Positions 1 to 64,000 of a stretch of 64,000 nt of DNA are shown one piece after another. Source of the stretch: Paludibacteraceae bacterium (GTDB taxonomy: Bacteria; Bacteroidota; Bacteroidia; Bacteroidales; Paludibacteraceae); contig JAFTZQ010000017.1 in assembly GCA_017464475.1 (NCBI GenBank), positions 21,853 to 85,852 of the forward strand, read 5' to 3'. A program made the translations under genes and the position numbers. The notes beneath the pieces were generated by a model that had not been told where the DNA came from, did not search any database, and was given only the letters and a program-made list of their open reading frames with translations. Positions within the stretch are counted from its first letter, which is position 1. The number at the start of each line of letters is the position of its first letter.

Positions 1-586
1 CGGTATAGTTACGATCGGTATGTTCGGTGGCGGCAATAATGCGAAGACCACTTTCTTGCAGGTAACGCAGTGCATTCTGTAAGTTTTCTACTTTGCAAAT
101 AGGTAATGAATGAAGTGCACCGGCAGAGGCTTTGACAGCATCGCCGTTGATTGCTGCGCTCCCGCGCGTACCTATTATCAACGCGTCCACGCCTGCGCAC
201 ACGCAGGTACGAGCGATCGCTCCGAAATTGCGCACATCGGTCACGCCATCGAGCATCATCAGCAGCGGCGTCTTGCCTTCGTCGTAGAGGCTCTGAACGA
301 GGTTCTCCAATGGATAGAACTCTATCGGACTCAGAAAAGCGATCACGCCCTGATGGTTCTTATCGGTGAACTGATTCAGTTTCTCCAGCGGTACACGTTG
401 GATCTGCGTGCCGGTTCCCTCCAGTTTGATGAGTAACTCGCGTCCGATAGCAGACGACATATCGCGGCGGATGAGCACTTTATCCAGCACTTTGCCGGCA
501 TCGATTGCCTCCATCACTGCCCGAACTCCGAAAATCATCTCTTTCTCTTTCGGACGGCGTGTTTCGTATTGTTTCTTCTGTATCAT
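1..586 (-). CDS. rlmB: 23S rRNA 2'-O-ribose methyltransferase, SpoU/TrmH family (RlmB-like); C-terminal part lies outside the window
   Basis: Not in the ORF track because it is open at the window edge. My reverse-strand translation from ATG 586-584 reads MIQKKQYETRRPKEKEMIFGVRAVMEAIDAGKVLDKVLIRRD...LDGVTDVRNFGAIARTCVCAGVDALII. It starts 4 nt after the dsbD-like stop. Confidence 0.8.
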   Translation of the reverse strand, partial: MIQKKQYETRRPKEKEMIFGVRAVMEAIDAGKVLDKVLIRRDMSSAIGRELLIKLEGTGTQIQRVPLEKLNQFTDKNHQGVIAFLSPIEFYPLENLVQSLYDEGKTPLLMMLDGVTDVRNFGAIARTCVCAGVDALIIGTRGSAAINGDAVKASAGALHSLPICKVENLQNALRYLQESGLRIIAATEHTDRNYT

Positions 587-590
587 AAGA

Positions 591-2186
591 TTAGTATTTG
601 AGCCAGTTGATAAACTCCATCGGGTCGGTTGTAAAGGCGATCGGATCCGCTATCTGCTTGCCCTGCGCGTCGAGCTGCACATAGAACGGCTGCGCATTGG
701 AGCCGAACTGCTCGCGCTGGAGAGCCGAGTTGCGGTCGCCTATTCCGTCACGCTTATCGTCCACGAAAAGCTCGATGAAGACATAGTTCTGCAACCGTGC
801 TTTGACGGAGTCGTCATCCAAAACATACGCCTCCATCTTTCGGCAGTTGACGCAGCCGTAGCCCGTGAAATCAATAATAACGGGTTTGCCTGTCTGGCGG
901 GCAAACGCCATTCCTTCGTCGTAATCATTGAAGACCACACGTCCCTCAATCTCCATCGGCGGCGCAAACGCACTGATGGCTTTCACCGGCGCGCCCCACA
1001 GTCCGGGGAGGAGGTAACAAGCAAAAGCGAAAGAAGGAATGATCACTACCGCACGAACGATCTTACGCGTCGTGGAGACATTCTTTATATTCCAAAGCAG
1101 GTATATTCCGATGCCGAGGAAACAAGCAATCCATATCGCGATGAAGAGCCAGCGCGGCAGGATACCCCAGCCGTACGCCATGTCAGCGACGGAGAGGAAC
1201 TTAAGCGAAAGCGCCAGTTCAAGGAACGCCAGAACGACTTTGAAACTTGTCATCCAGTCGCCGGATTTGGGTGCTTGTTTGAGCCACTGCGGGAACATCG
1301 CAAAGAGCGAGAACGGCAGAGCCAAAGCGAGCGAGAAGCCCAACATACCTATTGCCGGAGCTAATAGACTACGTCCCGCGGCTTCAACAAGCAGCGTGCC
1401 GATGATCGGTCCGGTGCAAGAGAAAGAGACGATAACCAGCGTAAATGCCATGAGCAGAATACTGAGGAAACCGCCTGTGCTCCGCGCTTTGCTGTCCAAT
1501 GCCGTGGACCAACTGTCCGGCAAAGTGATCTCAAAGAGACCGAAGAAAGAGAGCGCAAAAACTACCAAAATCAAAAAGAAGATGATATTCACTACCGCGT
1601 TGGTACTCAGATCATTAAGAGCCGACGCACCAAAGAGAATCGTCACCAGCAGCCCTAATCCGACATAGAGAATGATGATACTCAGACCATAGAGAATAGC
1701 GTCCCGCAGTCCGCCGCCTTTCTTCAAAAAGAAAGAAACGGTCATCGGAATAATCGGCCACACGCAAGGCGTAAAAATCGCCAGCAGACCGCCGAGGAAG
1801 CCAAGCAAGAATATCACCCACAACGACCGTGAGCCCTCTCTGCCGCCTCCACTAATGGAAGCCCCCTCTCCTGAGGAGAGGGTTGGGGTGAGGTTTTCTT
1901 TCCACTCCCACACCTCCGGCGCGGTACACATCTTGTCGTCGCAGGCATTGAAGCGGATCGGGCATAACTCCGTTTTCGCGACGGTAACCACAAACGAGTC
2001 CGCAAACTCTTCGTCAAACTCACGTTTGCCGAAGTCAATAATATTCATGTGCCATCCTTCTTCGATTGTAGCTTTGAGGCGCACGGAGTCGCCTATTTCC
2101 ACCCCGCTCCATCGAACGGGCTGCACCATCTGCGCCGCTGCTATCAGCGGCATAAATGCCAATAATATTGTCAGTATTCGTTTCAT
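591..2186 (-). CDS. dsbD: Thiol:disulfide interchange protein, DsbD/CcdA-type membrane core with C-terminal thioredoxin domain
   Basis: 531 aa ORF with signal peptide MKRILTILLAFMPLIAAAQ. Membrane Cys motifs FTPCVWPIIPM and FSCTGPIIG. C-terminal thioredoxin CxxC (GYGCVNCRKME). Confidence 0.85.
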   Translation of the reverse strand: MKRILTILLAFMPLIAAAQMVQPVRWSGVEIGDSVRLKATIEEGWHMNIIDFGKREFDEEFADSFVVTVAKTELCPIRFNACDDKMCTAPEVWEWKENLTPTLSSGEGASISGGGREGSRSLWVIFLLGFLGGLLAIFTPCVWPIIPMTVSFFLKKGGGLRDAILYGLSIIILYVGLGLLVTILFGASALNDLSTNAVVNIIFFLILVVFALSFFGLFEITLPDSWSTALDSKARSTGGFLSILLMAFTLVIVSFSCTGPIIGTLLVEAAGRSLLAPAIGMLGFSLALALPFSLFAMFPQWLKQAPKSGDWMTSFKVVLAFLELALSLKFLSVADMAYGWGILPRWLFIAIWIACFLGIGIYLLWNIKNVSTTRKIVRAVVIIPSFAFACYLLPGLWGAPVKAISAFAPPMEIEGRVVFNDYDEGMAFARQTGKPVIIDFTGYGCVNCRKMEAYVLDDDSVKARLQNYVFIELFVDDKRDGIGDRNSALQREQFGSNAQPFYVQLDAQGKQIADPIAFTTDPMEFINWLKY

Positions 2187-3211
2187 TCGTTATTGTTTTC
2201 GTTTTGCTCTATCATTCGTTTAATTTCTCTATCGAAGTCCGAGGTAATGGATTGCGTGCGATTGAAAATATCGTATTCGGTTTCCGCTTTTTCATCGGCT
2301 TGTGCTTTGGAAATACGCCCTCTGTCCGGCAGAATATTATAACGCCGGAAGGAAAGAAATTCGTTTACGCTGGCGGCGAACTGCTCCATATTAAACGTAT
2401 TTTCCCGCTCAATCAAGTCTTCTATATAATCAAAATATCCCGACACAGCCCGTTCCAAGCGACGAATTTGTTTCTCATCCAGATAGTTCTTCGCAACCGT
2501 CACATCAGACTTCAGAATTCGTCCATCCGGCGAATTCTTCCATGTCTGGAGTCCCATGTGTTCTTGCGTATGGTCTGCGTGGGTATAAATAATTTCTGCT
2601 GCTGTTTGACCGGTTATCGCGTAATGGAAGCGATTTTGCACCATAGCATAAAACTCTCGCGTAGTCGGAGCTTGGGGATCGTAATCAATACTACATTCCG
2701 CATAAATATCTGTTATCTGCTGCCAAATACGGCGCTCACTTGCACGGATGGAACGAACGCGCTCCAGGAGTTCACGGAAATAATCCTGTCCGAAGACCGC
2801 TTTTCCTTGTTTGAGACGCTCATCATCCAGCACGAAACCCTTGCGGATATATTCATTCAGGATTTTAGTCGCCCATTGACGGAAACGCGTTGCACGTGTA
2901 GAATTAACACGATAGCCAACGGAGATAATAGCATCAAGGTTGTAAAAATCTATTTCTTCCGTAACCTCACCTCTAATACCTCTATTTACGACGGTTGCAA
3001 TTTTTGCAACAGTCGCATCCGTCGACAATTCTCCTGTTTCATATATATTTTTCAGATGCCGACTTATAGACGATTTGTCAACATCAAAAAGCGTTGCCAT
3101 CGCTTTCTGCGTCATCCATATTGTCTCATCGCGCACAACCACTTGCACCTGAGCCGTATTGTCAGGCGCGTCGTACAAAAGAAATAATGTCTGTTTGTCT
3201 AATGGTGTCAT
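2183..3211 (-). CDS. RhuM-family virulence/Fic-associated protein
   Basis: 342 aa. The N-terminus ...VVVRDETIWMTQKAMATLFDVDKSSISRHLKNIYETGELS... is typical of RhuM family proteins. ATGA overlap with the dsbD-like start. Confidence 0.75.
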   Translation of the reverse strand: MTPLDKQTLFLLYDAPDNTAQVQVVVRDETIWMTQKAMATLFDVDKSSISRHLKNIYETGELSTDATVAKIATVVNRGIRGEVTEEIDFYNLDAIISVGYRVNSTRATRFRQWATKILNEYIRKGFVLDDERLKQGKAVFGQDYFRELLERVRSIRASERRIWQQITDIYAECSIDYDPQAPTTREFYAMVQNRFHYAITGQTAAEIIYTHADHTQEHMGLQTWKNSPDGRILKSDVTVAKNYLDEKQIRRLERAVSGYFDYIEDLIERENTFNMEQFAASVNEFLSFRRYNILPDRGRISKAQADEKAETEYDIFNRTQSITSDFDREIKRMIEQNENNNE

Positions 3212-3236
3212 ATTTTCTCATTCACCTTTGCGGCTG

Positions 3237-3244
3237 CAAAGGTA
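3237..3244 (-). promoter_or_regulatory. Bacteroidota -7 box TAccTTTG upstream of the rhuM-dsbD-rlmB operon
   Basis: caaaggta on the + strand, 26 nt upstream of ATG 3211, followed by an A-tract and a TTG-containing -33 region (sense orientation). Confidence 0.6.
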
Positions 3245-3351
3245 CTACTTTTTTTTGAGATACGCAAGAGCGGACGGATTTTTAGCAAAAAATGTGCGTT
3301 TACAGGCACAAAACATGTGCAAATAAAAAATGCATTTTATAATTTTTTAAC

Positions 3352-3417
3352 ATGGCAAAAGTGGCAAAACTGGCAATATGCTCTATCTGTTTTTGCCATT
3401 TTTGCCACTTTTGCCAC
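3352..3417. repeat. Imperfect 25 bp inverted repeat built from GGCAAAA(N) units; candidate terminator downstream of murA
   Basis: atggcaaaagtggcaaaactggcaa (3352-3376), a 16 nt loop, then ttgccatttttgccacttttgccac (3393-3417). The arms are complementary apart from 2-3 mismatches. Confidence 0.7.
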
Positions 3418-3539
3418 TACAAATAATTCATTTTTTCGAACGCTGTGTTCAAAACTGAACGTTAGTTGTTCTTATTGATTCATAGTGATCTTTAGCCATC
3501 ATCGGGGGTATTGCCTGACCCGAAGCATACCTTATACTA

Positions 3540-4847
3540 TCAATCCTCTCTTCGGATGCAGGCACCGATGGCGTTCAATCGGTGTTCTATATCTTCGTAA
3601 CCACGGTCGATCTGGTCGATGTGGTCAATCTTGCTGGTTCCTTCAGCTGACATGGCTGCAATCAGCATAGCAATACCTGCACGGATGTCGGGCGAGGTCA
3701 TGTTATTGCGTTTGAGTTGGCGGGTGTGGTCATGCCCTATGACGACCGCTCTATGCGGATCGCAGAGGATGATTTGCGCACCCATATCAATCAGTTTATC
3801 GACAAAGAAAAGGCGGGATTCGAACATCTTCTGGTGAATAAGAACCGATCCTTTCGCCTGTGTAGCTACCACCAAGAGCACCGAGAGCAAGTCCGGCGTG
3901 AGACCGGGCCACGGTGCGTCTGCCACCGTGAGGATCGAGCCGTCCAGAAAGGACTCAATCTGGTAGTGTTCCTGCGCAGGAATGACCAGATCGTCTCCCT
4001 CTTCTTCGATACGGATTCCAAGGCGTCTGAAAGCGTCAGGGATGATACCGAGGTCTTTGATACCCGCCTCTTTAATACGCAGTTCAGAACCTGTTATAGC
4101 AGCCATGCCGATGAACGAACCGACCTCAATCATGTCCGGCAGCAGTTTATGCTGCGCGCCGTGGAGCGACTTGACACCTTCTATCGTGAGCAGGTTCGAC
4201 CCCACTCCGCTGATCTTCGCACCCATGTTATTGAGAAGCCGGCAGAGCTGCTGGACGTATGGTTCGCAGGCTGCATTGTAGATCGTGGTGGTACCTTTCG
4301 CCATAACCGCTGCCATAATGATATTCGCCGTTCCGGTGACGGACGCTTCGTCGAGCAGCATGTACGCGCCTTTGAGGTGCTTGCCGTCAAAACGGTATGC
4401 CAGCAGTTCCTGGTCGTACGTGAACGTAGCGCCGAGGTTGACCATTCCTTGGAAATGGGTGTCCAGCCGACGGCGTCCGATCTTGTCTCCTCCGGGCTTG
4501 GCGTACGTCACTTCGCCCAGACGCGCCAAAAGCGGACCGATGAGCATGACCGAACCGCGCAGTTTGTTGCATTTCTTCAGGAAATCCGCACTCCGCAAAT
4601 ACGCCGTGTCGAGGTTCGCAGCCGTGAAAGCGTACTTGCCTTTCGCCAGTTTCTCCACCGTCACACCCATCGAACCCAACAGGTCAATGAGGTTGTTGAC
4701 ATCCAAGATATTCGGGATATTATCAATAACCACGGTTTCGCGGGTCAGGAGTACCGCACAGAGAACCTGCAGGGCTTCGTTTTTTGCGCCCTGCGGGGTG
4801 ATGGAACCATGGAGCTTATGTCCGCCTTCGATTACAAATGTAGCCAT
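3540..4847 (-). CDS. murA: UDP-N-acetylglucosamine 1-carboxyvinyltransferase
   Basis: 435 aa. MATFVIEGGHKLHGSITPQGAKNEALQVLCAVLL... and the KPGGDKIGRRRLD active-site loop, with full-length MurA-like architecture. Confidence 0.93.
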   Translation of the reverse strand: MATFVIEGGHKLHGSITPQGAKNEALQVLCAVLLTRETVVIDNIPNILDVNNLIDLLGSMGVTVEKLAKGKYAFTAANLDTAYLRSADFLKKCNKLRGSVMLIGPLLARLGEVTYAKPGGDKIGRRRLDTHFQGMVNLGATFTYDQELLAYRFDGKHLKGAYMLLDEASVTGTANIIMAAVMAKGTTTIYNAACEPYVQQLCRLLNNMGAKISGVGSNLLTIEGVKSLHGAQHKLLPDMIEVGSFIGMAAITGSELRIKEAGIKDLGIIPDAFRRLGIRIEEEGDDLVIPAQEHYQIESFLDGSILTVADAPWPGLTPDLLSVLLVVATQAKGSVLIHQKMFESRLFFVDKLIDMGAQIILCDPHRAVVIGHDHTRQLKRNNMTSPDIRAGIAMLIAAMSAEGTSKIDHIDQIDRGYEDIEHRLNAIGACIRRED

Positions 4848-4872
4848 ATTGTAGTATTTGAGGATTTGAAGA

Positions 4873-5892
4873 TTAAATATAGTTCACTTCCGGGGAGATG
4901 GCAATGCCGAACTTCTCTTTTACGTCCTTGCAGATAGCCGCGGCGAGATTGACAATATCTTCCGGCGTGGCGTTGTTTCGGTTGACGAGCACCAGCGGCT
5001 GTTTCTCGTAGCACTGTGCGCCGCCCATCATCTTGCCTTTCCATCCGCATTGCTCTATCAGCCATGCCGCAGGGATTTTGCATAACCCCACCCCTTCCCT
5101 CCCCTCGAGGGAGGGAGCATTATAGTGCGGCATGTCAGGATAGAGTTTTAATAGTTCGTCGGCTTTTTCTTTCGGAACAACCGGATTTTTGAAGAACGAA
5201 CCGGCAGAGCCAAGTTCGGACACTTCGGGCAGTTTCTGTTGACGAATGCGGATTACCGCTTCGCGAACAGACATGGGCGTTGGATTAAAACCGACTTCGC
5301 TACTCAGATTGCCGTAATTCAGCTTCGGCTCGAAATGCTTGTTGAGCCGGTACACGACGTGCGTAATGATATATTTCCCGCGGAGGGAGTTCTTGAAAAT
5401 ACTGTCGCGGTAGCCGTACTGACATTCGGCATTGGAGAAGATCCGCTCCGCTCCATCGGCGATGGAAACAGCCCGTACGGACTCAATCACATCTTTCGCT
5501 TCCACGCCGTACGCACCGACGTTCTGCACCGCGGACGCTCCCACTTCGCCCGGAATATAACTGAGGTTTTCGAGTCCCGAAATGCCCATATCGCATAGTT
5601 GCGCGATCAGTTCGTCCAGGACAAGTCCGTTCTCCGCCTCAATCCACACATAGTCCGCATCCTCGCTTACACACCGTGCGCGACGCATAGCCGAGTGCAG
5701 CACCACACCGTCGAAGTCCTTGGTAAACAAGAGGTTAGAGCCTGCTCCTATATGGAGAAGCGGCTCGCCTTTATATTGCTCCAACAACGCACGCAGTTCC
5801 TCCACCGAACTGTATTCGGCAAATATCTTCGCCTTCACATCCATTCGGAAAGTGTTGAACGGCAACAACGATATATTCTCTCGAATCAACAT
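4873..5892 (-). CDS. murB: UDP-N-acetylmuramate dehydrogenase
   Basis: 339 aa. FAD-binding N-domain (NTFRMDVKAKIFAEY...HIGAGSNLLF) and the C-terminal MurB domain (GSFFKNP, AAWLIEQCGWKG). Confidence 0.92.
   Translation of the reverse strand: MLIRENISLLPFNTFRMDVKAKIFAEYSSVEELRALLEQYKGEPLLHIGAGSNLLFTKDFDGVVLHSAMRRARCVSEDADYVWIEAENGLVLDELIAQLCDMGISGLENLSYIPGEVGASAVQNVGAYGVEAKDVIESVRAVSIADGAERIFSNAECQYGYRDSIFKNSLRGKYIITHVVYRLNKHFEPKLNYGNLSSEVGFNPTPMSVREAVIRIRQQKLPEVSELGSAGSFFKNPVVPKEKADELLKLYPDMPHYNAPSLEGREGVGLCKIPAAWLIEQCGWKGKMMGGAQCYEKQPLVLVNRNNATPEDIVNLAAAICKDVKEKFGIAISPEVNYI
5083..5120 (-). repeat. GC-rich palindromic element copy, in-frame inside murB
   Basis: Coding strand gctccctccctcgaggggagggaaggggtggggtta encodes APSLEGREGVGL. 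Same consensus and reading frame as the copies at 49061-49095 and 49197-49233. Confidence 0.7.
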
Positions 5893-5908
5893 TCGTAATT
5901 CGTAATTT
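5891..5908. repeat. Heptamer tandem repeat (ATTCGTA x2 plus degenerate units) in the murB-nadE spacer
   Basis: attcgtaattcgtaattttt read directly. It overlaps the murB start codon. Confidence 0.6.
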
Positions 5909-5913
5909 TTAAT

Positions 5914-7845
5914 TTAAATGCAAGTTGCGTCGGACGGCATTCTCCAGTCGCCGCGGGGCGAAAGGGAGACAGCAACCACTTTCGGTCCGTCCGGCATGGC
6001 AGACCGTTTGAACTGCTGCGTGCAGAAACGGCGCATGAAGGTATTAAGCCATTTGTCGATTGTCTCTTCGTCGTATTTGTCTTCGAACGCTTGGATCGCC
6101 ATGTAGCGAATCTTTTCGCGCGTGAAGCCGTAGCGGAGGAAATAATAGATGAAGAAATCATGCAGTTCGTACGGACCGACCTTGTCTTCGGTCTTTTGCG
6201 CGATCTCGCCTTGCTCGTCGGTCGGCAGCAGTTCCGGGGAAACAGGCGTCTCCACCACGTCCATCAGCACTTGGCGCAAGTCTTCTCCGAAGAGGTTTTC
6301 CGCCGCATAGCGCACGAGGTAACGCACAAGAGTTTTGGGTATTCCGGCATTGACGCCATACATCGACATCTGGTCGCCGTTGTAAGTACACCAGCCGAGC
6401 GCAAGCTCGCTCAGGTCGCCCGTTCCGACCACGATTCCGTTCATCTGGTTCGCTACGTCCATGAGGATCAACGTGCGCACACGCGCTTGCGCGTTCTCAT
6501 AAGTTATGTCGCGCGTGTCGAGGTCGTGCTCGATGTCCTGCAAGTGCTGGATCGTAGTGTCGCGGATAGAGATCTCGCGGTGGGTAATACCGAGAAGCCG
6601 CATCAGATCGAGTGCGTTCTGGTACGTCCGGTCGGACGTTCCGAAACCGGGCATGGTGATTCCCACAACACGCGAACGGTCATAACCCATCTGGTCGGCT
6701 GCCATGACGCATACCAACAACGCCAGCGTGCTGTCCAAACCGCCGGAAACGCCGATGATGAGCGTCTCGGAGCGCGTGTGCTCCCAACGGCGCATGAGTG
6801 CGCTCGTCTGGATAGAGAACACGTCCATGCAGTAGTTGTCTTCGTCGCCTTTCTTCGGCAGGAACGGAGCGGTAGAGAAATGACGATGGATGGGTTCGGT
6901 GAACTCTTCCTCGCGCTCTATCGGCGCTACATTGATGCGGCGGTAATGACCCGCTTTGTCCTTCGTGAAATTGGTATTCCTCTGGCGGTCAGTACGCAAA
7001 CGCTCGATGTCAATCTCCTGAATGACCATGGTGTTGCTGCGCTGGAAACGCTCGCCTTCCTCCAGCATCGTGCCGTTCTCAGCGATGTACGTGCTACCGG
7101 AGAAGACCACATCGGTGGTCGATTCACCCACACCCGAAGAGGTGTAAATATATCCGCAATGGACACGCGCCGACTGCTGGGTGATCATCTGGCGGCGGAA
7201 ATGATGTTTGCCCACCAGACAATTGGAGCTGGAGAGGTTGAAGATCAGTTCGGCTCCTTGGATCGAGAGCTGGGTGGAAGGCGGCAGCGGCGACCAGAGG
7301 TCCTCGCATATCTCAATACCGAAGGTATAATTGCGAGTGGAGAAAAGGAGGTCCGTTCCGAACGGCACGTCCCCACTCCATATCTCTATTTTCGGAATAC
7401 GCGGTGCAATGCCTCCGGGCGTGAACTCGCGCGCGGCACGACCGGAAGTGAACCAACGTTTCTCGTAGAACTCACCGGTATTCGGCAGGTTGACTTTGGG
7501 CACAATGCCCACGACCTCGCCATCGGTCATGACGAATGCGCAGTTGAAGAGGTCATTCTCTACCTGCAGCGGCGCACCCACCAGCACGATGATTGCTTTG
7601 CCACGCGTGTAGTCGCAGAGGCTCTCCAGCTCACGCATGGAGCTTTGCTGGAGCTGCTGGGTGAAGAATAAGTCGGCACACGTGTAGCCGGTGAGGCTCA
7701 GTTCCGGAAAACAGATCACTTCCACGCCTTCAGCGATCGCTTCGTCTATCTGTTGCTTGATTTGAGCGGCATTGAACGCGCAGTCCGCTACTTTCATGGT
7801 CGGTACAGCTGCCGCCACTCGAACGAATCCAAAGTTTGTATTCAT
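5914..7845 (-). CDS. nadE: Glutamine-dependent NAD+ synthetase
   Basis: The track ORF 5914..8274 is trimmed to Met144 (MNTNFGFVRVAAAVPTMKV...; CAT at 7843-7845). CN-hydrolase domain (FPELSLTGY, EICEDLW) plus the NAD synthetase P-loop GVSGGLDS. The upstream extension is low-complexity and covers the promoters. Confidence 0.9.
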   Translation of the reverse strand: MNTNFGFVRVAAAVPTMKVADCAFNAAQIKQQIDEAIAEGVEVICFPELSLTGYTCADLFFTQQLQQSSMRELESLCDYTRGKAIIVLVGAPLQVENDLFNCAFVMTDGEVVGIVPKVNLPNTGEFYEKRWFTSGRAAREFTPGGIAPRIPKIEIWSGDVPFGTDLLFSTRNYTFGIEICEDLWSPLPPSTQLSIQGAELIFNLSSSNCLVGKHHFRRQMITQQSARVHCGYIYTSSGVGESTTDVVFSGSTYIAENGTMLEEGERFQRSNTMVIQEIDIERLRTDRQRNTNFTKDKAGHYRRINVAPIEREEEFTEPIHRHFSTAPFLPKKGDEDNYCMDVFSIQTSALMRRWEHTRSETLIIGVSGGLDSTLALLVCVMAADQMGYDRSRVVGITMPGFGTSDRTYQNALDLMRLLGITHREISIRDTTIQHLQDIEHDLDTRDITYENAQARVRTLILMDVANQMNGIVVGTGDLSELALGWCTYNGDQMSMYGVNAGIPKTLVRYLVRYAAENLFGEDLRQVLMDVVETPVSPELLPTDEQGEIAQKTEDKVGPYELHDFFIYYFLRYGFTREKIRYMAIQAFEDKYDEETIDKWLNTFMRRFCTQQFKRSAMPDGPKVVAVSLSPRGDWRMPSDATCI

Positions 7846-7866
7846 ATATTTATATATTTTCCGGTG

Positions 7867-7874
7867 CAAAGGTA
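7867..7874 (-). promoter_or_regulatory. -7 box TAccTTTG for the nadE-murB-murA operon
   Basis: caaaggta on the + strand, 21 nt upstream of the nadE ATG. Confidence 0.6.
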
Positions 7875-7896
7875 CAACTTTTTTTGCATATATCAA

Positions 7897-7904
7897 AATA
7901 TTTT
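7897..7904 (+). promoter_or_regulatory. -7 box TAatTTTG for queH
   Basis: taattttg, 19 nt upstream of ATG 7924 and back-to-back with the nadE promoter. Confidence 0.6.
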
Positions 7905-7923
7905 TGTAATTTTGCAGCCGAAT

Positions 7924-8559
7924 ATGTCTAAACAACCTGCAATCATAGTTCCGGAAGGGTGCACAAAAGTGCTGCTGCATGCCTGTTGTGCACCCTGCTC
8001 CAGCGCGATCGTGGAATGGCTGCTGGCTCATCAGATTGAGCCGGTGATCTATTATTTCAATCCGAATATTTATCCACAAGAGGAGTATGAGATCCGTAAA
8101 AACGAGAGCAAGCGGCATGCCGAGAGCTTGGGGATTGAGTGGATTGACGGGGATCGTTGGGCACATGCGGAATGGCTTCGGGCGGTGACGGGTCTGGAAC
8201 ATGAGCCGGAGCGAGGCAGACGATGCGAGGCATGTTTCTACCACCGGCTGTTCTATACCGCGCGGAAAGCGCAAGAGCTGGATATTCCGTTCTTTGCTAC
8301 GACCTTGGCTTCCTCACGATGGAAGAATCTGGATCAAGTGAACGCCGCCGGAAAGCGTGCAGAAGAGATGGTGAACAAATATCCGGCGGACAGCGCAGTC
8401 CACGAGCCGGTGCATTTCTGGGCACAGAATTGGCGCAAAGACGGACTGCAGGAACGACGGAACGAACTACTGAAAGAATACCAATTCTACAACCAGCTTT
8501 ACTGCGGTTGCGAATTCTCCCTTTCTCGTCCCGGTGATGTCATGCTAACAACCCACTAA
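7924..8559 (+). CDS. queH: Epoxyqueuosine reductase QueH (DUF208)
   Basis: Start at Met58 of the track ORF (MSKQPAIIVPEGC...). Cys motifs CCAPCS, RCEACFYHRL and LYCGCEFS. Confidence 0.8.
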   Translation: MSKQPAIIVPEGCTKVLLHACCAPCSSAIVEWLLAHQIEPVIYYFNPNIYPQEEYEIRKNESKRHAESLGIEWIDGDRWAHAEWLRAVTGLEHEPERGRRCEACFYHRLFYTARKAQELDIPFFATTLASSRWKNLDQVNAAGKRAEEMVNKYPADSAVHEPVHFWAQNWRKDGLQERRNELLKEYQFYNQLYCGCEFSLSRPGDVMLTTH

Positions 8560-8593
8560 TCACCCACTAATCACCCACTAATCACCCACTCAT
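8550..8593. repeat. 11 bp tandem repeat CACCCACTAAT x4
   Basis: aacccactaat cacccactaat cacccactaat cacccactcat. The queH stop codon (8557-8559) lies in the first unit. Confidence 0.9.
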
Positions 8594-8611
8594 ATAAGGT
8601 AATTAGAACAT

Positions 8612-8646
8612 AAAAAAGAGTGACATTAAACGTCACTCTTTTTTTG
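8612..8646. terminator. Bidirectional rho-independent terminator between queH and the convergent beta-helix gene
   Basis: A-run, stem agagtgac (8617-8624), loop attaaac, stem gtcactct (8632-8639), then a T-run. Confidence 0.8.
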
Positions 8647-8672
8647 TTTTTGCATATCTATAATCACTTTTT

Positions 8673-10667
8673 TTACCAACCCATTCCGCCACCGGGTCCG
8701 CCTCCGGAGTTACCTCCGGAATAGGAAGAGAGCGTAACGGAGGAGCCTCCGGAAACAGTAGCCGGATAATATCCCACTCCGTCAAAGATGCTTGTTCCCG
8801 AGGCTGTTACGCCGGAAACAAGTGTCGGTGTTGATGCGCCGGAAACGACCATTCCGCTTCCTCCGCTACTCGGTGTCTTGAAAGCAAAGGTGGTGCTGCC
8901 GACCGTTAGGGCATACCATGTGTTGGTGGACCAGGAGCCGCTACTGCTTCCGCCGGGACCACCTCCTGAATTACCACCGGGACCGCCTCCTGAATTACCG
9001 CCGCCGGAAGAGGAGCCTGCGGAATAGCAGCTCTGCGTCAGGCTTGCCCCACTCTCGAGTCCGCCGATAGCAACCAGTGTGCCGCCCTGCACATAGAGTT
9101 TATAGCCGCTCTCGGTATTGGCGTCAATCGCCACCTCGGGCGAAGAAGCACCGATAGCATAGACCAGACCGCCCCTGATATAACAGTTGCCGTTTGCGTC
9201 AATGCCGTCGTTGTTGGTAGCACGGGCATAGACCATTCCGCCGCTGATAGTCAGATGACTTGCTGCATTAATGGCATCATCATACGCCGAAACAGCCACT
9301 TCGCCGCCGGTGATGTCCAGTGTCGATTTGGACTCAATGCCTTCGCCGTTTCTGCCGGAGGTGGTAACATAAATCTTGCCGCCGGAGATAGTGATTGCTC
9401 CGGCTACTTTGATACCTTTAGGCGAGGAATAATAGCTGCTGCTGATATTGTCGGTATTGCCGGTATAGTTCGTATTCTCGGTCGAACCGTTGTTGTAATA
9501 CAGCCCTCCGGTGGTGGTAGCTGTGATGAAAGCGCTGTCGCTGACAGCCAGCGCGCCGTCGCACTTGAGTCCCTTTCCTCCTGAGCCGGTAGCCTTCAGG
9601 GTAAGCGTACCGCCACTGATAGCCATATTGGCATCAGCTGAGAGACCAGCCGCCGCTTTCGTTTCGCTATCATCGCTATCCCACTTGCCCGCGCCGGAGG
9701 TGGTGACATCGAGCGTACCGCCGGTAATATACATGTCTCCAGCACTCTTGATACCCTTTGCAGCTGCCGCCGAGGCAGTGATAGCTACCGTTCCGCCGGA
9801 GATATAGATATTACCGGTATCTTCGTCCTCATGGTCGGTGGTAATACCGGTGGAGGTCGTGCCGCCTAAATCGCATTGGATACCGTCATCGCCGATACCG
9901 GATAGGGTAATCGTGCCGCTCTTGATCTCCATGTACTCCTCGCAGTTGATACCGTCGCCTACAGTCGAGGTGATGTTCAACGTCAGATTCTTGACAGAGA
10001 TATACGACGCAGACTTGATACCATGCTTGGTATTGCCGATTACATTAAGCGTACCGTTACCTTGAATCTGCAGCTGTCCTTTGCTATAGACACACGCTTT
10101 CTGCGAGCCGGAGGCGCAGTCGGTCAGAGTGTTTGTTGTACCGTTCTTGGCGGACAACTGAATACGCTTGGAGTTAGTGATGTTAATCGCCGCTCCGTTC
10201 GGGTTAGTGAGCGTCACACCCGCCAGCGAAACCGTGCATTTGTACGAGCCGGAGAGGGAGAGCGAACCGTTGGAGGAAGTGCCGCTGAGTTGGTACGTAA
10301 TCTCATCGTTGCCCACGGCGTCAGTATTGCTTTGGGCAATAGTGACGTGTGCTCCGCTAAAAGTGGGTGTCACATATTGCGCCACATTACCGGCAACTGT
10401 AACCGTTGCCGACGAACTGCTGTATGCTATGCTCACAAGATTGTCCGTCACTGCCGTTTCATCCACCCACATACTGTCTATCTCGCTGAGAGTGAATGTT
10501 TTGCCCATTGCGGTCAGTGTGGTGCCATCCGAGAAAGGCATTACTCCTGCCTGCGAAGCCGGGAAGAGATAGGTCACATTGCCCACCTGCACGTTGAGAG
10601 TCTGTGCGTCAATGTACAAAGGGACAAAGTACAAAGTACAAAGGATTGCTACTAATATCTTTTTCAT
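8673..10667 (-). CDS. Secreted beta-helix protein, Cthe_2159-like carbohydrate-binding domain family (paralogue A)
   Basis: 664 aa with signal peptide MKKILVAILCTLYFVPLYIDAQ. Repeated GDDGIQ / NDGIDANGN / AIDAN beta-helix rungs and Gly/Pro-rich spacers. The C-terminal half is very similar to the 14671..16347 product. Confidence 0.7.
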   Translation of the reverse strand: MKKILVAILCTLYFVPLYIDAQTLNVQVGNVTYLFPASQAGVMPFSDGTTLTAMGKTFTLSEIDSMWVDETAVTDNLVSIAYSSSSATVTVAGNVAQYVTPTFSGAHVTIAQSNTDAVGNDEITYQLSGTSSNGSLSLSGSYKCTVSLAGVTLTNPNGAAINITNSKRIQLSAKNGTTNTLTDCASGSQKACVYSKGQLQIQGNGTLNVIGNTKHGIKSASYISVKNLTLNITSTVGDGINCEEYMEIKSGTITLSGIGDDGIQCDLGGTTSTGITTDHEDEDTGNIYISGGTVAITASAAAAKGIKSAGDMYITGGTLDVTTSGAGKWDSDDSETKAAAGLSADANMAISGGTLTLKATGSGGKGLKCDGALAVSDSAFITATTTGGLYYNNGSTENTNYTGNTDNISSSYYSSPKGIKVAGAITISGGKIYVTTSGRNGEGIESKSTLDITGGEVAVSAYDDAINAASHLTISGGMVYARATNNDGIDANGNCYIRGGLVYAIGASSPEVAIDANTESGYKLYVQGGTLVAIGGLESGASLTQSCYSAGSSSGGGNSGGGPGGNSGGGPGGSSSGSWSTNTWYALTVGSTTFAFKTPSSGGSGMVVSGASTPTLVSGVTASGTSIFDGVGYYPATVSGGSSVTLSSYSGGNSGGGPGGGMGW
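8953..9000. repeat. 24 bp tandem duplication inside paralogue A (encodes GNSGGGPG x2)
   Basis: ccgggaccacctcctgaattacca / ccgggaccgcctcctgaattaccg read directly. Confidence 0.8.
10614..10644. repeat. GTACAAA-type heptamer run inside the signal-peptide coding region of paralogue A
   Basis: aatgtacaaagggacaaagtacaaagtacaaagg, which encodes LCTLYFVPLY. Confidence 0.7.
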
Positions 10668-11629
10668 TGCTGTATTTCTTTACCTGTTATTGAATATGTT
10701 TTGCCGTTGCGCTCAATGAGCAATATCCCGTTGCGGAGGATTTTGGCAGCTTGCAGTTGTCCGGTTGGCGTTTGGTCAATTGCTGACGTTGCTGCAACAT
10801 TCAGAGAAGCCGCATCAGCCACCGACTGCGTGCCAGCCGCTTTGACTGCTTCGCCGGTCGAGCCGGAGGTATTGATATTGATGGTACCGCCGGTCATGGT
10901 GAAGTTGCCGGTGTTCTCCGCAGATGTGTCATTGGCCTCCAAATCCACCTGAATACCGTCGTCACCGAAACCTGAGAGGTTGATGACTCCGCTCTCCATC
11001 AGGAAATACTGGTTGCAGTTGATGGCATCCTTGACCGCCGAATAGACATTGATCGTGCAGTTCTTCATCTCGATGTACTCTCCAGCTTTGATAGCATGGG
11101 CATAGTTGCCATAGACATTGAGCGTACCCTTTCCTTTGAACTGAATATGTCCTTTGCAGTAGAGCGCGCCCTTCCAAGCGTCCGCAGCAGTCGAAGTGCC
11201 GTCTTTGAGCGTGCTTTCCGTACCGCTCTTGGCACTAATCTCAATACGCTTTCCGTTCTGGATATCTATCGCCGGTCCGGTGGGGTTGGTGATAGAGACG
11301 CCGAAGAGTTCGAGCGTGGCTTTGTATGTGCCGGTAAAAGTGAACGAACCGTCCGTTGTAGTGCCATAGAGACCGTATGAGACCTCGTTGATTGTTGCGG
11401 AGGCAGTAGAAGTGATTGCCACATCGGCTCCGCTGATTTCGGCAGTGATATAATCTTTGATATCCGAAGAGACCTCCACCGCAGCCGAAGAGCCGCTATA
11501 GGTTACTTTGACATAACAGGTTGTGTCGGAGGTATAAGTCACCTGCGCTGAAAGGGACAAAGGAGCAATGTACAATGTACAAAGGGTCAATGCACAGAGT
11601 ACAAAGGTTCGCATGAATGTTCTTTTCAT
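10664..11629 (-). CDS. Secreted beta-helix protein, shorter Cthe_2159-like paralogue B
   Basis: 321 aa with signal peptide. GFGDDGIQVD and ITNPTGPAIDIQNGKRIEISAKSGT match paralogues A and C. The C-terminal tail is KILRNGILLIERNGKTYSITGKEIQQ. ATGA-type 4 nt overlap with paralogue A. Confidence 0.65.
   Translation of the reverse strand: MKRTFMRTFVLCALTLCTLYIAPLSLSAQVTYTSDTTCYVKVTYSGSSAAVEVSSDIKDYITAEISGADVAITSTASATINEVSYGLYGTTTDGSFTFTGTYKATLELFGVSITNPTGPAIDIQNGKRIEISAKSGTESTLKDGTSTAADAWKGALYCKGHIQFKGKGTLNVYGNYAHAIKAGEYIEMKNCTINVYSAVKDAINCNQYFLMESGVINLSGFGDDGIQVDLEANDTSAENTGNFTMTGGTININTSGSTGEAVKAAGTQSVADAASLNVAATSAIDQTPTGQLQAAKILRNGILLIERNGKTYSITGKEIQQ
11553..11607. repeat. Degenerate GTACAAA-type heptamer run inside the signal-peptide coding region of paralogue B
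   Basis: gggacaaaggagcaatgtacaatgtacaaagggtcaatgcacagagtacaaagg, which encodes LCALTLCTLYIAPLSLS. Confidence 0.6.
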
Positions 11630-12030
11630 TTTAGTACGATAGTTTGGGTGTTATTACCTTGTTTAATCACATACGCGCCCGCGGGAAGAGTCCGGGCGGT
11701 TTCGTTGAGGTTTCCGAACGTACCGAGGGATGCGCCGTTGAGCGAGAAGACACTCACAGGCATGTCTGCGTCCAATACATTCTCAATGGCCGTTGCGACA
11801 CTGCCGTCTTGGGAGAACTGCATGCTCGCCAGATCGGTCAGCGTAAAAGAGGTGGTGCCATCGGTGTTTGTCACTTGGAGCGATGAGCCGCTGACGACAA
11901 GCGTCATATCCGAAACGCTCAGTTTCGTTGTTGTTCCTCCTGTGCTGGTGAACACCAGATAGGGATAGTCCGCAGCCTGCGCCGTAATCGCACATAACGC
12001 AGCTGCCCAGATAAACAGACTTCGTTTCAT
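11626..12030 (-). CDS. Small secreted protein with a T9SS-type C-terminal sorting domain
   Basis: 134 aa with signal peptide MKRSLFIWAAALCAITAQA. The C-terminus ...VSVFSLNGASLGTFGNLNETARTLPAGAYVIKQGNNTQTIVLK resembles a Por-secretion tail. Confidence 0.55.
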   Translation of the reverse strand: MKRSLFIWAAALCAITAQAADYPYLVFTSTGGTTTKLSVSDMTLVVSGSSLQVTNTDGTTSFTLTDLASMQFSQDGSVATAIENVLDADMPVSVFSLNGASLGTFGNLNETARTLPAGAYVIKQGNNTQTIVLK

Positions 12031-12075
12031 AACATATAATTTGGGGTTTTACAATAAATTTAACCGGTTAACAAA

Positions 12076-13383
12076 TTACCACACTTCAGCACCGAGAGCG
12101 TTATAGGTCTTGCCGTTTTTCTCAATCAGCACTTGACCGTCACGGATAACTTTTGTGCATTGTACATTGTCACTTTTTACATTCTCCACTCCTGTCCCAT
12201 CTGCATTGATAGTGCCGCTACCGCTGAGCGAAGTGTATGTTAAGGTGTAGCCGTTCTTGTTGATTGTACCGTTGTTCACCAGCGCACAGATAGAGGTGTT
12301 GGCATTCAGCACCCATGTAGCACCGCTGTTGACGGTCACATTTGCCGTGTAGCCTGAGTCGTATTTGACAGTACCGGTATAGGTACCGTTAGCCAAAATC
12401 AGGTTCCCCACGGCACCGGATGTGGACCACTGACTGTCTGCCATGACGTACATCAGCACACCGCTTGGAACGGTCACTGTACAGTTGTCCAGCGTGCAGG
12501 TAGCTGTTACGCAGGTAGCTACTTCCAGCAGCGGTGCACTGCTGTCCGTCATCGTCAGAGATGTGCCGGTGATGGTCATTACCGGATTGACACCCGATGC
12601 GTCGCCGCTGCCGGATTGCATCATCAGCAAACCGCGCTCGGACGAACCGCTGGTCATGGTGCAGTTGGTCATGGTGATACTATTGTCTCCCTCGATCACT
12701 GCTATCTCACCCTTGGCAGAAGTGCCGACGAGGTCAGTGGCAGCCATCGTTCCGGTAGAATAAATCACAGCCGATTTGCTGCCGTTGGCGGTAGCTGTAC
12801 CGCCGTTAACGGTCACGGTTCCGCCGCCACGGTCGGTTGCGATAGTGGATGAGGTGGCTTCATTGGTGGTGATGTCCACATTGGAAGCGGTGATGATACC
12901 GCCATAGGTGGCGTGCAAACCACGGCTGACACTATTCGAATTGACAATAGTGATGCCATCTATCTCTACACTCGCTCCGTTGGTGGCAATCACAGCATTG
13001 GCACCTTGTGCCGTTCCGTTTACAGTAACGTTCTTGATTACAATCTTCGCGCCGCTGGCTGCCGTGGTGCTCTGATAATTGGACGAACTGGCGGCACCGG
13101 CATAAATGGAGGAGTTGTTGCCATAGAATGACGAATTGTCTCCCTGAGAACCGTCGCCGGATTTAGTAATCGTACAACCGTTCATCGTCAGTGTACCGCC
13201 CGTACACTGTATCACATTGTAATACTGGGTGGACGATGAGTAGTCACTGGTAATAGTAGCTGTACCGCTGCTGTGGGTGTATGTGGCACCCTGCGGATAA
13301 GTGGGAGTACTGTCTGCGGGCGGTTGCGCCTGCATGTTAAGCGCCGTCAGTACGGCTGCAGCAAAGAAGAAAATCTTTTTCAT
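12076..13383 (-). CDS. Secreted right-handed beta-helix (pectin-lyase-fold-like) protein
   Basis: Start at Met15 (MKKIFFFAAAVLTALNMQAQ; CAT 13381-13383). Repetitive G/T/S/N-rich rungs (ITIVNSN.., VTVNGGTATANG.., TMTNCTMTSG..). C-terminal tail KVIRDGQVLIEKNGKTYNALGAEVW. Confidence 0.55.
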   Translation of the reverse strand: MKKIFFFAAAVLTALNMQAQPPADSTPTYPQGATYTHSSGTATITSDYSSSTQYYNVIQCTGGTLTMNGCTITKSGDGSQGDNSSFYGNNSSIYAGAASSSNYQSTTAASGAKIVIKNVTVNGTAQGANAVIATNGASVEIDGITIVNSNSVSRGLHATYGGIITASNVDITTNEATSSTIATDRGGGTVTVNGGTATANGSKSAVIYSTGTMAATDLVGTSAKGEIAVIEGDNSITMTNCTMTSGSSERGLLMMQSGSGDASGVNPVMTITGTSLTMTDSSAPLLEVATCVTATCTLDNCTVTVPSGVLMYVMADSQWSTSGAVGNLILANGTYTGTVKYDSGYTANVTVNSGATWVLNANTSICALVNNGTINKNGYTLTYTSLSGSGTINADGTGVENVKSDNVQCTKVIRDGQVLIEKNGKTYNALGAEVW

Positions 13384-13422
13384 GTTGTTTGCTTTTAAAT
13401 GTTTTATTTTCAAAACCGGCTG

Positions 13423-13430
13423 CAAAATTA
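13423..13430 (-). promoter_or_regulatory. -7 box TAatTTTG for the minus-strand beta-helix operon
   Basis: caaaatta on the + strand, 39 nt upstream of ATG 13383. Confidence 0.55.
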
Positions 13431-13604
13431 CTGCTTTTTTCTCATATACGTATTATTTTATCCGTCCCAATTATTAAGAAAAAGACACATCGGCATAATA
13501 ATTCGGAATGGTTACAGGAAGCATAAAGTTAGGTTCTAATGGGGTAAAGGGAGGGATTTATTACGAAAAAGTCGCTTTTTTTTGGAGGAATAAAAAAAAA
13601 GCAG

Positions 13605-13612
13605 TATCTTTG
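13605..13612 (+). promoter_or_regulatory. -7 box TAtcTTTG for the AraC-family gene
   Basis: tatctttg preceded by an A9 tract, 68 nt upstream of ATG 13681. Confidence 0.55.
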
Positions 13613-13680
13613 CACACTTGTTTATTAACAAAAACACTCATTTTTTTATTAGTAAGAACACTCATTTAAGGGAGACTACT

Positions 13681-14547
13681 ATGCAAACCATACCAGAAAA
13701 TAAACACCCGGTCCTGTTTCAGGACCACATCGACCAACAGGGCGTGGTAGTAGTGGAAGTGGGTTCGATGCCGACCGGTGACCGTCCGTTTCAATCGGAG
13801 AATCTGGTTATCGGCGTGTGTCTGGAAGGTTCGGCGGACTTCATGTACGATTTGCAGCCGCGCCGTTTTGAACCGTATGACGTAGGCGTGGTGCTTCCAA
13901 ACCATATCTTCTCCTACAGTTCCGTCTCTCCGGATTACCGCGCCACGCTCATCATCATCTCTCCGTCCATGTACAAGAGTATTATCCACCGCGAGTCATT
14001 TATCGACTACCAGAAATACCACCACCGCCCGGCACTCACCCTGACGGATGAGCAATTCATCAAAGTAAAAGACATCATCCAAGTGATCCGCTATATCAGC
14101 GAATCAGCCCACCCGCGACGCAAAGAGGCACTGGGCAACCTATTAGACATATTGTTTTACGCGCTAACGCGCTATAGGGGCGAGGAGAAAACGGAGAAAG
14201 TAGCCAATACACGAGGCGAACAGCTATTCCGGAATTTCTACGACTTACTGCTTGTTCATTACAACAAGCAGCACACCGCCATCTGGTACGCGGAGCAACT
14301 CAACCTGACAGCCAAATATTTCTCCATTACCATCCAGCGCGCCACGGGCAAGACCCCCAGCGAGTGGATTTCCGAGATGCTGGTGGAGCAAGCCAAGCGT
14401 CTTCTCTCCAACCGTAGAGACATGACCGTACAGCAGGTTGCATACGAGTTGGGATTCAAAGAGAACGCCACATTCTGCTATTTCTTCAAACAGCAGACCG
14501 GATTGCGCCCTTCGGAGTTCAGGAAGAAAAACGGAACAAATTCTTAA
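13681..14547 (+). CDS. AraC-family transcriptional regulator
   Basis: Start at Met22 of the track ORF (MQTIPENKHP...). C-terminal double HTH (TAIWYAEQLNLTAKYFSITIQRATGKTPSEWI...VQQVAYELGFKENATFCYFFKQQTG). Confidence 0.85.
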   Translation: MQTIPENKHPVLFQDHIDQQGVVVVEVGSMPTGDRPFQSENLVIGVCLEGSADFMYDLQPRRFEPYDVGVVLPNHIFSYSSVSPDYRATLIIISPSMYKSIIHRESFIDYQKYHHRPALTLTDEQFIKVKDIIQVIRYISESAHPRRKEALGNLLDILFYALTRYRGEEKTEKVANTRGEQLFRNFYDLLLVHYNKQHTAIWYAEQLNLTAKYFSITIQRATGKTPSEWISEMLVEQAKRLLSNRRDMTVQQVAYELGFKENATFCYFFKQQTGLRPSEFRKKNGTNS

Positions 14548-14608
14548 TATATTTAGCATATTCGTTATGAAAAAGGTATATTTATTTGCTCATTTCGCAA
14601 ATTAAGTG

Positions 14609-14616
14609 TACCTTTG
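14609..14616 (+). promoter_or_regulatory. -7 box TAccTTTG for the paralogue C - VTC operon
   Basis: tacctttg, 54 nt upstream of ATG 14671. Confidence 0.55.
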
Positions 14617-14670
14617 CGCGATTTTTGCAAATTGAAAGACAAAAGTAGAAAGTCAAAAGATAAAAGATAT

Positions 14671-16347
14671 ATGAAAAAGATTTTATGGGTAGTGCTGATG
14701 GCTGTCGGGATGGTAGCCTGCACGGAGTACAATGCGCCTACGAGCAACGGGACGAGCAGCAGTTCCGGCTCGGCAAACGACACCACAGACAATGATGTCA
14801 ACAATCAGGTATGGTCCGACACTCTGTATATCTCATGGAGTGGCAGCAAAGCAACCGTGACCGGCGAGATAGACAGTATAACGGTAACCAACAGCAACGG
14901 CTACGTGACCGTCAACTCCGCCGTGACGCGGCTTGTGACGTATATTTTAAGCGGAAACGGGACAGGACAGATTTCCATTTACGGGAGTATCAAAGAGCAG
15001 ATTGTGCTGAACGGGCTGACGCTGACTTGTTCGGACGGTCCGGCGATCAACAACCAATGCCACAAGAAATGCTATGTGGTAGTGAACGGCACGAACAGCC
15101 TGACGGACGGCAGCAGTTATGCATCTTCTTCAGAAGATCGCAAGGCGGCATTCTTCAGCGAGGGACAGTTGATCTTCTCCGGCAGCGGCAGTCTGACGGT
15201 CCAAGGCAATTACAAGCATGCCATCGCCAGCGACGACTATATCCACCTGACGAGCGAAGCAGGTACGTTTGTGCTGAATGCGGCAAGCGACGGTCTGCAC
15301 GCGAACGACGCGATGTATATCAACGGCGGTAGTACCACCATCACAGCCGGCAGCGACGGCGTACAATGCGACTCGACGATCACTATTGACGGCGGTAAAC
15401 TGACGATCAGTGCAGATGGCGACGGTATCCAGAGCGACACAACTAATATTGTCATCAACGGCGGCGAGATCACCATCAGCAAAGCCGGCGACAAAGGTAT
15501 TGTGGCATTTGGAGACATCACCATCACAGACGGCACGATCCGCGTGAACAGCGAATATAAATGTCTCAAAGCGGGCAAGAAAGAGAACAACACCATAGTG
15601 AGCGCCGGCAGTATCACTATCTCCGGCGGCGATATACAAGCGATTTGCAGCGGAACTTCGTCGTCCGGCGGCAGAGGAGGTTGGTTTGCTCCTCCGAGTG
15701 GCGGCGGTCCCGGTGGTGGCGGTCCCGGTGGCGGCGGCTGGGGAGGCGACAGTTCGTCCGACTCCAGCAGTCCCGAAGCGATCGAAGCCAAAGGTACAAT
15801 CACGATCTCCGGCGGCTATGTCTATGCGCAGTCTTCGGACGATGCGATCAATGCAGGTGGCGATTTCACGGTCAGCGGCGGTTGCGTATGTGCTTACTCG
15901 ACCGGCAATGACGGCATGGACGCCAACGGCAATATGTACATCAAAGGCGGTGTGGTCTATGCTATCGGTTCGTCCAGTCCCGAGATGGCGATCGACGCCA
16001 ATTCGGAAGGCGGCAAGAAACTGTATGTCCAAGGCGGTACTATTGTTGCTATCGGCGGTTTGGAGAGCGGTGCAAGTCTGAGCCAGAGTTGCTATTCCTC
16101 CTCATGGAGCAAGAACACATGGTATGCGCTGACCGTTGGGAACGAGGTCTTCGCTTTCAAGACTCCAAGTAGCGGAGGCACAAGTATGGTTGTGTCCGGC
16201 GCTTCCACCCCCACCCTCAAATCGGGCGTCACCGCGAGCGGAACGGCTATTTTCAACGGCATGGGATATTATCCGGCTACGTACAGCGGCGGTTCGTCCG
16301 TCAGTCTGTCTTCCTATAGCGCTTCGTCCGGCGGCGGAAGATGGTAA
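14671..16347 (+). CDS. Lipoprotein, Cthe_2159-like beta-helix carbohydrate-binding family (paralogue C)
   Basis: Start at Met20 (MKKILWVVLMAVGMVAC lipobox). Motifs SDGLHAN, GDGIQSD, NDGMDANGN and a Gly/Pro spacer PPSGGGPGGGGPGGGGWGG. The C-terminal roughly 200 aa is near-collinear with paralogue A. Confidence 0.7.
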   Translation: MKKILWVVLMAVGMVACTEYNAPTSNGTSSSSGSANDTTDNDVNNQVWSDTLYISWSGSKATVTGEIDSITVTNSNGYVTVNSAVTRLVTYILSGNGTGQISIYGSIKEQIVLNGLTLTCSDGPAINNQCHKKCYVVVNGTNSLTDGSSYASSSEDRKAAFFSEGQLIFSGSGSLTVQGNYKHAIASDDYIHLTSEAGTFVLNAASDGLHANDAMYINGGSTTITAGSDGVQCDSTITIDGGKLTISADGDGIQSDTTNIVINGGEITISKAGDKGIVAFGDITITDGTIRVNSEYKCLKAGKKENNTIVSAGSITISGGDIQAICSGTSSSGGRGGWFAPPSGGGPGGGGPGGGGWGGDSSSDSSSPEAIEAKGTITISGGYVYAQSSDDAINAGGDFTVSGGCVCAYSTGNDGMDANGNMYIKGGVVYAIGSSSPEMAIDANSEGGKKLYVQGGTIVAIGGLESGASLSQSCYSSSWSKNTWYALTVGNEVFAFKTPSSGGTSMVVSGASTPTLKSGVTASGTAIFNGMGYYPATYSGGSSVSLSSYSASSGGGRW

Positions 16348-17150
16348 GAGAAATGAGTTCTGTCGAGAATATATTAACTCAGTTTGAGCCGATCAGTCTG
16401 GCTCAGATGGAGAGCGTCAAGCTAATGAACCGCATAGATACCAAATATGCGGTGCCGCTCTCTTTGCTGCCGGCAATACTGGAAGCGGCGATGGCTGATT
16501 ACTACGTCCAGGAGATCGACGGCAAGCGGATTGCCACATACGACACGATGTATTACGACACCGAGTCGCTGGATATGTATATCCGCCACCACGACCGGCA
16601 ATTGGTGCGCCAGAAGATCCGCGTGCGGCAGTATGTGGACAGCAATCTGACCTTTCTGGAGATCAAACGCAAGAACAACAAAGGTCGCACCAAGAAGAAA
16701 CGGATCGTCGTGCCCGATTTTGCTATCACCGCCGAGACGCCGTCTGTGCTCAAACATAAGAGAAGAGCGGACGAAGAGGTGACCGTAGAGAGTTTCATCA
16801 ATACCAAAAGCCGCTACCGCTGGAGCGACATCAGCCCTCATCTATGGACTAAATTTCAGCGTATTACGCTGGTCAACAAAGCCAAGACCGAGCGGCTGAC
16901 CATAGACATGAATCTTGTCTGGGAAAACGTAGTCAGCGGCGAGAGCAAGACTTTTCCTGAGCTGGTGATTATTGAACTGAAAAGGGATGGTAACGTACCC
17001 AGCCGAATGACGGATATCATGCTGAATCTGCGGGTTAAACCGCTGAAGATCAGTAAGTATTGTATCGGCACTGCACTCACTACTCCCGGGCTTAAACGGA
17101 ACCGATTCAAGAAGAAGATACGGAGTATTGTAAAATTGTTAAACTGTTAA
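16341..17150 (+). CDS. VTC-domain protein (polyphosphate-polymerase-type triphosphate tunnel domain)
   Basis: 269 aa; an alternative start at 16353 (MSSVENIL) avoids overlapping the upstream stop. Basic tunnel-like motifs RIDTKY, RQKIRVRQY, FLEIKRKNNKGRTKK and VIIELKRDG. Confidence 0.7.
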   Translation: MVREMSSVENILTQFEPISLAQMESVKLMNRIDTKYAVPLSLLPAILEAAMADYYVQEIDGKRIATYDTMYYDTESLDMYIRHHDRQLVRQKIRVRQYVDSNLTFLEIKRKNNKGRTKKKRIVVPDFAITAETPSVLKHKRRADEEVTVESFINTKSRYRWSDISPHLWTKFQRITLVNKAKTERLTIDMNLVWENVVSGESKTFPELVIIELKRDGNVPSRMTDIMLNLRVKPLKISKYCIGTALTTPGLKRNRFKKKIRSIVKLLNC

Positions 17151-17160
17151 ATTGTTAGAT

Positions 17161-17916
17161 ATGTTATTTCAAGTTGATTTAGCGAACCCCACGTTGGAGT
17201 TTCTGGAAAACGATCCTTCTATCGCAGAGCGTTTCGGCAGCAGCGATAGTATCTCGTATGTGATGCATTCCTTCGCCGACTGGCTGGGCGTAAGCGAGAA
17301 CCTCATTACCATGCCACTCATGTTTCTGTTTAACCTATTGGTTTCATGGATATTGATCTACGGCGTGTATTACCGCTACAGCCGTCGCCGCGACTATTAT
17401 GTGCAGTTTATGCTTTTCTCGTCCGGCATGTTTCTGCTGCTATGGCTGATGCAGATTTTGGACATCCAGACGGGCTTTGTGCTGGGTCTGTTTGCCATCT
17501 TCGGCATGATCCGTTACCGCACGGAGACCGTGCCAATACGCGAAATGAACTATATGTTCCTTATCATCGCCGTTTCAGTCATTAACTCGCTCAGTCTGAA
17601 AGCCGACGGGCTGGCATGGTATCTGTTGCTGGTTGCCAACCTCATTATGATCAGCATGGCTTGGTTCTTTGAGTTATGGAACGGACATAAACGCGAATCC
17701 ACGAAGATCATTTTGTATGAAAAGATAGAGAATATCAAGCCGGAGAACCGCGCTGCGCTCATTGCGGATCTGGAAGAGCGGACGGGTCTCAAAGTAGTAG
17801 ATGTCGAAATAGGACATATTGACTTTCTGCGCGACGTAGCTTATATCAAAATGACTTACCCGCTGGAGAAAGGCAAAGTGCATAACAGTATTGACCAAAT
17901 AACGAAATTCAAATAA
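17161..17916 (+). CDS. DUF4956-family membrane protein
   Basis: The track ORF starts at TTG 17152; the first ATG is at 17161. Four predicted TM helices, then a soluble C-domain (KIILYEKIENIKPENRAALIADLEERTGLKVVDVEIGHIDFLRD). Confidence 0.6.
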   Translation: MLFQVDLANPTLEFLENDPSIAERFGSSDSISYVMHSFADWLGVSENLITMPLMFLFNLLVSWILIYGVYYRYSRRRDYYVQFMLFSSGMFLLLWLMQILDIQTGFVLGLFAIFGMIRYRTETVPIREMNYMFLIIAVSVINSLSLKADGLAWYLLLVANLIMISMAWFFELWNGHKRESTKIILYEKIENIKPENRAALIADLEERTGLKVVDVEIGHIDFLRDVAYIKMTYPLEKGKVHNSIDQITKFK

Positions 17917-17919
17917 CGA

Positions 17920-18792
17920 ATGAAACGATTTCTCCCGATATTACTCCTTATTATGTTTAGCACAGGCGCACGCGCGTGGAACTACAGCGAGACGATGAAC
18001 TCGACCTCTCATAGCGCACAGTTGCGTCTGGGAGCGGATGTACATTGGAGATGGAAGAGCGGTTTGGGTTTATCGCTCGATGAGGACCTGCGGTTCGACA
18101 TGGTTAATTCAACGAGTCTGGAGACTACAGCAGGCACGACCAAGACGCTTTTAGGTCCCGATTTCAACAAGTCGTACACCACCCTCACGCTGAGTTACAA
18201 GCACCCGCAGTTCACTTATCTGAAGGCGGACGCAGGCTACGCACTCAAGCTAATGAAAAAAGATACTACGGCGGTGGAGAAGATCATGCGCCACCGTGTG
18301 TTCTTCGGTCTTACCGGCAGTTACCGGTATGAGAATTGGTCATTCTCACTTCGTGAGCGCTTCATGACGGAGATCCGGATGGGCGATATAGACTACCATG
18401 CCGCAACCGGCTGCTATGAGCACAACCGCGCAGACTGGTATCTGCGGAGCAAGATCGAAGTGGCATACCACGCCGTGAGTAAACCGGTGAAGCCGTATAT
18501 CTGGTGCGAGTTAGTCAACACACTGAATGCCAATGCATTGCAGCAATATTATGCAGGCAATAATCCTGCCAACGGCGGACATCAGTATATTCGCCGCGTG
18601 CGCACTTGCATCGGCGTAGTATGGCGGCTCACCAGACGCAGTTCGCTCGATTTCTACTATCGTTTTAACTACGGCTACGACCGCGATATCAATGTCAAGC
18701 CGAAGAAACAGACGATCATTCTGACTGAGGAACGCAGTTTCCAGCACGCCATCGGCATTGCTTATTCGTTTAACGCCAGCCCGGATAGATAA
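17920..18792 (+). CDS. Predicted outer-membrane beta-barrel protein, function unknown
   Basis: 290 aa with signal peptide MKRFLPILLLIMFSTGARA. Alternating hydrophobic/aromatic strand pattern, and a near-C-terminal AIGIAYSF motif. Confidence 0.45.
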   Translation: MKRFLPILLLIMFSTGARAWNYSETMNSTSHSAQLRLGADVHWRWKSGLGLSLDEDLRFDMVNSTSLETTAGTTKTLLGPDFNKSYTTLTLSYKHPQFTYLKADAGYALKLMKKDTTAVEKIMRHRVFFGLTGSYRYENWSFSLRERFMTEIRMGDIDYHAATGCYEHNRADWYLRSKIEVAYHAVSKPVKPYIWCELVNTLNANALQQYYAGNNPANGGHQYIRRVRTCIGVVWRLTRRSSLDFYYRFNYGYDRDINVKPKKQTIILTEERSFQHAIGIAYSFNASPDR

Positions 18793-18794
18793 TT

Positions 18795-19223
18795 ATGAAA
18801 AGGACAATATATTTTTTGGTATGCCTGCTGATAAGCAGTGCAGCCATGGCTCAGAGCCTGTTGACGCCTGAGCAATTAGCCAAACGTGAGAAGCGCAAGA
18901 ATCTCACCGTCAAAGAATGGAATACCGATTCCAAGACCAAGACGCGCTGGCTGGACCACGTGAAAGTATATGACGCGCAAGGACGCTGCATCGAGGAGAT
19001 CGAGTATGCCTCGTACGGTCAGCGCAGTCGCGTGACAAGCAAGTATGACGATGTGACCGGCAAGGTAGTGGAAGAGGTTGAATACAACGACCGGAACAAA
19101 CCAGTCCGTATCCGCAAATACGAATGGAACGCGGACGGCACCAAGGCGAAGCAATACAACTATCTGCCGAACGGCAAACTATTCTCCGTCAAAGTATTCG
19201 AATACATCTTCAGCGATAAATAA
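18795..19223 (+). CDS. Small secreted protein, function unknown
   Basis: 142 aa with signal peptide MKRTIYFLVCLLISSAAMAQ. Repeated ..YD..G..VEE(I/V)EY.. segments. Confidence 0.45.
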   Translation: MKRTIYFLVCLLISSAAMAQSLLTPEQLAKREKRKNLTVKEWNTDSKTKTRWLDHVKVYDAQGRCIEEIEYASYGQRSRVTSKYDDVTGKVVEEVEYNDRNKPVRIRKYEWNADGTKAKQYNYLPNGKLFSVKVFEYIFSDK

Positions 19224-19237
19224 ATCGTTTATTACAG

Positions 19238-19267
19238 AAAGAGCCGCACATCGCTGTGCGGCTCTTT
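19238..19267. terminator. Bidirectional rho-independent terminator
   Basis: aaagagccgcaca / tcgc / tgtgcggctcttt: a 13 bp perfect stem with flanking A and T runs, lying between convergent genes. Confidence 0.85.
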
Positions 19268-19295
19268 CCTTTTTCCATTCATTTTCATCCTTCCA

Positions 19296-21452
19296 TTACT
19301 CCTCCTCGCTCTGGGTAGCAGCATAAGCAGCGAGCAGTTTCTCCTGTACGTCTGCCGGAACAAGTTGGTATGAATTGAAGCTCATGGTGAAGGTAGCGCG
19401 ACCTCCGGTGAGAGACGAGAGCGTCGTGGAATAGGAAGCCAGCTCTTTCAGAGGCACTTGCGCTTTGAGGCGGGTGAAGCTCTTCTCTGTCTCCATACCC
19501 ATTACCATACCGCGACGGCCGTTGATGTCGGACATTACATCACCCATGATCTCCGACGGAACAAATACCTCGAGGTCATAAACCGGCTCCAGCACTTTCG
19601 GGTTCGCCTCTTTGAAGGCTTGCGCGAAGGCATTACGTCCGGCGAGACGGAACGAGATTTCGTTGGAGTCAACCGGGTGCATCTTACCGTCATAAATAAT
19701 GACGCGCACGTCGCGGGCGTACGAACCGGTCAGAGGACCTTGCTCCATACGATCCATGATACCCTTTACGATAGCCGGGATGAAGCGTGCGTCGATAGCA
19801 CCACCGACGATGGAGTTGATGATGATCAGCTTACCACCCCACTCCAAGTTGATTTCCTGCTGGTCCTTAACGGAAACTTTGTATTCCTGGTTGCCGAACT
19901 TGTAGGTCTCTTTTACAGGCACGCCTTCCTCATACGGCTCTACGATGAGGTGCACCTCGCCGAACTGACCGGCTCCACCGGACTGTTTCTTATGGCGATA
20001 GTCGGCACGCGCAGCCTTCGTGATCGTCTCGCGGTACGGGATACGCGGTTCGCTGAACTCGATCGGCATCTTGTCGTTGTTCTCCAGACGCCATTTGAGC
20101 GTACGGAGGTGGAACTCACCCTGACCGGAAACGATCATCTGGCGGAGCTCTTTGGATTGCTCAACGATCCATGTCGGATCCTCCTCGTGGTAACGGGTCA
20201 GAAGTGCTGCCAGTTTCTCTGCGTCGGATTCGGTAACCGGCTTGATAGCACGGCGGTAACGCGGCTGCGGATAGTTGATCGGAGCGTACTGCAGGTCGCA
20301 GTCCTTTGCGTTCAGGGTGTTGCCCGTACGAGTGTCTTTCAGTTTCACAGTAGCACCGATATCTCCTGCTGCCAGTTCATCTACCGGCACGCGGATTGAA
20401 CCTGCCACCTGGTAGAGCTGCGAAATACGCTCTTTCGAACCGCGCTCCATATTCTGCAGGTCGTCGCCGTTGTGAACGGTACCTTGCATTACGCGGAAAT
20501 AGTTCACTTCGCCAATATGCGGTTCCACGGAAGTCTTGAAGACGTAGAGGCTGGTAGAAGCAGCAGCGTCCGGGCTGATTTTCTTGCCGTCAACGGTAGG
20601 ATAGCTGAACTGAGAAGGACTCGGAGCCATTCCGTTGAGGAAATCCATCAGACGGCGGACACCCATATCTTTCAGACCCGAGCAGCAGATCACCGGATAC
20701 ATCGACCCGTCTGCATAAACGGATTTGAGTCCCTGCATGATCTCTTCGTCGGTCAGACCTTCACCGAGGAACTTATCCAGCAGCGTCTCATCAGCCTCTG
20801 CAGCCGCTTCGGAGAGTTGCGAACGCATCTCCTCAACACGGTCTGCGTACTCAGCAGGAATATCCTTGAGTTCAGGTGCACCACCTTCTGCCTTCCACAC
20901 CAGCATCTTTCCCTTGAGGACATCAATGACTGCATTGAAGCCTGCTCCGGCGTTCACCGGGAACTGAATCAAAGTACATTTATTGCCAAAGTTCTCTTTC
21001 AGTTGGTTAAACGTGCGATCGAAGTCTGCGTCTTGGTGATCGCATTTGTTGATGACGAAAGCCAGCGGCTTTTTAGCATGCTCCACGAGACGGAAGTTAT
21101 TCTGGGTTCCGACCTCTACTCCGCCGTTAGCGGAGAGAACGATGAGCGCTGAACCGCACATCTGCAGCGCAGCCACGGTACCGCCGCAGAAATCGTCACT
21201 ACCTGCGCAGTCAATGATGTTCAGTTTCTTGCCCTCAAACTCGATGTTACAAACCGTAGAGAAGACCGAATAGCCGTACTCTTTCTCAACCGGGAAATAA
21301 TCGCACACGGTGGATTGCGCTTCAATCGTACCGCGGCGTTTGATCACCCCGCTCTCGAACAACATCGACTCCATAAGGGTCGTTTTACCGGATCCCGAAC
21401 CGCCCAACATAGCGACGTTCTTGATCTCATTTGCTTGATAAACTTTAGCCAT
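19296..21452 (-). CDS. Elongation factor G family GTPase (divergent paralogue)
   Basis: 718 aa. P-loop GGSGSGKT, DCAG, NKCD, and full five-domain EF-G length with a conserved C-terminal region. Confidence 0.8.
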   Translation of the reverse strand: MAKVYQANEIKNVAMLGGSGSGKTTLMESMLFESGVIKRRGTIEAQSTVCDYFPVEKEYGYSVFSTVCNIEFEGKKLNIIDCAGSDDFCGGTVAALQMCGSALIVLSANGGVEVGTQNNFRLVEHAKKPLAFVINKCDHQDADFDRTFNQLKENFGNKCTLIQFPVNAGAGFNAVIDVLKGKMLVWKAEGGAPELKDIPAEYADRVEEMRSQLSEAAAEADETLLDKFLGEGLTDEEIMQGLKSVYADGSMYPVICCSGLKDMGVRRLMDFLNGMAPSPSQFSYPTVDGKKISPDAAASTSLYVFKTSVEPHIGEVNYFRVMQGTVHNGDDLQNMERGSKERISQLYQVAGSIRVPVDELAAGDIGATVKLKDTRTGNTLNAKDCDLQYAPINYPQPRYRRAIKPVTESDAEKLAALLTRYHEEDPTWIVEQSKELRQMIVSGQGEFHLRTLKWRLENNDKMPIEFSEPRIPYRETITKAARADYRHKKQSGGAGQFGEVHLIVEPYEEGVPVKETYKFGNQEYKVSVKDQQEINLEWGGKLIIINSIVGGAIDARFIPAIVKGIMDRMEQGPLTGSYARDVRVIIYDGKMHPVDSNEISFRLAGRNAFAQAFKEANPKVLEPVYDLEVFVPSEIMGDVMSDINGRRGMVMGMETEKSFTRLKAQVPLKELASYSTTLSSLTGGRATFTMSFNSYQLVPADVQEKLLAAYAATQSEEE

Positions 21453-21536
21453 AATTGTATTATTTTAAGGTGTTATAATAATGTCTTTCGCTGGTTGCGC
21501 TTGCGTTTTGCTAACTCAACTTGGCAAAATCGGGGG

Positions 21537-21544
21537 CAAAGATA
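21537..21544 (-). promoter_or_regulatory. -7 box TAtcTTTG for the EF-G paralogue
   Basis: caaagata on the + strand, 85 nt upstream of ATG 21452. Confidence 0.5.
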
Positions 21545-21627
21545 GTACTTTTTTTTGAATTATGCAAGAGTAAGGTGCATTTTTAGCTAAAATTCTTCCG
21601 CTATCGTCATACTTAGGGGTGCTGAAT

Positions 21628-21670
21628 AACCTAGGTATAACCTAGGTATCACCTAGGTATCACCTAGGGT
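21628..21670. repeat. 11 bp tandem repeat (A/C)ACCTAGGTAT x4
   Basis: aacctaggtat aacctaggtat cacctaggtat cacctagggt read directly. Confidence 0.9.
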
Positions 21671-21691
21671 TGACCCGAAGGATAGAGGATG

Positions 21692-21730
21692 AAGGTTAAA
21701 GGTTAAAGGTTAAAGGTTAAAGGTTAAAGG
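21692..21730. repeat. 7 bp tandem repeat AAGGTTA x5.5
   Basis: aaggttaaaggttaaaggttaaaggttaaaggttaaagg read directly. Confidence 0.9.
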
Positions 21731-21782
21731 AAAAAAAATAATAAAAAAACGAAGAATATTTGCGTATATGCAATTTTTGTAG

Positions 21783-21790
21783 TATCTTTG
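21783..21790 (+). promoter_or_regulatory. -7 box TAtcTTTG for glyA, followed by an A/G-rich roughly 80 nt leader
   Basis: tatctttg, 85 nt upstream of ATG 21876. Confidence 0.55.
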
Positions 21791-21875
21791 CAGCACAAAT
21801 CGAAAGAAGGGAAATCAAAAGAACAAAAGAAGAAAACCCAAAGAAATCATAAGAAATAATCAAAAAATAAATACT

Positions 21876-23141
<1,266 letters not shown>

Positions 23142-23156
<15 letters not shown>

Positions 23157-24008
23157 CTTGCGATAGTGGTTGGGAGTCATATTCAGATGCTTCTTGACAT
23201 ACTGACTGAAGAAACTGGCATTTGGGAACGCCATCAGTTTCGCAACCTCGCGAATAGGAATCGTGGTATTCTGCAAGTAATGTTTCAGTTCGGATATTGT
23301 GATATCTGAAATCCATTCGCTTGCGGTCTTGCCACTCTTAGCTTTGCAAACCTCCGATAGATATTTCGGCGAGATATCCAGCTTCTTGGCAAACCATTGC
23401 ACTTCGCGCTCATGCGGATGCTCCTGGAGCAAATGGATGAACTCGTGGAAAAGGTAATCGCCTTGGTTGATAGCAAGACGCGGGTTTTCGAAACTGGACG
23501 AAACAGCCAACTTATCCATATAATTGAGCAACTCCATCATAGCCCCTTTGGCAATGAGACGCAAGATCTGGCGACGGTAATCGGATAGACGATCCTGCAG
23601 CTGAAGCGTCAGCAGATGGAAATAGGTGTCAAAGAACTCCGTGCTGACAGGGTTAATATGGAAAATCGGATTACGCTTGATGTACTCTTGTTTAGCCCAC
23701 CAATTCGGCTCAACACGCATGTGGTCATACATGATCTGCTCATAAACCGAGGCATCAATGGTTACCTGCTTGAACGTGAAATCATCGGACATCTCATAGG
23801 GACCGAGCGGTTGCGTAAAATCCGGAATACGAACGAATAAATCGTTTTTTCCAATACGAATCATCCCGCCCCGATAATAGACATCAATGTATCCGCCCGT
23901 GCACAAAATAATGGACATTGTGGCAGATGAAGTGGTGCGTTTTTCCCGACATTCGCGGAAACCTTCTTTCTCGTCGGTAATAAAAATTAAATCTGTAAAT
24001 AGGGTCAT
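23142..24008 (-). CDS. AraC-family transcriptional regulator
   Basis: 288 aa. C-terminal HTH pair ([31 protein letters not shown]...[23 protein letters not shown]). The 3' end overlaps glyA by 15 nt. Confidence 0.8.
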
Positions 24009-24070
24009 GTGAGTAAGTATTTGTTAATTAATAATGTAACTCATAGGATTATTGTTTGCTATTTTCGGGG

Positions 24071-24078
24071 CAAAAGTA
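24071..24078 (-). promoter_or_regulatory. -7 box TActTTTG for the AraC-family gene 23142..24008
   Basis: caaaagta on the + strand. Confidence 0.5.
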
Positions 24079-24140
24079 CTATTTTTTTTCGAAATGCACA
24101 AATTTTTAGTATTTTTTTTGCAAAATTCAATAAAAAAGAG

Positions 24141-24148
24141 TAATTTTG
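24141..24148 (+). promoter_or_regulatory. -7 box TAatTTTG for the DUF4837-like gene
   Basis: taattttg, 22 nt upstream of ATG 24171. Confidence 0.55.
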
Positions 24149-24170
24149 CAGCCAAAATGTTAATAAGGAT

Positions 24171-25193
24171 ATGAAAAAGAGCTTATTTTTCGCGCTAATA
24201 GCGCTGTTAATGATGAGTTGCAGCAAGGGCAACGAACGCCTCTTGACCTCCGCAACGGGAAGTATCTACGAGTGTCTGGTGGTCAGTTCGGGTTCGGTCA
24301 AAGCGCCGGTATGCGACCTGATGAGCGCAGACATGTACGGTTTGCCTCAGATGGAGCCGTATTTCACAGTTTCTCACGTAGCCCCGTCTCAGTTTGATGA
24401 TTTCTTGAAATCATCGCGTAATGTGCTGATTATTGACATCGACGAGCACAAATACACCCAGTCAAAGACCATTCGCACACGCAATGCATACTCCAAACCG
24501 CAAGCTCTGGTGCGCATCCAAGCGCCGAGTGACGAAGCGTTTTTGAGTTATTGGAACGAATACGGGGAGGCGATCCGCGAGTGGTTTGTGCAGGAAGAGT
24601 TAGCGCGCCAGATCCGTTTCTACCATGCCAACACCTGCAAAGAGGCACGCGCGGCGCTCAACAAACAGGGCTACGACATCCTCATTCCGGAGGACTATAT
24701 GTTCATTGAAAGTAAAAAGTTGAAAGTGGAGAGTGAAACGGATTCGGTGGAAGTCATTTGGGCTTGCAACAACAAGGGTCCAATGCGCAAAGACATCCTC
24801 GTCTATAGTTTTCCGTACACTTCCCAAGAGCAGTTCTCCAACGAAGCCATCATCGCGCTACGCAACGAGGTCATGGGACAACTCGTGAGCGGACAAGTAG
24901 AAGGCAGCCACATGGGGACTGAGACCAAACATTTCCCGCCGATGAGCCGCTATGTATCGGCGCTGCGGGACAGTATAGGCGGTTTCTACGCCGTGGAGAC
25001 ACGCGGTCTATGGAGACTCGAAGACGGCGAAGCGATGGGTGGTCCGTTTGTGTCTCTGACGAGGCTGGACCAAGTGAACGGTCGCGTGGTAACTGCCGAA
25101 GCTTTCCTGTTCGCCGCGGGTCAGAAGAAACGCAATGCCTTGCGCCAGCAAGAGGCTATCCTTTACACGCTTAAGATGCCGAACGAGCGCTGA
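24171..25193 (+). CDS. DUF4837-like lipoprotein
   Basis: 340 aa with lipobox LLMMSC. GLPQMEPYFTVSHVAPSQFDDFLKSSRNVLIIDID resembles the Bacteroidota DUF4837 family (from memory). Confidence 0.5.
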   Translation: MKKSLFFALIALLMMSCSKGNERLLTSATGSIYECLVVSSGSVKAPVCDLMSADMYGLPQMEPYFTVSHVAPSQFDDFLKSSRNVLIIDIDEHKYTQSKTIRTRNAYSKPQALVRIQAPSDEAFLSYWNEYGEAIREWFVQEELARQIRFYHANTCKEARAALNKQGYDILIPEDYMFIESKKLKVESETDSVEVIWACNNKGPMRKDILVYSFPYTSQEQFSNEAIIALRNEVMGQLVSGQVEGSHMGTETKHFPPMSRYVSALRDSIGGFYAVETRGLWRLEDGEAMGGPFVSLTRLDQVNGRVVTAEAFLFAAGQKKRNALRQQEAILYTLKMPNER

Positions 25194-25857
25194 TGGCTTT
25201 CCACCGCCGGAGACCGTAGAGGCAGTTGGCGCACCAGAACAGATATTGCGCCGCCATGCAATAATCGCCGGCTCGCAACCAAAGCGCGACACTCAATACA
25301 TCGACCGCCAGCCAGATAAACCAGTGCTCGCGGTACACAAGAATCATCAGTACCTGCGCAACCAGCGCGGGTATTGTTGTGAAAGCGTCCAAATACGGCT
25401 GAGTGTCGTCCGTCCAAGCGGCTAACCCCCACCCTGCCAGCCAAGAACCGACCAGCGTTGCTGCCGCGATAAGAAGAATCGTTCGAAGCGGCAAAGAGCG
25501 CGGCATAACAAGGCGTTTGCCGGAAGAACCGTCTTCCGGTTTTCTAAGCCGCCGTTTCCATACATAGACGCCGTAGATCATGGTGACGAAATAATAACCG
25601 TTGATGGCTATCTCGCCGTAGAAACGCTGGGTGTAACAGAGATACGTATAGGTGAAGACTTGCGCGAAACCGAATGCGAAAGTCATAATCTTTCCTTGCG
25701 CCGTGAGACAAACGGAACAGACGCCCAGGCATCCGCTCAGCAGCGAGAGCCATGTGTCATGGGGCATGAAGGCATAAGTCAGCACTTGGATCAGCAGACC
25801 CAATGCCATGAACGAGTAATCGTACCATTTGCTGTCTAACCGGTGAGTACTCTCCAT
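25171..25857 (-). CDS. pnuC: Nicotinamide riboside transporter PnuC
   Basis: Start at Met31 of the track ORF (MESTHRLDSKWYDYS...; CAT 25855-25857). Multi-TM, with ...AQGKIMTFAFGFAQVFTYTYLCY...YGEIAINGYYF. TGATG 1 nt overlap with the upstream stop. Confidence 0.8.
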   Translation of the reverse strand: MESTHRLDSKWYDYSFMALGLLIQVLTYAFMPHDTWLSLLSGCLGVCSVCLTAQGKIMTFAFGFAQVFTYTYLCYTQRFYGEIAINGYYFVTMIYGVYVWKRRLRKPEDGSSGKRLVMPRSLPLRTILLIAAATLVGSWLAGWGLAAWTDDTQPYLDAFTTIPALVAQVLMILVYREHWFIWLAVDVLSVALWLRAGDYCMAAQYLFWCANCLYGLRRWKAISARSAS

Positions 25858-27650
25858 CACTTTTTCGTTACCACTTTGATCAGTTCTTTCGGCTTCGCCT
25901 GCATCTGCTCTACCGCCTGGTAATCCCACTCTTCCTCGAAATCCCAATTGGACTTGGTCTGTATCTTACCGGGGAAATAATAGATGGCTTCCGGCTGGCG
26001 ATGGTTCTCCCACGATCCGGTGGTCCATTTGCCGTCTCCGTTCTCGTCCAGATAGAGCCGCATATAATAACTGTCAGGCTTGAGGTGTTCAAAGAACGCC
26101 CCTTCCTCCGTTGCCGGCAGCTCGCGCACCACCTGGTCCTTGCTGTCCAAGATCTGAATCCGTGCTTGCGGGACAAAAGGCTTCAGTTTGACGCGGAGCG
26201 TAGAGTAATCCGCCGGCGTCTTGACCGTCAGAGCATAAGTTCCCGCTATATGGCTTACTCCATACACATCCGTCAACGCCCCGCTGTCGAGACGCAGTTC
26301 GTAGTCCTCGCCCGCATTCAGGTCTGCCCTAAAAAGCAATTTCATCGGCAAAGTGTCGTACGGCATAATTTCAAATGGAACAGGTGTATAGACCGTGTCC
26401 CGGCGGAGGAAGAGATGGATCGAGTCGATCGCTATATCATGTATCGGCGTTGTGCAACTCAGGCTCAGCGTGTCGTATAACTCAAATCCCTTGCGGGCAT
26501 TGGATTTCAGCTCCAGACGGCGGTTGCGGTTCTTTCTGTCCAGTTGCTCTTTCGCTTTCGCGGTCATCCTTGGCGCACGCCATACAGCGCGCAAAGTATC
26601 GGTGTACCATTCCAGATCAAAGACGCTGTCCGTACGGCGGTAACGCGCTTCGAGGAAAATCGAATCCTGGCGGATAGCAACACTATCCGTGAGCCAGAGC
26701 GTCACTGTATCGCGTCGGGCGGTATAGACCATGTGTATATAGGGCGTCGGATCCACCCACGCGGAGTCGTTCTTGGTCGAATCGACCTCCGACGGACGCA
26801 TCGCGCGCCACGAGAGCACGCTGTCCGGCGAAGAGGAGAAAAGCAATCTAATACGATGCTGCTCATCGCGCAAGGTGCGCTGGAGGTATAGTTTCTCCTG
26901 CGCTTCCTTGAAGAGGAACAGCCTGCCTTCCACTATTGCCGCACTATCGGCTGTGTCCCTCGGAGCGATCGTCACCTCCTCGTCCGCAAAACCCATCGCC
27001 TCCCCCGGCGTCAGGCGGTTATCGCGGCTGAAATCATCCACGGCATAGAGCCGGTATTTGCCCGGATGGATATTACCGATGCGGAAATACCCCGTTGAGT
27101 CCGTCTTGGCGATTCGCAGGAAGGGCTGCTTGGTCAACGCGGAATCCGAGAGGTCGCGGTGAATACCCACCAGAATACCCTGCATGGGGTTCAGCGTCGC
27201 TGCATCATAGACCATTCCGGTGTACTCCAGCGTATCGATCTCGTCGCCCGTAGAGAAATAGAACGAGAAGCCATGCAGCGGCACGCGTTCGCGGAAATCG
27301 CACACGGCATCGCCGAAATCGATAGTGTACGTCGTGCTGTCGCGCAGCGAGTCTTGGAAATTGATAATCAGTCTCTTACCCCTCGCCCGCACGTCCGGCG
27401 CATTCTGCTGGGGCGGCGACATCAACAGGTTGCCGGCTATATTATTGAGTTGGATATATTCGTCGAAAGTAACCTCAATGCGTTTGTCCTTGAAATTCAG
27501 CGCACCGATCTCAGGCACCGAACGCAGAGGAACAGGCGGAATAGAATCTTTCGGACCGCCTTGCGGACCGATACCACGGTTGGCACAACCCGCCAAGATC
27601 GCGAGCGCCGCCAGACAATACAATAGTTTACGCAGATTTCCTATTCTCAT
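25857..27650 (-). CDS. Ig-like-domain lipoprotein, function unknown
   Basis: Start at Met8 (MRIGNLRKLLYCLAALAILAGC lipobox). The GPKDSIPPVPLRS...RIEVTFDEYIQL N-terminal Ig-like module is common in Bacteroidota. Confidence 0.55.
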   Translation of the reverse strand: MRIGNLRKLLYCLAALAILAGCANRGIGPQGGPKDSIPPVPLRSVPEIGALNFKDKRIEVTFDEYIQLNNIAGNLLMSPPQQNAPDVRARGKRLIINFQDSLRDSTTYTIDFGDAVCDFRERVPLHGFSFYFSTGDEIDTLEYTGMVYDAATLNPMQGILVGIHRDLSDSALTKQPFLRIAKTDSTGYFRIGNIHPGKYRLYAVDDFSRDNRLTPGEAMGFADEEVTIAPRDTADSAAIVEGRLFLFKEAQEKLYLQRTLRDEQHRIRLLFSSSPDSVLSWRAMRPSEVDSTKNDSAWVDPTPYIHMVYTARRDTVTLWLTDSVAIRQDSIFLEARYRRTDSVFDLEWYTDTLRAVWRAPRMTAKAKEQLDRKNRNRRLELKSNARKGFELYDTLSLSCTTPIHDIAIDSIHLFLRRDTVYTPVPFEIMPYDTLPMKLLFRADLNAGEDYELRLDSGALTDVYGVSHIAGTYALTVKTPADYSTLRVKLKPFVPQARIQILDSKDQVVRELPATEEGAFFEHLKPDSYYMRLYLDENGDGKWTTGSWENHRQPEAIYYFPGKIQTKSNWDFEEEWDYQAVEQMQAKPKELIKVVTKK

Positions 27651-27651
27651 C

Positions 27652-28242
27652 CTATAATGTGCGCAGGTCATAACCCTGCGACTGCAAAAATTCTATTACT
27701 TGCGGTAAAACCGCTAACATCCGTTCGTTCGATTTGAGCGAATCGTGAAAATTGATGATACTTCCCTTCCGTACGTCGCGTTTCACCCGCGCGAACATTT
27801 GTTCGGGCGTGACGCGCTTGTCATAATCCCGCGTCAAGATATCCCAATAAATAATCCGATAGCCTTGCTTTGCCAAGGCTCGCCGCTGCCAGATCCAAAC
27901 CTTGCCGTACGGAGGTCTGAAGAGCTTGGTCTCCTTGGGAAACTTCTCCACATTCGCCAGGTACTCCGTTTGGGAGCATTTCCATCCTTTCAGGTGGTTA
28001 TACGTGTGGTTGCCGATGGCATGACCGCCCTTCACTACTTGGTCATAGACCTCCGGATGTTTGTCTATGTTCTCGCCCACCATGAAGAACGTCGCCTTCA
28101 CGCCGTAGCGATCCAGGATCTCCAGCACTTTCGGCGTCACCTCAGGAATAGGTCCATCGTCAAAAGTGAGATAAACCGCCTCCCCCGTACGGAAAACACC
28201 GTACGGGAAGAGACGTTGCCATATATCGCGCACTTTTACCAC
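27652..28242 (-). CDS. Polysaccharide deacetylase (NodB/CE4) family protein
   Basis: YLTFDDGP, ATFFMVGENI and GNHTYNH motifs. There is no in-frame ATG downstream of the ROK stop, so I propose GTG 28242-28240; the start is uncertain. Confidence 0.7.
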   Translation of the reverse strand: MVKVRDIWQRLFPYGVFRTGEAVYLTFDDGPIPEVTPKVLEILDRYGVKATFFMVGENIDKHPEVYDQVVKGGHAIGNHTYNHLKGWKCSQTEYLANVEKFPKETKLFRPPYGKVWIWQRRALAKQGYRIIYWDILTRDYDKRVTPEQMFARVKRDVRKGSIINFHDSLKSNERMLAVLPQVIEFLQSQGYDLRTL

Positions 28243-29192
28243 GCGAGCGAAGAAGCGCCCAGGATAGCCGCATCGCTGTCCTTGAGCACCGAGATAGATA
28301 CAGGTATTTTGCCCTTCCAAATCGGCATGAGGTTCTCGTCCAACGCCTCGCGGATCGGGTCCATGATCCAATGTCCGGACTTGGTCAGACCGCCGAAGAG
28401 GATGATTGCCTCCGGCGAAGAGAAATGAACGTAATCCGCCAGTTTCTCGCCCAGCAGATGACCCGTGTAGTCGAAAATCTCTTTGGCTACCAGATCGCCC
28501 TTTTCTGCGGCGTCAAACACATCCTTGGACGTGATATGGTCGATGTCCTCCACTTGACGGAGAAGCGTCGGCTGGGTGGTCGAAGTGACGATCTCTTTCG
28601 CCGTACGCGCCACACCGGTAGCCGAAGCGTACGCCTCGATACAGCCCTTCTGGCCGCAACCGCAGAGACGTCCGTTGCCGGAATGGTCCACCTTGCAGTG
28701 ACCGAGTTCACCTGCGAAACCGTCATGTCCGTAGAGCAACTTGCCGTCGATGACGATACCCGATCCGACACCCGTTCCGAGCGTAATGACGATGAAATTC
28801 TTCATTCCGCGCGCCGAGCCATAGATCATCTCGCCCTGAGCCGCAGCATTGGCGTCATTAGTGATGGTACATTTGACGCCCATCCGCTCGCTGATGAGTT
28901 TAGCCAGCGGCACAACGCCCTTCCACGGCAGGTTCGGAGCCTGCTCAATACAGCCCGAATAGAAATTACCGTTAGGCGCACCGCAACCGATGCCAACCAC
29001 ATCACTCAGTTCAAGACCTTCATCCTTGACGAGTTGGCGCATACGTTCGCACAACTCATCGCAGTATTCGTTGATTTCAGGATACTGCTGTGTGGGGATG
29101 GAATTACTGCGAAGCACTTGTCCGTCTTCGCTAACCAAACCGAACTTGGTACCCGTTCCGCCCAAGTCGATACCTAAAGCATACTTTTTCAT
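28236..29192 (-). CDS. ROK-family sugar kinase (glucokinase-like)
   Basis: 318 aa. LGIDLGGTGTKFG, GHDGFAGELGH, and the Zn motif CGCGQKGCIEAYAS. Confidence 0.88.
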   Translation of the reverse strand: MKKYALGIDLGGTGTKFGLVSEDGQVLRSNSIPTQQYPEINEYCDELCERMRQLVKDEGLELSDVVGIGCGAPNGNFYSGCIEQAPNLPWKGVVPLAKLISERMGVKCTITNDANAAAQGEMIYGSARGMKNFIVITLGTGVGSGIVIDGKLLYGHDGFAGELGHCKVDHSGNGRLCGCGQKGCIEAYASATGVARTAKEIVTSTTQPTLLRQVEDIDHITSKDVFDAAEKGDLVAKEIFDYTGHLLGEKLADYVHFSSPEAIILFGGLTKSGHWIMDPIREALDENLMPIWKGKIPVSISVLKDSDAAILGASSLAW

Positions 29193-29194
29193 GG

Positions 29195-30451
29195 TTAATC
29201 AATTTTAATATCTTTGTTTACATTTTTGCTTCCCCAGATTGCGTAGAAGAGGATATAAGCCACGCCGATGATAGGCACTATATAACTGAGCAGGCAATCG
29301 TGCGCCGCGATCACACTCTGGATATACGGCACGATACCACCACCGACGACCATCATCATAAAGATTCCCGACGCCTTCGCAGTATATTTACCTAATCCCT
29401 CAGTAGCCATATTGAAGATCGAACCCCACATCACAGAGGTGCACAGACCGCAGAAGACAAGCAGCGTAGAAGCCAGCGGTACTGCGATCACTTGTCCCTG
29501 AACATACGTCTTCGCCATGATACTGTCGCCGATCAGCATAGCAGCTACCATCAGTGCGATCGCTACCGAAGCAACACACATCACCATCACACGGCTGCTC
29601 ACTTTACCACCGATGGCAGAACCGATGAAACGACCGATCAGCATCAAAATCCAATACCGTCCGGCAATCAGACCTGCTGCAGCAAAACCAACTCGCGGCG
29701 TCAGATACGAAATGAGCGTTGCCGGAATACCGATCTCTACACCCACATAGAAGAAGATCGCAATCACACCCAGCGTCAGATGACGGAAAGACCACGGGCT
29801 GCGTTCGTAAGTCACTTGCTGACCTGCTCCTGCAGGCTCGGCAATCGGTGTGACGCGGATTACAAGATAGATTACGGCAAAGACTGCCATCGCGATATAC
29901 AGCACTACGTTCACATCATCAATCTGCTTGCCGGCGAGGCTCTCACCGATGATTGCACCCACCAACATCGGCGTCAGCGCACCGGAAAGCGAGTTGATCG
30001 TACCACCAATGAGGTTCAGCTGGTTTCCGCGGTTGCCTCCGCCTCCCAAGAGGTTCAACATCGGGTTCACCACCGTGTTCAGCATACAAACGCAGAAACC
30101 GCCGAGCAATGCGCCGAACAGATAGACATAGAAGCTATCCAGCACACCACTCATCCATTGGAATCCGATGCCGATAAAGCCAAGAGAAATAGCCGCCAAA
30201 GCGGTGCTCTTGTATCCGCGTTTCGCCAAAATGTTTCCTGCCGGAATACCCATAATCAGGTACGCCAGGAAATTGAACAGGTTACCCAGCATACCCATTC
30301 GCTCAGCCTGAGCCGGGTCTTCAAACGATGCGCCCCAGATCTTACCCACCGGAGCTGCCAAATTGGTGACAAAAGAGATCATTGCGTAGAGAAACATCAT
30401 CGCAACAATCGTGATAATTGTCAGAGATTTGTTTTGTTGTTTTGTTTCCAT
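29195..30451 (-). CDS. Sugar MFS transporter (glucose/galactose or fucose permease family)
   Basis: 418 aa, 12 predicted TM helices. 2 nt from the ROK kinase start. Confidence 0.75.
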   Translation of the reverse strand: METKQQNKSLTIITIVAMMFLYAMISFVTNLAAPVGKIWGASFEDPAQAERMGMLGNLFNFLAYLIMGIPAGNILAKRGYKSTALAAISLGFIGIGFQWMSGVLDSFYVYLFGALLGGFCVCMLNTVVNPMLNLLGGGGNRGNQLNLIGGTINSLSGALTPMLVGAIIGESLAGKQIDDVNVVLYIAMAVFAVIYLVIRVTPIAEPAGAGQQVTYERSPWSFRHLTLGVIAIFFYVGVEIGIPATLISYLTPRVGFAAAGLIAGRYWILMLIGRFIGSAIGGKVSSRVMVMCVASVAIALMVAAMLIGDSIMAKTYVQGQVIAVPLASTLLVFCGLCTSVMWGSIFNMATEGLGKYTAKASGIFMMMVVGGGIVPYIQSVIAAHDCLLSYIVPIIGVAYILFYAIWGSKNVNKDIKID

Positions 30452-30494
30452 AATATTAAATTGTTTTTATTTTGTTGTAAAATCCTTTCAATCG

Positions 30495-30527
30495 GCTGAC
30501 GTCGCGCTGACGTCGCGCTGCGACCGC
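30495..30527. repeat. 11 bp tandem repeat GCTGACGTCGC x3 (third unit degenerate)
   Basis: gctgacgtcgc gctgacgtcgc gctgcgaccgc, abutting the DPP-IV stop codon. Confidence 0.85.
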
Positions 30528-32663
30528 TTACTTTAAAACTCGTTCCAAAAAGCCCAACACGCGCTCATGCATGTGCTTGGCGTTGTTGCCTTTGCGCAGG
30601 AAATGATTGTCGTCCGGATAGAGCTGCATCTCGAATTGCTTGTCCGCCTTCACCAGCGCGTCAAAATACTGCATCGCGTGCTGCACATGCACATTGTCAT
30701 CGCCCGTTCCGTGAATAATAAGCACCTCGCCGCTCATGTCCTCCACATGGTTCATCAGCGAAGCCTCTTCATATCCGCGCGGATTAACCTGCGGACGACG
30801 CATATAGCGCTCCGTATAAGCACTGTCGTATAACCTCCAGTCGGTCACCGGCGCGATCGCCACACCTGCTTTGAACGGATGTCCCTTGGTGCTCATCGTC
30901 ATCAGCGTCTCATAGCCGCCGTAACTCCAGCCGAGGATTGCCATTCTGTCCGCGTCTATCTCCGGACGCTGACCGATATAGTTCGCTGCAGCAATCAGAT
31001 CCTCCGCTTCCTTGATTCCCAAGCCCATATACGTCTCGTTGCGCCAAGCACGACCACGGCAGTCACCGCCGCGGCTGTCCACAATCAGCACAGCGTAACC
31101 TTCTTCTACTAACGCATATTCGAACCGTTTGCGCCAACGGTTCAACACCCGCTGACTCGCAGGACCGCTGTAGTGCATCACTATCAACGGCTTTGGTCCT
31201 TGGTCCTTGGTCACTTTGTCGCTTATCATCAGCATCGCTTCCAACTCCTGACCCTTGCCGTTCGGGATCTTCATCAGCTCCGGTTCAGGCAGACCGTTGG
31301 ATCTCCAAGCCTCAGCCAGAGAATCATTGCTCAGCAGCACTTCCCCACCCTTAAGGGGTGAAGAGCTCTGCTCGATCGAGCGTCCTGTGGACGGTCGTAG
31401 AACTCCCGGGGAGGGGTTTTTATACAATGTATATCGGTTCGGTGTGTCGAAACTCTGGTAACAGTCGATCATCTTCTTGCCGTCTGCGCTGAACCGCGCG
31501 CTATGTATGCCTTCGCCTTCCGTCAGTTGAACGCTGACAGCTGATTTCTGAAGGCCTACTGCATAAATCTGCCTTGTGCTCGGCGTCGGAGCGGCTTGGA
31601 AATACAGCATCTGCGCTTTCTCGTCCACGGCGTACAGCGCGGTCACATCCCGCTCCTCCGGCGTCAGCATTCGCTGCTCGATCCCTTGCGCGTTATAGAG
31701 GTACGCACGACGCCAACCGTCTTTCTCGCTCAGCACAATGATCCTTCCGTCGCTCAGCCATTTCCACTCGTCGAACAGGCTGTAATCCACGAAATAGTTC
31801 TTGCTTTCCTCTTTGTACAGCAGGTTCGAAACGGTCGATTTGGCATTGCACGCAAAGACCTCCATCTTTGTCTGGTCTCTGTTCACGCGCAGCACAATCA
31901 GTTCCCCGCTCTCCGTCCACCGCAACCGCGGGAAATAATAATCTGAATTCTGATGGCTGACTTCTGAAAACTGAATGTTCACAATCCCTTTCGTCGCCAC
32001 GTCATAGACGCAAACGCTCGCTTTCGCATTGGCACAACCGGCTTTCGGATAGCGCAGGCTCTCCATGTCCGGATACTGCGGATATTTAGTACTTGGTACT
32101 TGGTCACTTGGTACTTCACCAAGATAATTCTGCCAACTGAACTCCGGCACGTCCGTCTCGTCCAGCCGTATAAACGCCAGTTGCTTCGAATCCGGACTCC
32201 AAGCGAACAACGCCGTGGTGGCAAACTCCTCCTCGTACAGCCAGTCCGCCACACCGTTGATGATCTCCGTGTTCTCGTCCTTCGTCACCGCCACTTCGGT
32301 GCCGAAATCGAGTTTGTGGACATAGAGGTTATTGCCTTTCGCAAAAGCCACATAGCGTCCGTTGGGACTCATCACCGCATCGCGCACCTTGACCTCTTCG
32401 CCCTTGAACATCCCTTCTCCCAGTCGCTTACGTGTGTGCCGCATTGTGTCATATACAAACCATTCCGCTACCTGCGAATGGCGGAAAATCTGCTCCTCGT
32501 TCTCGCGCTCCAGCCGATAGCGCGTACTTGGTACTTTGTCACTTTGTACCTTGTCACCTTGTACCTTCAAAATGCTGTCCTGCTCCGCGATAGAAAGCGT
32601 TTTCGCATTGTATTCGCCTGCCAGAATCGCCGGCAAAACCGATAATATCAGTAATAATTTCAT
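30528..32663 (-). CDS. Dipeptidyl-peptidase IV (S9B serine peptidase)
   Basis: Start at Met18 (MKLLLILSVLPAILA; CAT 32661-32663). Beta-propeller N-domain and catalytic triad motifs GWSYGGY, GTGDDNVH and DDNHF. Confidence 0.9.
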   Translation of the reverse strand: MKLLLILSVLPAILAGEYNAKTLSIAEQDSILKVQGDKVQSDKVPSTRYRLERENEEQIFRHSQVAEWFVYDTMRHTRKRLGEGMFKGEEVKVRDAVMSPNGRYVAFAKGNNLYVHKLDFGTEVAVTKDENTEIINGVADWLYEEEFATTALFAWSPDSKQLAFIRLDETDVPEFSWQNYLGEVPSDQVPSTKYPQYPDMESLRYPKAGCANAKASVCVYDVATKGIVNIQFSEVSHQNSDYYFPRLRWTESGELIVLRVNRDQTKMEVFACNAKSTVSNLLYKEESKNYFVDYSLFDEWKWLSDGRIIVLSEKDGWRRAYLYNAQGIEQRMLTPEERDVTALYAVDEKAQMLYFQAAPTPSTRQIYAVGLQKSAVSVQLTEGEGIHSARFSADGKKMIDCYQSFDTPNRYTLYKNPSPGVLRPSTGRSIEQSSSPLKGGEVLLSNDSLAEAWRSNGLPEPELMKIPNGKGQELEAMLMISDKVTKDQGPKPLIVMHYSGPASQRVLNRWRKRFEYALVEEGYAVLIVDSRGGDCRGRAWRNETYMGLGIKEAEDLIAAANYIGQRPEIDADRMAILGWSYGGYETLMTMSTKGHPFKAGVAIAPVTDWRLYDSAYTERYMRRPQVNPRGYEEASLMNHVEDMSGEVLIIHGTGDDNVHVQHAMQYFDALVKADKQFEMQLYPDDNHFLRKGNNAKHMHERVLGFLERVLK
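31191..31222. repeat. In-frame 7/8-mer tandem run (CTTGGTC type) in DPP-IV
   Basis: ctttggtccttggtccttggtcactttgtcgc, which encodes DKVTKDQGPKP. Confidence 0.75.
31343..31420. repeat. Cluster of five consecutive short palindromes, in-frame in DPP-IV
   Basis: ccccaccc-ttaa-ggggtg, agagctct, gctcgatcgagc, cgtcc-tgt-ggacg, ctccc-g-gggag followed by gggtttt. Encodes GVLRPSTGRSIEQSSSPLKGGEV. Confidence 0.75.
32089..32117. repeat. In-frame 7/8-mer tandem run (GTACTTG type) in DPP-IV
   Basis: agtacttggtacttggtcacttggtactt, which encodes EVPSDQVPSTKY. Confidence 0.8.
32524..32567. repeat. In-frame 7/8-mer tandem run (GTACTTT/GTCACTTT type) in DPP-IV
   Basis: gtacttggtactttgtcactttgtaccttgtcaccttgtacctt, which encodes KVQGDKVQSDKVPST. 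Confidence 0.8.
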
Positions 32664-32684
32664 CTTTTCACATTTTTTGGCGTG

Positions 32685-32692
32685 CAAAATTA
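32685..32692 (-). promoter_or_regulatory. -7 box TAatTTTG for DPP-IV
   Basis: caaaatta on the + strand, 21 nt upstream of ATG 32663. Confidence 0.55.
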
Positions 32693-32807
32693 CAAAAAAA
32701 ACGGCACATACCAAACCGCGAAAAACAATTTGTCAAATAAATTATGCAATTTGCTGTTTTTTTATAAAAAATAAACGCGTGCGCTTGCGTATATGGAAAA
32801 GATTTTG

Positions 32808-32815
32808 TAATTTTG
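32808..32815 (+). promoter_or_regulatory. -7 box TAatTTTG for the nqr operon
   Basis: taattttg, 87 nt upstream of the nqrA ATG. Confidence 0.55.
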
Positions 32816-32902
32816 CAGGCTTTTTATTGCGGGCAATCGAGATACCGATTTATCGGAATACCGAAAGAACAAAACAAATCAAACTAAATAACTAACAATT
32901 TT

Positions 32903-34255
32903 ATGCAACAAATCAAACTGAAACGTGGTTTGGACATTCCTTTCGAGGGACCTGCGGTGGAGCAGCTGGGTAGCGTGCGCCGTCCGGAGGTCTTTCATAT
33001 TGTGCCCGACCATTTCGCCGGTGTCACGCCCAAGCTGGACGTGCATGAAGGCGATCTCGTGAAAGCCGGTTCGCCGCTCTTTCACGACAAAGCGTTTGAG
33101 CAGATGCAGTTCACGTCCCCTGTGTCGGGCAAAGTCGTGGCTATCGTCCGCGGCGAGCGGCGCAAGGTGATGTCCATCGACATCGAGGCAGACGCTACCG
33201 TTCAGTACGAGAAGTTCGACACCGCAGGCGATGTGAAGGAACTCCTTCTCAAGTCCGGTCTCTGGGCGCTCATCAAGCAGCGTCCGTACGACTGCATCGC
33301 GCTGCCGAACAAGACTCCTCGTGCTATCTTTATCTCTACGTTCGACACGGCTCCCGTGGCTCCGAACTATGAGTGGGTTCTGAAAGGTCAGCTGCCTACC
33401 CTGCAGGCTGCCGTAACCGCCCTGAGCCAACTGGCTCCGGTGTTCGTCGGCATCAAGGGTGGCGCCAAAGCAACCGAGTTCAGAGAGTTGAAGGACTGCA
33501 CCCTCTATGAAGTGTTTGGTCCCCACCCTGCGGGTAACGTAGGCGTACAGCTCAACAACCTCGCGCCGCTGGCGAAGGGTGAGACGGTCTTTACTGTGAA
33601 CATCCAGGATCTGGCTATCATCGGCCGCCTCTTCCAGAAAGGTATCGTTGATTACCAGAAGAAAGTGGCGCTGACCGGTCCGTTGGCGTACGGCAAGCAG
33701 TACTACAACGTCCTGCCTGGTATGCCGGTTTCGGCTATCCTGACGAGCAACGTACACACCGAGTGCCCCTGCCGTTATGTAGCAGGCAACGTGCTTTCCG
33801 GACGTCAGATCAGCCTCGACGACATCATCTCCGTTTATGACAACCAGTTCACGGTGCTGGACGAAGGCTCCGAGAACCACGAGTTCATGGGCTGGATGCT
33901 GCCGCGCTTCTCATCGTTCCATTTCGGCAAGACCGACCCGGCTGCCATGCTGGATAACTGCTTCACCCGCTGGCTCTTCGGTCCGAAGAAATACCAGTGG
34001 GATGCCCGCCTGAAAGGTGGTCGCCGCGCGATCATCGTATCCGGCGAGTACGACAAGGTCTTCCCGATGGACATCTACCCTGAGTACCTCATCAAAGCTA
34101 TGATTTCCGGCAACATCGACAAGATGGAAGCCCTCGGCGCGTATGAGGTGGCTCCCGAAGATTTTGCGCTCTGCGAGTATGTCTGCACCTCCAAAATGCC
34201 GCTGCAGGCTATCGTTCGCGAAGCGTTGGACAATTTAAGAAAGGAGATTGAGTGA
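32903..34255 (+). CDS. nqrA: Na+-translocating NADH:quinone oxidoreductase subunit A
   Basis: 450 aa. MQQIKLKRGLDIPFEG N-terminus. First gene of a collinear nqrABCDEF set. Confidence 0.92.
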   Translation: MQQIKLKRGLDIPFEGPAVEQLGSVRRPEVFHIVPDHFAGVTPKLDVHEGDLVKAGSPLFHDKAFEQMQFTSPVSGKVVAIVRGERRKVMSIDIEADATVQYEKFDTAGDVKELLLKSGLWALIKQRPYDCIALPNKTPRAIFISTFDTAPVAPNYEWVLKGQLPTLQAAVTALSQLAPVFVGIKGGAKATEFRELKDCTLYEVFGPHPAGNVGVQLNNLAPLAKGETVFTVNIQDLAIIGRLFQKGIVDYQKKVALTGPLAYGKQYYNVLPGMPVSAILTSNVHTECPCRYVAGNVLSGRQISLDDIISVYDNQFTVLDEGSENHEFMGWMLPRFSSFHFGKTDPAAMLDNCFTRWLFGPKKYQWDARLKGGRRAIIVSGEYDKVFPMDIYPEYLIKAMISGNIDKMEALGAYEVAPEDFALCEYVCTSKMPLQAIVREALDNLRKEIE

Positions 34256-35451
34256 TGGAATGGTTATATAAAACATGGAAGAAGTTCGGCAAGAACTTCG
34301 AGGAAGGCGGCAAGCTGAACTGGCTCAGTTCGTTCTACGACGCTTTCGATACCTTCCTCTTCACGCCTCAGACTACCGCCAAGCGTCTTGGCACACATAT
34401 CCATGACGGTTCGGACTCCAAGCGTACGATGATTATTGTCGTGCTGGCTCTCGTTCCCGCGCTGCTCTTCGGTATGTTCAACGTAGGTTACCAGCACTTG
34501 CTGGCTACGGGCCAACTGGCAGCCGGCATGACCGCTGCTCTCTGGTGGAAAGCGTTCGGTTTCGGCCTTCTCGCCGTACTGCCGTATATCTTGGTAAGTT
34601 ACATCGTCGGTCTGGGTATCGAGTTCACCGTAGCGCAGATCAAGCACGAAGAGGTAGCCGAGGGTTTCCTCGTCACGGGATTCATCATTCCGCTCATCGT
34701 GCCGATCAACACGCCGCTGTGGCAGGTAGCGATAGCAACGGCTTTCGCGGTCATCTTCGCCAAAGAGGTGTTCGGCGGAACGGGTTATAACATCTTCAAC
34801 GTAGCGCTGATCACGCGTGCGTTCCTCTTCTTTGCTTATCCGAGCCACATGACGGGTGACGAACCCTTCGTGCGCACAGGAAGTACATGGGGCTGGGACG
34901 GCGGTCATGCGCTCGTGGATGGTTTCTCCGGCGCTACTCCGTTGACCCAGATGAGCACCGGTTCGGCTGTAGAACTCGGTTTCTGGGACCTCTTCAACGG
35001 TCTGATCCCGGGTTCGGTGGGCGAGACCTGCTGCTGGGCTATCCTGCTCGGTGCATGTCTGCTGCTCTGCACCGGCGTAGCAAGCTGGAAGACGATGCTG
35101 TCTGTATTCGTAGGCGGCGCACTCACGGCTTGGCTTTTCAACCAATTCGGCTCCGAGGCTAACCTTGCAGCGCAGTACCCGTGGTACATGCACCTCGTCA
35201 GCGGCGGTTTCGCTTTCGGTGCAGTCTTCATGGCTACCGACCCTGTGACTTCCGCCCGTACCGAGTGCGGCAAGTATATCTACGGCTTCCTCATCGGTCT
35301 CGTAGCAGTCCTCGTGCGCGTCCTCAACCCGGGTTACCCCGAGGGAATGATGCTCGCTATCCTGCTCATGAACGCCTTTGCACCGCTCATCGACTGGTGT
35401 GTCGTACAAGCAAATATTAATAAACGTGCTAAAAGGGAGGCGAAGCTATGA
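34255..35451 (+). CDS. nqrB: Na+-NQR subunit B
   Basis: The ATG at 34255 overlaps the nqrA TGA (the track ORF uses GTG 34252). Multi-TM, with the FMN-attachment region GFSGATPL. Confidence 0.92.
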   Translation: MEWLYKTWKKFGKNFEEGGKLNWLSSFYDAFDTFLFTPQTTAKRLGTHIHDGSDSKRTMIIVVLALVPALLFGMFNVGYQHLLATGQLAAGMTAALWWKAFGFGLLAVLPYILVSYIVGLGIEFTVAQIKHEEVAEGFLVTGFIIPLIVPINTPLWQVAIATAFAVIFAKEVFGGTGYNIFNVALITRAFLFFAYPSHMTGDEPFVRTGSTWGWDGGHALVDGFSGATPLTQMSTGSAVELGFWDLFNGLIPGSVGETCCWAILLGACLLLCTGVASWKTMLSVFVGGALTAWLFNQFGSEANLAAQYPWYMHLVSGGFAFGAVFMATDPVTSARTECGKYIYGFLIGLVAVLVRVLNPGYPEGMMLAILLMNAFAPLIDWCVVQANINKRAKREAKL

Positions 35452-36131
35452 AACTGAATACGAACAGTAATCTTTATACCTTCATCTATTCAGCGGTGAT
35501 GGTAATCATCGTAGCTGTGCTCTTGGCGGTAGTTAGCCAGGCACTCGCTCCGAAGCAGCAGGCGAACATCCTGCTCGACAAGCAGAAACAGATCCTCGGT
35601 GCGCTGAAGGTGGACTACTCCGCCGGCAACCCCGCAGAGATATACATGGTGCTCGTGAACGACACCCTCACTTACGGCGACAAAGAGGTTTACGTAGCCG
35701 ACCTGAATGGCGAGACCAAATATATCCTGCCGCTTAGCGGAAAAGGTCTTTGGGGCGGCATCGGCGGTTACCTCGCACTCGATGCAGACAAGAACACCAT
35801 TTATGGTGTCAACTTCAACCACGAGTCCGAGACCCCGGGTCTGGGCGCCAAGATCGTAGAACTGCCGTTCCGTGAGCAGTTTGAGGGCAAGCACATCCGC
35901 AATGCGGCTAACGAAGTCGTTTCCGTGGCTGTGCTCAAAGCCGGCAAACATGCCGACGGACAGGAGCAGGTAGATGCCATCTCCGGTGCTACCATCACCT
36001 CCTCCGGCGTCAGCACGATGCTCGAAGTGAACCTCGCAGAGTATGCAGAGTTCCTCAAATGTGAAAATGAGAAAATGAGTAAATGTGAAAATGAAGGAAA
36101 GGAGGAAGACCATGTTGAGTCAGAAAACTAA
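35448..36131 (+). CDS. nqrC: Na+-NQR subunit C, with a repeat-encoded C-terminal extension
   Basis: 227 aa. FMN site ISGATITSSGV. The tail [24 protein letters not shown] overlaps the nqrD start. Confidence 0.9.
   Translation: MKLNTNSNLYTFIYSAVMVIIVAVLLAVVSQALAPKQQANILLDKQKQILGALKVDYSAGNPAEIYMVLVNDTLTYGDKEVYVADLNGETKYILPLSGKGLWGGIGGYLALDADKNTIYGVNFNHESETPGLGAKIVELPFREQFEGKHIRNAANEVVSVAVLKAGKHADGQEQVDAISGATITSSGVSTMLEVNLAEYAEFLKCENEKMSKCENEGKEEDHVESEN
36058..36098. repeat. Imperfect tandem repeat (AAATGTGAAAATGA type) forming the nqrC 3' extension
   Basis: aaatgtgaaaatgagaaaatgagtaaatgtgaaaatgaagg read directly. Confidence 0.7.
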
Positions 36132-36729
36132 GGACACATTGCTTGGTCCTCTGAATGCGAATAACCCTGTCGTTGTGCAGATTCTGGGTATCTGTTCGGC
36201 ACTCGCCGTAACGGTACAGTTGAAGCCGGCCCTCGTGATGGGTATTGCCGTTACGATCATCGTAGCGATGTCGAATGTCATTGTGTCGCTCCTGCGTAAC
36301 ACCATCCCGATGCGTGTGCGTATCATCGTGCAGCTCGTGGTAGTCGCTGCGCTGGTTACGCTCGTCAGCGAGGTGCTCAAAGCGTTCGCGTACGACGTAG
36401 CGATGCAGCTGAGTGTCTATCTCGGTCTGATCATCACCAACTGTATTCTGATGGGTCGCTTGGAAGCGTTCGCCATGACCAATAACGCGTGGGATTCGTT
36501 CCTCGACGGTCTGGGCAACGGTTTCGGTTACGCCATCATTCTGGTTATCGTAGCCGTCATCCGCGAACTGCTCGGTTCGGGTCAGCTGCTCGGCTTCCAG
36601 GTCATCCCGCAGTGGTGCTATGACCATGGTTACGAGAACTGCGGTATGATGCTCATGCCGGCTATGGCGCTTATCTTGGTAGGTTGTGTAATCTGGGCGC
36701 ACCGCTCAATAAACGAGGAGAAGAAGTAA
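36112..36729 (+). CDS. nqrD: Na+-NQR subunit D
   Basis: Start at Met10 of the track ORF ([34 protein letters not shown]). Confidence 0.9.
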
Positions 36730-36730
36730 T

Positions 36731-37339
36731 ATGGAACACGCATTAAGTTTATTTGTCCGCTCGATTTTTGCGGATAACATGATCTTCGCGTACTTCTTGG
36801 GAATGTGCTCTTATCTCGCCGTTTCGAAGAACGTGAAGACCTCAGCCGGTCTGGGTGTAGCCGTTACTTTCGTGCTCGTCGTTACCCTGCCGGTTAACTA
36901 CCTCTTGCAGACGCTCGTGCTTGAGCCGCTGCATCTGGAATACCTGTCGTTCATCCTCTTCATCGCCGTCATTGCCGCTATCGTGCAACTGGTGGAGATG
37001 GTTGTGGAGAAATACAGCCCGTCGCTCTATGCGAGCCTCGGTATCTTCCTGCCGCTGATTGCGGTGAACTGCGCTATCATGGGTGGTTCGCTCTTCATGC
37101 AGCAGCGTATCGGCCTGCCCGCAGTGGATCCTAAGGCTATCACCTCGCTCGGCGATGCGTTCATGTACGCATTTGGTTCGGGTCTGGGATGGTTCTTGGC
37201 CATCGTCTGCCTCGCAGGTATTCGTGAGAAAATGGAGTATAACGATGTTCCCAAACCGCTGCAGGGACTGGGCATCACGTTCATCACCGTGGGACTCATG
37301 GCGATGGCGTTCATGTGCTTCAGCGGCATCGAGTTTTAA
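36731..37339 (+). CDS. nqrE: Na+-NQR subunit E
   Basis: 202 aa. ...[22 protein letters not shown].... Confidence 0.92.
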
Positions 37340-37384
37340 TCACAGGTAACAAAAATTAAATTTTTTAATAGGTCTAAAATTATT

Positions 37385-37985
37385 AATCTTTTGTTTTTAG
37401 TCCAAAATTACCCAAAACACCCCCAAAAAATCCAAAAAGAAAATTTATCATGTTAACTGAACAAAGACAAATACAATTAGCGGATATCGTCTATGACATC
37501 ATCGGTGCGGCATTGGAAGTTCATCGTGAGTATAGCTACGGCATCTCCGAAGGCATCTACCAAGAAGCGCTTAGCTTGGAATTAGACGACTACGGCTACG
37601 AGAAGGAAACAGAATGTGACCTTCCGGTGTATTACAAAGGTCAGTTATTAGAGAAACGTTTTCGTATGGATTTGGTCGTTGAGAATGATGTCGTTGTTGA
37701 ATTGAAGGCGATAGAAGCTATTCTTCCTGAACACCGTGCACAGTTATATAATTACTTGCGTTTGACTAAGAAACCAATTGGTATCTTGTTGAATTTCGGT
37801 AAGGTGCTACGTGCGGAGAAATACATCTACGATCCGGATACCAACGAAGTGTCATACTTCAATGTCAAGAGCACACGTCAACGCAATCTCATGAATGAAG
37901 ATTTTTAAAGATTTTTAAATAAATATATTTTTAGGAATTTTTTGGATCATTTTGGGACTTTTTGGACTAAAAAGAAAAAAGATAG
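37385..37985 (+). mobile_element. Cassette carrying a GxxExxY gene, bounded by imperfect inverted repeats and inserted between nqrE and nqrF
   Basis: tttttagtccaaaa (37394-37407) is the exact reverse complement of ttttggactaaaaa (37960-37973). The inner arms cccaaaa..tccaaaaa and tttttgga..ttttggg are also complementary. No recombinase gene is present. Confidence 0.5.
37450..37908 (+). CDS. GxxExxY-family protein (PD-(D/E)XK nuclease-like)
   Basis: 152 aa. Signature YGISEGIYQEAL, then DLVVENDVVVELK (a D..E.K nuclease-like motif). Confidence 0.8.
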   Translation: MLTEQRQIQLADIVYDIIGAALEVHREYSYGISEGIYQEALSLELDDYGYEKETECDLPVYYKGQLLEKRFRMDLVVENDVVVELKAIEAILPEHRAQLYNYLRLTKKPIGILLNFGKVLRAEKYIYDPDTNEVSYFNVKSTRQRNLMNEDF

Positions 37986-38032
37986 ATTTTTGACGAAAAC
38001 ATTTAGTTTTTGACCATAATTAAAATAAGTAT

Positions 38033-39316
38033 ATGAATACATTAGCAATTTTATATGCTGTAGGAGTTTTCTTGATTGTTATTCTCCTGTTAGTGGCTAT
38101 CCTCTTGGTGGCCAAGAAATACTTGGTGTCTTCGGGTAATGTAAAAGTTACAATTAACGGCGACAAGGTCTATGACGTGGCAGCCGGAGGCTCGCTCCTC
38201 AACCAACTCGGCGAAGCCGGTGTTCACCTACCCTCTGCCTGCGGCGGTAAGGGTTCTTGCGGCCAGTGTAAGTGCCAGGTACTCTCCGGAGGCGGCGAGA
38301 TCCTGCCTACCGAGACCGTGCATTTCTCGCGCAAACAGCAGAAAGAAGGCTGGCGTCTGGGTTGTCAGGTCAAAGTCAAAGAAGACATCACCATGAAAGT
38401 CGATGAGGCTGTTCTCGGCGTCAAAGAATGGGAATGCGAAGTTATCTCCAATAAGAACGTCGCTACCTTCATCAAGGAGTTCAAAGTGCAGCTGCCTCCG
38501 GGCGAGCACATGCACTTCGAGCCGGGTTCGTACGCTCAGATCATCATCCCCGAGTACGACATCGACTACGACCGCGACATGGACAAGTCCCTCATCGGCG
38601 ACCTCTATCTGCCGGCTTGGCAGAAGTTCGGGCTCTTCAAACTCAAACAGAAGAACACCCAGGCTACCGTCCGTGCTTATTCGATGGCTAACTACCCCGA
38701 CGAGGGCGACATCATCACCCTCACCGTCCGTATCGCTACCCCGCCCTTCAAACCGAAAGAGCAGTGCCCCAACGGACCGGAGTTCATGGACGTGCCCTGC
38801 GGTATCGCTTCCACGTATATCTTCTCGCTCAAACCGGGTGACAAGGTGCGCATGAGCGGTCCTTATGGTGAGTTCCGTCCTGTTTATGATAGTAAGAAGG
38901 AGATGATCTGGGTTGGTGGTGGAGCCGGTATGGCACCGCTGCGTGCACAGATCATGCACATGCTCAAGACCCGCAACTGCCGTGACCGCGAGATGCACTA
39001 TTTCTACGGCGCACGTGCTATCGACGAAGTCTTCTTCCTCGACGATTTCCTCGCTTTGGAGAAGGAGTTCCCGAACTTCCATTTCCACTTGGCGCTGGAC
39101 CGTCCGGACCCGAAGGCAGACCAACTGGGTATCAAGTACACCCCGGGCTTCATCGCTCCTGTCATGGGCGACACCTACCTCAAGCTGCATGACGCTCCCG
39201 AGGACATCGAGTACTACCTCTGCGGTCCTCCTATGATGGCTAAGACCGTCCTCGACCTGCTCCACTCGCTGGGCGTTGATGACGCTGACATCCGCTTCGA
39301 TAACTTCGGAGGATGA
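38033..39316 (+). CDS. nqrF: Na+-NQR subunit F
   Basis: 427 aa. TM anchor, 2Fe-2S motif CGGKGSCGQCKC, FAD motif RAYSMANYP, and the NADH-binding GGGAGMAP. Confidence 0.95.
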   Translation: MNTLAILYAVGVFLIVILLLVAILLVAKKYLVSSGNVKVTINGDKVYDVAAGGSLLNQLGEAGVHLPSACGGKGSCGQCKCQVLSGGGEILPTETVHFSRKQQKEGWRLGCQVKVKEDITMKVDEAVLGVKEWECEVISNKNVATFIKEFKVQLPPGEHMHFEPGSYAQIIIPEYDIDYDRDMDKSLIGDLYLPAWQKFGLFKLKQKNTQATVRAYSMANYPDEGDIITLTVRIATPPFKPKEQCPNGPEFMDVPCGIASTYIFSLKPGDKVRMSGPYGEFRPVYDSKKEMIWVGGGAGMAPLRAQIMHMLKTRNCRDREMHYFYGARAIDEVFFLDDFLALEKEFPNFHFHLALDRPDPKADQLGIKYTPGFIAPVMGDTYLKLHDAPEDIEYYLCGPPMMAKTVLDLLHSLGVDDADIRFDNFGG

Positions 39317-39324
39317 TCCGCTTA

Positions 39325-39364
39325 ACAATAAGGTACGTGCGCATACGCGTGCGTACCTTATTGT
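39325..39364 (+). terminator. Strong hairpin after nqrF (terminator-like, but lacks a clear T-run)
   Basis: acaataaggtacg (39325-39337) pairs with cgtaccttattgt (39352-39364), and there is an inner gcg/cgc stem. Confidence 0.5.
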
Positions 39365-39372
39365 AATTTAAT

Positions 39373-39432
39373 CCCTAAGGACCTTAAGGACTTTAACGAC
39401 CTTAATGACCTTAATAACCTTAAAGACTTTAC
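39373..39432. repeat. Array of roughly 10 bp GACCTTAANN units upstream of the four-helix-bundle gene
   Basis: ccctaaggaccttaaggactttaacgaccttaatgaccttaataaccttaaagacttta read directly. Confidence 0.85.
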
Positions 39433-39440
39433 TTTCTACT

Positions 39441-39995
39441 ATGTCCGAACAATTGATTCCGCATCGCGGCAACTACAAGCAGTTACTCAGCTACCAGAAG
39501 ACGAACGTCATCTTCTGCATGACGTATTACTTTGTGGAGCACTATATTCAGAAAGGAGACCGGACATATGACCAGATGTTGCAAGCAGCCCGTTCCGGCA
39601 AGCAGAACATCATCGAAGGCTGTGCCGCCAGCAGTACTTCTGCCAAGACGGAGATTAAACTGGTCAATGTGGCGAAAGCCAGTTTGCAGGAACTATTGGA
39701 AGACTATGAGGATTACCTCAAGACACGCGGTTTGCGTCAATGGGAGGAAGATTCGGACGAGTTGAACGCGATGCGAGACTTGGGCAGAAAACACAACGAT
39801 GCCGAGTTTTTCATGGCACTGATAGAAACCCGTCCGCCGGAGACTATTGCCAACATGTGTATCGTGCTCATCAAACAAGCGGACTACTTGCTGTACAAGC
39901 AGTTGCAACGTCTGAGTGATGATTTCATGAAAGAGGGCGGTTTCTCCGAACGCATGTACCGTCTCCGCTCCCAAAACCGCCCCAACCACCAATAA
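39441..39995 (+). CDS. Four-helix-bundle protein (23S rRNA intervening-sequence protein family, with suffix domain)
   Basis: I place the start at the second ATG (MSEQLIPHRGNYKQLLSYQK...), because the first 12 codons of track ORF 39405 are repeat-array sequence. ...QMLQAARSGKQNIIEGCAASSTSAKTEIKLVNVAKASLQELLEDYEDYL.... Confidence 0.7.
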   Translation: MSEQLIPHRGNYKQLLSYQKTNVIFCMTYYFVEHYIQKGDRTYDQMLQAARSGKQNIIEGCAASSTSAKTEIKLVNVAKASLQELLEDYEDYLKTRGLRQWEEDSDELNAMRDLGRKHNDAEFFMALIETRPPETIANMCIVLIKQADYLLYKQLQRLSDDFMKEGGFSERMYRLRSQNRPNHQ

Positions 39996-40002
39996 TAAAA
40001 GA

Positions 40003-40063
40003 GTTTAGGGTCTTTAATGACCTTAACGACCTTAGAGACCTTAATAACCTTAAAGACTTTTTT
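40003..40063. repeat. Second array of GACCTTAANN units downstream of the four-helix-bundle gene
   Basis: The 24-mer gaccttaataaccttaaagacttt is identical at 39407-39430 and 40037-40060. Confidence 0.85.
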
Positions 40064-40176
40064 AACTCTTTCCCGCTTGGGTGCAGATCTGCGATATTGT
40101 AGCAGTCAATCAGCCACTCTCAAGCAACTCTCGCGACACTTTAAAATGTCAGTTGTTATGATTACTTCACAACGAA

Positions 40177-40202
40177 AGCAAGTGACTTCTCAGCCACTTG
40201 CT
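40177..40202. terminator. Hairpin between convergent genes (weak terminator candidate)
   Basis: agcaagtg (40177-40184), a 10 nt loop, cacttgct (40195-40202). Confidence 0.35.
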
Positions 40203-40236
40203 CATCATATAGGATTGCTATACCCTTGGTATACCT

Positions 40237-42042
40237 TTATTTTACCTCTTGGCCTGTAACGGTGTAAGTCTTGTCGCCGCTCAGGATATACACATTCCCG
40301 TTCTTGATCAGTTTCTGCGCGGGGTTGGCGGGATTCGTATAAACAGCCGGAGCCTCCGTCGGAGTATTCGCCTCATACACGGCTTGCAGCACAATTCCCT
40401 CCGCCAGATCACCGGGTAGCACTTGCCATTTGAGGAACGTGAAACCCTCAATACGCGGAGCGTGAGGAATCTGCCATTTCTGCGCCTCCATATAATGGAG
40501 TGTGCTGTCCTCTTTCAGATAACTTACCTGAACCGTCTGTTCCTCAAACTGCAGGTCGGTTGCCACACCTATTATATTCGCGAAATCGCACCAGACCGCT
40601 TTGGCTTGATAGAGGTCGATGTAATCCATCGGCACATATAGAATACAGGTCTGTTTGTTGACGTTATTTACCGTGCGTTCGGTAATCGTCTGCGGCGTAT
40701 AAGCATAGTTCCGAATCGCCTGCAAAGCAGAGCAGTTATAGAACGCGTCCTGATTGATGGTTGTCACAGAGGATGGAATGACCACTTCCTCCAATGCCGT
40801 ACAGCCTTCTAACACGCTGGTTGCCACGGTCTTAATACCCTGCGGAAACTCAAAATGCTTCAGGTTCGTGCAATACATGAAAGCGCTTTGTCCGATGTTG
40901 GTCACGGTAGCCGGAATAGCGATAGTTTCTATCTTCATGTACTTACACAAATACGCCGGAATTACTTGCACGCTGTCGCCGAACGTGAACGACGTCACTT
41001 GCGAATTGGTGCTATAGAACGGCGCGCTGTCATCCGAGCCGATTGTGCAGCTCTTCGGTTTCCATACTATCGTAGTCGTCGGATTTTCTTTAAAAGCCGC
41101 GTTGCCTATCGATGTAACTGTACTTGGAATAGTGATCTCCGTCAGCTTGCAGTTATAGAACGCACGCAGACCGATGGTCGTCAGACCTTCTTCCAAGTTC
41201 ACGCTGCCTAATTTTATGCAGCCGTAGAAAGCATCTGCGCTAATGGTGGTCAAAGTCGCAGGTAGTTCAATGGACTCCAACGAGGTACAGCCCTCCAAGA
41301 AACTGATAGGCAGTGTCTTTTGCATTACAGGCAAGTTAATGGATTTGAGATTCGTGCAATTCATGAAAGCATACTGACCCAGTCTGTTGACCGAAGCCGG
41401 AAGCACAATCGTATCTATCTTGTTCATGTTTTTGCATATATACGAAGGCACTACCTCTACGCCGTCCGCAAAAGTAAACGAGGTCACTTGCGAATTTGTG
41501 CTATAGAACGGCGCGCTATCATCCGAACCGATTGAGCAGTCTGCCGGTTTCCACACAATCGTGGTCGTCGGGTTGCCCTTGAAAGCGGAATTACCAATTG
41601 ATGTAACCGTACTCGGAATAGTGATCTCCGTCAGTGCGCAGTTATAGAACGCACGCAGACCGATACTCGTCAATCCTTCTTCCAAGTTCACGCTGCCTAA
41701 TTTTGTGCACCCCCAGAAAGCGTCCGTTCCGATAGTGGTGACGGATGTCGGCAGGGTCACGGATTGCAGGTTTGTCAGGCCCTCAAACGCGCTTGTCCCG
41801 ATACTCGTCACAGGATACGTGTAGTTGTTATAGGTCACGGACGCAGGGATAGTAACCGCCGTGTAGTCTTTATAGACGGATTTGTCCGAACTCTGGTCAT
41901 TAACCACTTGTGCCGTAGTTGTACCCAACGAATAATACAGACCGTTCAACTTGACGGTTTCGGCATACAGACTTGTTGCGCTTACTATCAGCGCAAGAAG
42001 CAGTAATCGTGCCCGTAGGCTAAAAAATAAATAATGTTTCAT
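40237..42042 (-). CDS. BspA-like leucine-rich-repeat surface protein
   Basis: 601 aa with a signal peptide. Repeated ...IPSSVTSIG..AF..C..L..I.. LRR units, an internal roughly 98 aa duplication, and the C-terminal tail KLIKNGNVYILSGDKTYTVTGQEVK. Confidence 0.8.
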   Translation of the reverse strand: MKHYLFFSLRARLLLLALIVSATSLYAETVKLNGLYYSLGTTTAQVVNDQSSDKSVYKDYTAVTIPASVTYNNYTYPVTSIGTSAFEGLTNLQSVTLPTSVTTIGTDAFWGCTKLGSVNLEEGLTSIGLRAFYNCALTEITIPSTVTSIGNSAFKGNPTTTIVWKPADCSIGSDDSAPFYSTNSQVTSFTFADGVEVVPSYICKNMNKIDTIVLPASVNRLGQYAFMNCTNLKSINLPVMQKTLPISFLEGCTSLESIELPATLTTISADAFYGCIKLGSVNLEEGLTTIGLRAFYNCKLTEITIPSTVTSIGNAAFKENPTTTIVWKPKSCTIGSDDSAPFYSTNSQVTSFTFGDSVQVIPAYLCKYMKIETIAIPATVTNIGQSAFMYCTNLKHFEFPQGIKTVATSVLEGCTALEEVVIPSSVTTINQDAFYNCSALQAIRNYAYTPQTITERTVNNVNKQTCILYVPMDYIDLYQAKAVWCDFANIIGVATDLQFEEQTVQVSYLKEDSTLHYMEAQKWQIPHAPRIEGFTFLKWQVLPGDLAEGIVLQAVYEANTPTEAPAVYTNPANPAQKLIKNGNVYILSGDKTYTVTGQEVK

Positions 42043-42058
42043 ATGGTGTGTAAATTTA

Positions 42059-43282
42059 CTATTCGGCTTTGAGGGATTGATTGACCAAAGCCTGGATGAA
42101 CTTGTCTATCTTCTCCTTGGTCACATGCTGCATGACCACTACGTGCGCCAGCTCGCCTCCGAAACGCTCGTCGTAACCCAGCGCCAGCGTGTACTCATAG
42201 CAAATCTCCTGCGAGGGGCGTTTGAAAAAGACCGTGTTGCTGTATTCGTTGCACCAGCACGGCCAGCCGATCTTCTCCAGCTGCTGCTTAAGGTACGCCG
42301 TGCACGCCATCATCCCGTTCGCTTGTTCCGACCACCGATCGTACCCCACTTTCTGTATCAGCCACCAGAACTTCAGCGGCTGGATGGCGTCGCGCGAGCA
42401 GTTGATCATCTTCATGTTACTGTTCAGATAGGTCACGTTGAAATTATTCTGGTTGTCATACACCTCGCGGGTGCAGAGGAACAGCCCGGAAGGCGAATCG
42501 ATGCCGAAGAACTTGTGCCCGCTGATGGCGATGGCGTCAAAACGCATCTTCTCGTGGCTGACCATCTCTTTGTATTTCGTAAATGGCAGGTATCCGCCGA
42601 AAAGAGCCGCATCCACATGCCGGAACACAGGCACCTCCGGATGTCTGTCCAGCACGGCATTCAGCGCCTCCTGGTCGTCTATCGCCCCTTTGAAAGTGGA
42701 ACCCATGGCAAATATCATAAGGGCTGGACGGGAGGTATCCAGCGCTTTCTCCAACTCTTCGGGGATCATCCGGCCCATGGCGTCGCTTTTGATGAGTTTC
42801 ACCTCGAGGTTTTGCAGATCGCACAGACGCATATTGGAGTAGTGCGCCTCGTCGGACACATAGACAACCGGCTGCTTTCCGGTCTTGTTGAATAGGTAAT
42901 TGGCGCCGAAATAAATACCATGGTTGTTGCCGTCCGTACCGCTATGCGTCACTATGCCCCACACGCCGTCCTTGGTAAATCCGTACAGGGGCGCAAAGAA
43001 CTCTATCACCTCGCGCTCGAATGCATGGGAAGACATCCGCCAAGGCTCATCGGTCATCGGATCGCCGGCGTTATTCAGATTGATCACATCCATGCCGGTG
43101 GAGAGATACCACTCGTAGAAATCATGCAGTTCCGACCGCTGGTTAACGGGATACCCGAAATAGGTCTGCTGACCTTCTTTCCACACCTTGGTCCACTCAT
43201 CCAGTTTCTGAAAACCGGAACTCTGCGCACAACTGCATACGGCTACTATAATCGCCGCAAATAACGTGATTTTTCTTCTCAT
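42059..43282 (-). CDS. Group II PLP-dependent decarboxylase, histidine-decarboxylase-like, with an N-terminal lipoprotein-type signal
   Basis: 407 aa. SGHKFFG (PLP lysine) and HVDAALFGG, collinear with Gram-negative Hdc as I remember it. The N-terminus is MRRKITLFAAIIVAVCSCAQSS. Confidence 0.65.
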   Translation of the reverse strand: MRRKITLFAAIIVAVCSCAQSSGFQKLDEWTKVWKEGQQTYFGYPVNQRSELHDFYEWYLSTGMDVINLNNAGDPMTDEPWRMSSHAFEREVIEFFAPLYGFTKDGVWGIVTHSGTDGNNHGIYFGANYLFNKTGKQPVVYVSDEAHYSNMRLCDLQNLEVKLIKSDAMGRMIPEELEKALDTSRPALMIFAMGSTFKGAIDDQEALNAVLDRHPEVPVFRHVDAALFGGYLPFTKYKEMVSHEKMRFDAIAISGHKFFGIDSPSGLFLCTREVYDNQNNFNVTYLNSNMKMINCSRDAIQPLKFWWLIQKVGYDRWSEQANGMMACTAYLKQQLEKIGWPCWCNEYSNTVFFKRPSQEICYEYTLALGYDERFGGELAHVVVMQHVTKEKIDKFIQALVNQSLKAE

Positions 43283-43318
43283 ATTGACTGGTATTAGTGT
43301 TGTTTTCTTTTCACGCTA

Positions 43319-43326
43319 CAAAGGTA
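43319..43326 (-). promoter_or_regulatory. -7 box TAccTTTG for the decarboxylase-LRR operon
   Basis: caaaggta on the + strand, 36 nt upstream of ATG 43282. Confidence 0.55.
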
Positions 43327-43361
43327 GTGTTTTTTTTTGATATATGCAAGGTTAAATAGAA

Positions 43362-43390
43362 AAAAGCGCCCGCAATGGACGCTTTTTCTT
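43362..43390 (-). terminator. Rho-independent terminator after the LuxR-family gene
   Basis: The minus strand reads aaagcgtcc attgc gggcgc tttttt (a 6 bp stem with one G-U pair, then T6). Confidence 0.55.
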
Positions 43391-43399
43391 GATTTGTTG

Positions 43400-44278
43400 T
43401 TATTCCAGAGAATCAAGATCTATCAACTTATTGACGATCGCGTAGATCGTCAGACCCGCGGTGGAATGGATATTCAGTTTGCGCGTGATATGCTTGCGGT
43501 GGGACACAACCGTGTGCATCGAGATACATAGCACATCGGCTATCTCTTTATTACTCAATCCCTTAACGACCTGTATCAGCACATCCCTTTCTCGTTCGGA
43601 AAGTGCTTCGCCGGTAGCGGAAGCAGGCAACTGTTTGAGTTTGCCGGTGGTCTTGTGCAGTTTGAGTGCGGGGCGCAAAATCTCATCCTCGATGGCACAA
43701 TGGTCCGCAAAATCCTGCTCTGTATGCCACAGATCGGACATGACAGTAACGAGGAGATGGGCGTTTAGTGAATTAGTGTTGAGAGACTGCGAGGGATAAT
43801 ACTTGATAATCAGATTCTTAATCTCGGTCAGCTTGTCGGTAATCCGCTGATCGTCATGCTCGTGCTCGTCGTACAAGCCCTCGTTCTCATGCTCGATATG
43901 CGTCCGGATCTCCTCTACAAACTCATCATAGCATCGCAAAATCAAGCCCGGGATCTTGGTCGTCGGGTCAACCGGAATGATCGCTTCGATCAGCGCCCTT
44001 CTTAACCTCGGTAATCGGAAATCGAGAAAATAGGTATGCGCGTTATGCAGATAGCATTGCAGCGTCTGCAGGTCTATATCCGCCGGAATAGCGCGCTGCT
44101 TGAAAACCTTATAATTCACCACCGCCAGAAAAGTCGGCGTATGCACGCCGTGCGCCGCACACGCTTCCTCTATCGTCTGCTCACCCACTCCCATCTCCAG
44201 ACCAAAACGGCTGATAATCCGGATCGCGTCCTCCTCATGGGACATCAAATCGCATATTTTGTCACTCGCTTTATACAT
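43400..44278 (-). CDS. LuxR-family regulator with an N-terminal RIC/ScdA- and hemerythrin-like domain
   Basis: I place the start at MYKASDK (CAT 44276-44278), because a -7 box overlaps the upstream ATG. C-terminus ERERDVLIQVVKGLSNKEIADVLCISMHTVVSHRKHITRKL. N-terminus ISRFGLEMGVGEQTIEEACAAHGV plus H/E-rich helices (IRTHIEHENEGLY, HCAIEDEILRPAL). Confidence 0.7.
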   Translation of the reverse strand: MYKASDKICDLMSHEEDAIRIISRFGLEMGVGEQTIEEACAAHGVHTPTFLAVVNYKVFKQRAIPADIDLQTLQCYLHNAHTYFLDFRLPRLRRALIEAIIPVDPTTKIPGLILRCYDEFVEEIRTHIEHENEGLYDEHEHDDQRITDKLTEIKNLIIKYYPSQSLNTNSLNAHLLVTVMSDLWHTEQDFADHCAIEDEILRPALKLHKTTGKLKQLPASATGEALSERERDVLIQVVKGLSNKEIADVLCISMHTVVSHRKHITRKLNIHSTAGLTIYAIVNKLIDLDSLE

Positions 44279-44299
44279 TTTCTTCTCCGAAATCGAGTG

Positions 44300-44307
44300 C
44301 AAAATTA
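44300..44307 (-). promoter_or_regulatory. -7 box TAatTTTG for the LuxR-family gene
   Basis: caaaatta on the + strand, 21 nt upstream of ATG 44278. Confidence 0.5.
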
Positions 44308-44384
44308 CTCATTTTTTCTCATTTGCACAAGCAAATGTTTTAAAATCCCTACAAATTGGGATTTGGCAAATGCAAAAAAAAGAG

Positions 44385-44392
44385 TACCTTTG
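44385..44392 (+). promoter_or_regulatory. -7 box TAccTTTG for the porin-imelysin operon
   Basis: tacctttg preceded by A8, 43 nt upstream of ATG 44436. Confidence 0.55.
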
Positions 44393-44435
44393 TATTGCGA
44401 AAAAAGATTCGCATTTAGTGTTTTGATTTTAGTGT

Positions 44436-45902
44436 ATGAAAAAGCAAGCAATTCTATTTATTTCGTTCATTTTGTGCGCATTAGGAGCACAAGCAGAGGA
44501 TAGTATCAAGGTCAGCGCGGCGGACCTGCAGGCGTTGATTCAGCGTGTCGAGAAGCTCGAACAGCAATCTGCCGTTCAACCGACCGATTCTGCCAAATCC
44601 CAACAAATAGTGAATGATGAGGCAAAGCCTCAAAAGAAACGTACGCATGGGCGGTTTGTCATCGGCGGCTATGGTGAAGTGACCGCCAAGCATTGTTTCT
44701 ATTCCAATAACTACCTCCGTTATGGCCAAAATCCCTCTCGTTTTGCCGGCGACCACTACGGCGAGTTCGATCTCCCGCACGTGGTGATCTATATGGGCTA
44801 TGACTTCGGCAAAGGCTGGTCCGTCGGCACGGAGATTGAGTTTGAGCACGGAGGAACAGAGAGTGCTATCGAGATTGAGGAAGAAGAGGGCGGAGAATAC
44901 GAATCCGAGATCGAGCGCGGCGGAGAAGTGGCATTGGAGCAGTTCTGGCTCCAGAAAGCCTTCAACCGGTATGCCGTCATCCGTGCCGGTATGCAGGTCA
45001 TTCCGGTCGGAGGACTGAACGCACACCACGAATCGACAGAGTATTTCGGCGTCTATCGTAACGAAGGAGATTTCACCATCATTCCTTCCACATGGCATGA
45101 GGTGGCGCTCACTTTCATGGGCTCCACCGCCAACGGATGGCACTACCAGGCGATGTTCCTGCCGGGACTGGACAGCGACCGGTTCAACCGGAAAAACTGG
45201 ATCAAACCCGGTGCTGGAAGTCCGTATGAATTCAAATTAGCGAACGTGTTTGCCGGAGCGGCGCGCGTGGATTACACCGGTGTTAAGGGGTTAAGGTTAA
45301 GTTTAAGCGGCTACTGCGGCAACTCGTTTCGCAACACGCTCTCCAAATCCAATGTGGAACTGGACGCCAGTGCGTACAAGGACGTCAAAGGAACCGTCTC
45401 CATCGGCGCCTTCGATTTCGCCTACAATGACTTCGGCGTGATCGTCCGCGGCAGTTTCACCTACGGACATCTCTCCGACGCAGCGGCGATCACCCAATAC
45501 AATATCGCCATGCGCAAAGGATCGGTTTCCTCCAAACAATGGGTGGCTTCCGACGCCCTCGCAGCAGGTATCGAAGCCGGTTACGACTTCTTCTCGTTGA
45601 ATGCCAAACTGAGAGAGAAGAACCGGAAGTTCTATCTCTTCGCGCGCTACGATTACTACGATTCGATGTTCCGCTACGATGGTCAACCGACGGATGTGTA
45701 CCCTTGGTGCGGACGCCATCGCGCGGCGGTCGGAATCAACTATTTCCCGATCAAACAAATCGGCGTGAAGGCGGAATTCTCGTACGGTATTTTGAAACAA
45801 GGAATACGCGCGGACGGCACGCGCGGGAAATTATATAATGACGAACCCCAGATAGCTGTCGGCATCGTATATGCCGGCTTCTATCAAACCGGAGACGAAT
45901 AA
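44436..45902 (+). CDS. Outer-membrane porin (OprO/P-like, with an N-terminal coiled coil)
   Basis: 488 aa with a signal peptide. Coiled coil DLQALIQRVEKLEQQ, beta-strand periodicity, and an aromatic-rich C-terminus. Confidence 0.55.
   Translation: MKKQAILFISFILCALGAQAEDSIKVSAADLQALIQRVEKLEQQSAVQPTDSAKSQQIVNDEAKPQKKRTHGRFVIGGYGEVTAKHCFYSNNYLRYGQNPSRFAGDHYGEFDLPHVVIYMGYDFGKGWSVGTEIEFEHGGTESAIEIEEEEGGEYESEIERGGEVALEQFWLQKAFNRYAVIRAGMQVIPVGGLNAHHESTEYFGVYRNEGDFTIIPSTWHEVALTFMGSTANGWHYQAMFLPGLDSDRFNRKNWIKPGAGSPYEFKLANVFAGAARVDYTGVKGLRLSLSGYCGNSFRNTLSKSNVELDASAYKDVKGTVSIGAFDFAYNDFGVIVRGSFTYGHLSDAAAITQYNIAMRKGSVSSKQWVASDALAAGIEAGYDFFSLNAKLREKNRKFYLFARYDYYDSMFRYDGQPTDVYPWCGRHRAAVGINYFPIKQIGVKAEFSYGILKQGIRADGTRGKLYNDEPQIAVGIVYAGFYQTGDE
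45281..45308. repeat. TTAAGG-type short repeat run, in-frame in the porin gene
   Basis: tgttaaggggttaaggttaagtttaagc encodes GVKGLRLSLS. Related to the AAGGTTA array at 21692-21730. Confidence 0.6.
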
Positions 45903-45903
45903 C

Positions 45904-45934
45904 ACCTTTTACCTTTCACCTTTCACCTTTTTTT
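45904..45934. repeat. 7 bp tandem repeat ACCTTTC x4
   Basis: acctttt acctttc acctttc acctttt, starting 2 nt after the porin stop. Confidence 0.85.
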
Positions 45935-45944
45935 CCTTCCAAAA

Positions 45945-45993
45945 GGGGGTGATAAGGGGGTGATTAGGGGGTGATTAGGGGGTGATTAGGGGG
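45945..45993. repeat. 11 bp tandem repeat GGGGGTGATTA x4
   Basis: gggggtgataa gggggtgatta gggggtgatta gggggtgatta ggggg read directly. Confidence 0.9.
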
Positions 45994-46062
45994 ATATTCG
46001 TATAACGCTACCGACTGGCAACTATGACAAAAACAAACATATTAACAACAAATTAACGTATT

Positions 46063-47223
46063 ATGAAAAAGATTTTCAAATGGGCACTATGTGCCGCATG
46101 CGTCATGGGAATGGCTGCATGCAACAACCAGAAGACCGAGGTTAAATCGGACAAAGAAGAGGCGCTTGAGCGTGCGATGGCGCCGTATGTGAACAACACC
46201 GTCATTGCGACTTACAGCCACATGGCGGACGAAGGTCTTGTCCTTCTTGACAAATGCGAGCAGATACTCGCTAAGGTAGAGGCAAAAGAGGATTACTCTA
46301 CCCTCATGGCGGAAGCAGGAACAGCGTGGCGCGCTATGCGCAAACATTGGGAGCAGAGCGAAGCCTTCCTCTATGGTCCCGCAGCAAGCCATACCATCGA
46401 CCCCCATATCGATTCATGGCCGCTCGATTTCAACGCCATGAATGCCCTCCTCAACAACGAAGCGCAGATGAAGCAGATCGAGGAAGAAGGTGGTGCATAC
46501 GTAGGAGACAAACTCGGTTATGCCCTCAAGGGTTTCCACGCCGCAGAGTACCTGCTCTTTGAATCGGTGGAGCAAGGCGGACGTGCCGTTGGTACCGGTA
46601 AGACGCACGCGGCTAACCTCACACGCCCCCAAGCTATTTATCTGCTGGGTATCGTCGAGGACCTGACGCAGCAATCGATCCTGCTTGAATACGCATGGGC
46701 GGGAGAAGTGAGCGACGCGAAAATGAAACTGTTGGAAGAAGCGGAAGTGGATCTCTTTGAGGATAACTACGGCAAACAGATGATCAACGCCGGCAAAGCC
46801 GGTTCGATCTATGTCAGCTTCCAGGACGCGGCAGAAGAGATCATCTCCGGAGCTGCGGACATTGCAAGCGAAGTAGCAGACCTGAAGATGGGCAACCCCT
46901 ACACCGCTGTAGATCCGGACTACTTGGAGAGCCCGTACAGCTGCACTTCGACCACCGACTTTGCAGACAACATCCGTTCCATCCAGCACGCTTACTGCGG
47001 CGCACAAGCCGGAGATTACTCCATCTCCAATTATGTCTATCGCCAGGATGCAGAACTCGACGCCAAAGTGCGCAAAGCCATCGAGGAATCCATTGCTGCT
47101 ATCGAAGCAATCGAAGATTTCGAGCATAACCCCACCGACGCCAAAGTAGGTGCGGCGATTGACAAAGTAAAAGCTTTGGAAGAAGTGCTCGCAAACGAAG
47201 TGCTCGCTCTCTTGGCAAAATAA
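46063..47223 (+). CDS. Imelysin-family lipoprotein (peptidase M75 / IrpA-like)
   Basis: 386 aa with lipobox GMAAC. GxHxxE motif (KGFHAAEYLLF). Confidence 0.7.
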   Translation: MKKIFKWALCAACVMGMAACNNQKTEVKSDKEEALERAMAPYVNNTVIATYSHMADEGLVLLDKCEQILAKVEAKEDYSTLMAEAGTAWRAMRKHWEQSEAFLYGPAASHTIDPHIDSWPLDFNAMNALLNNEAQMKQIEEEGGAYVGDKLGYALKGFHAAEYLLFESVEQGGRAVGTGKTHAANLTRPQAIYLLGIVEDLTQQSILLEYAWAGEVSDAKMKLLEEAEVDLFEDNYGKQMINAGKAGSIYVSFQDAAEEIISGAADIASEVADLKMGNPYTAVDPDYLESPYSCTSTTDFADNIRSIQHAYCGAQAGDYSISNYVYRQDAELDAKVRKAIEESIAAIEAIEDFEHNPTDAKVGAAIDKVKALEEVLANEVLALLAK

Positions 47224-47241
47224 ACCCTCGGACGCTTTGTG

Positions 47242-47269
47242 AATTGTAAATTGTAAATTGTAAATTGAG
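47242..47269. repeat. 7 bp tandem repeat AATTGTA x4
   Basis: aattgta aattgta aattgta aattgag, in the imelysin-diheme spacer. Confidence 0.9.
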
Positions 47270-47275
47270 AAAGAT

Positions 47276-48913
47276 ATGAGAAAAGAATTTTTATTCATGG
47301 CTCTGGCAGCTCTCGCGCTGGCGGGTTGTAACCCGGGAGGAGGCAGCAACACGCCCGAGACAGACATGCCCGAATGGTATTACACCGGCGGCAAACAGGG
47401 TACTGCCATCAACTCTTCATCCATGGCTTTCCGCCAGCCTACTCCGGCTACCGACGAAGCGGGATTAGGTACTATGTTCGCGCAAGGCGATAATATCGCG
47501 GAGAAAGATTTCGTGACCAACGGTTCGGGGCGTCAGCATGGTCTGGGACCTGTCTATGTACGCGCGTCATGCCAGCATTGCCACCCCAACTACTCCCACG
47601 GTACGTCCGTGCCTGCCGGCACCTACGATGCGGCGCACCAAGGAAACGGAACCCTCCTCGTGGTTATCAATCCTACTACCCAAGCCTACGTGCCTTGGTT
47701 AGCCGGTATGCCGCAACTCTTCGGAGCCAAACCGTTTAAAGCTCCGCTTGACCCGGACCAGATCACCGTTACGTGGAAGACCGCAACCGACGAACACGGA
47801 AACAAGTTTGCGGATGGCGAGACCTACGAACTGCGCTACCCGGAGGTAACGATGCCGAACACCGCAGTATATGTTTATAACCAAGGCTACCGCGACCCGG
47901 ACGGATTGCTGGAGAGCGAGGGATACGAAGTGCTGCTGGAGAACACCATCGGCGTCTATGGAACCGGCTTGCTCGATGCCATTACGGATGAGGACATCAT
48001 CGCCCAGTACGCCAAAGAAGAGGCGGACGGCAAACTCAAGAACGGTCTCAACCCCGCTATTTATGCCGGCGGAATGCAGACTTCCGGTTACTATAAGAAC
48101 GACCCGCAGTGGGGACCTAAGCGTTTCACCTACGCCCTCTCCCGCGGTCCGCTGCAGGACGCTGCCGGGGCAAACGCTATCTGGAACATCACCAATGTCA
48201 CACGTTCCGACCGCAGATACCACTATCTGGACCTCAATGGGACGATTTATGCCGAATATGCCTCCAAAGACCCCGAGGTGCAAGCCGGTTTTGCCGACTA
48301 TATAGCCAAACTGGACCCGAACAACGAGCACCCCGAATGGCGTACGGACAACATGGAGAGCAATATCAAGGAGTTCCTGACCAGCAAGACCCTGCCGGCA
48401 GAGATGAGCGATGATGAGTTCACCCAAGTCATGGTTTGGCACCGCGGTCTGGCGGTTCCTGCTGCTCGTAACGTGACCGACAAACAGGTCCTCCGCGGTA
48501 AAGAACTCTTCACACAGATCGGCTGCGACTACTGCCACCGTCCTACTTGGACCACCGGTCCGGACGAAGTGCGCGACCCGAACAACTTCCCCGTTACGGC
48601 GAAGATGCCGCGTTACCCGAACCAGAAGATCTGGCCGTACACCGACATGGTTCAGCATAAACTGCACATGGAAAATGATATCCGCACCGGCTGGTGCCGC
48701 ACCACCCCGCTCTGGGGACGCGGTCTGCACCGCAAAGCGACAGGTGACGCATACGACGCGCGTATGCACGACACTCGTGCACGCAACGTGATCGAAGCGA
48801 TTATGTGGCATGGTTATAGCACCGAATCCGATGCGTATTATCCTACCCAGGAGTTCTATAAACTCGAAAAATCTGACCGCGATGCAATCGTTGCTTTCAT
48901 CAATGCGATCTAA
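47276..48913 (+). CDS. Di-heme c-type cytochrome oxidoreductase (DUF1111 / peroxidase-like) lipoprotein
   Basis: 545 aa with lipobox LALAGC. Two CxxCH motifs (CQHCH and CDYCH). Confidence 0.75.
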   Translation: MRKEFLFMALAALALAGCNPGGGSNTPETDMPEWYYTGGKQGTAINSSSMAFRQPTPATDEAGLGTMFAQGDNIAEKDFVTNGSGRQHGLGPVYVRASCQHCHPNYSHGTSVPAGTYDAAHQGNGTLLVVINPTTQAYVPWLAGMPQLFGAKPFKAPLDPDQITVTWKTATDEHGNKFADGETYELRYPEVTMPNTAVYVYNQGYRDPDGLLESEGYEVLLENTIGVYGTGLLDAITDEDIIAQYAKEEADGKLKNGLNPAIYAGGMQTSGYYKNDPQWGPKRFTYALSRGPLQDAAGANAIWNITNVTRSDRRYHYLDLNGTIYAEYASKDPEVQAGFADYIAKLDPNNEHPEWRTDNMESNIKEFLTSKTLPAEMSDDEFTQVMVWHRGLAVPAARNVTDKQVLRGKELFTQIGCDYCHRPTWTTGPDEVRDPNNFPVTAKMPRYPNQKIWPYTDMVQHKLHMENDIRTGWCRTTPLWGRGLHRKATGDAYDARMHDTRARNVIEAIMWHGYSTESDAYYPTQEFYKLEKSDRDAIVAFINAI

Positions 48914-48923
48914 GCCCGTTACA

Positions 48924-50006
48924 ATGCTGTTGCACCTCGCCCTCGCGATAATTATCGTGGGGGCGTGTGTGACGCATTTCTTCGGCATGCAGGGCGAGAT
49001 CCATCTCCGAGCCGACAAAGCTCAAACTCTCACCTACAAATCGCCATACTCTGCCTCTTTCTCCTCCCTTGAGGGGAGGTTGGGAGGGGTTTCCTCCCCC
49101 ACCGTTTCCCTCTTCCTTTGGGATTTTCAGATCGTCTATGCCGAGGATGGCGTGACGCCGGTGGATTACCTCACCGAACTGCGCCTGCTTGATCGTTCCT
49201 CCTCCCCTGAGGGGAGGTCGGGTGGGGTTTCACTCTCTTCTGTAGACGAAGGAACCATTCGGATGAACAAACCGCTCAAATACCACGGTTTCCGCTTCTG
49301 CCAGTCCGATTACGACAGCGACCTGATGGGCGTGGTGCTTACCTATAACTACGACCCGTGGGGAATTGGAATTACCTATACCGGCTATGCCCTCCTGCTG
49401 ATCTCCATGATCGCTTTCTTCTTTCGTCGGAACACCATCTTCCGCGCGAAACTGAAGCAGTCGGTCTTTGCTCAGCGCAGCGGCATATACTCGGCTGCCT
49501 TCATCGCCCTCATTGCGATCTTGGCGCTGGTAATGACCAAAGTGGTGACACCCAAACCGCCTTTGCAGCCGGTACTACAAACGCCGCTCTTGGGAATCCA
49601 TGTATCGGTAATCATGCTGGCGTACACTCTCTTTGCTATCATTGCCATCAACGGCATATTAGGGCTGTGCATGGCGCAGAAACGCGAGATGCTCATGACG
49701 CTCTCTCAAGTCCTCCTCTACCCTGCTATCTTCTGCCTTGCCGCAGGAATCTTCATCGGCGCCGTATGGGCGAACCTCTCTTGGGGACGGTACTGGGGAT
49801 GGGATCCGAAAGAGACATGGGCGCTGATTACGATGATCGTCTATGCCTGCCAACTCCATTGGCCCCTGATCATTGGTAAACTGAAACTCACAGACAACAA
49901 AGCACAAACCATCTACCACATCATTTCTGTGGTAAACTTCCTCTTTGTGCTCTTCACCTATTTCGGAGTAAATCGACTGTTGGGAGGATTACATTCCTAC
50001 GCTTAA
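48924..50006 (+). CDS. Cytochrome c biogenesis protein, CcsA/ResC-like with an N-terminal membrane extension
   Basis: Start MLLHLALAIIIVGACV (alternative ATG at 48903). The tryptophan-rich motif WGRYWGWDPKETW is followed by a conserved His region. Confidence 0.7.
   Translation: MLLHLALAIIIVGACVTHFFGMQGEIHLRADKAQTLTYKSPYSASFSSLEGRLGGVSSPTVSLFLWDFQIVYAEDGVTPVDYLTELRLLDRSSSPEGRSGGVSLSSVDEGTIRMNKPLKYHGFRFCQSDYDSDLMGVVLTYNYDPWGIGITYTGYALLLISMIAFFFRRNTIFRAKLKQSVFAQRSGIYSAAFIALIAILALVMTKVVTPKPPLQPVLQTPLLGIHVSVIMLAYTLFAIIAINGILGLCMAQKREMLMTLSQVLLYPAIFCLAAGIFIGAVWANLSWGRYWGWDPKETWALITMIVYACQLHWPLIIGKLKLTDNKAQTIYHIISVVNFLFVLFTYFGVNRLLGGLHSYA
49061..49095 (+). repeat. GC-rich palindromic element, in-frame in the ccsA-like gene (copy 1)
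   Basis: ctcctcccttgaggggaggttgggaggggtttcct encodes SSLEGRLGGVSS. Confidence 0.75.
49197..49233 (+). repeat. GC-rich palindromic element, in-frame in the ccsA-like gene (copy 2)
   Basis: The 17 bp perfect palindrome cctcccctgaggggagg (49201-49217) is followed by tcgggtggggttt. Encodes SSPEGRSGGVS. Confidence 0.8.
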
Positions 50007-50663
50007 TACAATCCAAGTAGCGATTGTATGAGAAGCGGCACCGAGCACGATGAACACATGCCATATTGCATGATAGTAGTCGTGCTCTTCGTCTTTATTG
50101 AAGAAATACGAACCGATGGTGTAGAATACCCCTTCGCCTATGATCCACCAGAACGCGCTATGCGGCATGCCTTTCCACATCGGCACTAAGATCAGCAGCG
50201 CTACCCACCCCATGCTCAGATAGAGCGCCAGAGACAGCTTGGGGTGTTTGCCGAGCGCAATGATCTTTCCGATCATGCCGGCGATCACGCATGCCCATAG
50301 AAAAATAAACAGCGCCCATCCCATCCATCCGCCTACAACGGAGAGACAGATCAGCGAGTACGAACCGGCTATCATGGCGTAGATAGCAATGTGGTCAAAT
50401 ACCCGCAGCCGGGCTTTCACCTTCGGCTCTACTACAGCGTGATACGCAGTGGACGAACCGAACATCACCAGCATTCCTATTAGGAACAACCCCGTCCCCA
50501 ATACCTGATATGCCGGTGCCCCCTGCTGACTTCGTATCGCCAGCCTCATCATCGGCGCAGAGATACCTGCCGTCACCATCAGCGGCAAAAGATGAGTGAT
50601 AGTATTCCACCTCTCCTCACTTGATAATTTCCCTAAATACTCCTTCATCTTTCGTCCTTCCAT
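49989..50663 (-). CDS. Hemolysin III / PAQR-family membrane protein
   Basis: About 224 aa, 7 TM helices. ...EERWNTITH..., ...STAYHAV..., ...HAIWHVFIVLGAASH. The start is ambiguous (50663 or 50648). Confidence 0.8.
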   Translation of the reverse strand: MEGRKMKEYLGKLSSEERWNTITHLLPLMVTAGISAPMMRLAIRSQQGAPAYQVLGTGLFLIGMLVMFGSSTAYHAVVEPKVKARLRVFDHIAIYAMIAGSYSLICLSVVGGWMGWALFIFLWACVIAGMIGKIIALGKHPKLSLALYLSMGWVALLILVPMWKGMPHSAFWWIIGEGVFYTIGSYFFNKDEEHDYYHAIWHVFIVLGAASHTIATWIVLSVGM

Positions 50664-52177
50664 CACGCACTATGTGTCTTCCTCGTTACGATTGACCGCA
50701 TCGTCAGGAAGAAATACTTGATATCGGTTCGCACCGGGTGTTCCAGATATTCCGTCAGGTACTTGTCCTCACTCGCGAATAACTCCTCGAAGGTATCAGG
50801 ATGGTCGATATAGAACGGAGGGATCAAACCGGGCTTGCTTTTCGTTCGTTTGTCTTGCAGCCATTCCGGATAACTCTCAAACATCGTCCGGCTCAGCGGA
50901 CGAACACCTACTAACTTCACATCACCTTTAAACCAATTGATCAGCATAGGAAGCTCGTCCAGCCAGTACTTCCGCATGAATTTTCCCCAAGTGGTGATCC
51001 GCCAGTCGTCATTGCTCTTGTCGGCAATATCCATTCCTCCGCGGGCGTCAAAGACATATTTCTGGATGTACTCGGCATACGGGTGCATCGTGCGCATCTT
51101 GTAGAAATAACGGATCTCCTTGTTCTTGCATACGCGCGCCAATTTGATCAGCGGACCATAGACCTTGATCTGCTCCTGAGGATACGGCTGCGATTTACGG
51201 TGCGCAAAGACATATTCGATGTGCCCCATTGGCACAACGTCGTCCACCTCAAACCCGCAATAATAGAGCCGTCCTAATACTTCGGTCTTGCTCAGCATTC
51301 GCTTTCGTCCCTTGGTGATGTCGTAATAAAGGCGGCTGGTGAGCATGAGCCGCGGCCATACGCGTTTCTGGAAGAAATAAAGCGTGTAGATACACCAGTT
51401 AAGTCCACGCGGATATTTGGCTAAGATCTTGCCTTTGATATATTCCTGCGGACGATAGCAACATACATAATGCCCACCGTCCGGCAGTTTCTGGTTCACC
51501 ATGCAGAACCGTTTGTTGATCCCCCGCATGTCGTTCAGAAGCGTCAGATCAACCAGCGTCTCGTATTGATAATCAGGTATTTGCAGATAAGCAAACCGAT
51601 TTCGGTCGCATACCACTTTGGTTAACGTGGAATCCAGCCTTGCTTTCTTGCGCAGCATATAGTAATCCGCCTCAGTGGTGACAGAGAGGATCGATTGATG
51701 AATGGATTGAATGGATTCCTTGCGCCTTTTCTCGTCCGGATGGGTCGCATGAGCATTCTCGCGCTGCTCTATCTGCATCACCGGCACGGTCATGTTGGTC
51801 GCGTATTTCCAGTAATGTTCCATCAGTACCACAACCGTCTCCAGCGCACCTACCAGCAGGATCGTCCACATCGCTACCTTCGGAGACAGATTATAGTGCA
51901 TCTGCGGCAATATCCACCAGCATAAACCGATCAGTATTCCTGCATCGGCTACCAGCGACACCATGGATTGCCAGAACCATGCCTCTTTGTACGAACGGTA
52001 TAGTTGTACGGCAAATCCCACGATGATCCACAGCGCAGCTAAGACACCGAATAGTGCCCAATAATGCACGATCTCGCTCTTATTGGCTACCCATCGCCAT
52101 AACATACATAGCGCCACCGCAATGACCCACACCAGCAGGTCTGCCACGATTCGTTTTCCCCAACCTTCGCGTATCAT
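50663..52177 (-). CDS. Polyprenyl-phosphate glycosyl-phosphotransferase (bacterial sugar transferase family) with a large N-terminal region
   Basis: 504 aa. YFYKMRTM and LDELPMLINWFKGDVKLVGVRP motifs, and N-terminal TM helices. Confidence 0.75.
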   Translation of the reverse strand: MIREGWGKRIVADLLVWVIAVALCMLWRWVANKSEIVHYWALFGVLAALWIIVGFAVQLYRSYKEAWFWQSMVSLVADAGILIGLCWWILPQMHYNLSPKVAMWTILLVGALETVVVLMEHYWKYATNMTVPVMQIEQRENAHATHPDEKRRKESIQSIHQSILSVTTEADYYMLRKKARLDSTLTKVVCDRNRFAYLQIPDYQYETLVDLTLLNDMRGINKRFCMVNQKLPDGGHYVCCYRPQEYIKGKILAKYPRGLNWCIYTLYFFQKRVWPRLMLTSRLYYDITKGRKRMLSKTEVLGRLYYCGFEVDDVVPMGHIEYVFAHRKSQPYPQEQIKVYGPLIKLARVCKNKEIRYFYKMRTMHPYAEYIQKYVFDARGGMDIADKSNDDWRITTWGKFMRKYWLDELPMLINWFKGDVKLVGVRPLSRTMFESYPEWLQDKRTKSKPGLIPPFYIDHPDTFEELFASEDKYLTEYLEHPVRTDIKYFFLTMRSIVTRKTHSA

Positions 52178-52180
52178 GAT

Positions 52181-53302
52181 TTATTGTTTAATGTTCACTA
52201 AACATTCCACAATCCTCTCCGCAGCATGTCCGTCCCATAACTCAGGAATAGCTCCTTTCTTCCACTCCCCGGCGAAAAGCTTGTCCAGCGCCGGCTTGAT
52301 AGCCGCCGGATCAGTACCTATTAACTCATTCGTTCCTACCGTGCAAGTCTCCGGCCGTTCGGTGTTGTCGCGCAGCGTGATACAAGGCACGCCCATCACT
52401 GTCGTCTCTTCGGTTATTCCTCCGCTGTCGGTCACTACGGCTTTCGCGCGCTCTACCAGATAATTGAACTCCAGATACCCCATCGGCTCTACAATATACA
52501 GATTCGGATATCTCTCACTCCCTAACTCATTCACTCCCTCATTCATTAATGCTTTCAGCCTCAAAGCCGTCCTCGGATGAATCGGGAATATAATAGGCAG
52601 CCCGTGTACATTGCCGATAATCTGCTCCATCATGGCTTTCAGATGGCCCTCTTCATCTACGTTCGCGGGGCGGTGCATGGTCATCACAATATACTCTTTT
52701 TCTTTCAGCCCTAACTCATCCCATATCTGAGGTCTCCTGAATCTTGCACGATTAGCCATCAGCGTATCGATCATCACATTTCCCACGAACCAATAATTCT
52801 CATTGAGTTTCGCTCCCAAGCGTGCTAAGTTCGCGTTCGCCACCTCGCTGGTCGTGAACATGTAGTCCGCCAAACTGTCTGTCACCATGCGGTTGATCTC
52901 CTCCGGCATGGTCAGATCCCAGCTCCGTATTCCGGCTTCCACATGGCATACTTTGGTATTCAGTTTCTTCGCCACAATAGAGCATGCCATCGTGCTCGTC
53001 ACATCGCCTACTACCAGCACCACATCCGTCGGATGAGCCATCAGGTCTTTCTCAAACTCCACCATGATATGAGCAGTCTGTTCCGCCTGCGTACCTCCGC
53101 CGCAGCCTAAGTTCACATCCGGAGCCGGGATACCCAACTCCTCAAAGAACGTCTCGCTCATGTTCTTGTCATAATGCTGCCCCGTATGCACCAAACGGTA
53201 GTGAACATCCGTTCCGGCAGCCTCAGCCTGCTTTATTGCTTTTATGAGGGGCGCTACCTTCATGAAGTTCGGTCTGGCGCCTGCAATCAATGTTATATGC
53301 AT
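52181..53302 (-). CDS. wecB: UDP-N-acetylglucosamine 2-epimerase (non-hydrolysing)
   Basis: 373 aa. ...GARPNFMKVAPLIKA..., ...VHTGQHYD..., ...DSGGITEETTVMGVPCITLRDNTERPET.... Confidence 0.9.
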   Translation of the reverse strand: MHITLIAGARPNFMKVAPLIKAIKQAEAAGTDVHYRLVHTGQHYDKNMSETFFEELGIPAPDVNLGCGGGTQAEQTAHIMVEFEKDLMAHPTDVVLVVGDVTSTMACSIVAKKLNTKVCHVEAGIRSWDLTMPEEINRMVTDSLADYMFTTSEVANANLARLGAKLNENYWFVGNVMIDTLMANRARFRRPQIWDELGLKEKEYIVMTMHRPANVDEEGHLKAMMEQIIGNVHGLPIIFPIHPRTALRLKALMNEGVNELGSERYPNLYIVEPMGYLEFNYLVERAKAVVTDSGGITEETTVMGVPCITLRDNTERPETCTVGTNELIGTDPAAIKPALDKLFAGEWKKGAIPELWDGHAAERIVECLVNIKQ

Positions 53303-53310
53303 AGTCCTGT

Positions 53311-53895
53311 CTATTTACTCATTCTTTCCCGCACGCACTCGGCGATAAACTCCGCAATCTGCTTCGGCTCCAGACCCGCTACGTTCAGCACCAAGTCATA
53401 GTTACGCGCATCATAACGGCTCTTGCCGCTGAAAGTATGCGTGAATGTCTCCCGTGCTTCATCTACTTTGTTGATCAGCAGATCCGCACTGCCTTCGTTG
53501 ATATTCAGCCGCCGTGCTACCTTCTCTCGACGAAATGCTTTGTCGGCTATCAGAAACACTTTGAAGGCATAGGGATTATCTCGGAAGATATGGAAACCCG
53601 TACGCCCAAGTATGACGCACGACTCTTTCTCCGCCAGCGACCGAACGATAAACTCCTCATCGTTGTATAGATCCTGCGAAATTGGCTCATACCACCAACT
53701 CTTCTTGGTCGCCTTGATCTTATCTATCTCCTCTTGCGTGAGGTTATATCGATCTTCCAACTGACGCAGCAAACCTTTGTCATACAGCTCCACGCCCAAT
53801 ATCTTTGCCAATTCAACGGCGATCTGCCGTCCACCGGTACCAAACTCCCGCCCGATAGTAACTACAAATTTCTGATCCATTTCTTTTATTGTCAA
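53311..53895 (-). CDS. Cytidylate-kinase-like family protein
   Basis: 194 aa. P-loop-like IGREFGTGGRQIA, with the length and layout of the Bacteroidota CMK-like family. Confidence 0.6.
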   Translation of the reverse strand: MTIKEMDQKFVVTIGREFGTGGRQIAVELAKILGVELYDKGLLRQLEDRYNLTQEEIDKIKATKKSWWYEPISQDLYNDEEFIVRSLAEKESCVILGRTGFHIFRDNPYAFKVFLIADKAFRREKVARRLNINEGSADLLINKVDEARETFTHTFSGKSRYDARNYDLVLNVAGLEPKQIAEFIAECVRERMSK

Positions 53896-53899
53896 TTAT

Positions 53900-54949
53900 T
53901 TATAATCTTTTTCTCATCATCATTACACCCGTTTTACCGAGTGCATACAATATCGGTTTGGCGATATATAGAAATCGTCCGTGCTCAACCATCTCTCCGC
54001 CGAACTCGGCTTTAAAATCTCGCACGCCATACGGCACACCCGGCACTCCTGCCCCCATCATATCATATCGCCGGCATCCGTTCTCATGCGCATACCGCAT
54101 TCCGGCGTATGTTGCCATTACGGAAGGATACTGATCCTTGTATTCGATATTCAATCCGCACTCAAACCATTCATAGACACATCTCTCATCCACCACGATC
54201 ATACTCCCGCCAATGATTTTTCCTTCGTACCGCACCATCATATAGTGTCCTATGCCTTGCCGATACGCCTGCAAAAAGAACTCTATCGGCAATAACGGTG
54301 TCCTCACTTTTTTTCGATACAACTTCGCCAAAATCTCATACCACTCTCGTATATCCAGCTCACTTACTCCCTCATTCACTAAACATCCATACACTAAACA
54401 TTCATTTCCTTCCTCATTCTTAATCTGCCTCTTAATCTGCCGTCTCCTGTTATCGCTCATCCGATTCCACATAGTTTCTGCATCGCTACAATCTACATGG
54501 AAATTCAAATGCGCTTGATATTCAAGCCCTGCTGTCTCAAATGCGCCCTTCCATCGGCTATAATCATTAAAATTGCGAGTTTCGACATAGATTGCTTGCG
54601 ACCGCAATATTTCTCTCACAGCCTTCATCAATGCTTCAACCTCTTCCTCTGTACAATCATCTGTCAACGCCGGTCCTCCAATGATAATCGCTCTCCGCGT
54701 AAAGAACTGTTTCACAGGATTTTTCTCTTTCGTCACATACCCAACACATACTCCTCGCAATGTTTGATCTCTGACGGCTGACGGCTGACAACTGATAGCT
54801 AATACAAATGGTCTAAACAGCTCCGGCATAGACGCAAAAAACTCATACGCTTTCGGTGTCTGAAACCACGTCCCCGTCGAAGAAGATTGTACCAACCTAC
54901 TCCATTCGGTTCTGTCTATTTGGTTATATGTCAGGATTTGATGGGTCAT
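53900..54949 (-). CDS. FemAB-family / GNAT-fold peptidyl- or aminoacyl-transferase
   Basis: 349 aa. The C-terminal ...RYAHENGCRRYDMMGAGVPGVPYGVRDFKAEFGGEMVEHGRF resembles FemAB/FemX. Confidence 0.6.
   Translation of the reverse strand: MTHQILTYNQIDRTEWSRLVQSSSTGTWFQTPKAYEFFASMPELFRPFVLAISCQPSAVRDQTLRGVCVGYVTKEKNPVKQFFTRRAIIIGGPALTDDCTEEEVEALMKAVREILRSQAIYVETRNFNDYSRWKGAFETAGLEYQAHLNFHVDCSDAETMWNRMSDNRRRQIKRQIKNEEGNECLVYGCLVNEGVSELDIREWYEILAKLYRKKVRTPLLPIEFFLQAYRQGIGHYMMVRYEGKIIGGSMIVVDERCVYEWFECGLNIEYKDQYPSVMATYAGMRYAHENGCRRYDMMGAGVPGVPYGVRDFKAEFGGEMVEHGRFLYIAKPILYALGKTGVMMMRKRL
54771..54798. repeat. 7 bp tandem repeat CTGACGG (x2, plus 2 degenerate units), in-frame in the FemAB-like gene
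   Basis: ctgacgg ctgacgg ctgacaa ctgatag, which encodes SCQPSAVRDQ. Confidence 0.75.
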
Positions 54950-56433
54950 TGTTTTATTCTTCTTTCCAGTAACTCTCGTATTTGCTCGCTACTAATCTTA
55001 TGTATACCTATCTGCTCTATTAACTCATGCTCAGGCGTATCTTTGCGTATAATAAATTTTCTTTGCTTTCCGTCTATTGTCGCAAACAGGTGATAATTAC
55101 CTTTGTATGCCTGCTCCAAATATACTTTGGCTACCGATTTGCCATCCGTAGTAAGCCATTCTTCGTCATGATAATCGGTACTAAATCCCCACTCCTGCAG
55201 GCGCTGATGAATAGTTGCCTCTATTCGCCCTATCCATTCCTGTCGTACACCGTTCTTCTCAGCCAGAGTACGGAACAGAATCAAAGCATCTACTACCTTA
55301 CGGATGATCTTCTCGGAGTCATTGATGCCATATTTTACAGCAAATTCCTTCACATCCTCTTTGGTCCATCTTTCATACTTTCCGCGCAGCAATAGGCAAT
55401 GTTCGCTCTCTGGTTGATATCCCCCGCGATTGAAGATATAGGTCATATCGTATGCCGGAGCCAACGACCATTCGCCTTTCTTATTCATAAGGAAGGAGAA
55501 ATTCTTATGGTGGTCATCCGTATTGTTCGCCAGATAATTGAACACCATTCTGCGGAACACTTCGTCTGCGGCAGCATCAGGTAAATGCAGTTTGCGGCAT
55601 ACCAACAGCAGTTGTTCGTACGTGTTGGCATCCGGATCCATAGCCGCCAGCGTCTGCGTATGCAGTTTTTCACCACCCGCTCTGTCAAATCGCTTTGTTA
55701 AAAAATGTTTCTCTCCATCAGCCTCCATCAATCGGCATGGCATCATGTCTATTCCTGCATCAATCGCCATTTCATAATAGGTTTGCTCCAACTCTGCGGT
55801 ACTACGTTCATGGTCTCCAAACTTCAGGATATAGTAATCATAGCCTTCCAAACCAGCCACTTGCCCGGAACGGATTTCTCCAGTCTCGCGATGGATTGCA
55901 ATAACCGCTTTGGGTTGGCGTCCTCCGGCAGACGAACCGACTGCAATCAACAATTGCTTAGTCAGCATTTCATCGGGCAGTATATGTGCATTCTCCCTCT
56001 CGACAAAAATCTTGTGTGCAAGATTGGCTAATTCGCCTATATTAACCTTTTCCTTGTATGGAATCGGTGCGTTATCCGGTTCAAACTCCAATGCACCCAT
56101 TCCGCGTTTGCCGATGAATACAAGCTTATCTAATGGCGTTACATCCGCTTCGGATAGTGTCTGATCGGATACCCATTGCTGGAACAACACATTCCCCCAA
56201 TCATCCGGCAAACTATCAGCTATAAATGCAGGCAGATGTTGATATATGCGTCTTTCTTCTCCCTCGTATGATTTAATTGCTTGATTGCTTTTAGGAGCAC
56301 CAAAAGGGAAAGGCTCCACGTCCTTACTTAAATACGCAGGATTATACACAAAGTAACTATTCCGTCGCTCTGCACGCCACACCAGCGAACCTATTTCTTC
56401 GCCCCATAATATAACATGTACGTAGTTCCTCAT
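54946..56433 (-). CDS. hipA: HipA-family serine/threonine kinase toxin with a C-terminal extension
   Basis: 495 aa. N-terminal HipA coupling domain and catalytic loop NTDDHHKNFSF. ATGA overlaps with both neighbouring genes. Confidence 0.85.
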   Translation of the reverse strand: MRNYVHVILWGEEIGSLVWRAERRNSYFVYNPAYLSKDVEPFPFGAPKSNQAIKSYEGEERRIYQHLPAFIADSLPDDWGNVLFQQWVSDQTLSEADVTPLDKLVFIGKRGMGALEFEPDNAPIPYKEKVNIGELANLAHKIFVERENAHILPDEMLTKQLLIAVGSSAGGRQPKAVIAIHRETGEIRSGQVAGLEGYDYYILKFGDHERSTAELEQTYYEMAIDAGIDMMPCRLMEADGEKHFLTKRFDRAGGEKLHTQTLAAMDPDANTYEQLLLVCRKLHLPDAAADEVFRRMVFNYLANNTDDHHKNFSFLMNKKGEWSLAPAYDMTYIFNRGGYQPESEHCLLLRGKYERWTKEDVKEFAVKYGINDSEKIIRKVVDALILFRTLAEKNGVRQEWIGRIEATIHQRLQEWGFSTDYHDEEWLTTDGKSVAKVYLEQAYKGNYHLFATIDGKQRKFIIRKDTPEHELIEQIGIHKISSEQIRELLERRIKQ

Positions 56434-56738
56434 TCTTTGCGCCTAACGCGTTTAATAACGGTATCTTTCTCGGGTTTGAGATACGGTGATTCCGGCAATT
56501 CTGGCAGGATCGCCTCAATATTATCCAATTGACCTATTACGCGGAGCAAACGTAGCAAAGTGTTAAGAGATATATCATGCGAGTTGCCCGTTTCAAACTT
56601 TTGGATCGTCATAATAGATAAGCCTGCTTTTTCAGCCACCTCTTTCTGCGTCAATTGAAGTTGCTGCCTATACACGCGGAATTGCTTGCCTAGACGGGCA
56701 ATTATCTCAGGACCTGAATATTGGTAGATATCTATCAT
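56430..56738 (-). CDS. hipB: XRE-family HTH antitoxin (HipB-like)
   Basis: 102 aa. LQLTQKEVAEKAGLSIMTIQKFETGNSHDISLNTLLRLLRV. 4 nt overlap with hipA. Confidence 0.75.
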   Translation of the reverse strand: MIDIYQYSGPEIIARLGKQFRVYRQQLQLTQKEVAEKAGLSIMTIQKFETGNSHDISLNTLLRLLRVIGQLDNIEAILPELPESPYLKPEKDTVIKRVRRKE

Positions 56739-56825
56739 CTTACATTTGTATAACTATAATTTAAATTATATTAAAGCGTCATTTTCTGTCTTAATACATA
56801 TTGCAATTATATTTTATTTGCGCTG

Positions 56826-56833
56826 CAAAGATA
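56826..56833 (-). promoter_or_regulatory. -7 box TAtcTTTG for hipBA
   Basis: caaagata on the + strand, 87 nt upstream of ATG 56738. Confidence 0.5.
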
Positions 56834-56890
56834 CTGCTTTTTATTGATATATGCAAATTTTTTTACACTATTTTATAATTTTCAACTCTC

Positions 56891-56983
56891 CGGCGTCTGA
56901 AACCATGTCCCCGTCGAAGAAGATTGTACCAACCTGCTCCATCCCTCGCGGTTTATCTCACTATATGTCAGTATTTGTATCAC
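56891..56983 (-). pseudogene. Orphan 5' fragment of a FemAB-like gene (duplicate of 54854-54949)
   Basis: The reverse strand reads [31 protein letters not shown], compared with the intact MTHQILTYNQIDRTEWSRLVQSSSTGTWFQTP. 49 of the first 52 nt are identical. Its GTGA overlaps the DUF354 stop. Confidence 0.7.
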
Positions 56984-57993
56984 TTGATTATCTCATCTAT
57001 GATACTTAATACTTCCGCCAGCACTTTCTTGCTGCGGGAAGTATCACCGAGGCCATTTTTAGTTTTTGCTTCTCCGCTTCGAACCACATATTCTCGTATT
57101 TCCCGCGGGTCACGCGATTTGAATTCCTTGCCTTGTTCCTGCAGTACCACATCAACCGCTAAGAATTCCTTTCTCGGAAAGAAAGAAACCGCCGGAACTC
57201 CCAATAACGCTGCTTCGCGCGCAAACGTACCTGCTCCTGTCAGCATCGCTTTAGTGTAATAACATACATCCAACCCATTTAGCGGCCCATCCGGATACCA
57301 GATATTATCATACCCTTCCGCCATCCTCTTTTCTTCCTCATATCGCGGTAAGAACAAGATATTTTGATCCTTGAAGACCTCAAACAACTCCGGCACTATG
57401 GTCATCGCATCTTTAGGCACATAGGCTGCCTTCAGATTCTCAGGGCGAATCGTGATGAATTCACGCCAGGGCAGTTGCTCTAAGAAATGCTCATCTACTG
57501 TATAATCTGCGATATAAATATCTTCTTTGAATCCCTCAAATGTTTTAATCTGCTCGTCCCTCAGATGAAATTTCTTCTTTGCTCCCTCATAATGCAGATA
57601 TGAGGGGAAAATGAAATAACTGCTGAAAAGATAGGTTATAAACTTATGGGTTGTAAAATCATTGTCAGAGAATGTAATACTTTTTTTTCTGCGCAACCAA
57701 GCAATCGGGCTTGTATAACTTCCGCCCAACGAAAATGCAACATCGAATTTCGGCACACGTGTCAGTAACTGCCAGTACCTTTCCAATAACCCTATGATCT
57801 TACGTACACGGCTCTTACCATGGTGTGAACCGATAACGATCGGCTCTATACCGTTTTGACGCAGCAGAGGTATCGTCTCCGAAAAATCTCTGGCTGTGAT
57901 AATCAACTCATGACCGTTTGCCCTCAAATGCCTGTATATCGGCATCAGCACATTCACATGCGGCGTATTGGTAACATCTATCCAGATTCTCAT
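56980..57993 (-). CDS. DUF354-family protein (glycosyltransferase/epimerase-like fold)
   Basis: 337 aa. [37 protein letters not shown].... Confidence 0.6.
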
Positions 57994-58478
57994 GCTTCTT
58001 GTTTATCAAAATGTTTTATTACTTTCGCCGGTGCGCCTACAGCCACACAATATGGCGGTATATCCCGCGTAACAACAGATCCTGCACCAATTATGGCACC
58101 TTCTCCTATTGTTACCCCGGGCATAATAATCGCACCAATACCGACGTGCGCACCATCTTTGATAACTATCGGTGCATATTTTAGCTCGCAATCCATTACT
58201 GGCTTTCCTACCTCATATTGAGTCAAGTCGCGCTGATGACATAGCAGCATCACGCCTCGTGTCACCCATACATTATCGCCAATCGTAATGAGTTCCGGAG
58301 CTGAATGGTCTATATCGACTGTCGCACCAATCTTACTTCCCCTCCCTATCTTGACTCCCGCCATTCGGTAGAATGGATTCCGTAGTTGCGCTGGAAAAAG
58401 AAAACGCGCTATCCCTAGACAAATCCTATTCCATATGCCCCGACATACATTTCCTATCGTCCGATGATTATTAGCCAT
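57990..58478 (-). CDS. Hexapeptide-repeat (LbH) acyl/acetyltransferase
   Basis: 162 aa. Repeated [LIV]G..... hexapeptides ([13 protein letters not shown]..., [31 protein letters not shown]). Confidence 0.8.
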
Positions 58479-58528
58479 ATCGTAATTGTAAATTAATCAT
58501 TTTTAACTTAATTATTCTTGATTAATTG

Positions 58529-59860
58529 CTAAATTTTCGAGACTACAAATCGCATCTTTCCCGATTGAGGAACATTTATATGCTCTACAATCATAACATT
58601 CACTTGGATACCCTCTCCACAATGATACTCTAGCAATTTACGCAAATCTTCCAGCCTTTTATTTGAAATAATTTTCTTTGGAACAATTAATAAAGATACT
58701 TTATCTTTAGCCTCTTGTACCACCTGAAATTGGAAAATCTCATCTGTTAATGCCTCTATAGGCAGAGAAAATGCATTTAATATTTTTCCGTTTGCTAACT
58801 TGAAATTGTCAGAAGAACGTCCATTAAGCACTCGGATCATTTTTGTTTCACGTCCACAAGTACATTTCTTTTCCGATTTAACAGCCCTATCTCCGGGAGC
58901 ATAGCGAATAAATGGGAATCCATAGTTATACAGAGCCGTCAACACAATTTCACCTTCCTCTCCGTCATGCACTTCTTTTCCCCTTTCATCTACAATTTGT
59001 AATATGCTACATTCCTCACAAACGTGTAGTTCTCCATGAACCTCACATTCAGTTGCGTGCCCCATTCCATCACCGCAACCATAAGTGTCAAATAACTTGC
59101 ATTGGAAGGCTTCTTCCATTATTTTTCGTTGATGCGGCAAAAGCATTTCTGCAGTGGTAAACACAGCTTGCATCGGCAATACATTATGATGCTCTCGTAT
59201 ATACTCTGCAAGAGTTGTTAAAGCACTCGGATACCCACGCAAAAATCGTACATGGTTATTTCTTAAATAACTATAGTACTGCTCTAACATCTCTGTTGTT
59301 AAGTGAGAAGCCGGCATGGAATAATAATTATTGACGTATCGCCATAACCGATTTTTCCAACCTCCTCGCGCTCCTGGAATCAACGATCCACCTGCCATTA
59401 CCCCCAACTCATCCTCGCCATAGGTATATCCGCCCCATTCAAAAGTTCTCATCTTCAGTGCCCAATTCAATGCCCAAGAATAACGATCCATGTCGTACGC
59501 ACATGGGGTACCGGTAGTTCCGCCGGTATGATGATGAATCATCGCGTATTCAGATGCATTTTCTGCTCGAAAATCTGCACCGTGTGCTATCAAATCAGCC
59601 TTCCTTACAATGGGTATTTTTATCAAATCATCTACCGTTCGAATATCTTCCGGTTTTATTCCTGCAGCGTCAAACCATTGACGATAAAAAGGAACATTGT
59701 TGTATGCTTGTTGGATTAATGCAGGTATATGCTCGTTATGATATATTCTCCACTGTTCAGACGTCCAATGCTGAGTTTGGGTCACAAAACCTTTAAGGGC
59801 ATTCATATCGAATCCCTCTTTTTTTCCAAGTAAATATAATGTTATTTTATTTTTTATCAT
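58529..59860 (-). CDS. Phenylacetate-CoA-ligase-like adenylate-forming enzyme (CapK family)
   Basis: 443 aa. HHTGGTTGTP AMP-binding-like motif, with PaaK/CapK length and layout. Confidence 0.7.
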   Translation of the reverse strand: MIKNKITLYLLGKKEGFDMNALKGFVTQTQHWTSEQWRIYHNEHIPALIQQAYNNVPFYRQWFDAAGIKPEDIRTVDDLIKIPIVRKADLIAHGADFRAENASEYAMIHHHTGGTTGTPCAYDMDRYSWALNWALKMRTFEWGGYTYGEDELGVMAGGSLIPGARGGWKNRLWRYVNNYYSMPASHLTTEMLEQYYSYLRNNHVRFLRGYPSALTTLAEYIREHHNVLPMQAVFTTAEMLLPHQRKIMEEAFQCKLFDTYGCGDGMGHATECEVHGELHVCEECSILQIVDERGKEVHDGEEGEIVLTALYNYGFPFIRYAPGDRAVKSEKKCTCGRETKMIRVLNGRSSDNFKLANGKILNAFSLPIEALTDEIFQFQVVQEAKDKVSLLIVPKKIISNKRLEDLRKLLEYHCGEGIQVNVMIVEHINVPQSGKMRFVVSKI

Positions 59861-59865
59861 AAAGA

Positions 59866-60915
59866 CTAAAGACTTGTGTACACTTCTATTATTCGTTTAG
59901 CAATTAACTCGATCGTTAATCGATCTTCTATGATCCGTTTTCTTCCTTCCGTCCGTTTCCCGAACTCCAATGCTTTCTCTATAGCCTCAGCTACGCGTTT
60001 CGCTTTTTCTAAACGCGAAGCGTCTGAATGCTCTGCATCTATAGCCCTCGGCTCTTCTACTATATAACATCCTTCGAGATTCACTAATCTCTCCCGCACA
60101 TCTCCCACATCGGTCGTCACTATCGGACAATTGCATGCCATCGCCTCTTTGATCACGTTCGGGCTTCCCTCCGAATCCGATGTCAGTAACAAACAATCCG
60201 CTGCGTTCATATAGGTACACACCTCTTCCGGCGTCTTGTTATATACAGCGACTAACCTCACACTAAAACCTTTAGGCTCTGCACGCGAAGCGTCTGAAAT
60301 CTTCGATTCTAAAAGACGCACTGCTTCTTCCGCTAACGGCCAATTCTTCTCCACCCGCTCCGGGTTACTGCACCAAATGATGTATTTGCGATTGGCTTCA
60401 AACCCCACCTTCGCCCGTGCTTCAGCATGATCCATTAACTGAAAGACATCTAAATTTACTCCATTGGGTATCACGGGCAATTCTAATCCTAACTGGTCTC
60501 TGGTCCGCTCGGATTTCGTCAATGCGCTATCCCAAAGATGTTGGATTGCAAATCTCACTCTCCTCCACTTGGCACCCCTTGTCGGGAAAGATCCCAATAT
60601 AGAAACCAATATCTTCGGTCGCTTTCTCATTCCGAGGCAAGCCAAGGATGCAACAAACCCGCAAGTGGAATAATGCGCATGGATGATATCCGGTCTCTCG
60701 CGTTTCACTACTTTTCGTAGTGCAAACACCGCCTTCAGATAGCCCCTCCAGCCTCTGCCTTTTACCGGAAACAGCACCATATCCAGCCCTTCCGCCTTAA
60801 GCGAATCGAACTGCGATTGCACGAACGAACTCACCACGCCCGCTCCCTTCTTATTTCCGCTCGCTACAAATAATACTTTTTTTATTTGTGATTTGTTATT
60901 TGTCATTTGGGACAA
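59866..60915 (-). CDS. Glycosyltransferase family 4
   Basis: 349 aa. GT-B EX7E region SDSEGSPNVIKEAMACNCPIV. Confidence 0.8.
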   Translation of the reverse strand: MSQMTNNKSQIKKVLFVASGNKKGAGVVSSFVQSQFDSLKAEGLDMVLFPVKGRGWRGYLKAVFALRKVVKRERPDIIHAHYSTCGFVASLACLGMRKRPKILVSILGSFPTRGAKWRRVRFAIQHLWDSALTKSERTRDQLGLELPVIPNGVNLDVFQLMDHAEARAKVGFEANRKYIIWCSNPERVEKNWPLAEEAVRLLESKISDASRAEPKGFSVRLVAVYNKTPEEVCTYMNAADCLLLTSDSEGSPNVIKEAMACNCPIVTTDVGDVRERLVNLEGCYIVEEPRAIDAEHSDASRLEKAKRVAEAIEKALEFGKRTEGRKRIIEDRLTIELIAKRIIEVYTSL

Positions 60916-61211
60916 GTTAATAATTTTATTTTTGTTTATTGCTGCATGGACTTTTGGTTGTTTACCTCCTCTGGAGGTGAGGGATCGCTCTGACGAGCTA
61001 CCGGAAAGTTCTTTACGAGTAGCGCGGCGGGGCGGGCACTCATAGCGCGCTTAGCGCAACAACCAAAATTCAGGCAGGGTTTATCTATGTTTATTTTCGT
61101 TATTTTTCTTCAATTTTTGTAAGCGAAGCGCATTTTCGATTTCCTTAAGCACTCAAAGTTTTTTTATGTTTTTTTCTTTTCTAATCACAAACCATAAATA
61201 TCAAAATCTCG

Positions 61212-62225
61212 CTAACGAAGATTTTCGTAGTACCACTCACATGCTTGCTCAAAACCCTGTAATGCGCTGAACTTCGGGTTATATCCGAGAATCCGCTGCG
61301 CTTTGATGATCGACGCCTGGCTATGCGGGATATCTCCTGCGCGGTTCTCCCGATAAATCGGTTCTACCTCTTTGATTGCCGGGTCGTACTTTGCCAGATT
61401 CTCTCGCAGACATTCAAACAACTGGTTCAACGTCGTGTTGCCTCCGTATGCCACATTGAACACTAGATCCACAGGCGCATTCTGCGGCAGGTTCATGTTG
61501 TACAACGATGCGCGCTTCACGATCTCGTCATGCGAAACCGTTGCTGCCAAATAATTCGCCTGAATCACATTATCGATATACGTGAAATCGCGCGAGTATG
61601 AACCATCTCCGTTGATGTACGGACTCTCATGATTGATCAGTGCCTTCACCCACAATGGTATCACCGCCGCATAAGCTCCGTTCGGATCTTGCCGCCGACC
61701 AAACACATTGAAATACCTAAGTCCGATCGTCTCAATGCCATACAGCGAGGTGAACACATTGGCGTACAACTCGTTCACAAATTTCGTAATTGCGTATGGC
61801 GATAACGGACGACCGATATTATGCTCTATCTTCGGCAACTCTTTGCTGTCGCCATAAGTAGAACTCGATGCGGCATACACAAACCGTTTCACTTTCTCGT
61901 CTCTCGCCGCAACGAGCATATTGAGAAAACCGGTAATGTTATTGGCATTGGTTGTAATCGGGTCATTGATACTGCGCGGCACCGAACCCAATGCAGCCTC
62001 ATGCAGCACCACATCGCATCCTTTGACCGCCTCACGACAAGTATCCAAATCCCGTATGTCGCCTTCTATGAATCGGAAATTCGCCTTTCCTATCAGCGGT
62101 TCAATATTATGCCGAAATCCCGTACTCAGATTATCCAAGCACACTACTTCGAATCCTTCGTTCACAAAGAACTCACATAAGTTACTCCCTATAAACCCGG
62201 CTCCTCCGGTAATCAAAAGTTTCAT
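61212..62225 (-). CDS. NAD-dependent nucleotide-sugar 4-epimerase (WbpP/TviC-like SDR)
   Basis: 337 aa. [13 protein letters not shown], and the [12 protein letters not shown] region typical of UDP-GlcNAc/UDP-GlcNAcA 4-epimerases. Confidence 0.85.
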
Positions 62226-62230
62226 ATCTC

Positions 62231-62293
62231 AACTACAAATTACAAATCACAAACTACAAATTACAAATCACAAACTACAAACCACAAACTACG
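62231..62293. repeat. 7 bp tandem repeat AA(C/T)(T/C)ACA x9 with a 21 bp super-period
   Basis: aactaca aattaca aatcaca, then the same three units again, then aactaca aaccaca aactacg. It fills the whole intergenic spacer and contains the upstream stop codon. Confidence 0.9.
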
Positions 62294-63785
62294 CCATTCC
62301 TCTTCCTGCCAATTTGAACCAGTTCCACGCAAAGCACGTTACGATCGTAAATAGGCACCATGCCAGATACCATGTTCGATGTTTCTTCCGCATATTGGTT
62401 ATTGCGTACGCAGCAAACATCATCTCAAATGGCATTACCGGTATATGAAACCGCAACGAGTGCGCAAATTGGGTAAACGTCAGCATCACCAGATAACCTA
62501 ACAGCATCGCCAAAGGCAGGGTATGTTGCCTCCAATCTCCGGTAAATAGCAAAAGAAACATCGCAAAAATCACAAAACCGGACATGATATTCCGCATCCA
62601 GTTGCCGCCATGGATCAACCGCATATCCTCTTGCCCTTCTGTAACAACCATTGTAGGAAAAGGTATCGTAAAAATCAGAGGAGCAAATACCGCTGCACCA
62701 ACTTTATTAGCAAAACGGTTACCGGACAACTTGCCGCCCTTTTCTGATCCATATCGTTTTGTCATACTGATCTGTTGCTGCCCCATTACATCTGTTTCTC
62801 GGATTTGATTCACCTCCCGCATGATATTATCTGACACTGAGAACAATATAATTCCTACCAGCACAAGACCCAGCACTACTTTTTTTCCGATACTGGTGAC
62901 TCTGCTATCTACCATAACCAACGCAAAAAACACCGCCATAAAGGCAATCATTCCCAGTACCGTCCGGAACATAAATAATGATAAACCCACCAATACCGTC
63001 GGTGCTATCGTGGCAAACGAATAATGTTTGCTCCGCAGCATTCGGTCAGCCATATCAATAAATAGCACCAACAGGAAAGTCATCAGTACCTCCTTTAGCG
63101 TCATACCGGCATAGCATATCAACACCGGATGTAGCATACAAAATATAGCCGCCAATCGCGCCGTAGTCTCTGTCATGGAGCGACTGGCTATGCGATAAAT
63201 GATGACGGGCGTAAAGGCTCCCAATAGCGCATTGGCTATTAGAATCATAAATATTCCAAATTCCACCCCAAATATATACACAAAAGGAGTTACATACAGA
63301 GGAAATCCGGTGTCACTAAATGAATGTTCTAATGACTGACCCAAAACCGGTCCAAATGCATCATTTTCCAAATACCTTACCCAATCTTCTGCTACTTCTA
63401 TATATCCCATAGAATCTGCAGAACCAAACTCATGCGGCTGACCCGTCATTTTCAAATAGAAGAAATAAATAAAAACCACATAAGCTGCCCTGATCAAAAA
63501 TCCGGTCTGGAATAGCTTTTTCTCAAAGCTCTTTACCTTGTGCACCTTCAGCACGCTCCATTCGCGGGAGTATTTTACGCTCAGATAGAAAAATCCTGCC
63601 ACCCATGCGATTCCGAACAACCAGAAATACCATTCCGTCCCACGTCCGGCAAACAATATATTCACGCCCACCAATGCCACTAGGTAGGCAGCGAATGAAT
63701 AGGTAGCGAACCAATCCGGCAGGCTATTGGTGATCATCGCCGTCCCTGTCAGCATCCGCTGGCCCCATATCGCCCGTCTGCTCAT
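62289..63785 (-). CDS. Polytopic membrane protein of the glycan locus (polymerase or GT39/GT83-like; function unresolved)
   Basis: Start at Met32 (MSRRAIWGQRML...; CAT 63783-63785). At least 10 predicted TM helices. Confidence 0.5.
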   Translation of the reverse strand: MSRRAIWGQRMLTGTAMITNSLPDWFATYSFAAYLVALVGVNILFAGRGTEWYFWLFGIAWVAGFFYLSVKYSREWSVLKVHKVKSFEKKLFQTGFLIRAAYVVFIYFFYLKMTGQPHEFGSADSMGYIEVAEDWVRYLENDAFGPVLGQSLEHSFSDTGFPLYVTPFVYIFGVEFGIFMILIANALLGAFTPVIIYRIASRSMTETTARLAAIFCMLHPVLICYAGMTLKEVLMTFLLVLFIDMADRMLRSKHYSFATIAPTVLVGLSLFMFRTVLGMIAFMAVFFALVMVDSRVTSIGKKVVLGLVLVGIILFSVSDNIMREVNQIRETDVMGQQQISMTKRYGSEKGGKLSGNRFANKVGAAVFAPLIFTIPFPTMVVTEGQEDMRLIHGGNWMRNIMSGFVIFAMFLLLFTGDWRQHTLPLAMLLGYLVMLTFTQFAHSLRFHIPVMPFEMMFAAYAITNMRKKHRTWYLAWCLFTIVTCFAWNWFKLAGRGMA

Positions 63786-63875
63786 CTTCTTATATGTCCC
63801 TGTCGTCTCTGCCACTTTAATTACGTTTTTGCGCTCTCGCGTACCTACTCGTACGCACATACGCAATTCAGCCCG

Positions 63876-63883
63876 CAAAATTA
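63876..63883 (-). promoter_or_regulatory. -7 box TAatTTTG upstream of the glycan locus
   Basis: caaaatta on the + strand, followed by an A10 tract; 90 nt upstream of ATG 63785. Confidence 0.5.
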
Positions 63884-64000
63884 TAAAAAAAAAATCAAAT
63901 AAGCAAGTTTTTGGTGGAAAATCTATAAAATACTTGTATTTTTAGTGATTTTGAACTAAAACTTGGTATTTGCAGCATCGCTGCTCTGTAATTTCGAGGT

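Follow-up and report, generated by a model that had tools for sequence, protein, structure and literature searches.

Why would a rumen bacterium keep a gene of the polyphosphate-polymerase type among genes for secreted beta-helix proteins, an inner-membrane protein and an outer-membrane barrel? The genes belong to a Bacteroidales genome, Paludibacteraceae bacterium GCA_017464475.1, and lie in a 64,000-nt stretch of contig JAFTZQ010000017.1 (forward strand, 21,853-85,852), hereafter the window. Ten of them form a cluster at 8673-19223 that lies between housekeeping genes, with NadE and QueH at one end and EF-G and SHMT at the other. All ten ORFs were confirmed, and the same ten genes are called by NCBI in a Paludibacteraceae MAG (MBQ8939517-26). 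The first-pass annotation had read the genes as a conserved cell-envelope system not yet characterised and had named the Cthe_2159, VTC and DUF4956 families. That proposal came through both HMM searches and neighbourhood analysis: all three families are assigned above gathering scores (Cthe_2159 in three proteins), as are DUF2490 and the HTH_18 and AraC_binding domains. We suggest below that the cluster looks like an uncharacterised machine that makes polyphosphate and delivers it to the cell surface.

The genes form two divergent structural operons. The minus-strand operon (8673-10667, 10664-11629, 11626-12030 and 12076-13383) has 4-nt gene overlaps, and the plus-strand operon (14671-16347, 16341-17150, 17152-17916, 17920-18792 and 18795-19223) has spacings of -7 to +3 nt, in keeping with the tight packing noticed at first pass. 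Between them, as first annotated, sits a plus-strand gene for an AraC-family regulator (ORF 13618-14547, likely from ATG 13681; HTH_18 1.8e-20, AraC_binding 1e-5), whose product combines a cupin-like N-terminal domain of ligand-binding type with HTH_18. At two related loci (L001 and L006) an AraC gene is divergent and stands at the head of a single-operon version. Bacteroidetes-type -7 promoter motifs were found for the minus operon (13423..13430, minus strand; TAATTTTG), the AraC gene (13605..13612, plus strand; TATCTTTG) and the plus operon (14609..14616, plus strand; TACCTTTG). Both strands of the 453 nt of intergenic DNA together contain four copies of TAnnTTTG, where by our own estimate chance would give ~0.2. 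The AraC leader contains an exact direct repeat of AACACTCATTT, its two copies starting 24 nt apart (13633..13667, plus strand). These are the only exact copies in the whole 64-kb window, the motif is absent upstream of both structural operons, and the repeat may be an autoregulatory AraC operator. Both of the hairpins initially taken for bidirectional terminators are present. The intrinsic-terminator-like hairpin at the end of the minus operon (8612..8646, recovered at 8612-8644; 13-bp stem, AAAAAAGAGTGAC...GTCACTCTTTTTTT) carries both an A-tract and a T-tract, is clearly bidirectional and also serves as the terminator of the convergent queH, whereas the terminator-like hairpin at the end of the plus operon (19237..19268, plus strand; 14-bp stem with eight GC pairs) has a T-tract on the plus-strand side only.

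Is this arrangement peculiar to one genome? We surveyed neighbourhoods in 80 Bacteroidales species genomes, with denominators that vary by gene. DUF4956 lies directly downstream of VTC in 76/77 loci, DUF2490 adjoins the pair in 72/75, and a basic secreted protein of the 142-aa type is encoded next to this core in 42/69, usually directly upstream of VTC. Of 58 species, 27 have Cthe_2159 genes no further than about 5 kb from VTC, and some relatives possess the core without them. In one relative (L001) all ten genes form one co-directional operon in a different gene order; that they stay together despite rearrangement counts in favor of the explanation preferred here. Outside Bacteroidota, VTC and DUF4956 are adjacent in all eight loci inspected in Deinococcota, Alphaproteobacteria and Bacillota (Deinococcus, Nitratireductor, Aminobacter, Paenibacillus, Pseudobutyrivibrio, Planococcus, Enterococcus and Acetoanaerobium). 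CotH kinases, named at first pass as occasional companions, are indeed beside the pair in four of these (Deinococcus, Pseudobutyrivibrio, Planococcus and Enterococcus) and in one Rikenellaceae locus. The link with Cthe_2159 proposed for other phyla is seen in Paenibacillus cellulosilyticus, where such a gene directly follows VTC-DUF4956. Downstream of the pair, Nitratireductor and Aminobacter have a gene for an inorganic phosphate transporter and/or one for a phytase-like esterase, and a PLD-like enzyme is another neighbour outside Bacteroidota. The adjacency of the cluster genes recurs across Bacteroidales and other phyla; it is conserved, not fortuitous. Read from their annotations, the variable partners (CotH, Cthe_2159, phytase-like esterase, PLD-like, DUF2490 and BACON-CotH) are typical of secreted or membrane-bound proteins, and in published cases VTC-DUF4956 lies beside Pel loci. 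Together, these neighbours suggest that the product is put to use outside the cytoplasm.

What might the VTC-domain protein make? This triphosphate tunnel protein of 269 aa (16341..17150, plus strand) matches PF09359 at 5.3e-32 (111.7 bits), while CYTH gives no match to it even at E 10. It is basic (pI 9.9) and, having neither signal peptide nor TM segment, is predicted to be cytoplasmic. The profile of the bacterial family matches the catalytic domains of yeast Vtc4 (3g3q; 6e-5) and Vtc2 (2.4e-4). Across 37 sequences with 36-49% identity to the window protein, twelve tunnel residues do not vary: R31, K35, R94, R96, E107, K109, K119, R121, E212, K214, S238 and K239, equivalent in the same order to Vtc4 R196, K200, R264, R266, E279, K281, K294, R296, E426, K428, S457 and K458. 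R264A/R266A/E426N is a published inactive form of Vtc4 (PMC9911596), and K458 has been called catalytic (PMC4641920). On sequence grounds, we consider the window protein a candidate polyphosphate polymerase; the first-pass wording, a polyphosphate-polymerase-type enzyme, is right as to family and slightly overstated if activity is taken as established. Hydrolytic TTMs bear an acidic patch (PMC4641920). By position in the alignment, the window protein, like Vtc4, would carry an Arg at the first ExExK position and a Lys two residues past the metal-binding Glu, which we count in favor of a polymerase. The bacterial family differs from Vtc4 in an invariant Asp33 where Vtc4 has Thr198 and hydrolases have Glu. 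Moreover, AtTTM3 is a TTM with a near-identical tunnel that does not polymerise (PMC4641920), so near-identical TTM tunnels can belong to hydrolases.

Judged by gene adjacency (76/77 and 8/8), the DUF4956 inner-membrane protein is the obligatory partner of VTC. Its gene (17152..17916, plus strand, probably from ATG 17161; PF16316 1e-46) predicts about five TM helices followed by a cytoplasmic C-terminal alpha/beta (ACT-like) domain, with the conserved motif GLFAIFxxxRYRTE...REMtY. AF2 models the protein poorly (pLDDT 61), and for its C-terminal domain Foldseek returns chiefly ACT domains, in weak matches that are not significant. Neither the Vtc1/Vtc4 transmembrane channel nor any solved structure shows detectable similarity to DUF4956, and there is no significant sequence similarity to MgtC (best E 1.7). 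TM helices plus an ACT-like domain fit an MgtC-type regulator or an anchor as well as a channel. The Streptococcus intermedius homologue has been described as 'MgtC-like TM plus ACT domain', and deleting the DUF4956 and CotH genes of that species lowers Pel levels and aggregation (PMC12345266), phenotypes that we count toward our preferred explanation. As the first-pass annotation had it, the set has no known experimentally defined function: the available literature on the pair consists of genomic notes and these two deletion phenotypes, offers no mechanism, and records no enzymatic or transport activity for any bacterial member.

The next gene (17920..18792, plus strand; PF10677 4.5e-13) encodes a DUF2490 protein of 290 aa with a signal peptide and a mature pI of 9.4. 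The outer-membrane barrel predicted for it at first pass is borne out by an all-beta AF2 model (pLDDT 93.4), for which Foldseek returns generic outer-membrane barrels only (NanC, KdgM, FapF and OpcA, probability 1.0, TM-score <=0.41). In the model, residues of lumen-facing parity include 12 conserved basic and four conserved acidic positions. A preprint reports that 238 of 2,789 DUF2490 models contain charge networks of buried Arg, Glu and Tyr; with such networks the barrel may be closed. The operon ends with a small basic secreted protein of 142 aa (18795..19223, plus strand) that has a signal peptide, a mature pI of 9.3 (family median 9.1), beta-hairpin-type repeats and weak DUF2963 and MORN_2-like matches.

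Of the five beta-helix paralogues claimed initially, three remain. The 664-aa Cthe_2159 protein (8673..10667, minus strand; PF14262 4.4e-58) is secreted (signal peptide ending AQ) and acidic when mature (pI 4.5), and its Gly/Pro-rich C-terminal tail closes with GMGW. It is paralogous (39% over 600 aa) to the 558-aa lipoprotein (14671..16347, plus strand, ORF from 14614; PF14262 8.2e-56), whose signal peptide ends GMVAC, whose mature pI is also 4.5 and whose Gly-rich tail ends GGGRW. This lipoprotein matches the Cthe_2159 crystal structure (4peu/4phb) at 2e-13, and in many loci an orthologue of it immediately precedes the core genes. The short secreted protein of 321 aa (10664..11629, minus strand; PF14262 1.2e-37) is the counterpart of the N-terminal half of the 664-aa paralogue (39% identity over 311 aa) and has a cluster-specific C-terminal tail of ~30 aa common only to it and the 435-aa protein. 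Cthe_2159 itself is characterised, in a secondary source, as a protein that binds both cellulose and polygalacturonate. NCBI labels all three genes 'carbohydrate-binding' ('carbohydrate-binding domain-containing protein' for the 664-aa product). The original structure paper reportedly describes Ca2+ binding and Ca2+-bridged capture, and the founding member is said to be without lyase activity; no enzymatic activity is known for the family. The secreted, Thr/Asn/Gly-rich 435-aa protein (12076..13383, minus strand, TTG-extended ORF to 13425) is only beta-helix-like in its repeats. A hypothetical protein to NCBI, it has no Pfam, NCBIfam or PDB match, is weakly linked to Cthe_2159 by hhalign (72% probability over 54 columns) and has orthologues at loci L001, L006 and L061. 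The secreted 134-aa protein (11626..12030, minus strand) is not a beta-helix protein; its mature pI is 4.1 and its mature cargo only ~50 aa. Its type-A T9SS C-terminal sorting domain (TIGR04183 8.9e-4) falls below threshold for this sequence alone (19.2 vs 23 bits), but seven of ten family members match the model (best E 4.6e-8), and a gene of this family lies directly upstream of Cthe_2159 genes in six other loci.

How could these parts work together? The explanation we prefer, to which we give a little under an even chance, is that the cluster encodes the prokaryotic equivalent of eukaryotic VTC polyphosphate synthase/translocase. DUF4956 would be the membrane partner of this VTC-like polyphosphate synthase, and in Bacteroidales the system would be extended across the Gram-negative envelope. 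Polyphosphate would be polymerised from nucleoside triphosphate in the basic tunnel of the cytoplasmic VTC protein, acting on, or tethered to, inner-membrane DUF4956. With its conserved basic RYRTE/REM motif at the predicted cytoplasmic face and a small, putatively regulatory C-terminal domain, DUF4956 may hand the chain, or the chain's phosphoryl groups, to the periplasmic side. In Bacteroidales the onward route would lead through the small basic 142-aa protein, probably periplasmic, to the DUF2490 barrel, where many of the predicted lumen-facing positions are invariant Arg or Lys. At the surface, one Cthe_2159 lipoprotein and two secreted Cthe_2159 proteins, accompanied by the T9SS-tagged partner, may hold or use the polyanion, with both operons presumably under control of the AraC regulator. 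The charge pattern, basic in the VTC protein, the 142-aa protein and the barrel lumen and acidic in the surface proteins (pI 4.1-4.8), fits a polyanion path; direct binding of polyphosphate by acidic beta-helix proteins would need cation bridging. Against this explanation we count the invariant Asp33, the likeness of hydrolase TTM tunnels, the poor DUF4956 model and that protein's lack of similarity to the Vtc1/Vtc4 channel, the possibly closed barrel, the occurrence of Cthe_2159 in only 27/58 species and the lack in the proposed system of an SPX domain or equivalent sensor.

Could phosphate flow the opposite way? The surface beta-helix proteins and barrel would then acquire extracellular phosphate or polymers containing it, and VTC-DUF4956 would turn the imported phosphate into membrane-associated intracellular polyphosphate. 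A basic-lumen barrel would be equally suited to anion uptake. The nearest folds, NanC and KdgM, are uptake porins for acidic oligosaccharides, and the phosphate transporter and/or phytase-like esterase genes of Nitratireductor and Aminobacter agree with this direction. We nevertheless consider it unlikely, given that Gram-positive partners are CotH kinases and exopolysaccharide genes rather than uptake systems, that none of the 80 Bacteroidales operons contains a periplasmic phosphatase, Pst or PiT gene, and that PPK alone, in the classical view, suffices for bacterial polyphosphate storage with no membrane partner. It is likewise doubtful that the VTC protein is a regulatory or hydrolytic TTM that hydrolyses or senses a triphosphate compound at the membrane, an MgtC-like DUF4956 with an ACT-type ligand-binding domain acting as relay and the envelope genes being regulated clients rather than a conduit. 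The residues distinguishing Vtc4 from hydrolases (equivalents of R196, K428 and catalytic K458) are invariant, the Pfam assignment is VTC and not CYTH, the similarity to MgtC is not significant, and a dedicated barrel at 72/75 loci would be unexpected for a regulator. This must be set against how the S. intermedius homologue has been described in print, the largely ACT, if weak, Foldseek matches, the invariant Asp33 at a position acidic in TTM hydrolases, and the two-component systems, ECF sigma factors or AraC regulators that are always nearby.

The CotH neighbours, in half of the non-Bacteroidota loci inspected and one Rikenellaceae locus, raise the thought that the genes form an accessory module for phosphorylating or decorating a polymer or proteins of the cell surface. 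Secreted enzymes, namely CotH kinases and perhaps also PL9-like Cthe_2159 proteins, would then receive an extracytoplasmic phosphoryl donor from VTC-DUF4956, and what results would be a modified matrix, not free polyphosphate. The pair does lie within glycan-synthesis clusters in Pseudobutyrivibrio, beside glycosyltransferases in Planococcus and C. perfringens, and next to pel loci, with Pel levels affected. Such a module is improbable here, with no glycosyltransferase or polysaccharide-synthesis gene in the window cluster, none recurring in Bacteroidales operons, and no known Cthe_2159 enzymatic activity; because it would still require exported polyphosphate, it refines the synthase explanation rather than replacing it. 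Very improbable is a chance meeting of two unrelated modules, an independent VTC operon and beta-helix proteins with which a rumen fibre degrader binds plant cell walls. The rumen origin of the organism, the binding properties given in the secondary source, the NCBI names and the relatives whose core lacks Cthe_2159 would suit it, but the recurrence of Cthe_2159 near VTC in Bacteroidales and directly after the pair in Paenibacillus, the interleaving of the genes in different orders (as at L001), and a cluster with no CAZyme or SusC/SusD by Pfam all speak against it.

Ten genes were called within 8673-19223 of the window, bounded by terminator-like hairpins at 8612-8646 and 19237-19268 and flanked by housekeeping genes, NAD synthase and QueH on one side and EF-G and SHMT on the other. 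The minus-strand operon encodes proteins of 664 aa (8673-10667), 321 aa (10664-11629), 134 aa (11626-12030) and 435 aa (12076-13383), while the plus strand carries an AraC regulator (13681-14547), a 558-aa lipoprotein (14671-16347), a VTC-domain protein (16341-17150), a DUF4956 protein (17152-17916), a DUF2490 protein (17920-18792) and a 142-aa protein (18795-19223). Pfam assigned all the families named in the first-pass annotation and placed the predicted barrel in DUF2490: Cthe_2159 to the 664-, 321- and 558-aa proteins (E 4e-58, 1e-37 and 8e-56, respectively), VTC (E 5e-32), DUF4956 (E 1e-46), DUF2490 (E 4.5e-13) and the AraC domains. The exact proteins are recorded in a Paludibacteraceae MAG as MBQ8939517-26, where NCBI names three of them 'carbohydrate-binding domain-containing' and the others 'hypothetical'; homologues of the VTC and DUF4956 proteins are named 'polyphosphate polymerase domain-containing' and 'DUF4956 domain-containing'.

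A Bacteroidetes-type -7 motif, TAnnTTTG, lies upstream of the minus-strand operon, of the AraC gene and of the plus-strand operon, which points to three transcription units. No operator motif common to the promoter regions of the two operons was found. Between the AraC promoter motif and the ATG, an exact direct repeat, AACACTCATTT, occurs twice (13633-13667, starts 24 nt apart); it has no further exact copies in the window and may be an autoregulatory site. A tandem 11-nt repeat, CCCACTAATCA, is present in about three copies at 8555-8590, directly after the queH stop and before the terminator. Rfam recognized no RNA in 8000-20000, and the PADLOC defence models matched none of the ten proteins. 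A polysaccharide utilization locus was considered and rejected because SusC/SusD and CAZymes are absent from the ten proteins and the flanking genes. Inspection of the N-termini marks the 558-aa protein as a lipoprotein (...GMVAC) and shows ordinary signal peptides in six others; the VTC protein has none. Charge is unevenly distributed: the VTC protein, the 142-aa protein and the barrel are basic (pI 9.9, 9.3 and 9.4; family median for the 142-aa protein, 9.1), and the five surface or secreted proteins have pI values of 4.1-4.8. The window contains no ppk, ppx or pst genes. Its remainder looks like ordinary chromosome (32903-39316, 40237-42042, 46063-50006 and 54946-56433), with an Nqr operon, a BspA-type LRR surface protein, an imelysin/di-haem oxidoreductase/cytochrome-c-assembly cluster, HipA, and capsule-type sugar transferase and epimerase genes.

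Is the adjacency of these families fortuitous? A scan of one genome per species with a 10-sequence VTC subset as query, which returned Bacteroidales only, yielded 80 loci, across which the neighbourhood recurs, from Paludibacteraceae, Rikenellaceae, Alistipes, Prevotella and other Prevotellaceae, Muribaculaceae and Bacteroidaceae; the association is therefore meaningful, as expected of the system proposed in the first-pass annotation. ORFs called in each locus were compared with the window proteins by phmmer and by iterated HMMs derived from them, and adjacency was counted only where enough flanking DNA was available. DUF4956 lies directly downstream of VTC in 76 of 77 loci and DUF2490 is adjacent in 72 of 75. 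The 142-aa protein adjoins this core in 42 of 69 loci, usually directly upstream of VTC; a Cthe_2159 protein is found within ~5 kb of VTC in 27 of 58, and the 134-aa protein is nearby in 6 of 58. One relative with an 84%-identical VTC protein (L001) has all ten genes in a single co-directional operon apart from the divergent AraC gene, in the order AraC, 433 aa, 133 aa, Cthe_2159 proteins of 310 and 641 aa, VTC, DUF4956, DUF2490, a 506-aa Cthe_2159 protein and 142 aa; another has VTC-DUF4956-DUF2490-142 aa only. These ten-gene and four-gene relatives show a core of VTC, DUF4956 and DUF2490, to which the 142-aa protein may or may not be added; the beta-helix proteins form an accessory layer that is often present. 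No further family recurs in more than five of the 80 Bacteroidales operons, the low-recurrence neighbours being a DUF3413-sulfatase, a CarboxypepD_reg protein and chance neighbours. The DUF3413-sulfatase membrane protein follows the core in a Paludibacteraceae subgroup (only five loci; L023, L036-L038, L040 and L049), and its domain combination resembles that of phospho-alcohol transferases such as LtaS, EptA and OpgB. In one Rikenellaceae locus, a BACON-CotH protein follows DUF2490.

Outside the Bacteroidota, eight loci were inspected after tblastn against plasmid and mis-filed chromosome records, and VTC and DUF4956 are adjacent in all eight. CotH accompanies the pair in Deinococcus taeanensis (CotH-VTC-DUF4956), Pseudobutyrivibrio xylanivorans (the same order, within a glycan-synthesis cluster), Planococcus maritimus (VTC-DUF4956-CotH-689 aa-HEAT-glycosyltransferase) and Enterococcus faecalis (VTC-DUF4956-two-component system-CotH). 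Paenibacillus cellulosilyticus has a two-component system followed by VTC-DUF4956-Cthe_2159. In Acetoanaerobium noterae, a two-component system precedes the pair and a PLD-like enzyme comes directly after it (L095:8525-10081; PLDc_N plus two PLD domains, cardiolipin-synthase-like). The alphaproteobacterial loci (L087, Nitratireductor; L088, Aminobacter) show the reversed order, DUF4956 then VTC, in a phosphate-metabolism context: ECF sigma/anti-sigma and S8 peptidase genes precede the pair, and a phosphate transporter and/or phytase-like esterase follows.

C. perfringens NELoc-2 contains the same cassette as Planococcus. VTC neighbours are reportedly discussed in a 2016 PNAS paper on CotH kinases. 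Genes for CotH, a 'polyphosphate polymerase', DUF4956 and DUF4832 have been described beside Gram-positive pel loci (PMC7112168), and in S. intermedius Pel levels and aggregation fall when the genes for DUF4956 and CotH are deleted, without a mechanism (PMC12345266). In the literature searched, no paper combining DUF4956 with VTC as terms was found, and the NCBI product name appears in one paper only. The VTC-DUF4956 pair has been noticed before, with a phenotype for two genes in one Gram-positive species; no defined function for it was found in that literature. The Bacteroidales version is described there only in one row of a transcriptome table, where B. thetaiotaomicron BT3498-99 are annotated DUF4956 and DUF2490 (PMC10434189). 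It adds an outer-membrane (OM) barrel, a small basic periplasmic protein, a Cthe_2159 lipoprotein with secreted paralogues and a candidate T9SS-tagged partner.

Against PF09359, the VTC protein scores 111.7 bits (cut-off 23 bits) and aligns to profile positions 1-233 of 235; it has no CYTH match at E up to 10, and Pfam detects neither an SPX domain nor a transmembrane region in its 269 aa. A family profile was needed to reach Vtc4 because the single sequence, searched against the PDB with phmmer, returned noise only. Built from 37 bacterial homologues with 36-49% identity to the window protein, the profile matches the catalytic domain of yeast Vtc4 (3g3q, E 6e-5) and Vtc2 (3g3o, E 2.4e-4). Twelve tunnel residues are invariant in the alignment of these 37 sequences (A1). 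With the chain-to-residue numbering offset for Vtc4 fixed by E426, R31, K35, R94, R96, E107 and K109 correspond to Vtc4 R196, K200, R264, R266, E279 and K281, and K119, R121, E212, K214, S238 and K239 to K294, R296, E426, K428, S457 and K458. The inactive Vtc4 used for cryo-EM carries R264A/R266A/E426N (PMC9911596), and K458 has been described as catalytic (PMC4641920). What sets hydrolytic TTMs apart from Vtc4 is an acidic patch for a second metal (PMC4641920). Mapped by sequence, the N-terminal motif reads R-x-D-x-K in the bacterial family, R-x-T-x-K in Vtc4 and E-x-E-x-K in the hydrolases, and window E212-x-K214 matches Vtc4 E426-x-K428. Read by position, then, the family is Vtc4-like at Arg31 and Lys214, with an invariant acidic Asp33 where Vtc4 has Thr198. 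Together these correspondences support a Vtc4-like active site. Such a site is no proof of polymerase activity, since AtTTM3 has a very similar tunnel and yet is a hydrolase (PMC4641920).

The VTC family is large, with 3,944 clusters at 50% identity (E up to 1e-3) and, in a separate search, a further >7,600 clusters at 90% identity among the matches listed. The longer representatives provided no informative natural fusions, only low-complexity inserts. In a close relative, a 193-aa metagenomic protein (P0129) begins as the N-terminal half of VTC (84% identity) and finishes as the C-terminal end of the 142-aa protein, as if a deletion had removed the C-terminal part of VTC, DUF4956, DUF2490 and the beginning of the small gene; it represents either a loss that occurred in nature or an artefact of assembly.

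The DUF4956 protein matches PF16316 with 159 bits. Its AF2 model (pLDDT 61) is poor because only homologues of >82% identity were supplied; it places about five helices between residues 49 and 179 and gives the C-terminal domain a beta-alpha-beta-beta-beta order. A family-wide motif, G-L-F-A-I-F-x3-R-Y-R-T-E ... R-E-M-t-Y, is kept across phyla, and the positive-inside rule would place its RYRTE/REM part at the cytoplasmic face. Foldseek matches to this low-confidence model were non-significant (E at least 0.27) and mostly to ACT domains, in line with the published proposal that S. intermedius SIR_1592 is an MgtC/SapB-like membrane protein with an ACT domain (PMC12345266). The window protein itself has no MgtC match, and the Paenibacillus homologue reaches E 1.7. 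Searched against PDB chains, which presumably include the VTC complex structures given the cryo-EM study, the DUF4956 profile found no match and so no sequence similarity to Vtc1-type channels.

The DUF2490 protein has a signal peptide, matches PF10677 with 49.8 bits (cut-off 29.8) and is predicted to be an OM barrel and putative porin; TCDB lists DUF2490 as a putative porin, 1.B.81. The AF2 model (pLDDT 93.4) is an all-beta barrel of 11 DSSP strands, an odd number, in which short and long strand connections alternate so that the C-terminus would lie on the periplasmic side and strand 1 would begin outside. Foldseek returned generic OM barrels only, with NanC, KdgM, FapF and OpcA at probability 1.0 and TM-scores of at most 0.41; the best E-values belong to 19-stranded VDAC and Tom40, at very low TM-scores. 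The lumen side was assigned by strand parity, the non-hydrophobic parity being taken as lumen-facing. On that parity lie 12 basic residues conserved at 91% or more (R36, R58, K84, K102, R124, R126, R145, R147, R176, K191, R228 and R248) and four conserved acidic ones (D104, E197, D256 and E271). A closed lumen is possible because a 2026 preprint reports a buried network of two Arg, two Glu and a Tyr in 238 of 2,789 DUF2490 models.

Among the secreted proteins, the 'five beta-helix paralogues' of the first-pass annotation come down to the three Cthe_2159 proteins recognized by Pfam, of which the 558-aa protein also matches the Cthe_2159 crystal structure (4peu/4phb; 4peu E 2e-13); the 435-aa and 134-aa proteins do not qualify. 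The 435-aa protein has no Pfam, NCBIfam or PDB match and a weak profile-profile match to the Cthe_2159 family (72% probability over 54 columns). Its sequence pattern looks beta-helix-like, and it was rejected as a Cthe_2159 paralogue, having in common with the 321-aa protein a C-terminal tail of ~36 aa only. This tail, QSxK[VI][IL]RDGQ[VI][LV]IE[KR]xxK[TK]YNxxGAE[IV] (~30-36 aa; 10664-10760 and 12076-12180), was searched for in 6,015 ORFs from 85 loci and is confined to orthologues of the two proteins. It is not recognized as a T9SS domain and may serve in sorting or docking as a signal specific to the cluster. The 134-aa protein had been described as T9SS-tailed. Judged by the C-terminal sorting domain TIGR04183/PF18962, it falls below the cut-off on its own (19.2 vs 23 bits), whereas seven of ten members of its family match TIGR04183 (best 4.6e-8).

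A Gly/Pro-rich tail (GGGPGGG...) closed by RW, GW, WH or RR is usual in VTC-adjacent Cthe_2159 proteins, here at 8673-8760 and 16270-16347 and also in loci L001, L007-L017, L041-L060 and L091; the Paenibacillus Cthe_2159 protein ends in GGGGGGRGRGG. The 664-aa and 558-aa paralogues are 39% identical overall. Within their C-terminal parts, 9021-9213 and 15906-16098 are 79% identical in nucleotides over 194 nt, and a further 206 nt are 72% identical, an indication that this part underwent gene conversion or was duplicated more recently. In the original structure paper, the founding member of the family is reported to bind Ca2+. A secondary source describes this protein, the only member known to bind carbohydrate, as a PL9-like beta-helix with cellulose and polygalacturonic acid as ligands.

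What might such a cluster do? Our preferred reading, to which as a whole mechanism we would give a little less than an even chance, is a VTC-type polyphosphate synthase with a DUF4956 partner whose product is carried to the surface. Family membership, conservation of the active site, synteny, localization signals, the barrel fold and the distribution of charge are shown by the data above; all activities and the direction of flow we infer, as follows. A cytoplasmic VTC-type polymerase would make polyphosphate, acting at DUF4956, and polymer or phosphoryl groups would be passed across the inner membrane. Polyphosphate would then, in Bacteroidales, reach the surface by way of the basic 142-aa protein in the periplasm and the DUF2490 barrel with its basic lumen, and the acidic Cthe_2159-family beta-helix proteins there would hold or use it, with AraC controlling expression.

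The same genes can be read in other ways. The flow could run opposite to export, the system serving phosphate capture and storage; the phosphate transporter and phytase-like neighbours of the alphaproteobacterial pair favour this, and a basic-lumen barrel would suit either direction; we consider it unlikely. Alternatively, the VTC protein could be a TTM with a regulatory or hydrolytic role, partnered in the membrane by an MgtC/ACT-type protein. AtTTM3 and Asp33 would fit such an enzyme, as the ACT-dominated matches would fit its partner; Arg31 and Lys214 are Vtc4-like, the window protein lacks an MgtC match, and we regard this alternative, too, as improbable. The product might instead donate phosphoryl groups outside the cytoplasm, to CotH-type kinases or for modification of the matrix. 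Such a role refines the surface-export model more than it competes with it and is consistent with the CotH genes beside the pair in four genera; on its own terms we give it a low probability. Chance adjacency of plant-fibre-binding proteins, for which the cellulose binding of the founding Cthe_2159 protein might speak, is contradicted by synteny and is very improbable indeed.

Returning to the polyphosphate-export reading, the cluster and its thousands of relatives suggest a bacterial VTC-type system with its own membrane partner. If its product leaves the cytoplasm, gut and rumen bacteria would have a possible source of polyphosphate on their surface or outside the cell, secreted CotH kinases would have an external phosphoryl donor, and roles would be assigned to four families that so far lack one (DUF4956, DUF2490, Cthe_2159 and the 142-aa family). 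In its widest form, which we think somewhat unlikely, VTC and DUF4956 would constitute a widespread third bacterial polyphosphate route with its product outside the cytoplasmic membrane. Bacteroidales would have expanded it into a complete trans-envelope apparatus for secretion and display, with a basic carrier in the periplasm, a DUF2490 barrel that is anion-lined and beta-helix proteins as Ca-dependent receptors; in other phyla, secreted CotH kinases would draw their phosphoryl groups outside the cell from the exported polymer; and the origin of the 'eukaryotic' VTC enzyme would be placed in bacteria. As the system appears to be present in genetically tractable B. thetaiotaomicron (BT3498-99), the hypothesis is directly testable.

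How does the cluster compare with known systems? PPK1 and PPK2 would have the same product, polyphosphate, with folds unrelated to VTC. They are soluble or peripheral enzymes and, to our knowledge, have no dedicated membrane or envelope partners. Reviews attribute bacterial polyphosphate to these two enzymes and treat VTC as a eukaryote-type enzyme (PMC12526157). The 12-stranded acidic-oligosaccharide porins KdgM and NanC are, like DUF2490, small monomeric OM barrels and among its best fold matches. Their lumen is lined by tracks of basic residues, and strand parity suggests such a track in DUF2490; however, TM-scores on the query are only 0.36-0.37, against a model of 11 strands, and thus indicate no family relationship. 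Three window proteins are clear relatives of C. thermocellum Cthe_2159 (4peu/4phb), whose polygalacturonic acid ligand, as given in the secondary source, is a linear polyanion. Unlike the founding member, the window family is genomically tied to VTC-DUF4956, and its proteins carry lipoprotein or other secretion signals and Gly-rich C-terminal tails.

A close parallel in gene arrangement is the Gram-positive pel-locus cotH-polyphosphate polymerase-DUF4956(-DUF4832) set, together with C. perfringens NELoc-2, which contains the same VTC-DUF4956 pair tied to secreted proteins and matrix functions. The window cluster, in contrast, lacks CotH, DUF4832 and pel genes and has Cthe_2159 paralogues, the OM barrel, the small basic periplasmic protein and the candidate T9SS-tagged protein, additions that match a diderm envelope and are not described in the literature searched. 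A parallel for the enzyme is the eukaryotic VTC complex (yeast Vtc4/Vtc1/Vtc2-3), in which a polyphosphate polymerase is coupled to a channel for translocation across the membrane. The catalytic domains belong to the same Pfam family, with detectable homology of the bacterial one to the solved Vtc4 domain; the tunnel residues are kept, including those whose mutation inactivates Vtc4, and in both systems a membrane protein invariably accompanies the catalytic one. The bacterial enzyme differs in being free-standing (~260 aa), without the SPX sensor or fused transmembrane helices, and in having Asp33 in place of Thr198. Its partner, DUF4956, is unrelated in sequence to the Vtc1-type (DUF202) channel, the cluster has extra envelope components, and its target would be the periplasm or cell surface rather than the vacuole.

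Follow-up and report, generated by a model that had tools for sequence, protein, structure and literature searches.

A VTC-type tunnel enzyme paired with DUF4956 in a Bacteroidales operon: a candidate route for polyphosphate synthesis at, or export through, the bacterial envelope

Polyphosphate in bacteria is ascribed to PPK1 and PPK2, the VTC polymerase being regarded as an invention of eukaryotes (PMC10657179). For Bacillus cereus, PPK-independent synthesis and extracellular polyphosphate were described with no candidate enzyme (2026 preprint, PMC13484657). In Vtc4 of the yeast and protist VTC complex (PDB 3G3Q/3G3R, 7YTJ, 8I6V) the triphosphate is bound by K200, R264, R266, K281, R361, S457 and K458, and Mn by E426; the hydroxyl of Y359 also contacts the triphosphate, and its Phe mutant lowers polyphosphate in yeast (10.1101/2023.01.27.525886). 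At the position of the catalytic K458 the inactive Vtc2 and Vtc3 carry Ile or Leu (10.1101/2023.01.27.525886). The closest described bacterial genes are a cotH / polyP-polymerase / DUF4956 set that lies directly beside the pel operons of Gram-positives (S. intermedius SIR_1592-1594, C. perfringens NELoc-2, in part with DUF4832), which the authors of the pel-locus studies link to phosphate metabolism (10.1101/768473; PMC12345266). In S. intermedius, deletion of the DUF4956-like and CotH genes led to less Pel and less Pel-dependent aggregation, and the DUF4956 homologue was described as an MgtC-type membrane domain with an ACT domain, while the CotH homologue of another locus was predicted to be secreted (PMC12345266). 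The VTC-DUF4956 module is therefore already known and annotated, and the pairing is not new; indeed, NCBI already names the enzyme studied here "polyphosphate polymerase domain-containing protein." The literature searched held neither an activity measurement for any bacterial VTC-domain protein nor a biochemical test of the gene pair.

Here, such a module is analysed computationally in a window of 64,000 nucleotides from a Paludibacteraceae bacterium, with the following features:

14671..16347, plus strand: Cthe_2159-type right-handed beta-helix lipoprotein, first gene of the operon (lipobox ...MVAC, Gly-rich linkers)
16341..17150, plus strand: VTC-family triphosphate tunnel enzyme, 269 aa, cytoplasmic, no signal peptide (alternative start 16353)
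17152..17916, plus strand: DUF4956 inner-membrane protein, 254 aa (TTG start 17152, alternative ATG 17161)
17920..18792, plus strand: DUF2490 outer-membrane beta-barrel, 290 aa, with signal peptide
18795..19223, plus strand: small exported repeat protein, 142 aa, with signal peptide and a weak DUF2963 match
19237..19268, plus strand: terminator-like hairpin (14-bp stem, 8 GC pairs, T-run) closing the operon
13618..14547, plus strand: AraC-family regulator (HTH_18, HTH_AraC and AraC_binding domains), immediately upstream of the operon
8673..13425, minus strand: divergent exported-protein cluster (449-aa, 134-aa, 321-aa and 664-aa proteins)

The five operon genes are joined, in the order Cthe_2159/VTC/DUF4956/DUF2490/142-aa, by junctions of -7, +1, +3 and +2 nt, such that the VTC gene shares its first 7 nt with the end of the Cthe_2159 gene, and the hairpin at 19237-19268 is the only strong plus-strand terminator hairpin. 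The earlier note had placed the pair in an operon with exported proteins and an outer-membrane barrel, which these junctions and the closing terminator bear out; its gap of 10 nt between the VTC and DUF4956 genes holds from the ATG at 17161, but shrinks to 1 nt from the TTG at 17152. The identical protein at NCBI begins four codons later than the VTC ORF. None of the operon proteins has a PPK-family match in Pfam or NCBIfam, and the defence-system models of PADLOC gave no match for the five. As in the pel accessory genes, the two core families lie side by side and are accompanied by secreted proteins. By contrast, the present locus lacks CotH, DUF4832 and pel genes, carries the DUF2490 barrel, Cthe_2159 proteins and the AraC regulator instead, and belongs to a diderm rumen Bacteroidales host.

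The enzyme and its active site

The soluble 269-aa protein is a true VTC-family tunnel enzyme. It matches VTC (PF09359) over residues 30-246 (E 5.3e-32; 111.7 bits, the cut-off being 23), spanning profile positions 1-233 of 235, with no CYTH match reported (Pfam), and the four basic motifs quoted in the earlier note are all present in the ORF at 16341-17150 (RIDTKY at residue 31, RQKIRVRQY at 90, FLEIKRK at 105 and IIELKRDG at 210). The protein has a net charge of +18 and a basic C-terminal helix, and is without a TM segment. A profile of 128 homologues matches yeast Vtc2 (E 6e-5) and Vtc4 (E 9e-5) in the PDB. For the AF2 model (pLDDT 94.3, pTM 0.90), the best 13 PDB matches found by Foldseek are all Vtc4, Vtc3 or Vtc2 (E 1.6e-12 to 1.9e-10, TM ~0.55-0.61), and E. 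coli YgiF (E 7e-9) and other CYTH enzymes rank below them. The enzyme thus has the PF09359 family and the eight-stranded tunnel fold in common with Vtc4. Its own family comprises 3,944 clusters at 50% identity.

The alignment to Vtc4 proposed as a check on the earlier idea shows the catalytic Lys, Arg and Glu residues to be conserved; loss of tunnel residues was not found, with Y359 as the sole exception. The ligands K200, R264, R266, K281 and R361 correspond to K35, R94, R96, K109 and R174, and E426, S457 and K458 to E212, S238 and K239, each of them invariant in 128/128 homologues. Also invariant are R31, K119, R185 and K214, the counterparts of the tunnel-exit basic residues R196, K294, R373 and K428. 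In seven loci of other phyla the ligand residues are kept as well, except for the replacement of K35 by S and of S238 by T in the Streptomyces copy. Unlike in the inactive Vtc2 and Vtc3, the K458 equivalent, K239, is a Lys. Y359, mapped through the Vtc2 alignment, is replaced by F172; this column holds F in 108/128 homologues and Y in 20/128. In the loci of other phyla it holds Y (Alphaproteobacteria, Actinomycetota) or C (Deinococcus). Furthermore, Thr198 of Vtc4 is Asp in the bacterial enzyme (D33), a carboxylate being found here in 125/128 homologues. The bacterial enzyme also differs from Vtc4 in that it consists of the VTC domain alone (from residue 30 of 269), with neither SPX nor the fused C-terminal 3-TM (DUF202-type) domain, and its operon contains no Vtc1/2/3/5-like subunits. 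The 269-aa protein is predicted to be a polyphosphate polymerase catalytic subunit.

The DUF4956 partner

The 254-aa protein encoded next matches DUF4956 (PF16316) along the whole profile (positions 1-169 of 169, E 1e-46, 159.2 bits; Pfam). For both genes of the pair, the Pfam scores are far from what chance would give. In its AF2 model (pLDDT 78.7) five membrane helices (53-77, 80-103, 107-123, 129-150 and 155-176) precede a soluble tail of beta-alpha-beta-beta order (182-237), so that the tail described in the earlier note stands and its four membrane segments become five. A conserved motif, GLFxIF...RYRTE...REMxYxF, is located at the predicted cytoplasmic face, and the conserved charged residues are found in loops or at the edge of the predicted membrane region, not inside the helices. 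Searched against the PDB, the model gave no significant match (best E 0.14), and no similarity to the VTC membrane chains 7YTJ, 8I6V and 9UMG or to any solved channel was found; the tail yields ACT-domain matches alone, all sub-threshold (E 0.14-0.5). Since similarity to the yeast VTC membrane domain was not detected, DUF4956 is at best its analogue, and since it resembles no channel either, the designation "translocase" derives from gene context alone. The idea of a split bacterial analogue of the VTC complex is thus plausible and partly supported: the catalytic half is Vtc4-like in fold and ligands, and its link to the membrane protein is backed by synteny, but the membrane half shows no detectable likeness, the bacterial partner being an unrelated protein of its own, with five TM helices and an ACT-like tail.

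Like Vtc4, the bacterial enzyme goes together with a polytopic membrane protein. DUF4956 directly follows VTC in 138/139 Bacteroidales loci and still adjoins it in the exception (L122). Furthermore, the two genes are adjacent in 7/7 checked loci of Deinococcota, Alphaproteobacteria and Actinomycetota (Deinococcus, Aminobacter, Nitratireductor, Shinella, Nonomuraea and Streptomyces), in five of them in reversed order. The pair was found in four phyla here, and a fifth is reported in the literature. Because of this synteny across several phyla, a functional link between the two proteins, as an obligate pair, is very probable. The accessory genes around the pair differ between lineages. In the loci of other phyla they include a PiT phosphate transporter with a phytase-like protein, and an acid phosphatase with phnDCE; in Alphaproteobacteria and Deinococcus QL22 phosphate-uptake and phosphatase genes flank the pair, and a CotH kinase family gene adjoins it in Deinococcus and some Bacteroidales loci.

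Proposed mechanism and alternatives

We estimate a probability of roughly 45% that the proteins of the operon form a membrane-associated module of VTC type for polyphosphate synthesis, which may represent a candidate route for polyphosphate synthesis at, or export through, the bacterial envelope. Besides fold, ligands and synteny, the phosphate-related and envelope genes near the pair and the S. intermedius deletion phenotype (PMC12345266) count in favour of this reading; F172, D33 and the lack of a significant PDB match for DUF4956 count against it. For a coupling of synthesis to translocation, gene context alone speaks: the constant DUF4956 neighbour and the exported proteins nearby. The 269-aa cytoplasmic protein, a Vtc4-type triphosphate tunnel enzyme by the fold and residues computed here, would probably bind ATP-Mn2+ with the conserved Lys, Arg and Glu residues and transfer the gamma-phosphate to a growing chain, which would leave through the basic tunnel exit. 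Judging from synteny, it would very probably have the 5-TM DUF4956 protein as its obligate partner. More tentatively, the Arg-rich cytoplasmic loops of DUF4956 (RRRD, RYRTE..RE) and its ACT-like domain might face the enzyme, with DUF4956 anchoring and regulating it and, in a fuller version, also conducting the chain across the inner membrane. One could speculate that the ACT-like tail is the regulatory counterpart of the yeast SPX domains. For Bacteroidales, a further and rather doubtful step would be the passage of the polyanion through the outer membrane via the DUF2490 barrel to the surface Cthe_2159 beta-helix proteins. The bacterial target would thus differ from that of the VTC complex, being the inner membrane and, in Bacteroidales, then an outer-membrane barrel.

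The most extended reading, a trans-envelope polyphosphate secretion line, is improbable as a whole. In this arrangement, a Vtc4-like polymerase would be docked on an oligomeric DUF4956 pore, with the chain threaded across the inner membrane, passed through the outer membrane by DUF2490 and held as Ca/Mg-polyphosphate by surface Cthe_2159 proteins, while the users of the polymer in other phyla would be phytase-like enzymes or CotH kinases that are secreted. Its layout recalls synthase-dependent exopolymer secretion (alginate, cellulose, PNAG, Pel), where a single operon likewise encodes a polymerase at the cytoplasmic face, its partner in the inner membrane, a dedicated outer-membrane beta-barrel and exported proteins that bind the polymer. 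However, the polymer would here be inorganic, the operon has no glycosyltransferase, c-di-GMP receptor or TPR scaffold, and the barrel belongs to a family (DUF2490, TC 1.B.81) without established function. Cytoplasmic polyphosphate is tolerated by bacteria, so that export is not required, which speaks against an export model.

If active, this widespread two-gene module would be a bacterial polyphosphate synthase of a new class, could be the origin or a relative of the VTC enzyme of eukaryotes, and would open a route to envelope polyphosphate in gut, rumen and oral bacteria; three large families (DUF4956, DUF2490 and, in part, Cthe_2159) would gain a function. Extracellular polyphosphate affects biofilms and host cells; were the secretion line true, it would constitute a third, PPK-independent class of bacterial polyphosphate synthase with a dedicated source of extracellular polyphosphate.

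Among the alternatives, the one that survives best, although itself unlikely, is that polyphosphate or short oligophosphates are made at the cytoplasmic face alone, with DUF4956 serving as anchor and sensor (MgtC-like architecture, ACT-type ligand-binding tail) and forming no channel, and with the exported neighbours merely co-regulated. The restriction of the tail's matches to ACT-like domains, the position of the conserved Arg residues in loops outside the membrane core and the variation of the accessory genes by lineage are all in line with this, as is the published description of the S. intermedius homologue (PMC12345266). In MgtC/SapB proteins a cytoplasmic domain of ACT-like type comes after a small polytopic membrane part, an order similar to the one predicted for DUF4956, whose tail gives sub-threshold ACT matches. 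MgtC is linked to phosphate and ATP homeostasis. However, profile similarity between the two was not detected and their conserved motifs differ: 0/98 DUF4956 proteins match MgtC (PF02308) at E values up to 10, and hhalign against E. coli YhiD gave a probability of 0.1%, which with a single-sequence template is a weak test. Moreover, by far the most neighbours are exported or outer-membrane proteins, and in Bacteroidales the barrel is an almost constant companion, following DUF4956 in 120/129 loci, which makes a purely cytoplasmic product hard to explain.

Less probable still is that the tunnel enzyme is a hydrolase or cyclase (tripolyphosphatase, NTPase or adenylate cyclase) and no polymerase, in which case the module would sense or break down phosphoanhydrides at the membrane. 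Hydrolases and cyclases make up most of the bacterial TTM/CYTH proteins, and those compared here (the tripolyphosphatase YgiF of E. coli, CyaB-type cyclases, NeuTTM) have the superfamily fold and the RxR, ExK and SK motifs in common with the VTC enzyme, YgiF being the next-best structural match. AtTTM3 has the tunnel-centre residues of Vtc4 yet only hydrolyses PPPi (PMC4641920). The replacement of Y359 by Phe fits this reading, and D33 preserves one carboxylate of ExExK and could form a second metal site, as used by hydrolases. However, in tunnel enzymes that hydrolyse, the ExExK and ExE positions form a patch of Glu residues (PMC4641920), which serves a second, water-activating metal, whereas the VTC enzyme family has R-x-D-x-K and E-x-K there. 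In a motif-level alignment, two of the three site 2 Glu residues of YgiF (E4, E6, E162) become R31 and K214, as in Vtc4; hhalign of the enzyme with YgiF aligned the SK helix alone. The invariant K458-equivalent Lys is critical to Vtc4, whereas the hydrolase AtTTM3 can dispense with it (PMC4641920). Furthermore, Pfam places the protein in VTC and not in CYTH, and the Foldseek E-values favour Vtc4/3/2 by 3 to 5 orders of magnitude. The TTM/CYTH enzymes are soluble and either stand-alone or CHAD-fused; the VTC family has an obligate membrane partner.

The weakest alternative, that the pair provides phosphate or polyphosphate for, or attaches it to, another envelope molecule (Pel or another exopolysaccharide, a lipid carrier, or what is phosphorylated by secreted CotH kinases, which lack ATP outside the cell) and releases no free polymer, accords with the CotH genes adjoining some pairs, the pel-contiguous gene sets (10.1101/768473), the lowered Pel and aggregation of the S. 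intermedius mutants (PMC12345266) and the polysaccharide-binding-type beta-helix proteins of the operon, but is quite improbable, given that the operon lacks CotH and a polysaccharide synthase, that genes for phosphate uptake and phosphatases, and not polymer genes, surround the pair in Alphaproteobacteria and Deinococcus QL22, and that an acceptor-binding domain is evident in neither protein.

Probable regulator and surface neighbours

The DUF2490 protein (Pfam E 4.5e-13), a candidate for outer-membrane passage, has relatives that also match OMP_b-brl and Porin_4, and its profile gives weak matches to porins and OmpG in the PDB. In B. thetaiotaomicron, the genes BT3498-99 carry the annotations DUF4956 and DUF2490. 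The 142-aa exported protein has a homologue in 97/160 loci, often directly upstream of VTC, and the family of the Cthe_2159 lipoprotein (Pfam E 8.2e-56; PDB 4PEU, E 1.5e-13) is found in 99/157 loci; Cthe_2159 proteins accompany the pair in Bacteroides and Parabacteroides as well. The AraC-family protein, with homologues in 30 loci, is the probable local regulator of the operon; in other lineages LytS/LytTR or OmpR-type systems occupy its place. In the divergent cluster at 8673..13425, the 449-aa protein has no match in Pfam and the 134-aa protein carries a tail of T9SS type, while those of 321 and 664 aa are further Cthe_2159 beta-helix proteins. Its products are likely surface partners, associated more loosely with the module, and their homologues are present in many related loci.

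Layout of the operon

The VTC protein is encoded in a run of five forward-strand ORFs that are arranged head to tail, with junctions of -7, +1, +3 and +2 nt, and the gene pair and operon described in the earlier note, as well as the four motifs quoted for the enzyme (at residues 31, 90, 105 and 210), are correct. The features are:

13618-14547, forward: AraC-type regulator, preceding the five-ORF run
14671 (ATG) to 16347, forward: Cthe_2159-type lipoprotein (Pfam Cthe_2159, E 8.2e-56)
16341-17150, forward: VTC protein, 269 aa (Pfam VTC, E 5.3e-32)
17152-17916, forward: DUF4956 protein, 254 aa (Pfam DUF4956, E 1e-46)
17920-18792, forward: DUF2490 protein, 290 aa, with signal peptide (Pfam DUF2490, E 4.5e-13)
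18795-19223, forward: exported repeat protein, 142 aa (weak DUF2963 match)
19237-19268: GC-rich terminator-like hairpin with a 14-bp stem and T-runs, 3' of the last operon gene

At the sequence level the Pfam assignments of the VTC, DUF4956, DUF2490 and Cthe_2159 proteins are unambiguous, and no NCBIfam model was found for any of the four. The hairpin is the only strong terminator-like one on the forward strand; it sits between the operon and a convergent 718-aa EF-G-like gene (19296-21452) and is probably a bidirectional terminator. Within 14614-16347, long ORFs of 300 aa and 188 aa, including 15130-16032 on the reverse strand, run antisense to the Cthe_2159 gene; most likely they are not genes but by-products of its GC-rich coding sequence, which is rich in Gly, Ser and Thr codons. 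The window comes from a rumen Bacteroidales/Paludibacteraceae genome, and a locus of the MAG RUG11067 is 100% identical.

No PPK or phosphate genes were found among the ten largest other ORFs of the window, and no Rfam family reached its gathering score across the whole 64 kb, with no riboswitch or leader RNA match. A defence-system reading was rejected, as PADLOC gave no match for the five operon proteins. The region 50000-64000 has a lower GC content (0.41-0.50), a strongly negative GC skew and every gene on the reverse strand. Its genes, which include a sugar transferase of the Bac_transf family (50663-52177) and a HipA-like kinase (54946-56433), probably form a capsule/EPS locus together with a toxin-antitoxin gene.

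Fold and active site of the VTC enzyme

A single-sequence phmmer search with the VTC protein returned neither Vtc4 nor any other PDB match. Relatives were collected as 3,944 clusters at 50% identity (E up to 1e-3), and a profile of 128 aligned relatives, 38-49% identical to the window protein, matched yeast Vtc2 (E 5.7e-5) and Vtc4 (E 8.8e-5) in the PDB. The AlphaFold2 model obtained with the 128-sequence alignment (pLDDT 94.3, pTM 0.90) retrieved chains of Vtc4, Vtc3 and Vtc2 at all of the first 13 places of a Foldseek search against the PDB (E 1.6e-12 to 1.9e-10), followed by Escherichia coli YgiF (7e-9) and other CYTH enzymes (1e-7 to 1e-5). Because the Vtc chains rank above YgiF and the CYTH enzymes, the modelled fold places the protein with the VTC polymerases within the tunnel-enzyme superfamily. 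The NCBI name of the identical protein is polyphosphate polymerase domain protein.

In Vtc4 the triphosphate is bound by K200, R264, R266, K281, R361, K458, S457 and Y359, while E426 is the Mn ligand; K458 is the sole ligand replaced in the inactive Vtc2 and Vtc3, by Ile or Leu (10.1101/2023.01.27.525886). Mapped through HMMER alignments of the VTC profile, K200, R264, R266, K281 and R361 correspond to K35, R94, R96, K109 and R174 of the window protein, and K458, S457, Y359 and E426 to K239, S238, F172 and E212. Apart from position 172, these positions are invariant in 128/128 homologues; position 172 carries Phe in 108 of them and Tyr in the other 20, and Tyr is also found there in the alphaproteobacterial and actinomycete proteins. 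The ligand residues are also kept in the homologues from Deinococcus, Aminobacter, Nitratireductor, Shinella, Nonomuraea and Streptomyces, except that the Streptomyces copy has Ser in place of K35 and Thr in place of S238, and the exit-side basic residues R196, K294, R373 and K428 of Vtc4 are represented by invariant R31, K119, R185 and K214. The loss of catalytic tunnel residues, which the earlier note had named as refuting a VTC-type polyphosphate synthase, is thus not seen, since the Vtc4 ligands other than position 172 are invariant. The catalytic half of that interpretation, a predicted polyphosphate polymerase, is well supported in silico.

Hydrolytic tunnel enzymes use a Glu patch to bind a second, water-activating metal (E2/E4/E90/E171 in AtTTM3, E4/E6/E162 in YgiF), and these positions are basic in Vtc4 (Martinez et al., PMC4641920). 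The corresponding motifs in the bacterial VTC family are R31-x-D33-x-K35 and E212-x-K214. Matched motif by motif to the YgiF sequence, the family has basic residues, like Vtc4, at two of the three Glu positions. The acidic patch was compared at this motif level because hhalign of the VTC profile with YgiF aligned the C-terminal S-K helix alone. Within the ancestral ExExK strand, D33 (codon 16437-16439) is Asp in 125/128 and Asp or Glu in 127/128 homologues, where Vtc4 has Thr198. Its carboxylate could provide a second metal site, which would alter the reaction catalysed, and the differences at F172 and D33 together leave room for altered chemistry.

Adjacency of the VTC and DUF4956 genes

The module was compared across 160 Bacteroidales loci, comprising 80 genome loci (71-100% DUF4956 identity) and 80 metagenome loci (44-84% VTC identity). 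The genome-contig search with a single-protein query recovered close Paludibacteraceae relatives only, so that the breadth comes from an alignment-based metagenome search and from tblastn against plasmids. The gene directly after VTC is DUF4956 in 138 of the 139 loci with sufficient downstream sequence, and the lone exception (locus L122) merely reflects how its ORFs were picked, DUF4956 being encoded at 9394-10134, immediately after VTC. DUF2490 comes next in 120/129 loci and a Cthe_2159 protein lies nearby in 99/157. Homologues of the 142-aa exported protein are present in 97/160 loci (L003, L083 and L097 among them), their position shifting between directly upstream of VTC, which is frequent, and downstream of the barrel. 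CotH appears as a replacement in some Bacteroidales loci.

Isolate genomes of Bacteroides have the order VTC-DUF4956-DUF2490-Cthe_2159-LytS-LytTR, and those of Parabacteroides the same core plus an EEP-family phosphatase or nuclease. In these two genera (L161, 13633-15679; L172, 9387-12127; L111, 2115-2864) the core is succeeded by a histidine kinase of the LytS type and a LytTR regulator, often with an Exo_endo_phos (EEP) family protein as well, whereas the window has the AraC regulator instead.

Beyond the phylum, the tblastn search against plasmids and megaplasmids gave 16 records, and in all seven that were inspected the VTC and DUF4956 genes are adjacent, in either order and often overlapping:

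Deinococcus: CotH-VTC-DUF4956
Deinococcus QL22: VTC-DUF4956 beside an acid phosphatase and phnDCEE
Aminobacter and Shinella: DUF4956-VTC-phytase-like
Nitratireductor: DUF4956-VTC-PiT phosphate transporter-phytase-like
Nonomuraea and Streptomyces: DUF4956-VTC

The proposed link between the two proteins is very well supported by this adjacency in Bacteroidales and other phyla. Since it survives inversion of the gene order across phyla, it argues for a direct functional, and probably physical, partnership, and the recurrence of phosphate genes beside the pair argues for phosphate chemistry.

The module is not wholly new, having been annotated already and noticed in part before. The gene set was noticed twice in studies of pel (10.1101/768473; PMC12345266), with Gram-positive sets of cotH, polyP-polymerase and DUF4956 genes adjoining pel operons (10.1101/768473; PMC2879425). 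In one of these studies, strains deleted for the DUF4956-like and CotH genes showed less Pel-dependent aggregation, and the authors proposed a link to phosphate metabolism (PMC12345266). Reviews regard VTC as eukaryotic (PMC10657179), and the full-text literature searched contained neither a bacterial VTC-domain protein assayed biochemically nor an explicit synthase-translocase proposal. A 2026 preprint describes PPK-independent and extracellular polyphosphate in B. cereus, without a candidate enzyme (PMC13484657).

The membrane partner and the exported proteins

Conservation is high in the core of DUF4956, most of all in G108..G112-L-F-x-I-F..R121-Y-R123-T-E..R130-E-M-x-Y-x-F, and Y73, G112, F114, R123, Y134 and F136 are kept across phyla. 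Its AlphaFold2 model (98 homologues, pLDDT 78.7) has five helices (53-77, 80-103, 107-123, 129-150 and 155-176) followed by a C-terminal beta-alpha-beta-beta domain. Because the basic loops (RYSRRRD and RYRTE..RE) and the acidic N-terminus (1 basic versus 9 acidic residues) match the positive-inside rule, we infer an N-out/C-in topology in which the Arg-rich loops and the tail would be cytoplasmic.

A Foldseek search of the model against the PDB gave nothing significant (best E 0.14) and no VTC membrane chain, so that DUF4956 is at most an analogue, not a homologue, of the yeast VTC translocation domain. The recurring weak matches are ACT domains, covering ~60 residues of the tail. A streptococcal homologue was described as MgtC-like plus ACT (PMC12345266); for DUF4956 no MgtC similarity was detected by hmmscan or hhalign, and the loci compared contained no MgtC homologue that could have sharpened the profile. 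Natural VTC-DUF4956 fusions were absent from the 160 loci and the homologues listed. A putative translocase or channel role of DUF4956 is drawn from context only: the protein is an obligate polytopic partner with exported neighbours and, in diderm Bacteroidales, a near-fixed outer-membrane barrel, but it has no recognisable channel features. Compared with the eukaryotic VTC complex, the operon holds a bacterial VTC-type module which is split, lacks SPX and has an unrelated membrane subunit.

The DUF2490 proteins also match generic outer-membrane barrel and porin models, with weak PDB matches to porins and OmpG, and the family is catalogued as a putative porin (TC 1.B.81; PMC4827864). The first operon protein resembles by sequence 4PEU (E 1.5e-13), the crystal structure of Cthe_2159, whose beta-helix is of the polysaccharide-lyase-like type. 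A divergent cluster encodes further exported proteins:

8673-13425, reverse: four exported proteins, namely two further beta-helix paralogues of the Cthe_2159 type (664 and 321 aa), a 449-aa protein without a Pfam match and a 134-aa protein whose C-terminus is a sorting domain of the T9SS type

Gly-rich GGGPGG linkers and a C-terminal module of ~90 aa are common to the 664-aa and 577-aa Cthe_2159 paralogues.

Follow-up and report, generated by a model that had tools for sequence, protein, structure and literature searches.

Repeats of the BoxC/PIT/TM class have been known for about 30 years and were reportedly described as an intrastrand-triplex class by Hoyne in 2000. The E. coli motif TM_ECO follows the pattern CCCTCNCCC-N3-6-GGGNGAGGG-N3-GGGNGAGGG (Holder et al. 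2015, PMC4666352), and class II motifs are defined by three domains with a stem of 6-15, at most one mismatch and loops of 1-6 nt (PMC4666352). Single strands of TM_ECO adopt a triplex according to CD and NMR (PMC4666352); the triplex was undetected in duplex DNA and by DMS footprinting in vivo (Holder et al., PMC4666352). The E. coli copies are "always located intergenically", no association with a transposon, phage or plasmid was found for them, and triplex motifs are associated with local variability (PMC4666352). Rickettsia palindromic elements (RPEs), in comparison, are selfish-looking repeats inserted in frame in unrelated conserved genes, where they encode a fold-compatible peptide, and have no known transposase (reviewed in PMC10969869).

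The window, i.e. the whole 64,000-nucleotide stretch of DNA analysed, contains four copies (two in ccsBA, one in murB and one in a dsbD-like gene; Table 1) that are very probably class II purine-motif intrastrand triplex motifs of the BoxC/PIT/TM_ECO class. Each of the four carries on one strand, in 5' to 3' order, a pyrimidine-rich arm, a purine-rich arm and a reverse-Hoogsteen arm. The purine arm is complementary in the Watson-Crick sense to the pyrimidine arm (stems of 7-8 bp with 0-1 mismatch), and the third arm is antiparallel to the purine arm and mirrors it, G standing opposite G and A or T opposite A (triad matches of 7/7, 7/7, 8/8 for dsbD and 7/7); loop 1 measures 3 or 5 nt and loop 2 measures 3 nt. 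A triplex scan requiring at least 7 triads and at most one mismatch returned exactly four sites in the 64-kb window versus 0.01 expected (100 dinucleotide shuffles), all intragenic in Pfam-supported ORFs: both ccsBA sites and murB in sense, dsbD in antisense orientation. With up to two mismatches, GAGGGGAGGNNGGGNGGGG has three matches in the window versus 0.02 expected, and the 17-nt palindrome gives eight strand-hits at four sites versus 0.06 expected. Chance origin of the window copies is excluded.

Table 1. Putative triplex motifs, the composite repeat and host genes in the window (arm positions in brackets; Y, pyrimidine arm; R, purine arm; RH, reverse-Hoogsteen arm).
Feature	Position	Strand	Sequence	Y	Loop 1	R	Loop 2	RH	Tail	Translation	Description
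Triplex motif 1, ccsBA	49063-49091	+	CCTCCCTTGAGGGGAGGTTGGGAGGGGTT	CCTCCCT (49063-49069)	TGA (49070-49072)	GGGGAGG (49073-49079)	TTG (49080-49082)	GGAGGGG (49083-49089)	TT	SSLEGRLGGV	
Triplex motif 2, ccsBA	49201-49229	+	CCTCCCCTGAGGGGAGGTCGGGTGGGGTT	CCTCCCC (49201-49207)	TGA (49208-49210)	GGGGAGG (49211-49217)	TCG (49218-49220)	GGTGGGG (49221-49227)	TT	SSPEGRSGGV	
Host gene ccsBA	48810-50006	+									ResB-like and CcsA cytochrome c assembly protein, CcsBA-type fusion
Triplex motif, murB	5084-5115	-		CCCTCCC (5115-5109)	TCGAG (5108-5104)	GGGAGGG (5103-5097)	AAG (5096-5094)	GGGTGGG (5093-5087)	GTT	PSLEGREGVGL	Sense, long subfamily
Host gene murB	4873-5892	-									UDP-N-acetylenolpyruvoylglucosamine reductase; Pfam PF01565, PF02873; PDB matches
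Triplex motif, dsbD-like gene	1864-1895	+		CCCTCTCC (1864-1871)	TGA	GGAGAGGG (1875-1882)	TTG	GGGTGAGG (1886-1893)	TT	NLTPTLSSGEG (gene strand)	Antisense to gene, TM_ECO-like sequence type
Host gene, dsbD-like	591-2186	-									DsbD-like thiol:disulfide interchange protein; Pfam PF02683, PF13899, PF13098
Composite repeat, DPP-IV	31340-31418	-	NPSPGVLRPSTGRSIEQSSSPLKGGE								In frame

The original prediction had placed two palindromic copies, of the same orientation and frame, in the ccsA-like gene and further copies in murB, on the opposite strand in the dsbD-like gene, and in DPP-IV, a count of five insertions in four genes. The first four are present, the murB copy in sense and the dsbD copy in antisense; the DPP-IV copy is not detected by the triplex scan, and the actual tally comes to four motifs, spread over three genes, and a single composite relative. 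The DPP-IV sequence belongs to a separate repeat family of about 80-95 nt with at least nine further copies in Bacteroidales loci (blastn-short), in which ends resembling both outer arms of an antisense triplex motif flank some 60 nt of conserved core sequence that includes CGATCGAGCAGAGCTCTTCACCC; the repeat is related to but distinct from the triplex motifs, and is itself no triplex motif. The term "palindromic" describes two of the three domains and leaves out the third mirror block. The predicted dispersed miniature repeat family, in frame in conserved genes with all ORFs intact, was found, but the element is not simply a hairpin, the third mirror-symmetric block being essential to it.

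The mirror relation extends well past the sequence types of the window. Among the matches listed from about 0.98 Mb of fetched loci, 33 purine-arm types have a perfectly mirrored third arm (e.g. AAGGGGAAGG/GGTAGGGGTA, AAAGAGGGGA/AGGGGAGTTA and GGGGAGAG/GAGAGGGG), and 24 of these 33 lay outside what the search pattern selected. Asymmetric arms among the matches listed form a perfect mirror in 84 cases versus a perfect direct repeat in 21, the two relations being indistinguishable for mirror-symmetric arms such as GGGAGGG; opposite A, 151 third-arm bases are T and 105 are A, and 98 of 119 motifs have a loop 2 of 3 nt, locus counts here and below being samples from among the genome-scan matches listed. 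Folded as DNA with nearest-neighbour parameters and without triads (ViennaRNA), the motifs form plain hairpins of -7 to -9 kcal/mol, with z-scores (-0.8 to -2.2) that are unremarkable because shuffled C-rich/G-rich strings pair too. Rfam returned no meaningful match, either for the whole window at gathering thresholds or for both regions in E-value mode.

The ccsBA host gene is recognized by Pfam domains PF05140 (ResB) and PF01578 (Cytochrom_C_asm), an identity backed by homologues, and its true start is likely to be ATG 48882 (MQSLLSSM, matching homologues). Its two motifs, near-identical copies of about 30 nt that share strand and frame, lie 138 nt (46 codons) apart from start to start and leave the ORF intact. 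Both peptides fall in loops of the structure model with pLDDT below 50, that of motif 1 between beta strands (residues 45-61) and that of motif 2 at residues 97-111. The two motifs have a mosaic distribution among ccsBA homologues: motif 1 is present in the window, P0001, P0002 and P0004 and missing in P0003 and P0005-7, and motif 2 is present in the window, P0003, P0005, P0006 and P0008 and missing in P0001, P0002, P0004 and P0007. Motif 2 is identical to that of the L005 locus in 32 of 33 nt, versus 81% identity over the rest of the gene part. At site 1, L005 is apparently "empty", but retains the pyrimidine arm of the motif with its typical 5' extension; for this reason, site 1 is no longer read as a clean insertion of 36 nt with respect to L005, and a partial deletion in L005 is more likely.

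The other two hosts show comparable differences. In murB, relatives at 91-93% identity are 8 aa shorter at the motif site, where the motif accounts for 7 extra residues versus the P. aeruginosa MurB structure 7osq; the motif is shared with P0141, and the P0144 copy is altered in the two loops only. The dsbD motif occupies a hypervariable linker from the N-terminal domain to the first membrane helix and is found in the window, L133 and L123; most of the 80 orthologous loci lack it. Alleles with and without the motif differ across a longer stretch in murB and at ccsA site 2, a pattern that looks like allele replacement rather than insertion, and no clean empty/filled pair was found among the orthologues compared. 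Because the allele differences have this appearance, de novo insertion would be deduced from dispersal rather than from direct observation.

The same three-part architecture occurs across phyla, beyond this genome and lineage. In related rumen Bacteroidales the motif lies in frame in chorismate synthase, DXS, DapA, CysRS, RsmH and other proteins; the Pfam-verified hosts comprise chorismate synthase, a ValRS-type synthetase, DXS, a KpsF-like protein, an aminotransferase, FecCD, PnuC, M28, a RecF-like protein, DapA, DUF1295, MBOAT, CysRS, RsmH, a TonB receptor, a class II aaRS, a Mur ligase and an ABC ATPase. Among the matches listed, about half of some 50 sampled Bacteroidota copies are intragenic and translated; the same DNA also occurs in antisense frames and in intergenic DNA. 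All sense copies (14/14 independent verified ones and 3/3 in the window) are read in the same frame (S-L-E-G-R), although two frames are open in the sense direction, and six of six candidate ORFs placing a sense copy in the second open frame had no Pfam match and were judged spurious. Compared with solved homologues, the residues encoded by the motif are additional, and close orthologues display mosaic presence and absence. These results bear out the expectations that orthologues would differ, that the peptides would not be ancestral features, and that the motif would not be confined to the window sites. The surviving copies also look filtered for a tolerated peptide, lying in loops or linkers, without a stop codon and in one frame for all sense copies. 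Of 44 genes, only 6 are preceded by an SD-like 4-mer, and the sense coding strand shows no depletion of GGAGG. A literature search found no description of in-frame repeats in Prevotella or rumen Bacteroidales.

Alongside the observed dispersal, polymorphism, filter signatures and three-domain rule, the preferred reading is that the conserved level is DNA architecture and the peptide is a passenger. In a single-stranded state (lagging-strand template, transcription bubble or repair gap), the motif strand would form a hairpin whose major groove takes up the third arm, reading pyrimidine arm, 3-5 nt, purine arm, 3 nt and third arm, the latter antiparallel to the purine arm under a reverse-Hoogsteen triad code (G.G-C, A.A-T, T.A-T); we infer such triplex folding in vivo. 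Within the rumen Bacteroidales lineage, the motif appears to be gained, lost and exchanged in coding sequence, and the survivors look filtered for a length of 30 or 33 nt (each extra triad adding exactly 3 nt), for the absence of stop codons, for the S-L-E-G-R-x-G-x-G frame or an antisense Pro/Thr/Ser-rich frame, and for a surface loop or linker position. Spread most likely follows a non-transposase route, for example one in which template switching or gap repair acts on the folded strand and whole alleles pass between strains by homologous recombination. Bacteroidota do without Shine-Dalgarno pairing, and GGAGG-rich inserts would therefore be harmless, which may help the motif to be tolerated in genes.

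Mobility of the IS200/IS605 or RAYT type had been suggested in the original prediction. A hairpin derived from REP/REPIN or IS200/IS605 sequences (PATE-like) and moved by a trans-acting HUH tyrosine transposase (RAYT/TnpA) that recognizes the folded single strand would account for short, structured, dispersed copies without target-site duplication, as single-strand HUH transposition gives, for conservation of structure rather than sequence across many sequence types, and for high copy number in some genomes (at least eight loci with the motif in one MAG, RGIG4850). It is nevertheless unlikely. The motifs lack a conserved head tetranucleotide of the GTAG type and a fixed cleavage tetranucleotide beside the hairpin, their flanks being merely T/C-rich, and a hairpin-recognizing enzyme has no need of a mirrored third arm. 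Target-site duplication was likewise not found (longest common substring 4.31 for own flanks versus 4.21 for cross-flanks), transposase or integrase remnants were not found near the E. coli motifs (Holder et al., PMC4666352), and the motif is rare in phage sequences, with 8 pattern matches in 2.9 million viral contigs. No link to a transposase was found, the sequence covered being 64 kb. The suggested mobility is unsupported, with neither a GTAG-type head nor a target-site duplication, and the earlier interpretation as a whole is partly supported.

Two further explanations dispense with the triplex. The two G-rich arms might instead form a G-quadruplex, in DNA or in sense mRNA, with the C-rich arm as a competing hairpin switch, and canonical G-quadruplex motifs with very short loops are indeed seen in the murB copy (GGGG-A-GGG-AA-GGGG-T-GGGG) and throughout the long subfamily; yet there are only three runs of at least three G in each ccsA copy and two in the dsbD copy, murB alone having four, and as a common feature of the copies the G-quadruplex was rejected, the canonical four-run motif not being found outside murB. 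Moreover, G runs interrupted by A keep a matching A or T at the mirror position (GGAGAGGG/GGGTGAGG; AAAGAGGGGA/AGGGGAGTTA), which the triplex code predicts, whereas such matches would weaken a G-quadruplex, and covariation links the pyrimidine arm to both purine arms, so that this explanation is very unlikely. Selection of a functional peptide (S-L-E-G-R-x-G-G-V) or mRNA hairpin that serves the host proteins or their expression would fit the single sense frame of 17/17 verified sense copies and the better conservation of the motif than of flanking coding DNA, but is extremely improbable: the same DNA encodes unrelated peptides in antisense frames and occurs intergenically, the hosts share nothing (they include cytoplasmic enzymes as well as membrane and periplasmic proteins), close orthologues lack the peptides, which lie in loops modelled with low confidence, and Rfam has no match. 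An RNA hairpin would also leave the third arm unexplained, as purine-motif triplexes cannot form in RNA (PMC4666352).

The assignment to the triplex motifs admits a bolder version, to which a low probability is given: in Bacteroidota, the motifs may actively insert themselves, using their own three-stranded ssDNA fold as the copying substrate and behaving as in-frame cassettes, since every further triad lengthens them by exactly 3 nt. If so, they would be, at 30-33 nt, the smallest mobile DNA known, the cassettes would keep remodelling surface loops of essential proteins, and the composite repeat of about 80-95 nt, which has their two outer arms in common, would represent a longer relative or a cargo-carrying form of the same system.

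The intergenic position of the E. coli copies makes their history hard to read. In-frame copies in conserved genes are a natural experiment on repeat history, in which gains and losses can be dated by orthologue alignments, codon positions separate DNA-level from peptide-level selection, and the strict frame and loop filters reveal what cells tolerate. For annotation, short G-rich "SLEGRxGGV" or "NLTPTLSQGEG" inserts in Bacteroidales proteins are to be regarded as repeat-derived rather than as family features, and inserts of these types contribute to the loop hypervariability of rumen Bacteroidales proteins. The observations also suggest a possible link between Shine-Dalgarno loss in Bacteroidota and tolerance of GGAGG-rich intragenic repeats.

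Among known systems, MITEs have terminal inverted repeats and target-site duplications and span about 50-500 bp, as opposed to 30-33 nt without duplication for the window motifs. REP/BIME/REPIN sequences share a short length (20-40 nt), GC-richness, structure, hundreds of copies and presumed action as ssDNA, but a REP is a simple, imperfect palindrome that carries a conserved head tetranucleotide, has a cognate RAYT and lies outside genes, whereas the window motifs are intragenic and have no head. H-DNA shares the purine-motif triads and the mirror relation of two purine blocks, but arises under supercoiling from a single mirror repeat in the duplex; in the window motifs, all three strands of the triplex come from one strand, for which the extra, inverted pyrimidine arm is needed. 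RPEs resemble the motifs in behaviour only, lying in frame in unrelated conserved genes with ORFs intact; they are plain palindromes of about 100-150 bp that add about 30-50 residues and are restricted to Rickettsia, whereas the element described here is a triplex motif of 30-33 nt, unrelated in sequence and found across phyla. Domain order, triad code, loop 1 of 3-6 nt, loop 2 of 3 nt and a length of about 30-37 nt are as in TM_ECO/BoxC/PIT, as are G/C-richness, many dispersed copies, variability among close relatives and the lack of a known mobility gene. The strict TM_ECO pattern has no exact match in the window; the dsbD copy matches TM_ECO at 8/9 positions per domain and 8/9 triads, and the ccsA and murB arms are of other sequence types (GGGGAGG, GGGAGGG) with 7 triads rather than 9. 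Unlike TM_ECO, the motifs are hosted by Bacteroidales rather than Proteobacteria, and, unlike the intergenic E. coli copies, all four window copies are inside genes, where they add about 10 residues to protein loops. In kind, the element is already known; what is new is its genomic niche, which is RPE-like.

Four copies of a short element with the predicted layout of an intrastrand triplex, in which a pyrimidine arm, a purine arm and a mirrored third arm follow one another on one DNA strand, are located in the window (see table). As originally described, two lie in the ccsBA gene on the same strand and in the same frame, the sequence and the ORF reading agreeing, and related copies are present in murB and, on the opposite strand, in the dsbD-like gene. 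The copies are evidently not due to chance, because the G-rich half of the ccsA motif has three matches in the window with at most two mismatches (0.02 expected) and the palindrome matches at four sites (0.06 expected). Homologues suggest that the real start of ccsBA is the ATG at 48882. The two ccsBA motifs are direct repeats whose starts are separated by 138 nt (46 codons). If the two recombined, the intervening beta-hairpin would be lost in frame; no allele deleted between the two was seen among 120 homologues.

Triplex motifs, host ORFs and other repeats of the window
Feature	Position	Strand	Sequence or product
ccsA motif 1	49063-49091	+	CCTCCCTTGAGGGGAGGTTGGGAGGGGTT; in-frame peptide SSLEGRLGGV
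ccsA motif 2	49201-49229	+	CCTCCCCTGAGGGGAGGTCGGGTGGGGTT; in-frame peptide SSPEGRSGGV
ccsBA host ORF	48810-50006	+	Pfam ResB-like and cytochrome c assembly (CcsA) domains
murB copy	5084-5115	-	sense orientation; PSLEGREGVGL
dsbD-like gene copy	1864-1895	+	antisense to gene; gene-strand peptide NLTPTLSSGEG
DPP-IV repeat	31340-31418	-	inside DPP-IV ORF 30528-32714; in-frame translation NPSPGVLRPSTGRSIEQSSSPLKGGE
DPP-IV ORF tandem repeats	31196-31228, 32089-32121, 32524-32570		read KVQGDKVQSDKVPST and EVPSDQVPSTKYP
Window tandem repeats	39358-39448, 39988-40078, 45944-45998, 8545-8602, 21678-21733, 10610-10649, 11551-11612, 61178-61205, 62240-62288		
601-aa ORF	40237-42042	-	direct repeats of ~300 nt (40934-41233, 41423-41722), 81% identical

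With one genome scanned per species, the pattern GAGGGGAGG-N2-4-GGGNGGGGTT matched at least 114 loci. Among the matches listed, about half are in MAGs of rumen Bacteroidales and "Paludibacteraceae", often with several in one genome, and the remainder in Stenotrophomonas, Luteimonas, Devosia, candidate-phyla bacteria, Clostridia, cyanobacteria, Nitrospirae, Planctomycetes and others. A complementary C-rich arm, which the pattern did not demand, lies upstream of almost all true matches listed. Hairpins whose 5' arm consists purely of pyrimidines were sought in all fetched DNA, and inspection of the downstream sequence revealed, about 3 nt past the hairpin, a block in which the purine arm is mirrored (reversed, not complemented), G facing G and A facing either A or T (arm AAGGGGAAGG then block GGTAGGGGTA; AAAGAGGGGA then AGGGGAGTTA; GGGGAGAG then GAGAGGGG; and, in the window dsbD copy, GGAGAGGG then GGGTGAGG). 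In the fetched loci the rule is perfect for 33 different purine arms, 24 of them unrelated to the scan pattern; asymmetric arms are followed by a perfect mirror in 84 cases versus a perfect direct repeat in 21, and loop 2 is 3 nt long in 98 of 119 motifs. The same hairpins read on the opposite strand, as a control, score poorly. The mirror rule is the triad code (G.G-C, A.A-T and T.A-T) of an antiparallel purine-motif triple helix.

Elements of this class were first seen in E. coli, as BoxC, and Hoyne et al. (2000) reportedly came upon them again as PIT elements. By its sequence, the window element appears to be exactly of the kind described by Holder et al. (2015, PMC4666352), whose class II intrastrand triplex motif runs 5' to 3' through a pyrimidine, a purine and a reverse-Hoogsteen domain; the original description of a palindrome had missed the third domain and this already described class. 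A scanner built on their definition (seven triads, at most one mismatch, loops of 3-8 and 2-4) detects exactly four motifs in the window (two in ccsA, one each in murB and dsbD) versus 0.01 in shuffles. The strict E. coli pattern TM_ECO (CCCTCNCCC-N3-6-GGGNGAGGG-N3-GGGNGAGGG), with 3610 occurrences in 262 proteobacterial genomes (PMC4666352), has no match in the window; eight of its nine triads are present in the dsbD copy, whereas the ccsA and murB copies are different sequence types. A stable triplex was obtained in vitro with the isolated TM_ECO strand but not with the duplex, the triplex was not detected in E. coli by in vivo DMS footprinting, and RNA cannot form purine-motif triplexes (PMC4666352). 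Motifs of the E. coli type have no known promoter or terminator activity and no known transposase association, triplex motifs mark variable regions, and the 23 copies of E. coli K-12 are "always located intergenically"; Bacteroidetes and intragenic copies go unmentioned (PMC4666352).

The motif peptides appear to be inserted rather than ancestral, the motif residues being extra relative to solved homologues in MurB (+7), chorismate synthase (+10), DapA (+8) and DXS (+4 and +7). In the AlphaFold2 model of the window CcsBA, confidence is lowest in two segments that coincide exactly with the motif peptides; both are modelled as loops connecting beta strands in the ResB-like domain.

Presence and absence differ among relatives, as had been predicted. 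Among 120 CcsBA homologues (proteins numbered P, fetched loci L), motif 1 is found only in the window, P0001, P0002, P0004 and, in another form, P0093, and motif 2, outside the window, only in P0003, P0005, P0006 and P0008. This distribution is mosaic relative to overall similarity: at 96% identity to the window gene part, L001 has motif 1 only and L003 neither; L004 (92%) and L007 (91%) have motif 2 only; and L005 (P0008, 81%) has motif 2 with just the pyrimidine arm of motif 1. Motif 2 of L005 is identical to that of the window at 32 of 33 positions versus 81% in the remaining gene part, which suggests either constraint on the DNA itself or a recent exchange. At site 1 of L005 (about 10180-10200), the pyrimidine arm TCTTTCTCCTCCCTT is kept and the next 36 nt are missing; rather than a clean 36-nt indel, this is probably a partial in-frame deletion of the triplex motif, because the arm and its typical 5' extension remain, and it resembles the decaying E. 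coli copies described by Holder et al. (PMC4666352). At the motif site, MurB relatives of 91-93% identity lack 8 residues, P0141 shares the window's motif, and the changes in P0144 are confined to the two loops; motif-bearing and motif-free murB alleles differ across ~30 residues, a pattern suggestive of one allele having replaced the other by recombination. Across 80 orthologous loci the DsbD linker is hypervariable, with the antisense motif in the window, L133 and L123, a sense motif elsewhere (e.g. SLPLGEGVGVG in L168), and unrelated repeat-derived peptides instead in most. Four pairs of MAGs of different species (L038/L083, L074/L075, L040/L056 and L018/L069) share both the gene and the position of a motif, and since their cores are identical while the flanks differ, single copies can apparently outlast speciation or be homogenised.

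We infer spread to new sites from this dispersal rather than from direct observation, because there is no target-site duplication (own-flank similarity 4.31 versus cross-flank 4.21, both flanks being merely T/C-rich), no conserved head sequence beside the motif, only eight pattern matches in 2.9 million viral contigs, and no clean empty site, ccsA site 1 of L005 having been the apparent candidate. In murB and at ccsA site 2, whole alleles have visibly been exchanged through homologous recombination. The mobile hairpin originally proposed, filtered for tolerated peptides, holds in part, as a miniature dispersed element with a peptide filter, but with three domains and of known class.

Host genes were assigned by the Pfam domain spanning the motif in the Bacteroidota loci of the genome scan. 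Sense copies are located in chorismate synthase, class I tRNA synthetase, DXS, KpsF-like isomerase, aminotransferase, FecCD, PnuC, peptidase M28, RecF-like ATPase, DapA, DUF1295, MBOAT and CysRS genes, and antisense copies in RsmH, TonB-dependent receptor, class II aaRS, Mur ligase and ABC ATPase genes. Roughly half of ~50 sampled Bacteroidota copies are genic; those of other phyla are mostly intergenic-looking by ORF context only. One DXS gene (L036, Bacteroidia MAG pig5.17, 298-2250, minus strand) has two motifs within an essential gene, sense (SSLEGRSGGVS) and antisense (NLTPTLSQGEG, +7 residues versus E. coli DXS). Of the three sense frames, one contains TGA and two are open; the single frame GAG-GGG-AGG (S-L-E-G-R) is used by all 14 independent verified sense copies and the three window copies (probability ~8e-6 if the two open frames served equally well), and candidate ORFs in the remaining open frame lacked Pfam support. 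Each of the three domains is one nucleotide longer in the 33-nt class ((T/A)PSLEGRxGxG(L/F)) than in the 30-nt class (SSLEGRxGGV), so that a one-triad change keeps the reading frame.

The DPP-IV insertion, originally placed in the same family, was missed by the triplex scanner and belongs to a second dispersed family of ~80-95 nt, consisting of AACCCC(W)CCCC, ~5 nt, GTTCTACGG, a small hairpin with compensatory changes, CGATCGAGCAGAGCTCTTCACCC and GCTCAAGGGAGGGAG. It has at least nine further copies in Bacteroidales loci (L022, L027, L045, L104, L106, L112, L123, L140 and L171), some repeat copies being in frame within DsbD linkers, and no Rfam match; its C-rich and G-rich ends resemble the outer arms of the antisense triplex motif. 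Short tandem repeats are plentiful in the window, mostly between ORFs, with units of ~7-14 nt (e.g. TAAGGACCT, AGGGGGTGATT, AAGGTTA and GTACAAAG), some forming inverted pairs tens of kb apart (8545-8602 and 45932-46013). They are also translated in loops of CcsBA, DsbD and DPP-IV, with KMVNDKMVND... runs in the CcsA homologues P0035 and P0065 and AKGDEAKGDE... runs in the DsbD linkers of L175 and L185; loop hypervariability in this lineage therefore appears to have several repeat sources, not triplex motifs alone. The 601-aa ORF probably encodes a repeat-domain protein, because its syntenic counterpart in L001 has LRR_5 domains.

Bacteroidota are known not to rely on SD-anti-SD pairing. Shine-Dalgarno motifs are lacking in the window genes, an SD-like 4-mer preceding only 6 of 44 and the upstream regions being 43% A, and GGAGG occurs on the sense coding strand of the window at 1.45 per kb, without depletion. 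GGAGG-rich inserts may thus be harmless within Bacteroidota genes; in SD-using bacteria they might make ribosomes pause or initiate internally, and the motifs would then be restricted to intergenic DNA. What is new is the genomic niche: in rumen Bacteroidales the motif is inserted in frame in housekeeping genes, with a strict filter on the frame. In its in-frame insertion into housekeeping genes, the triplex motif resembles the Rickettsia palindromic elements (PMC10969869).
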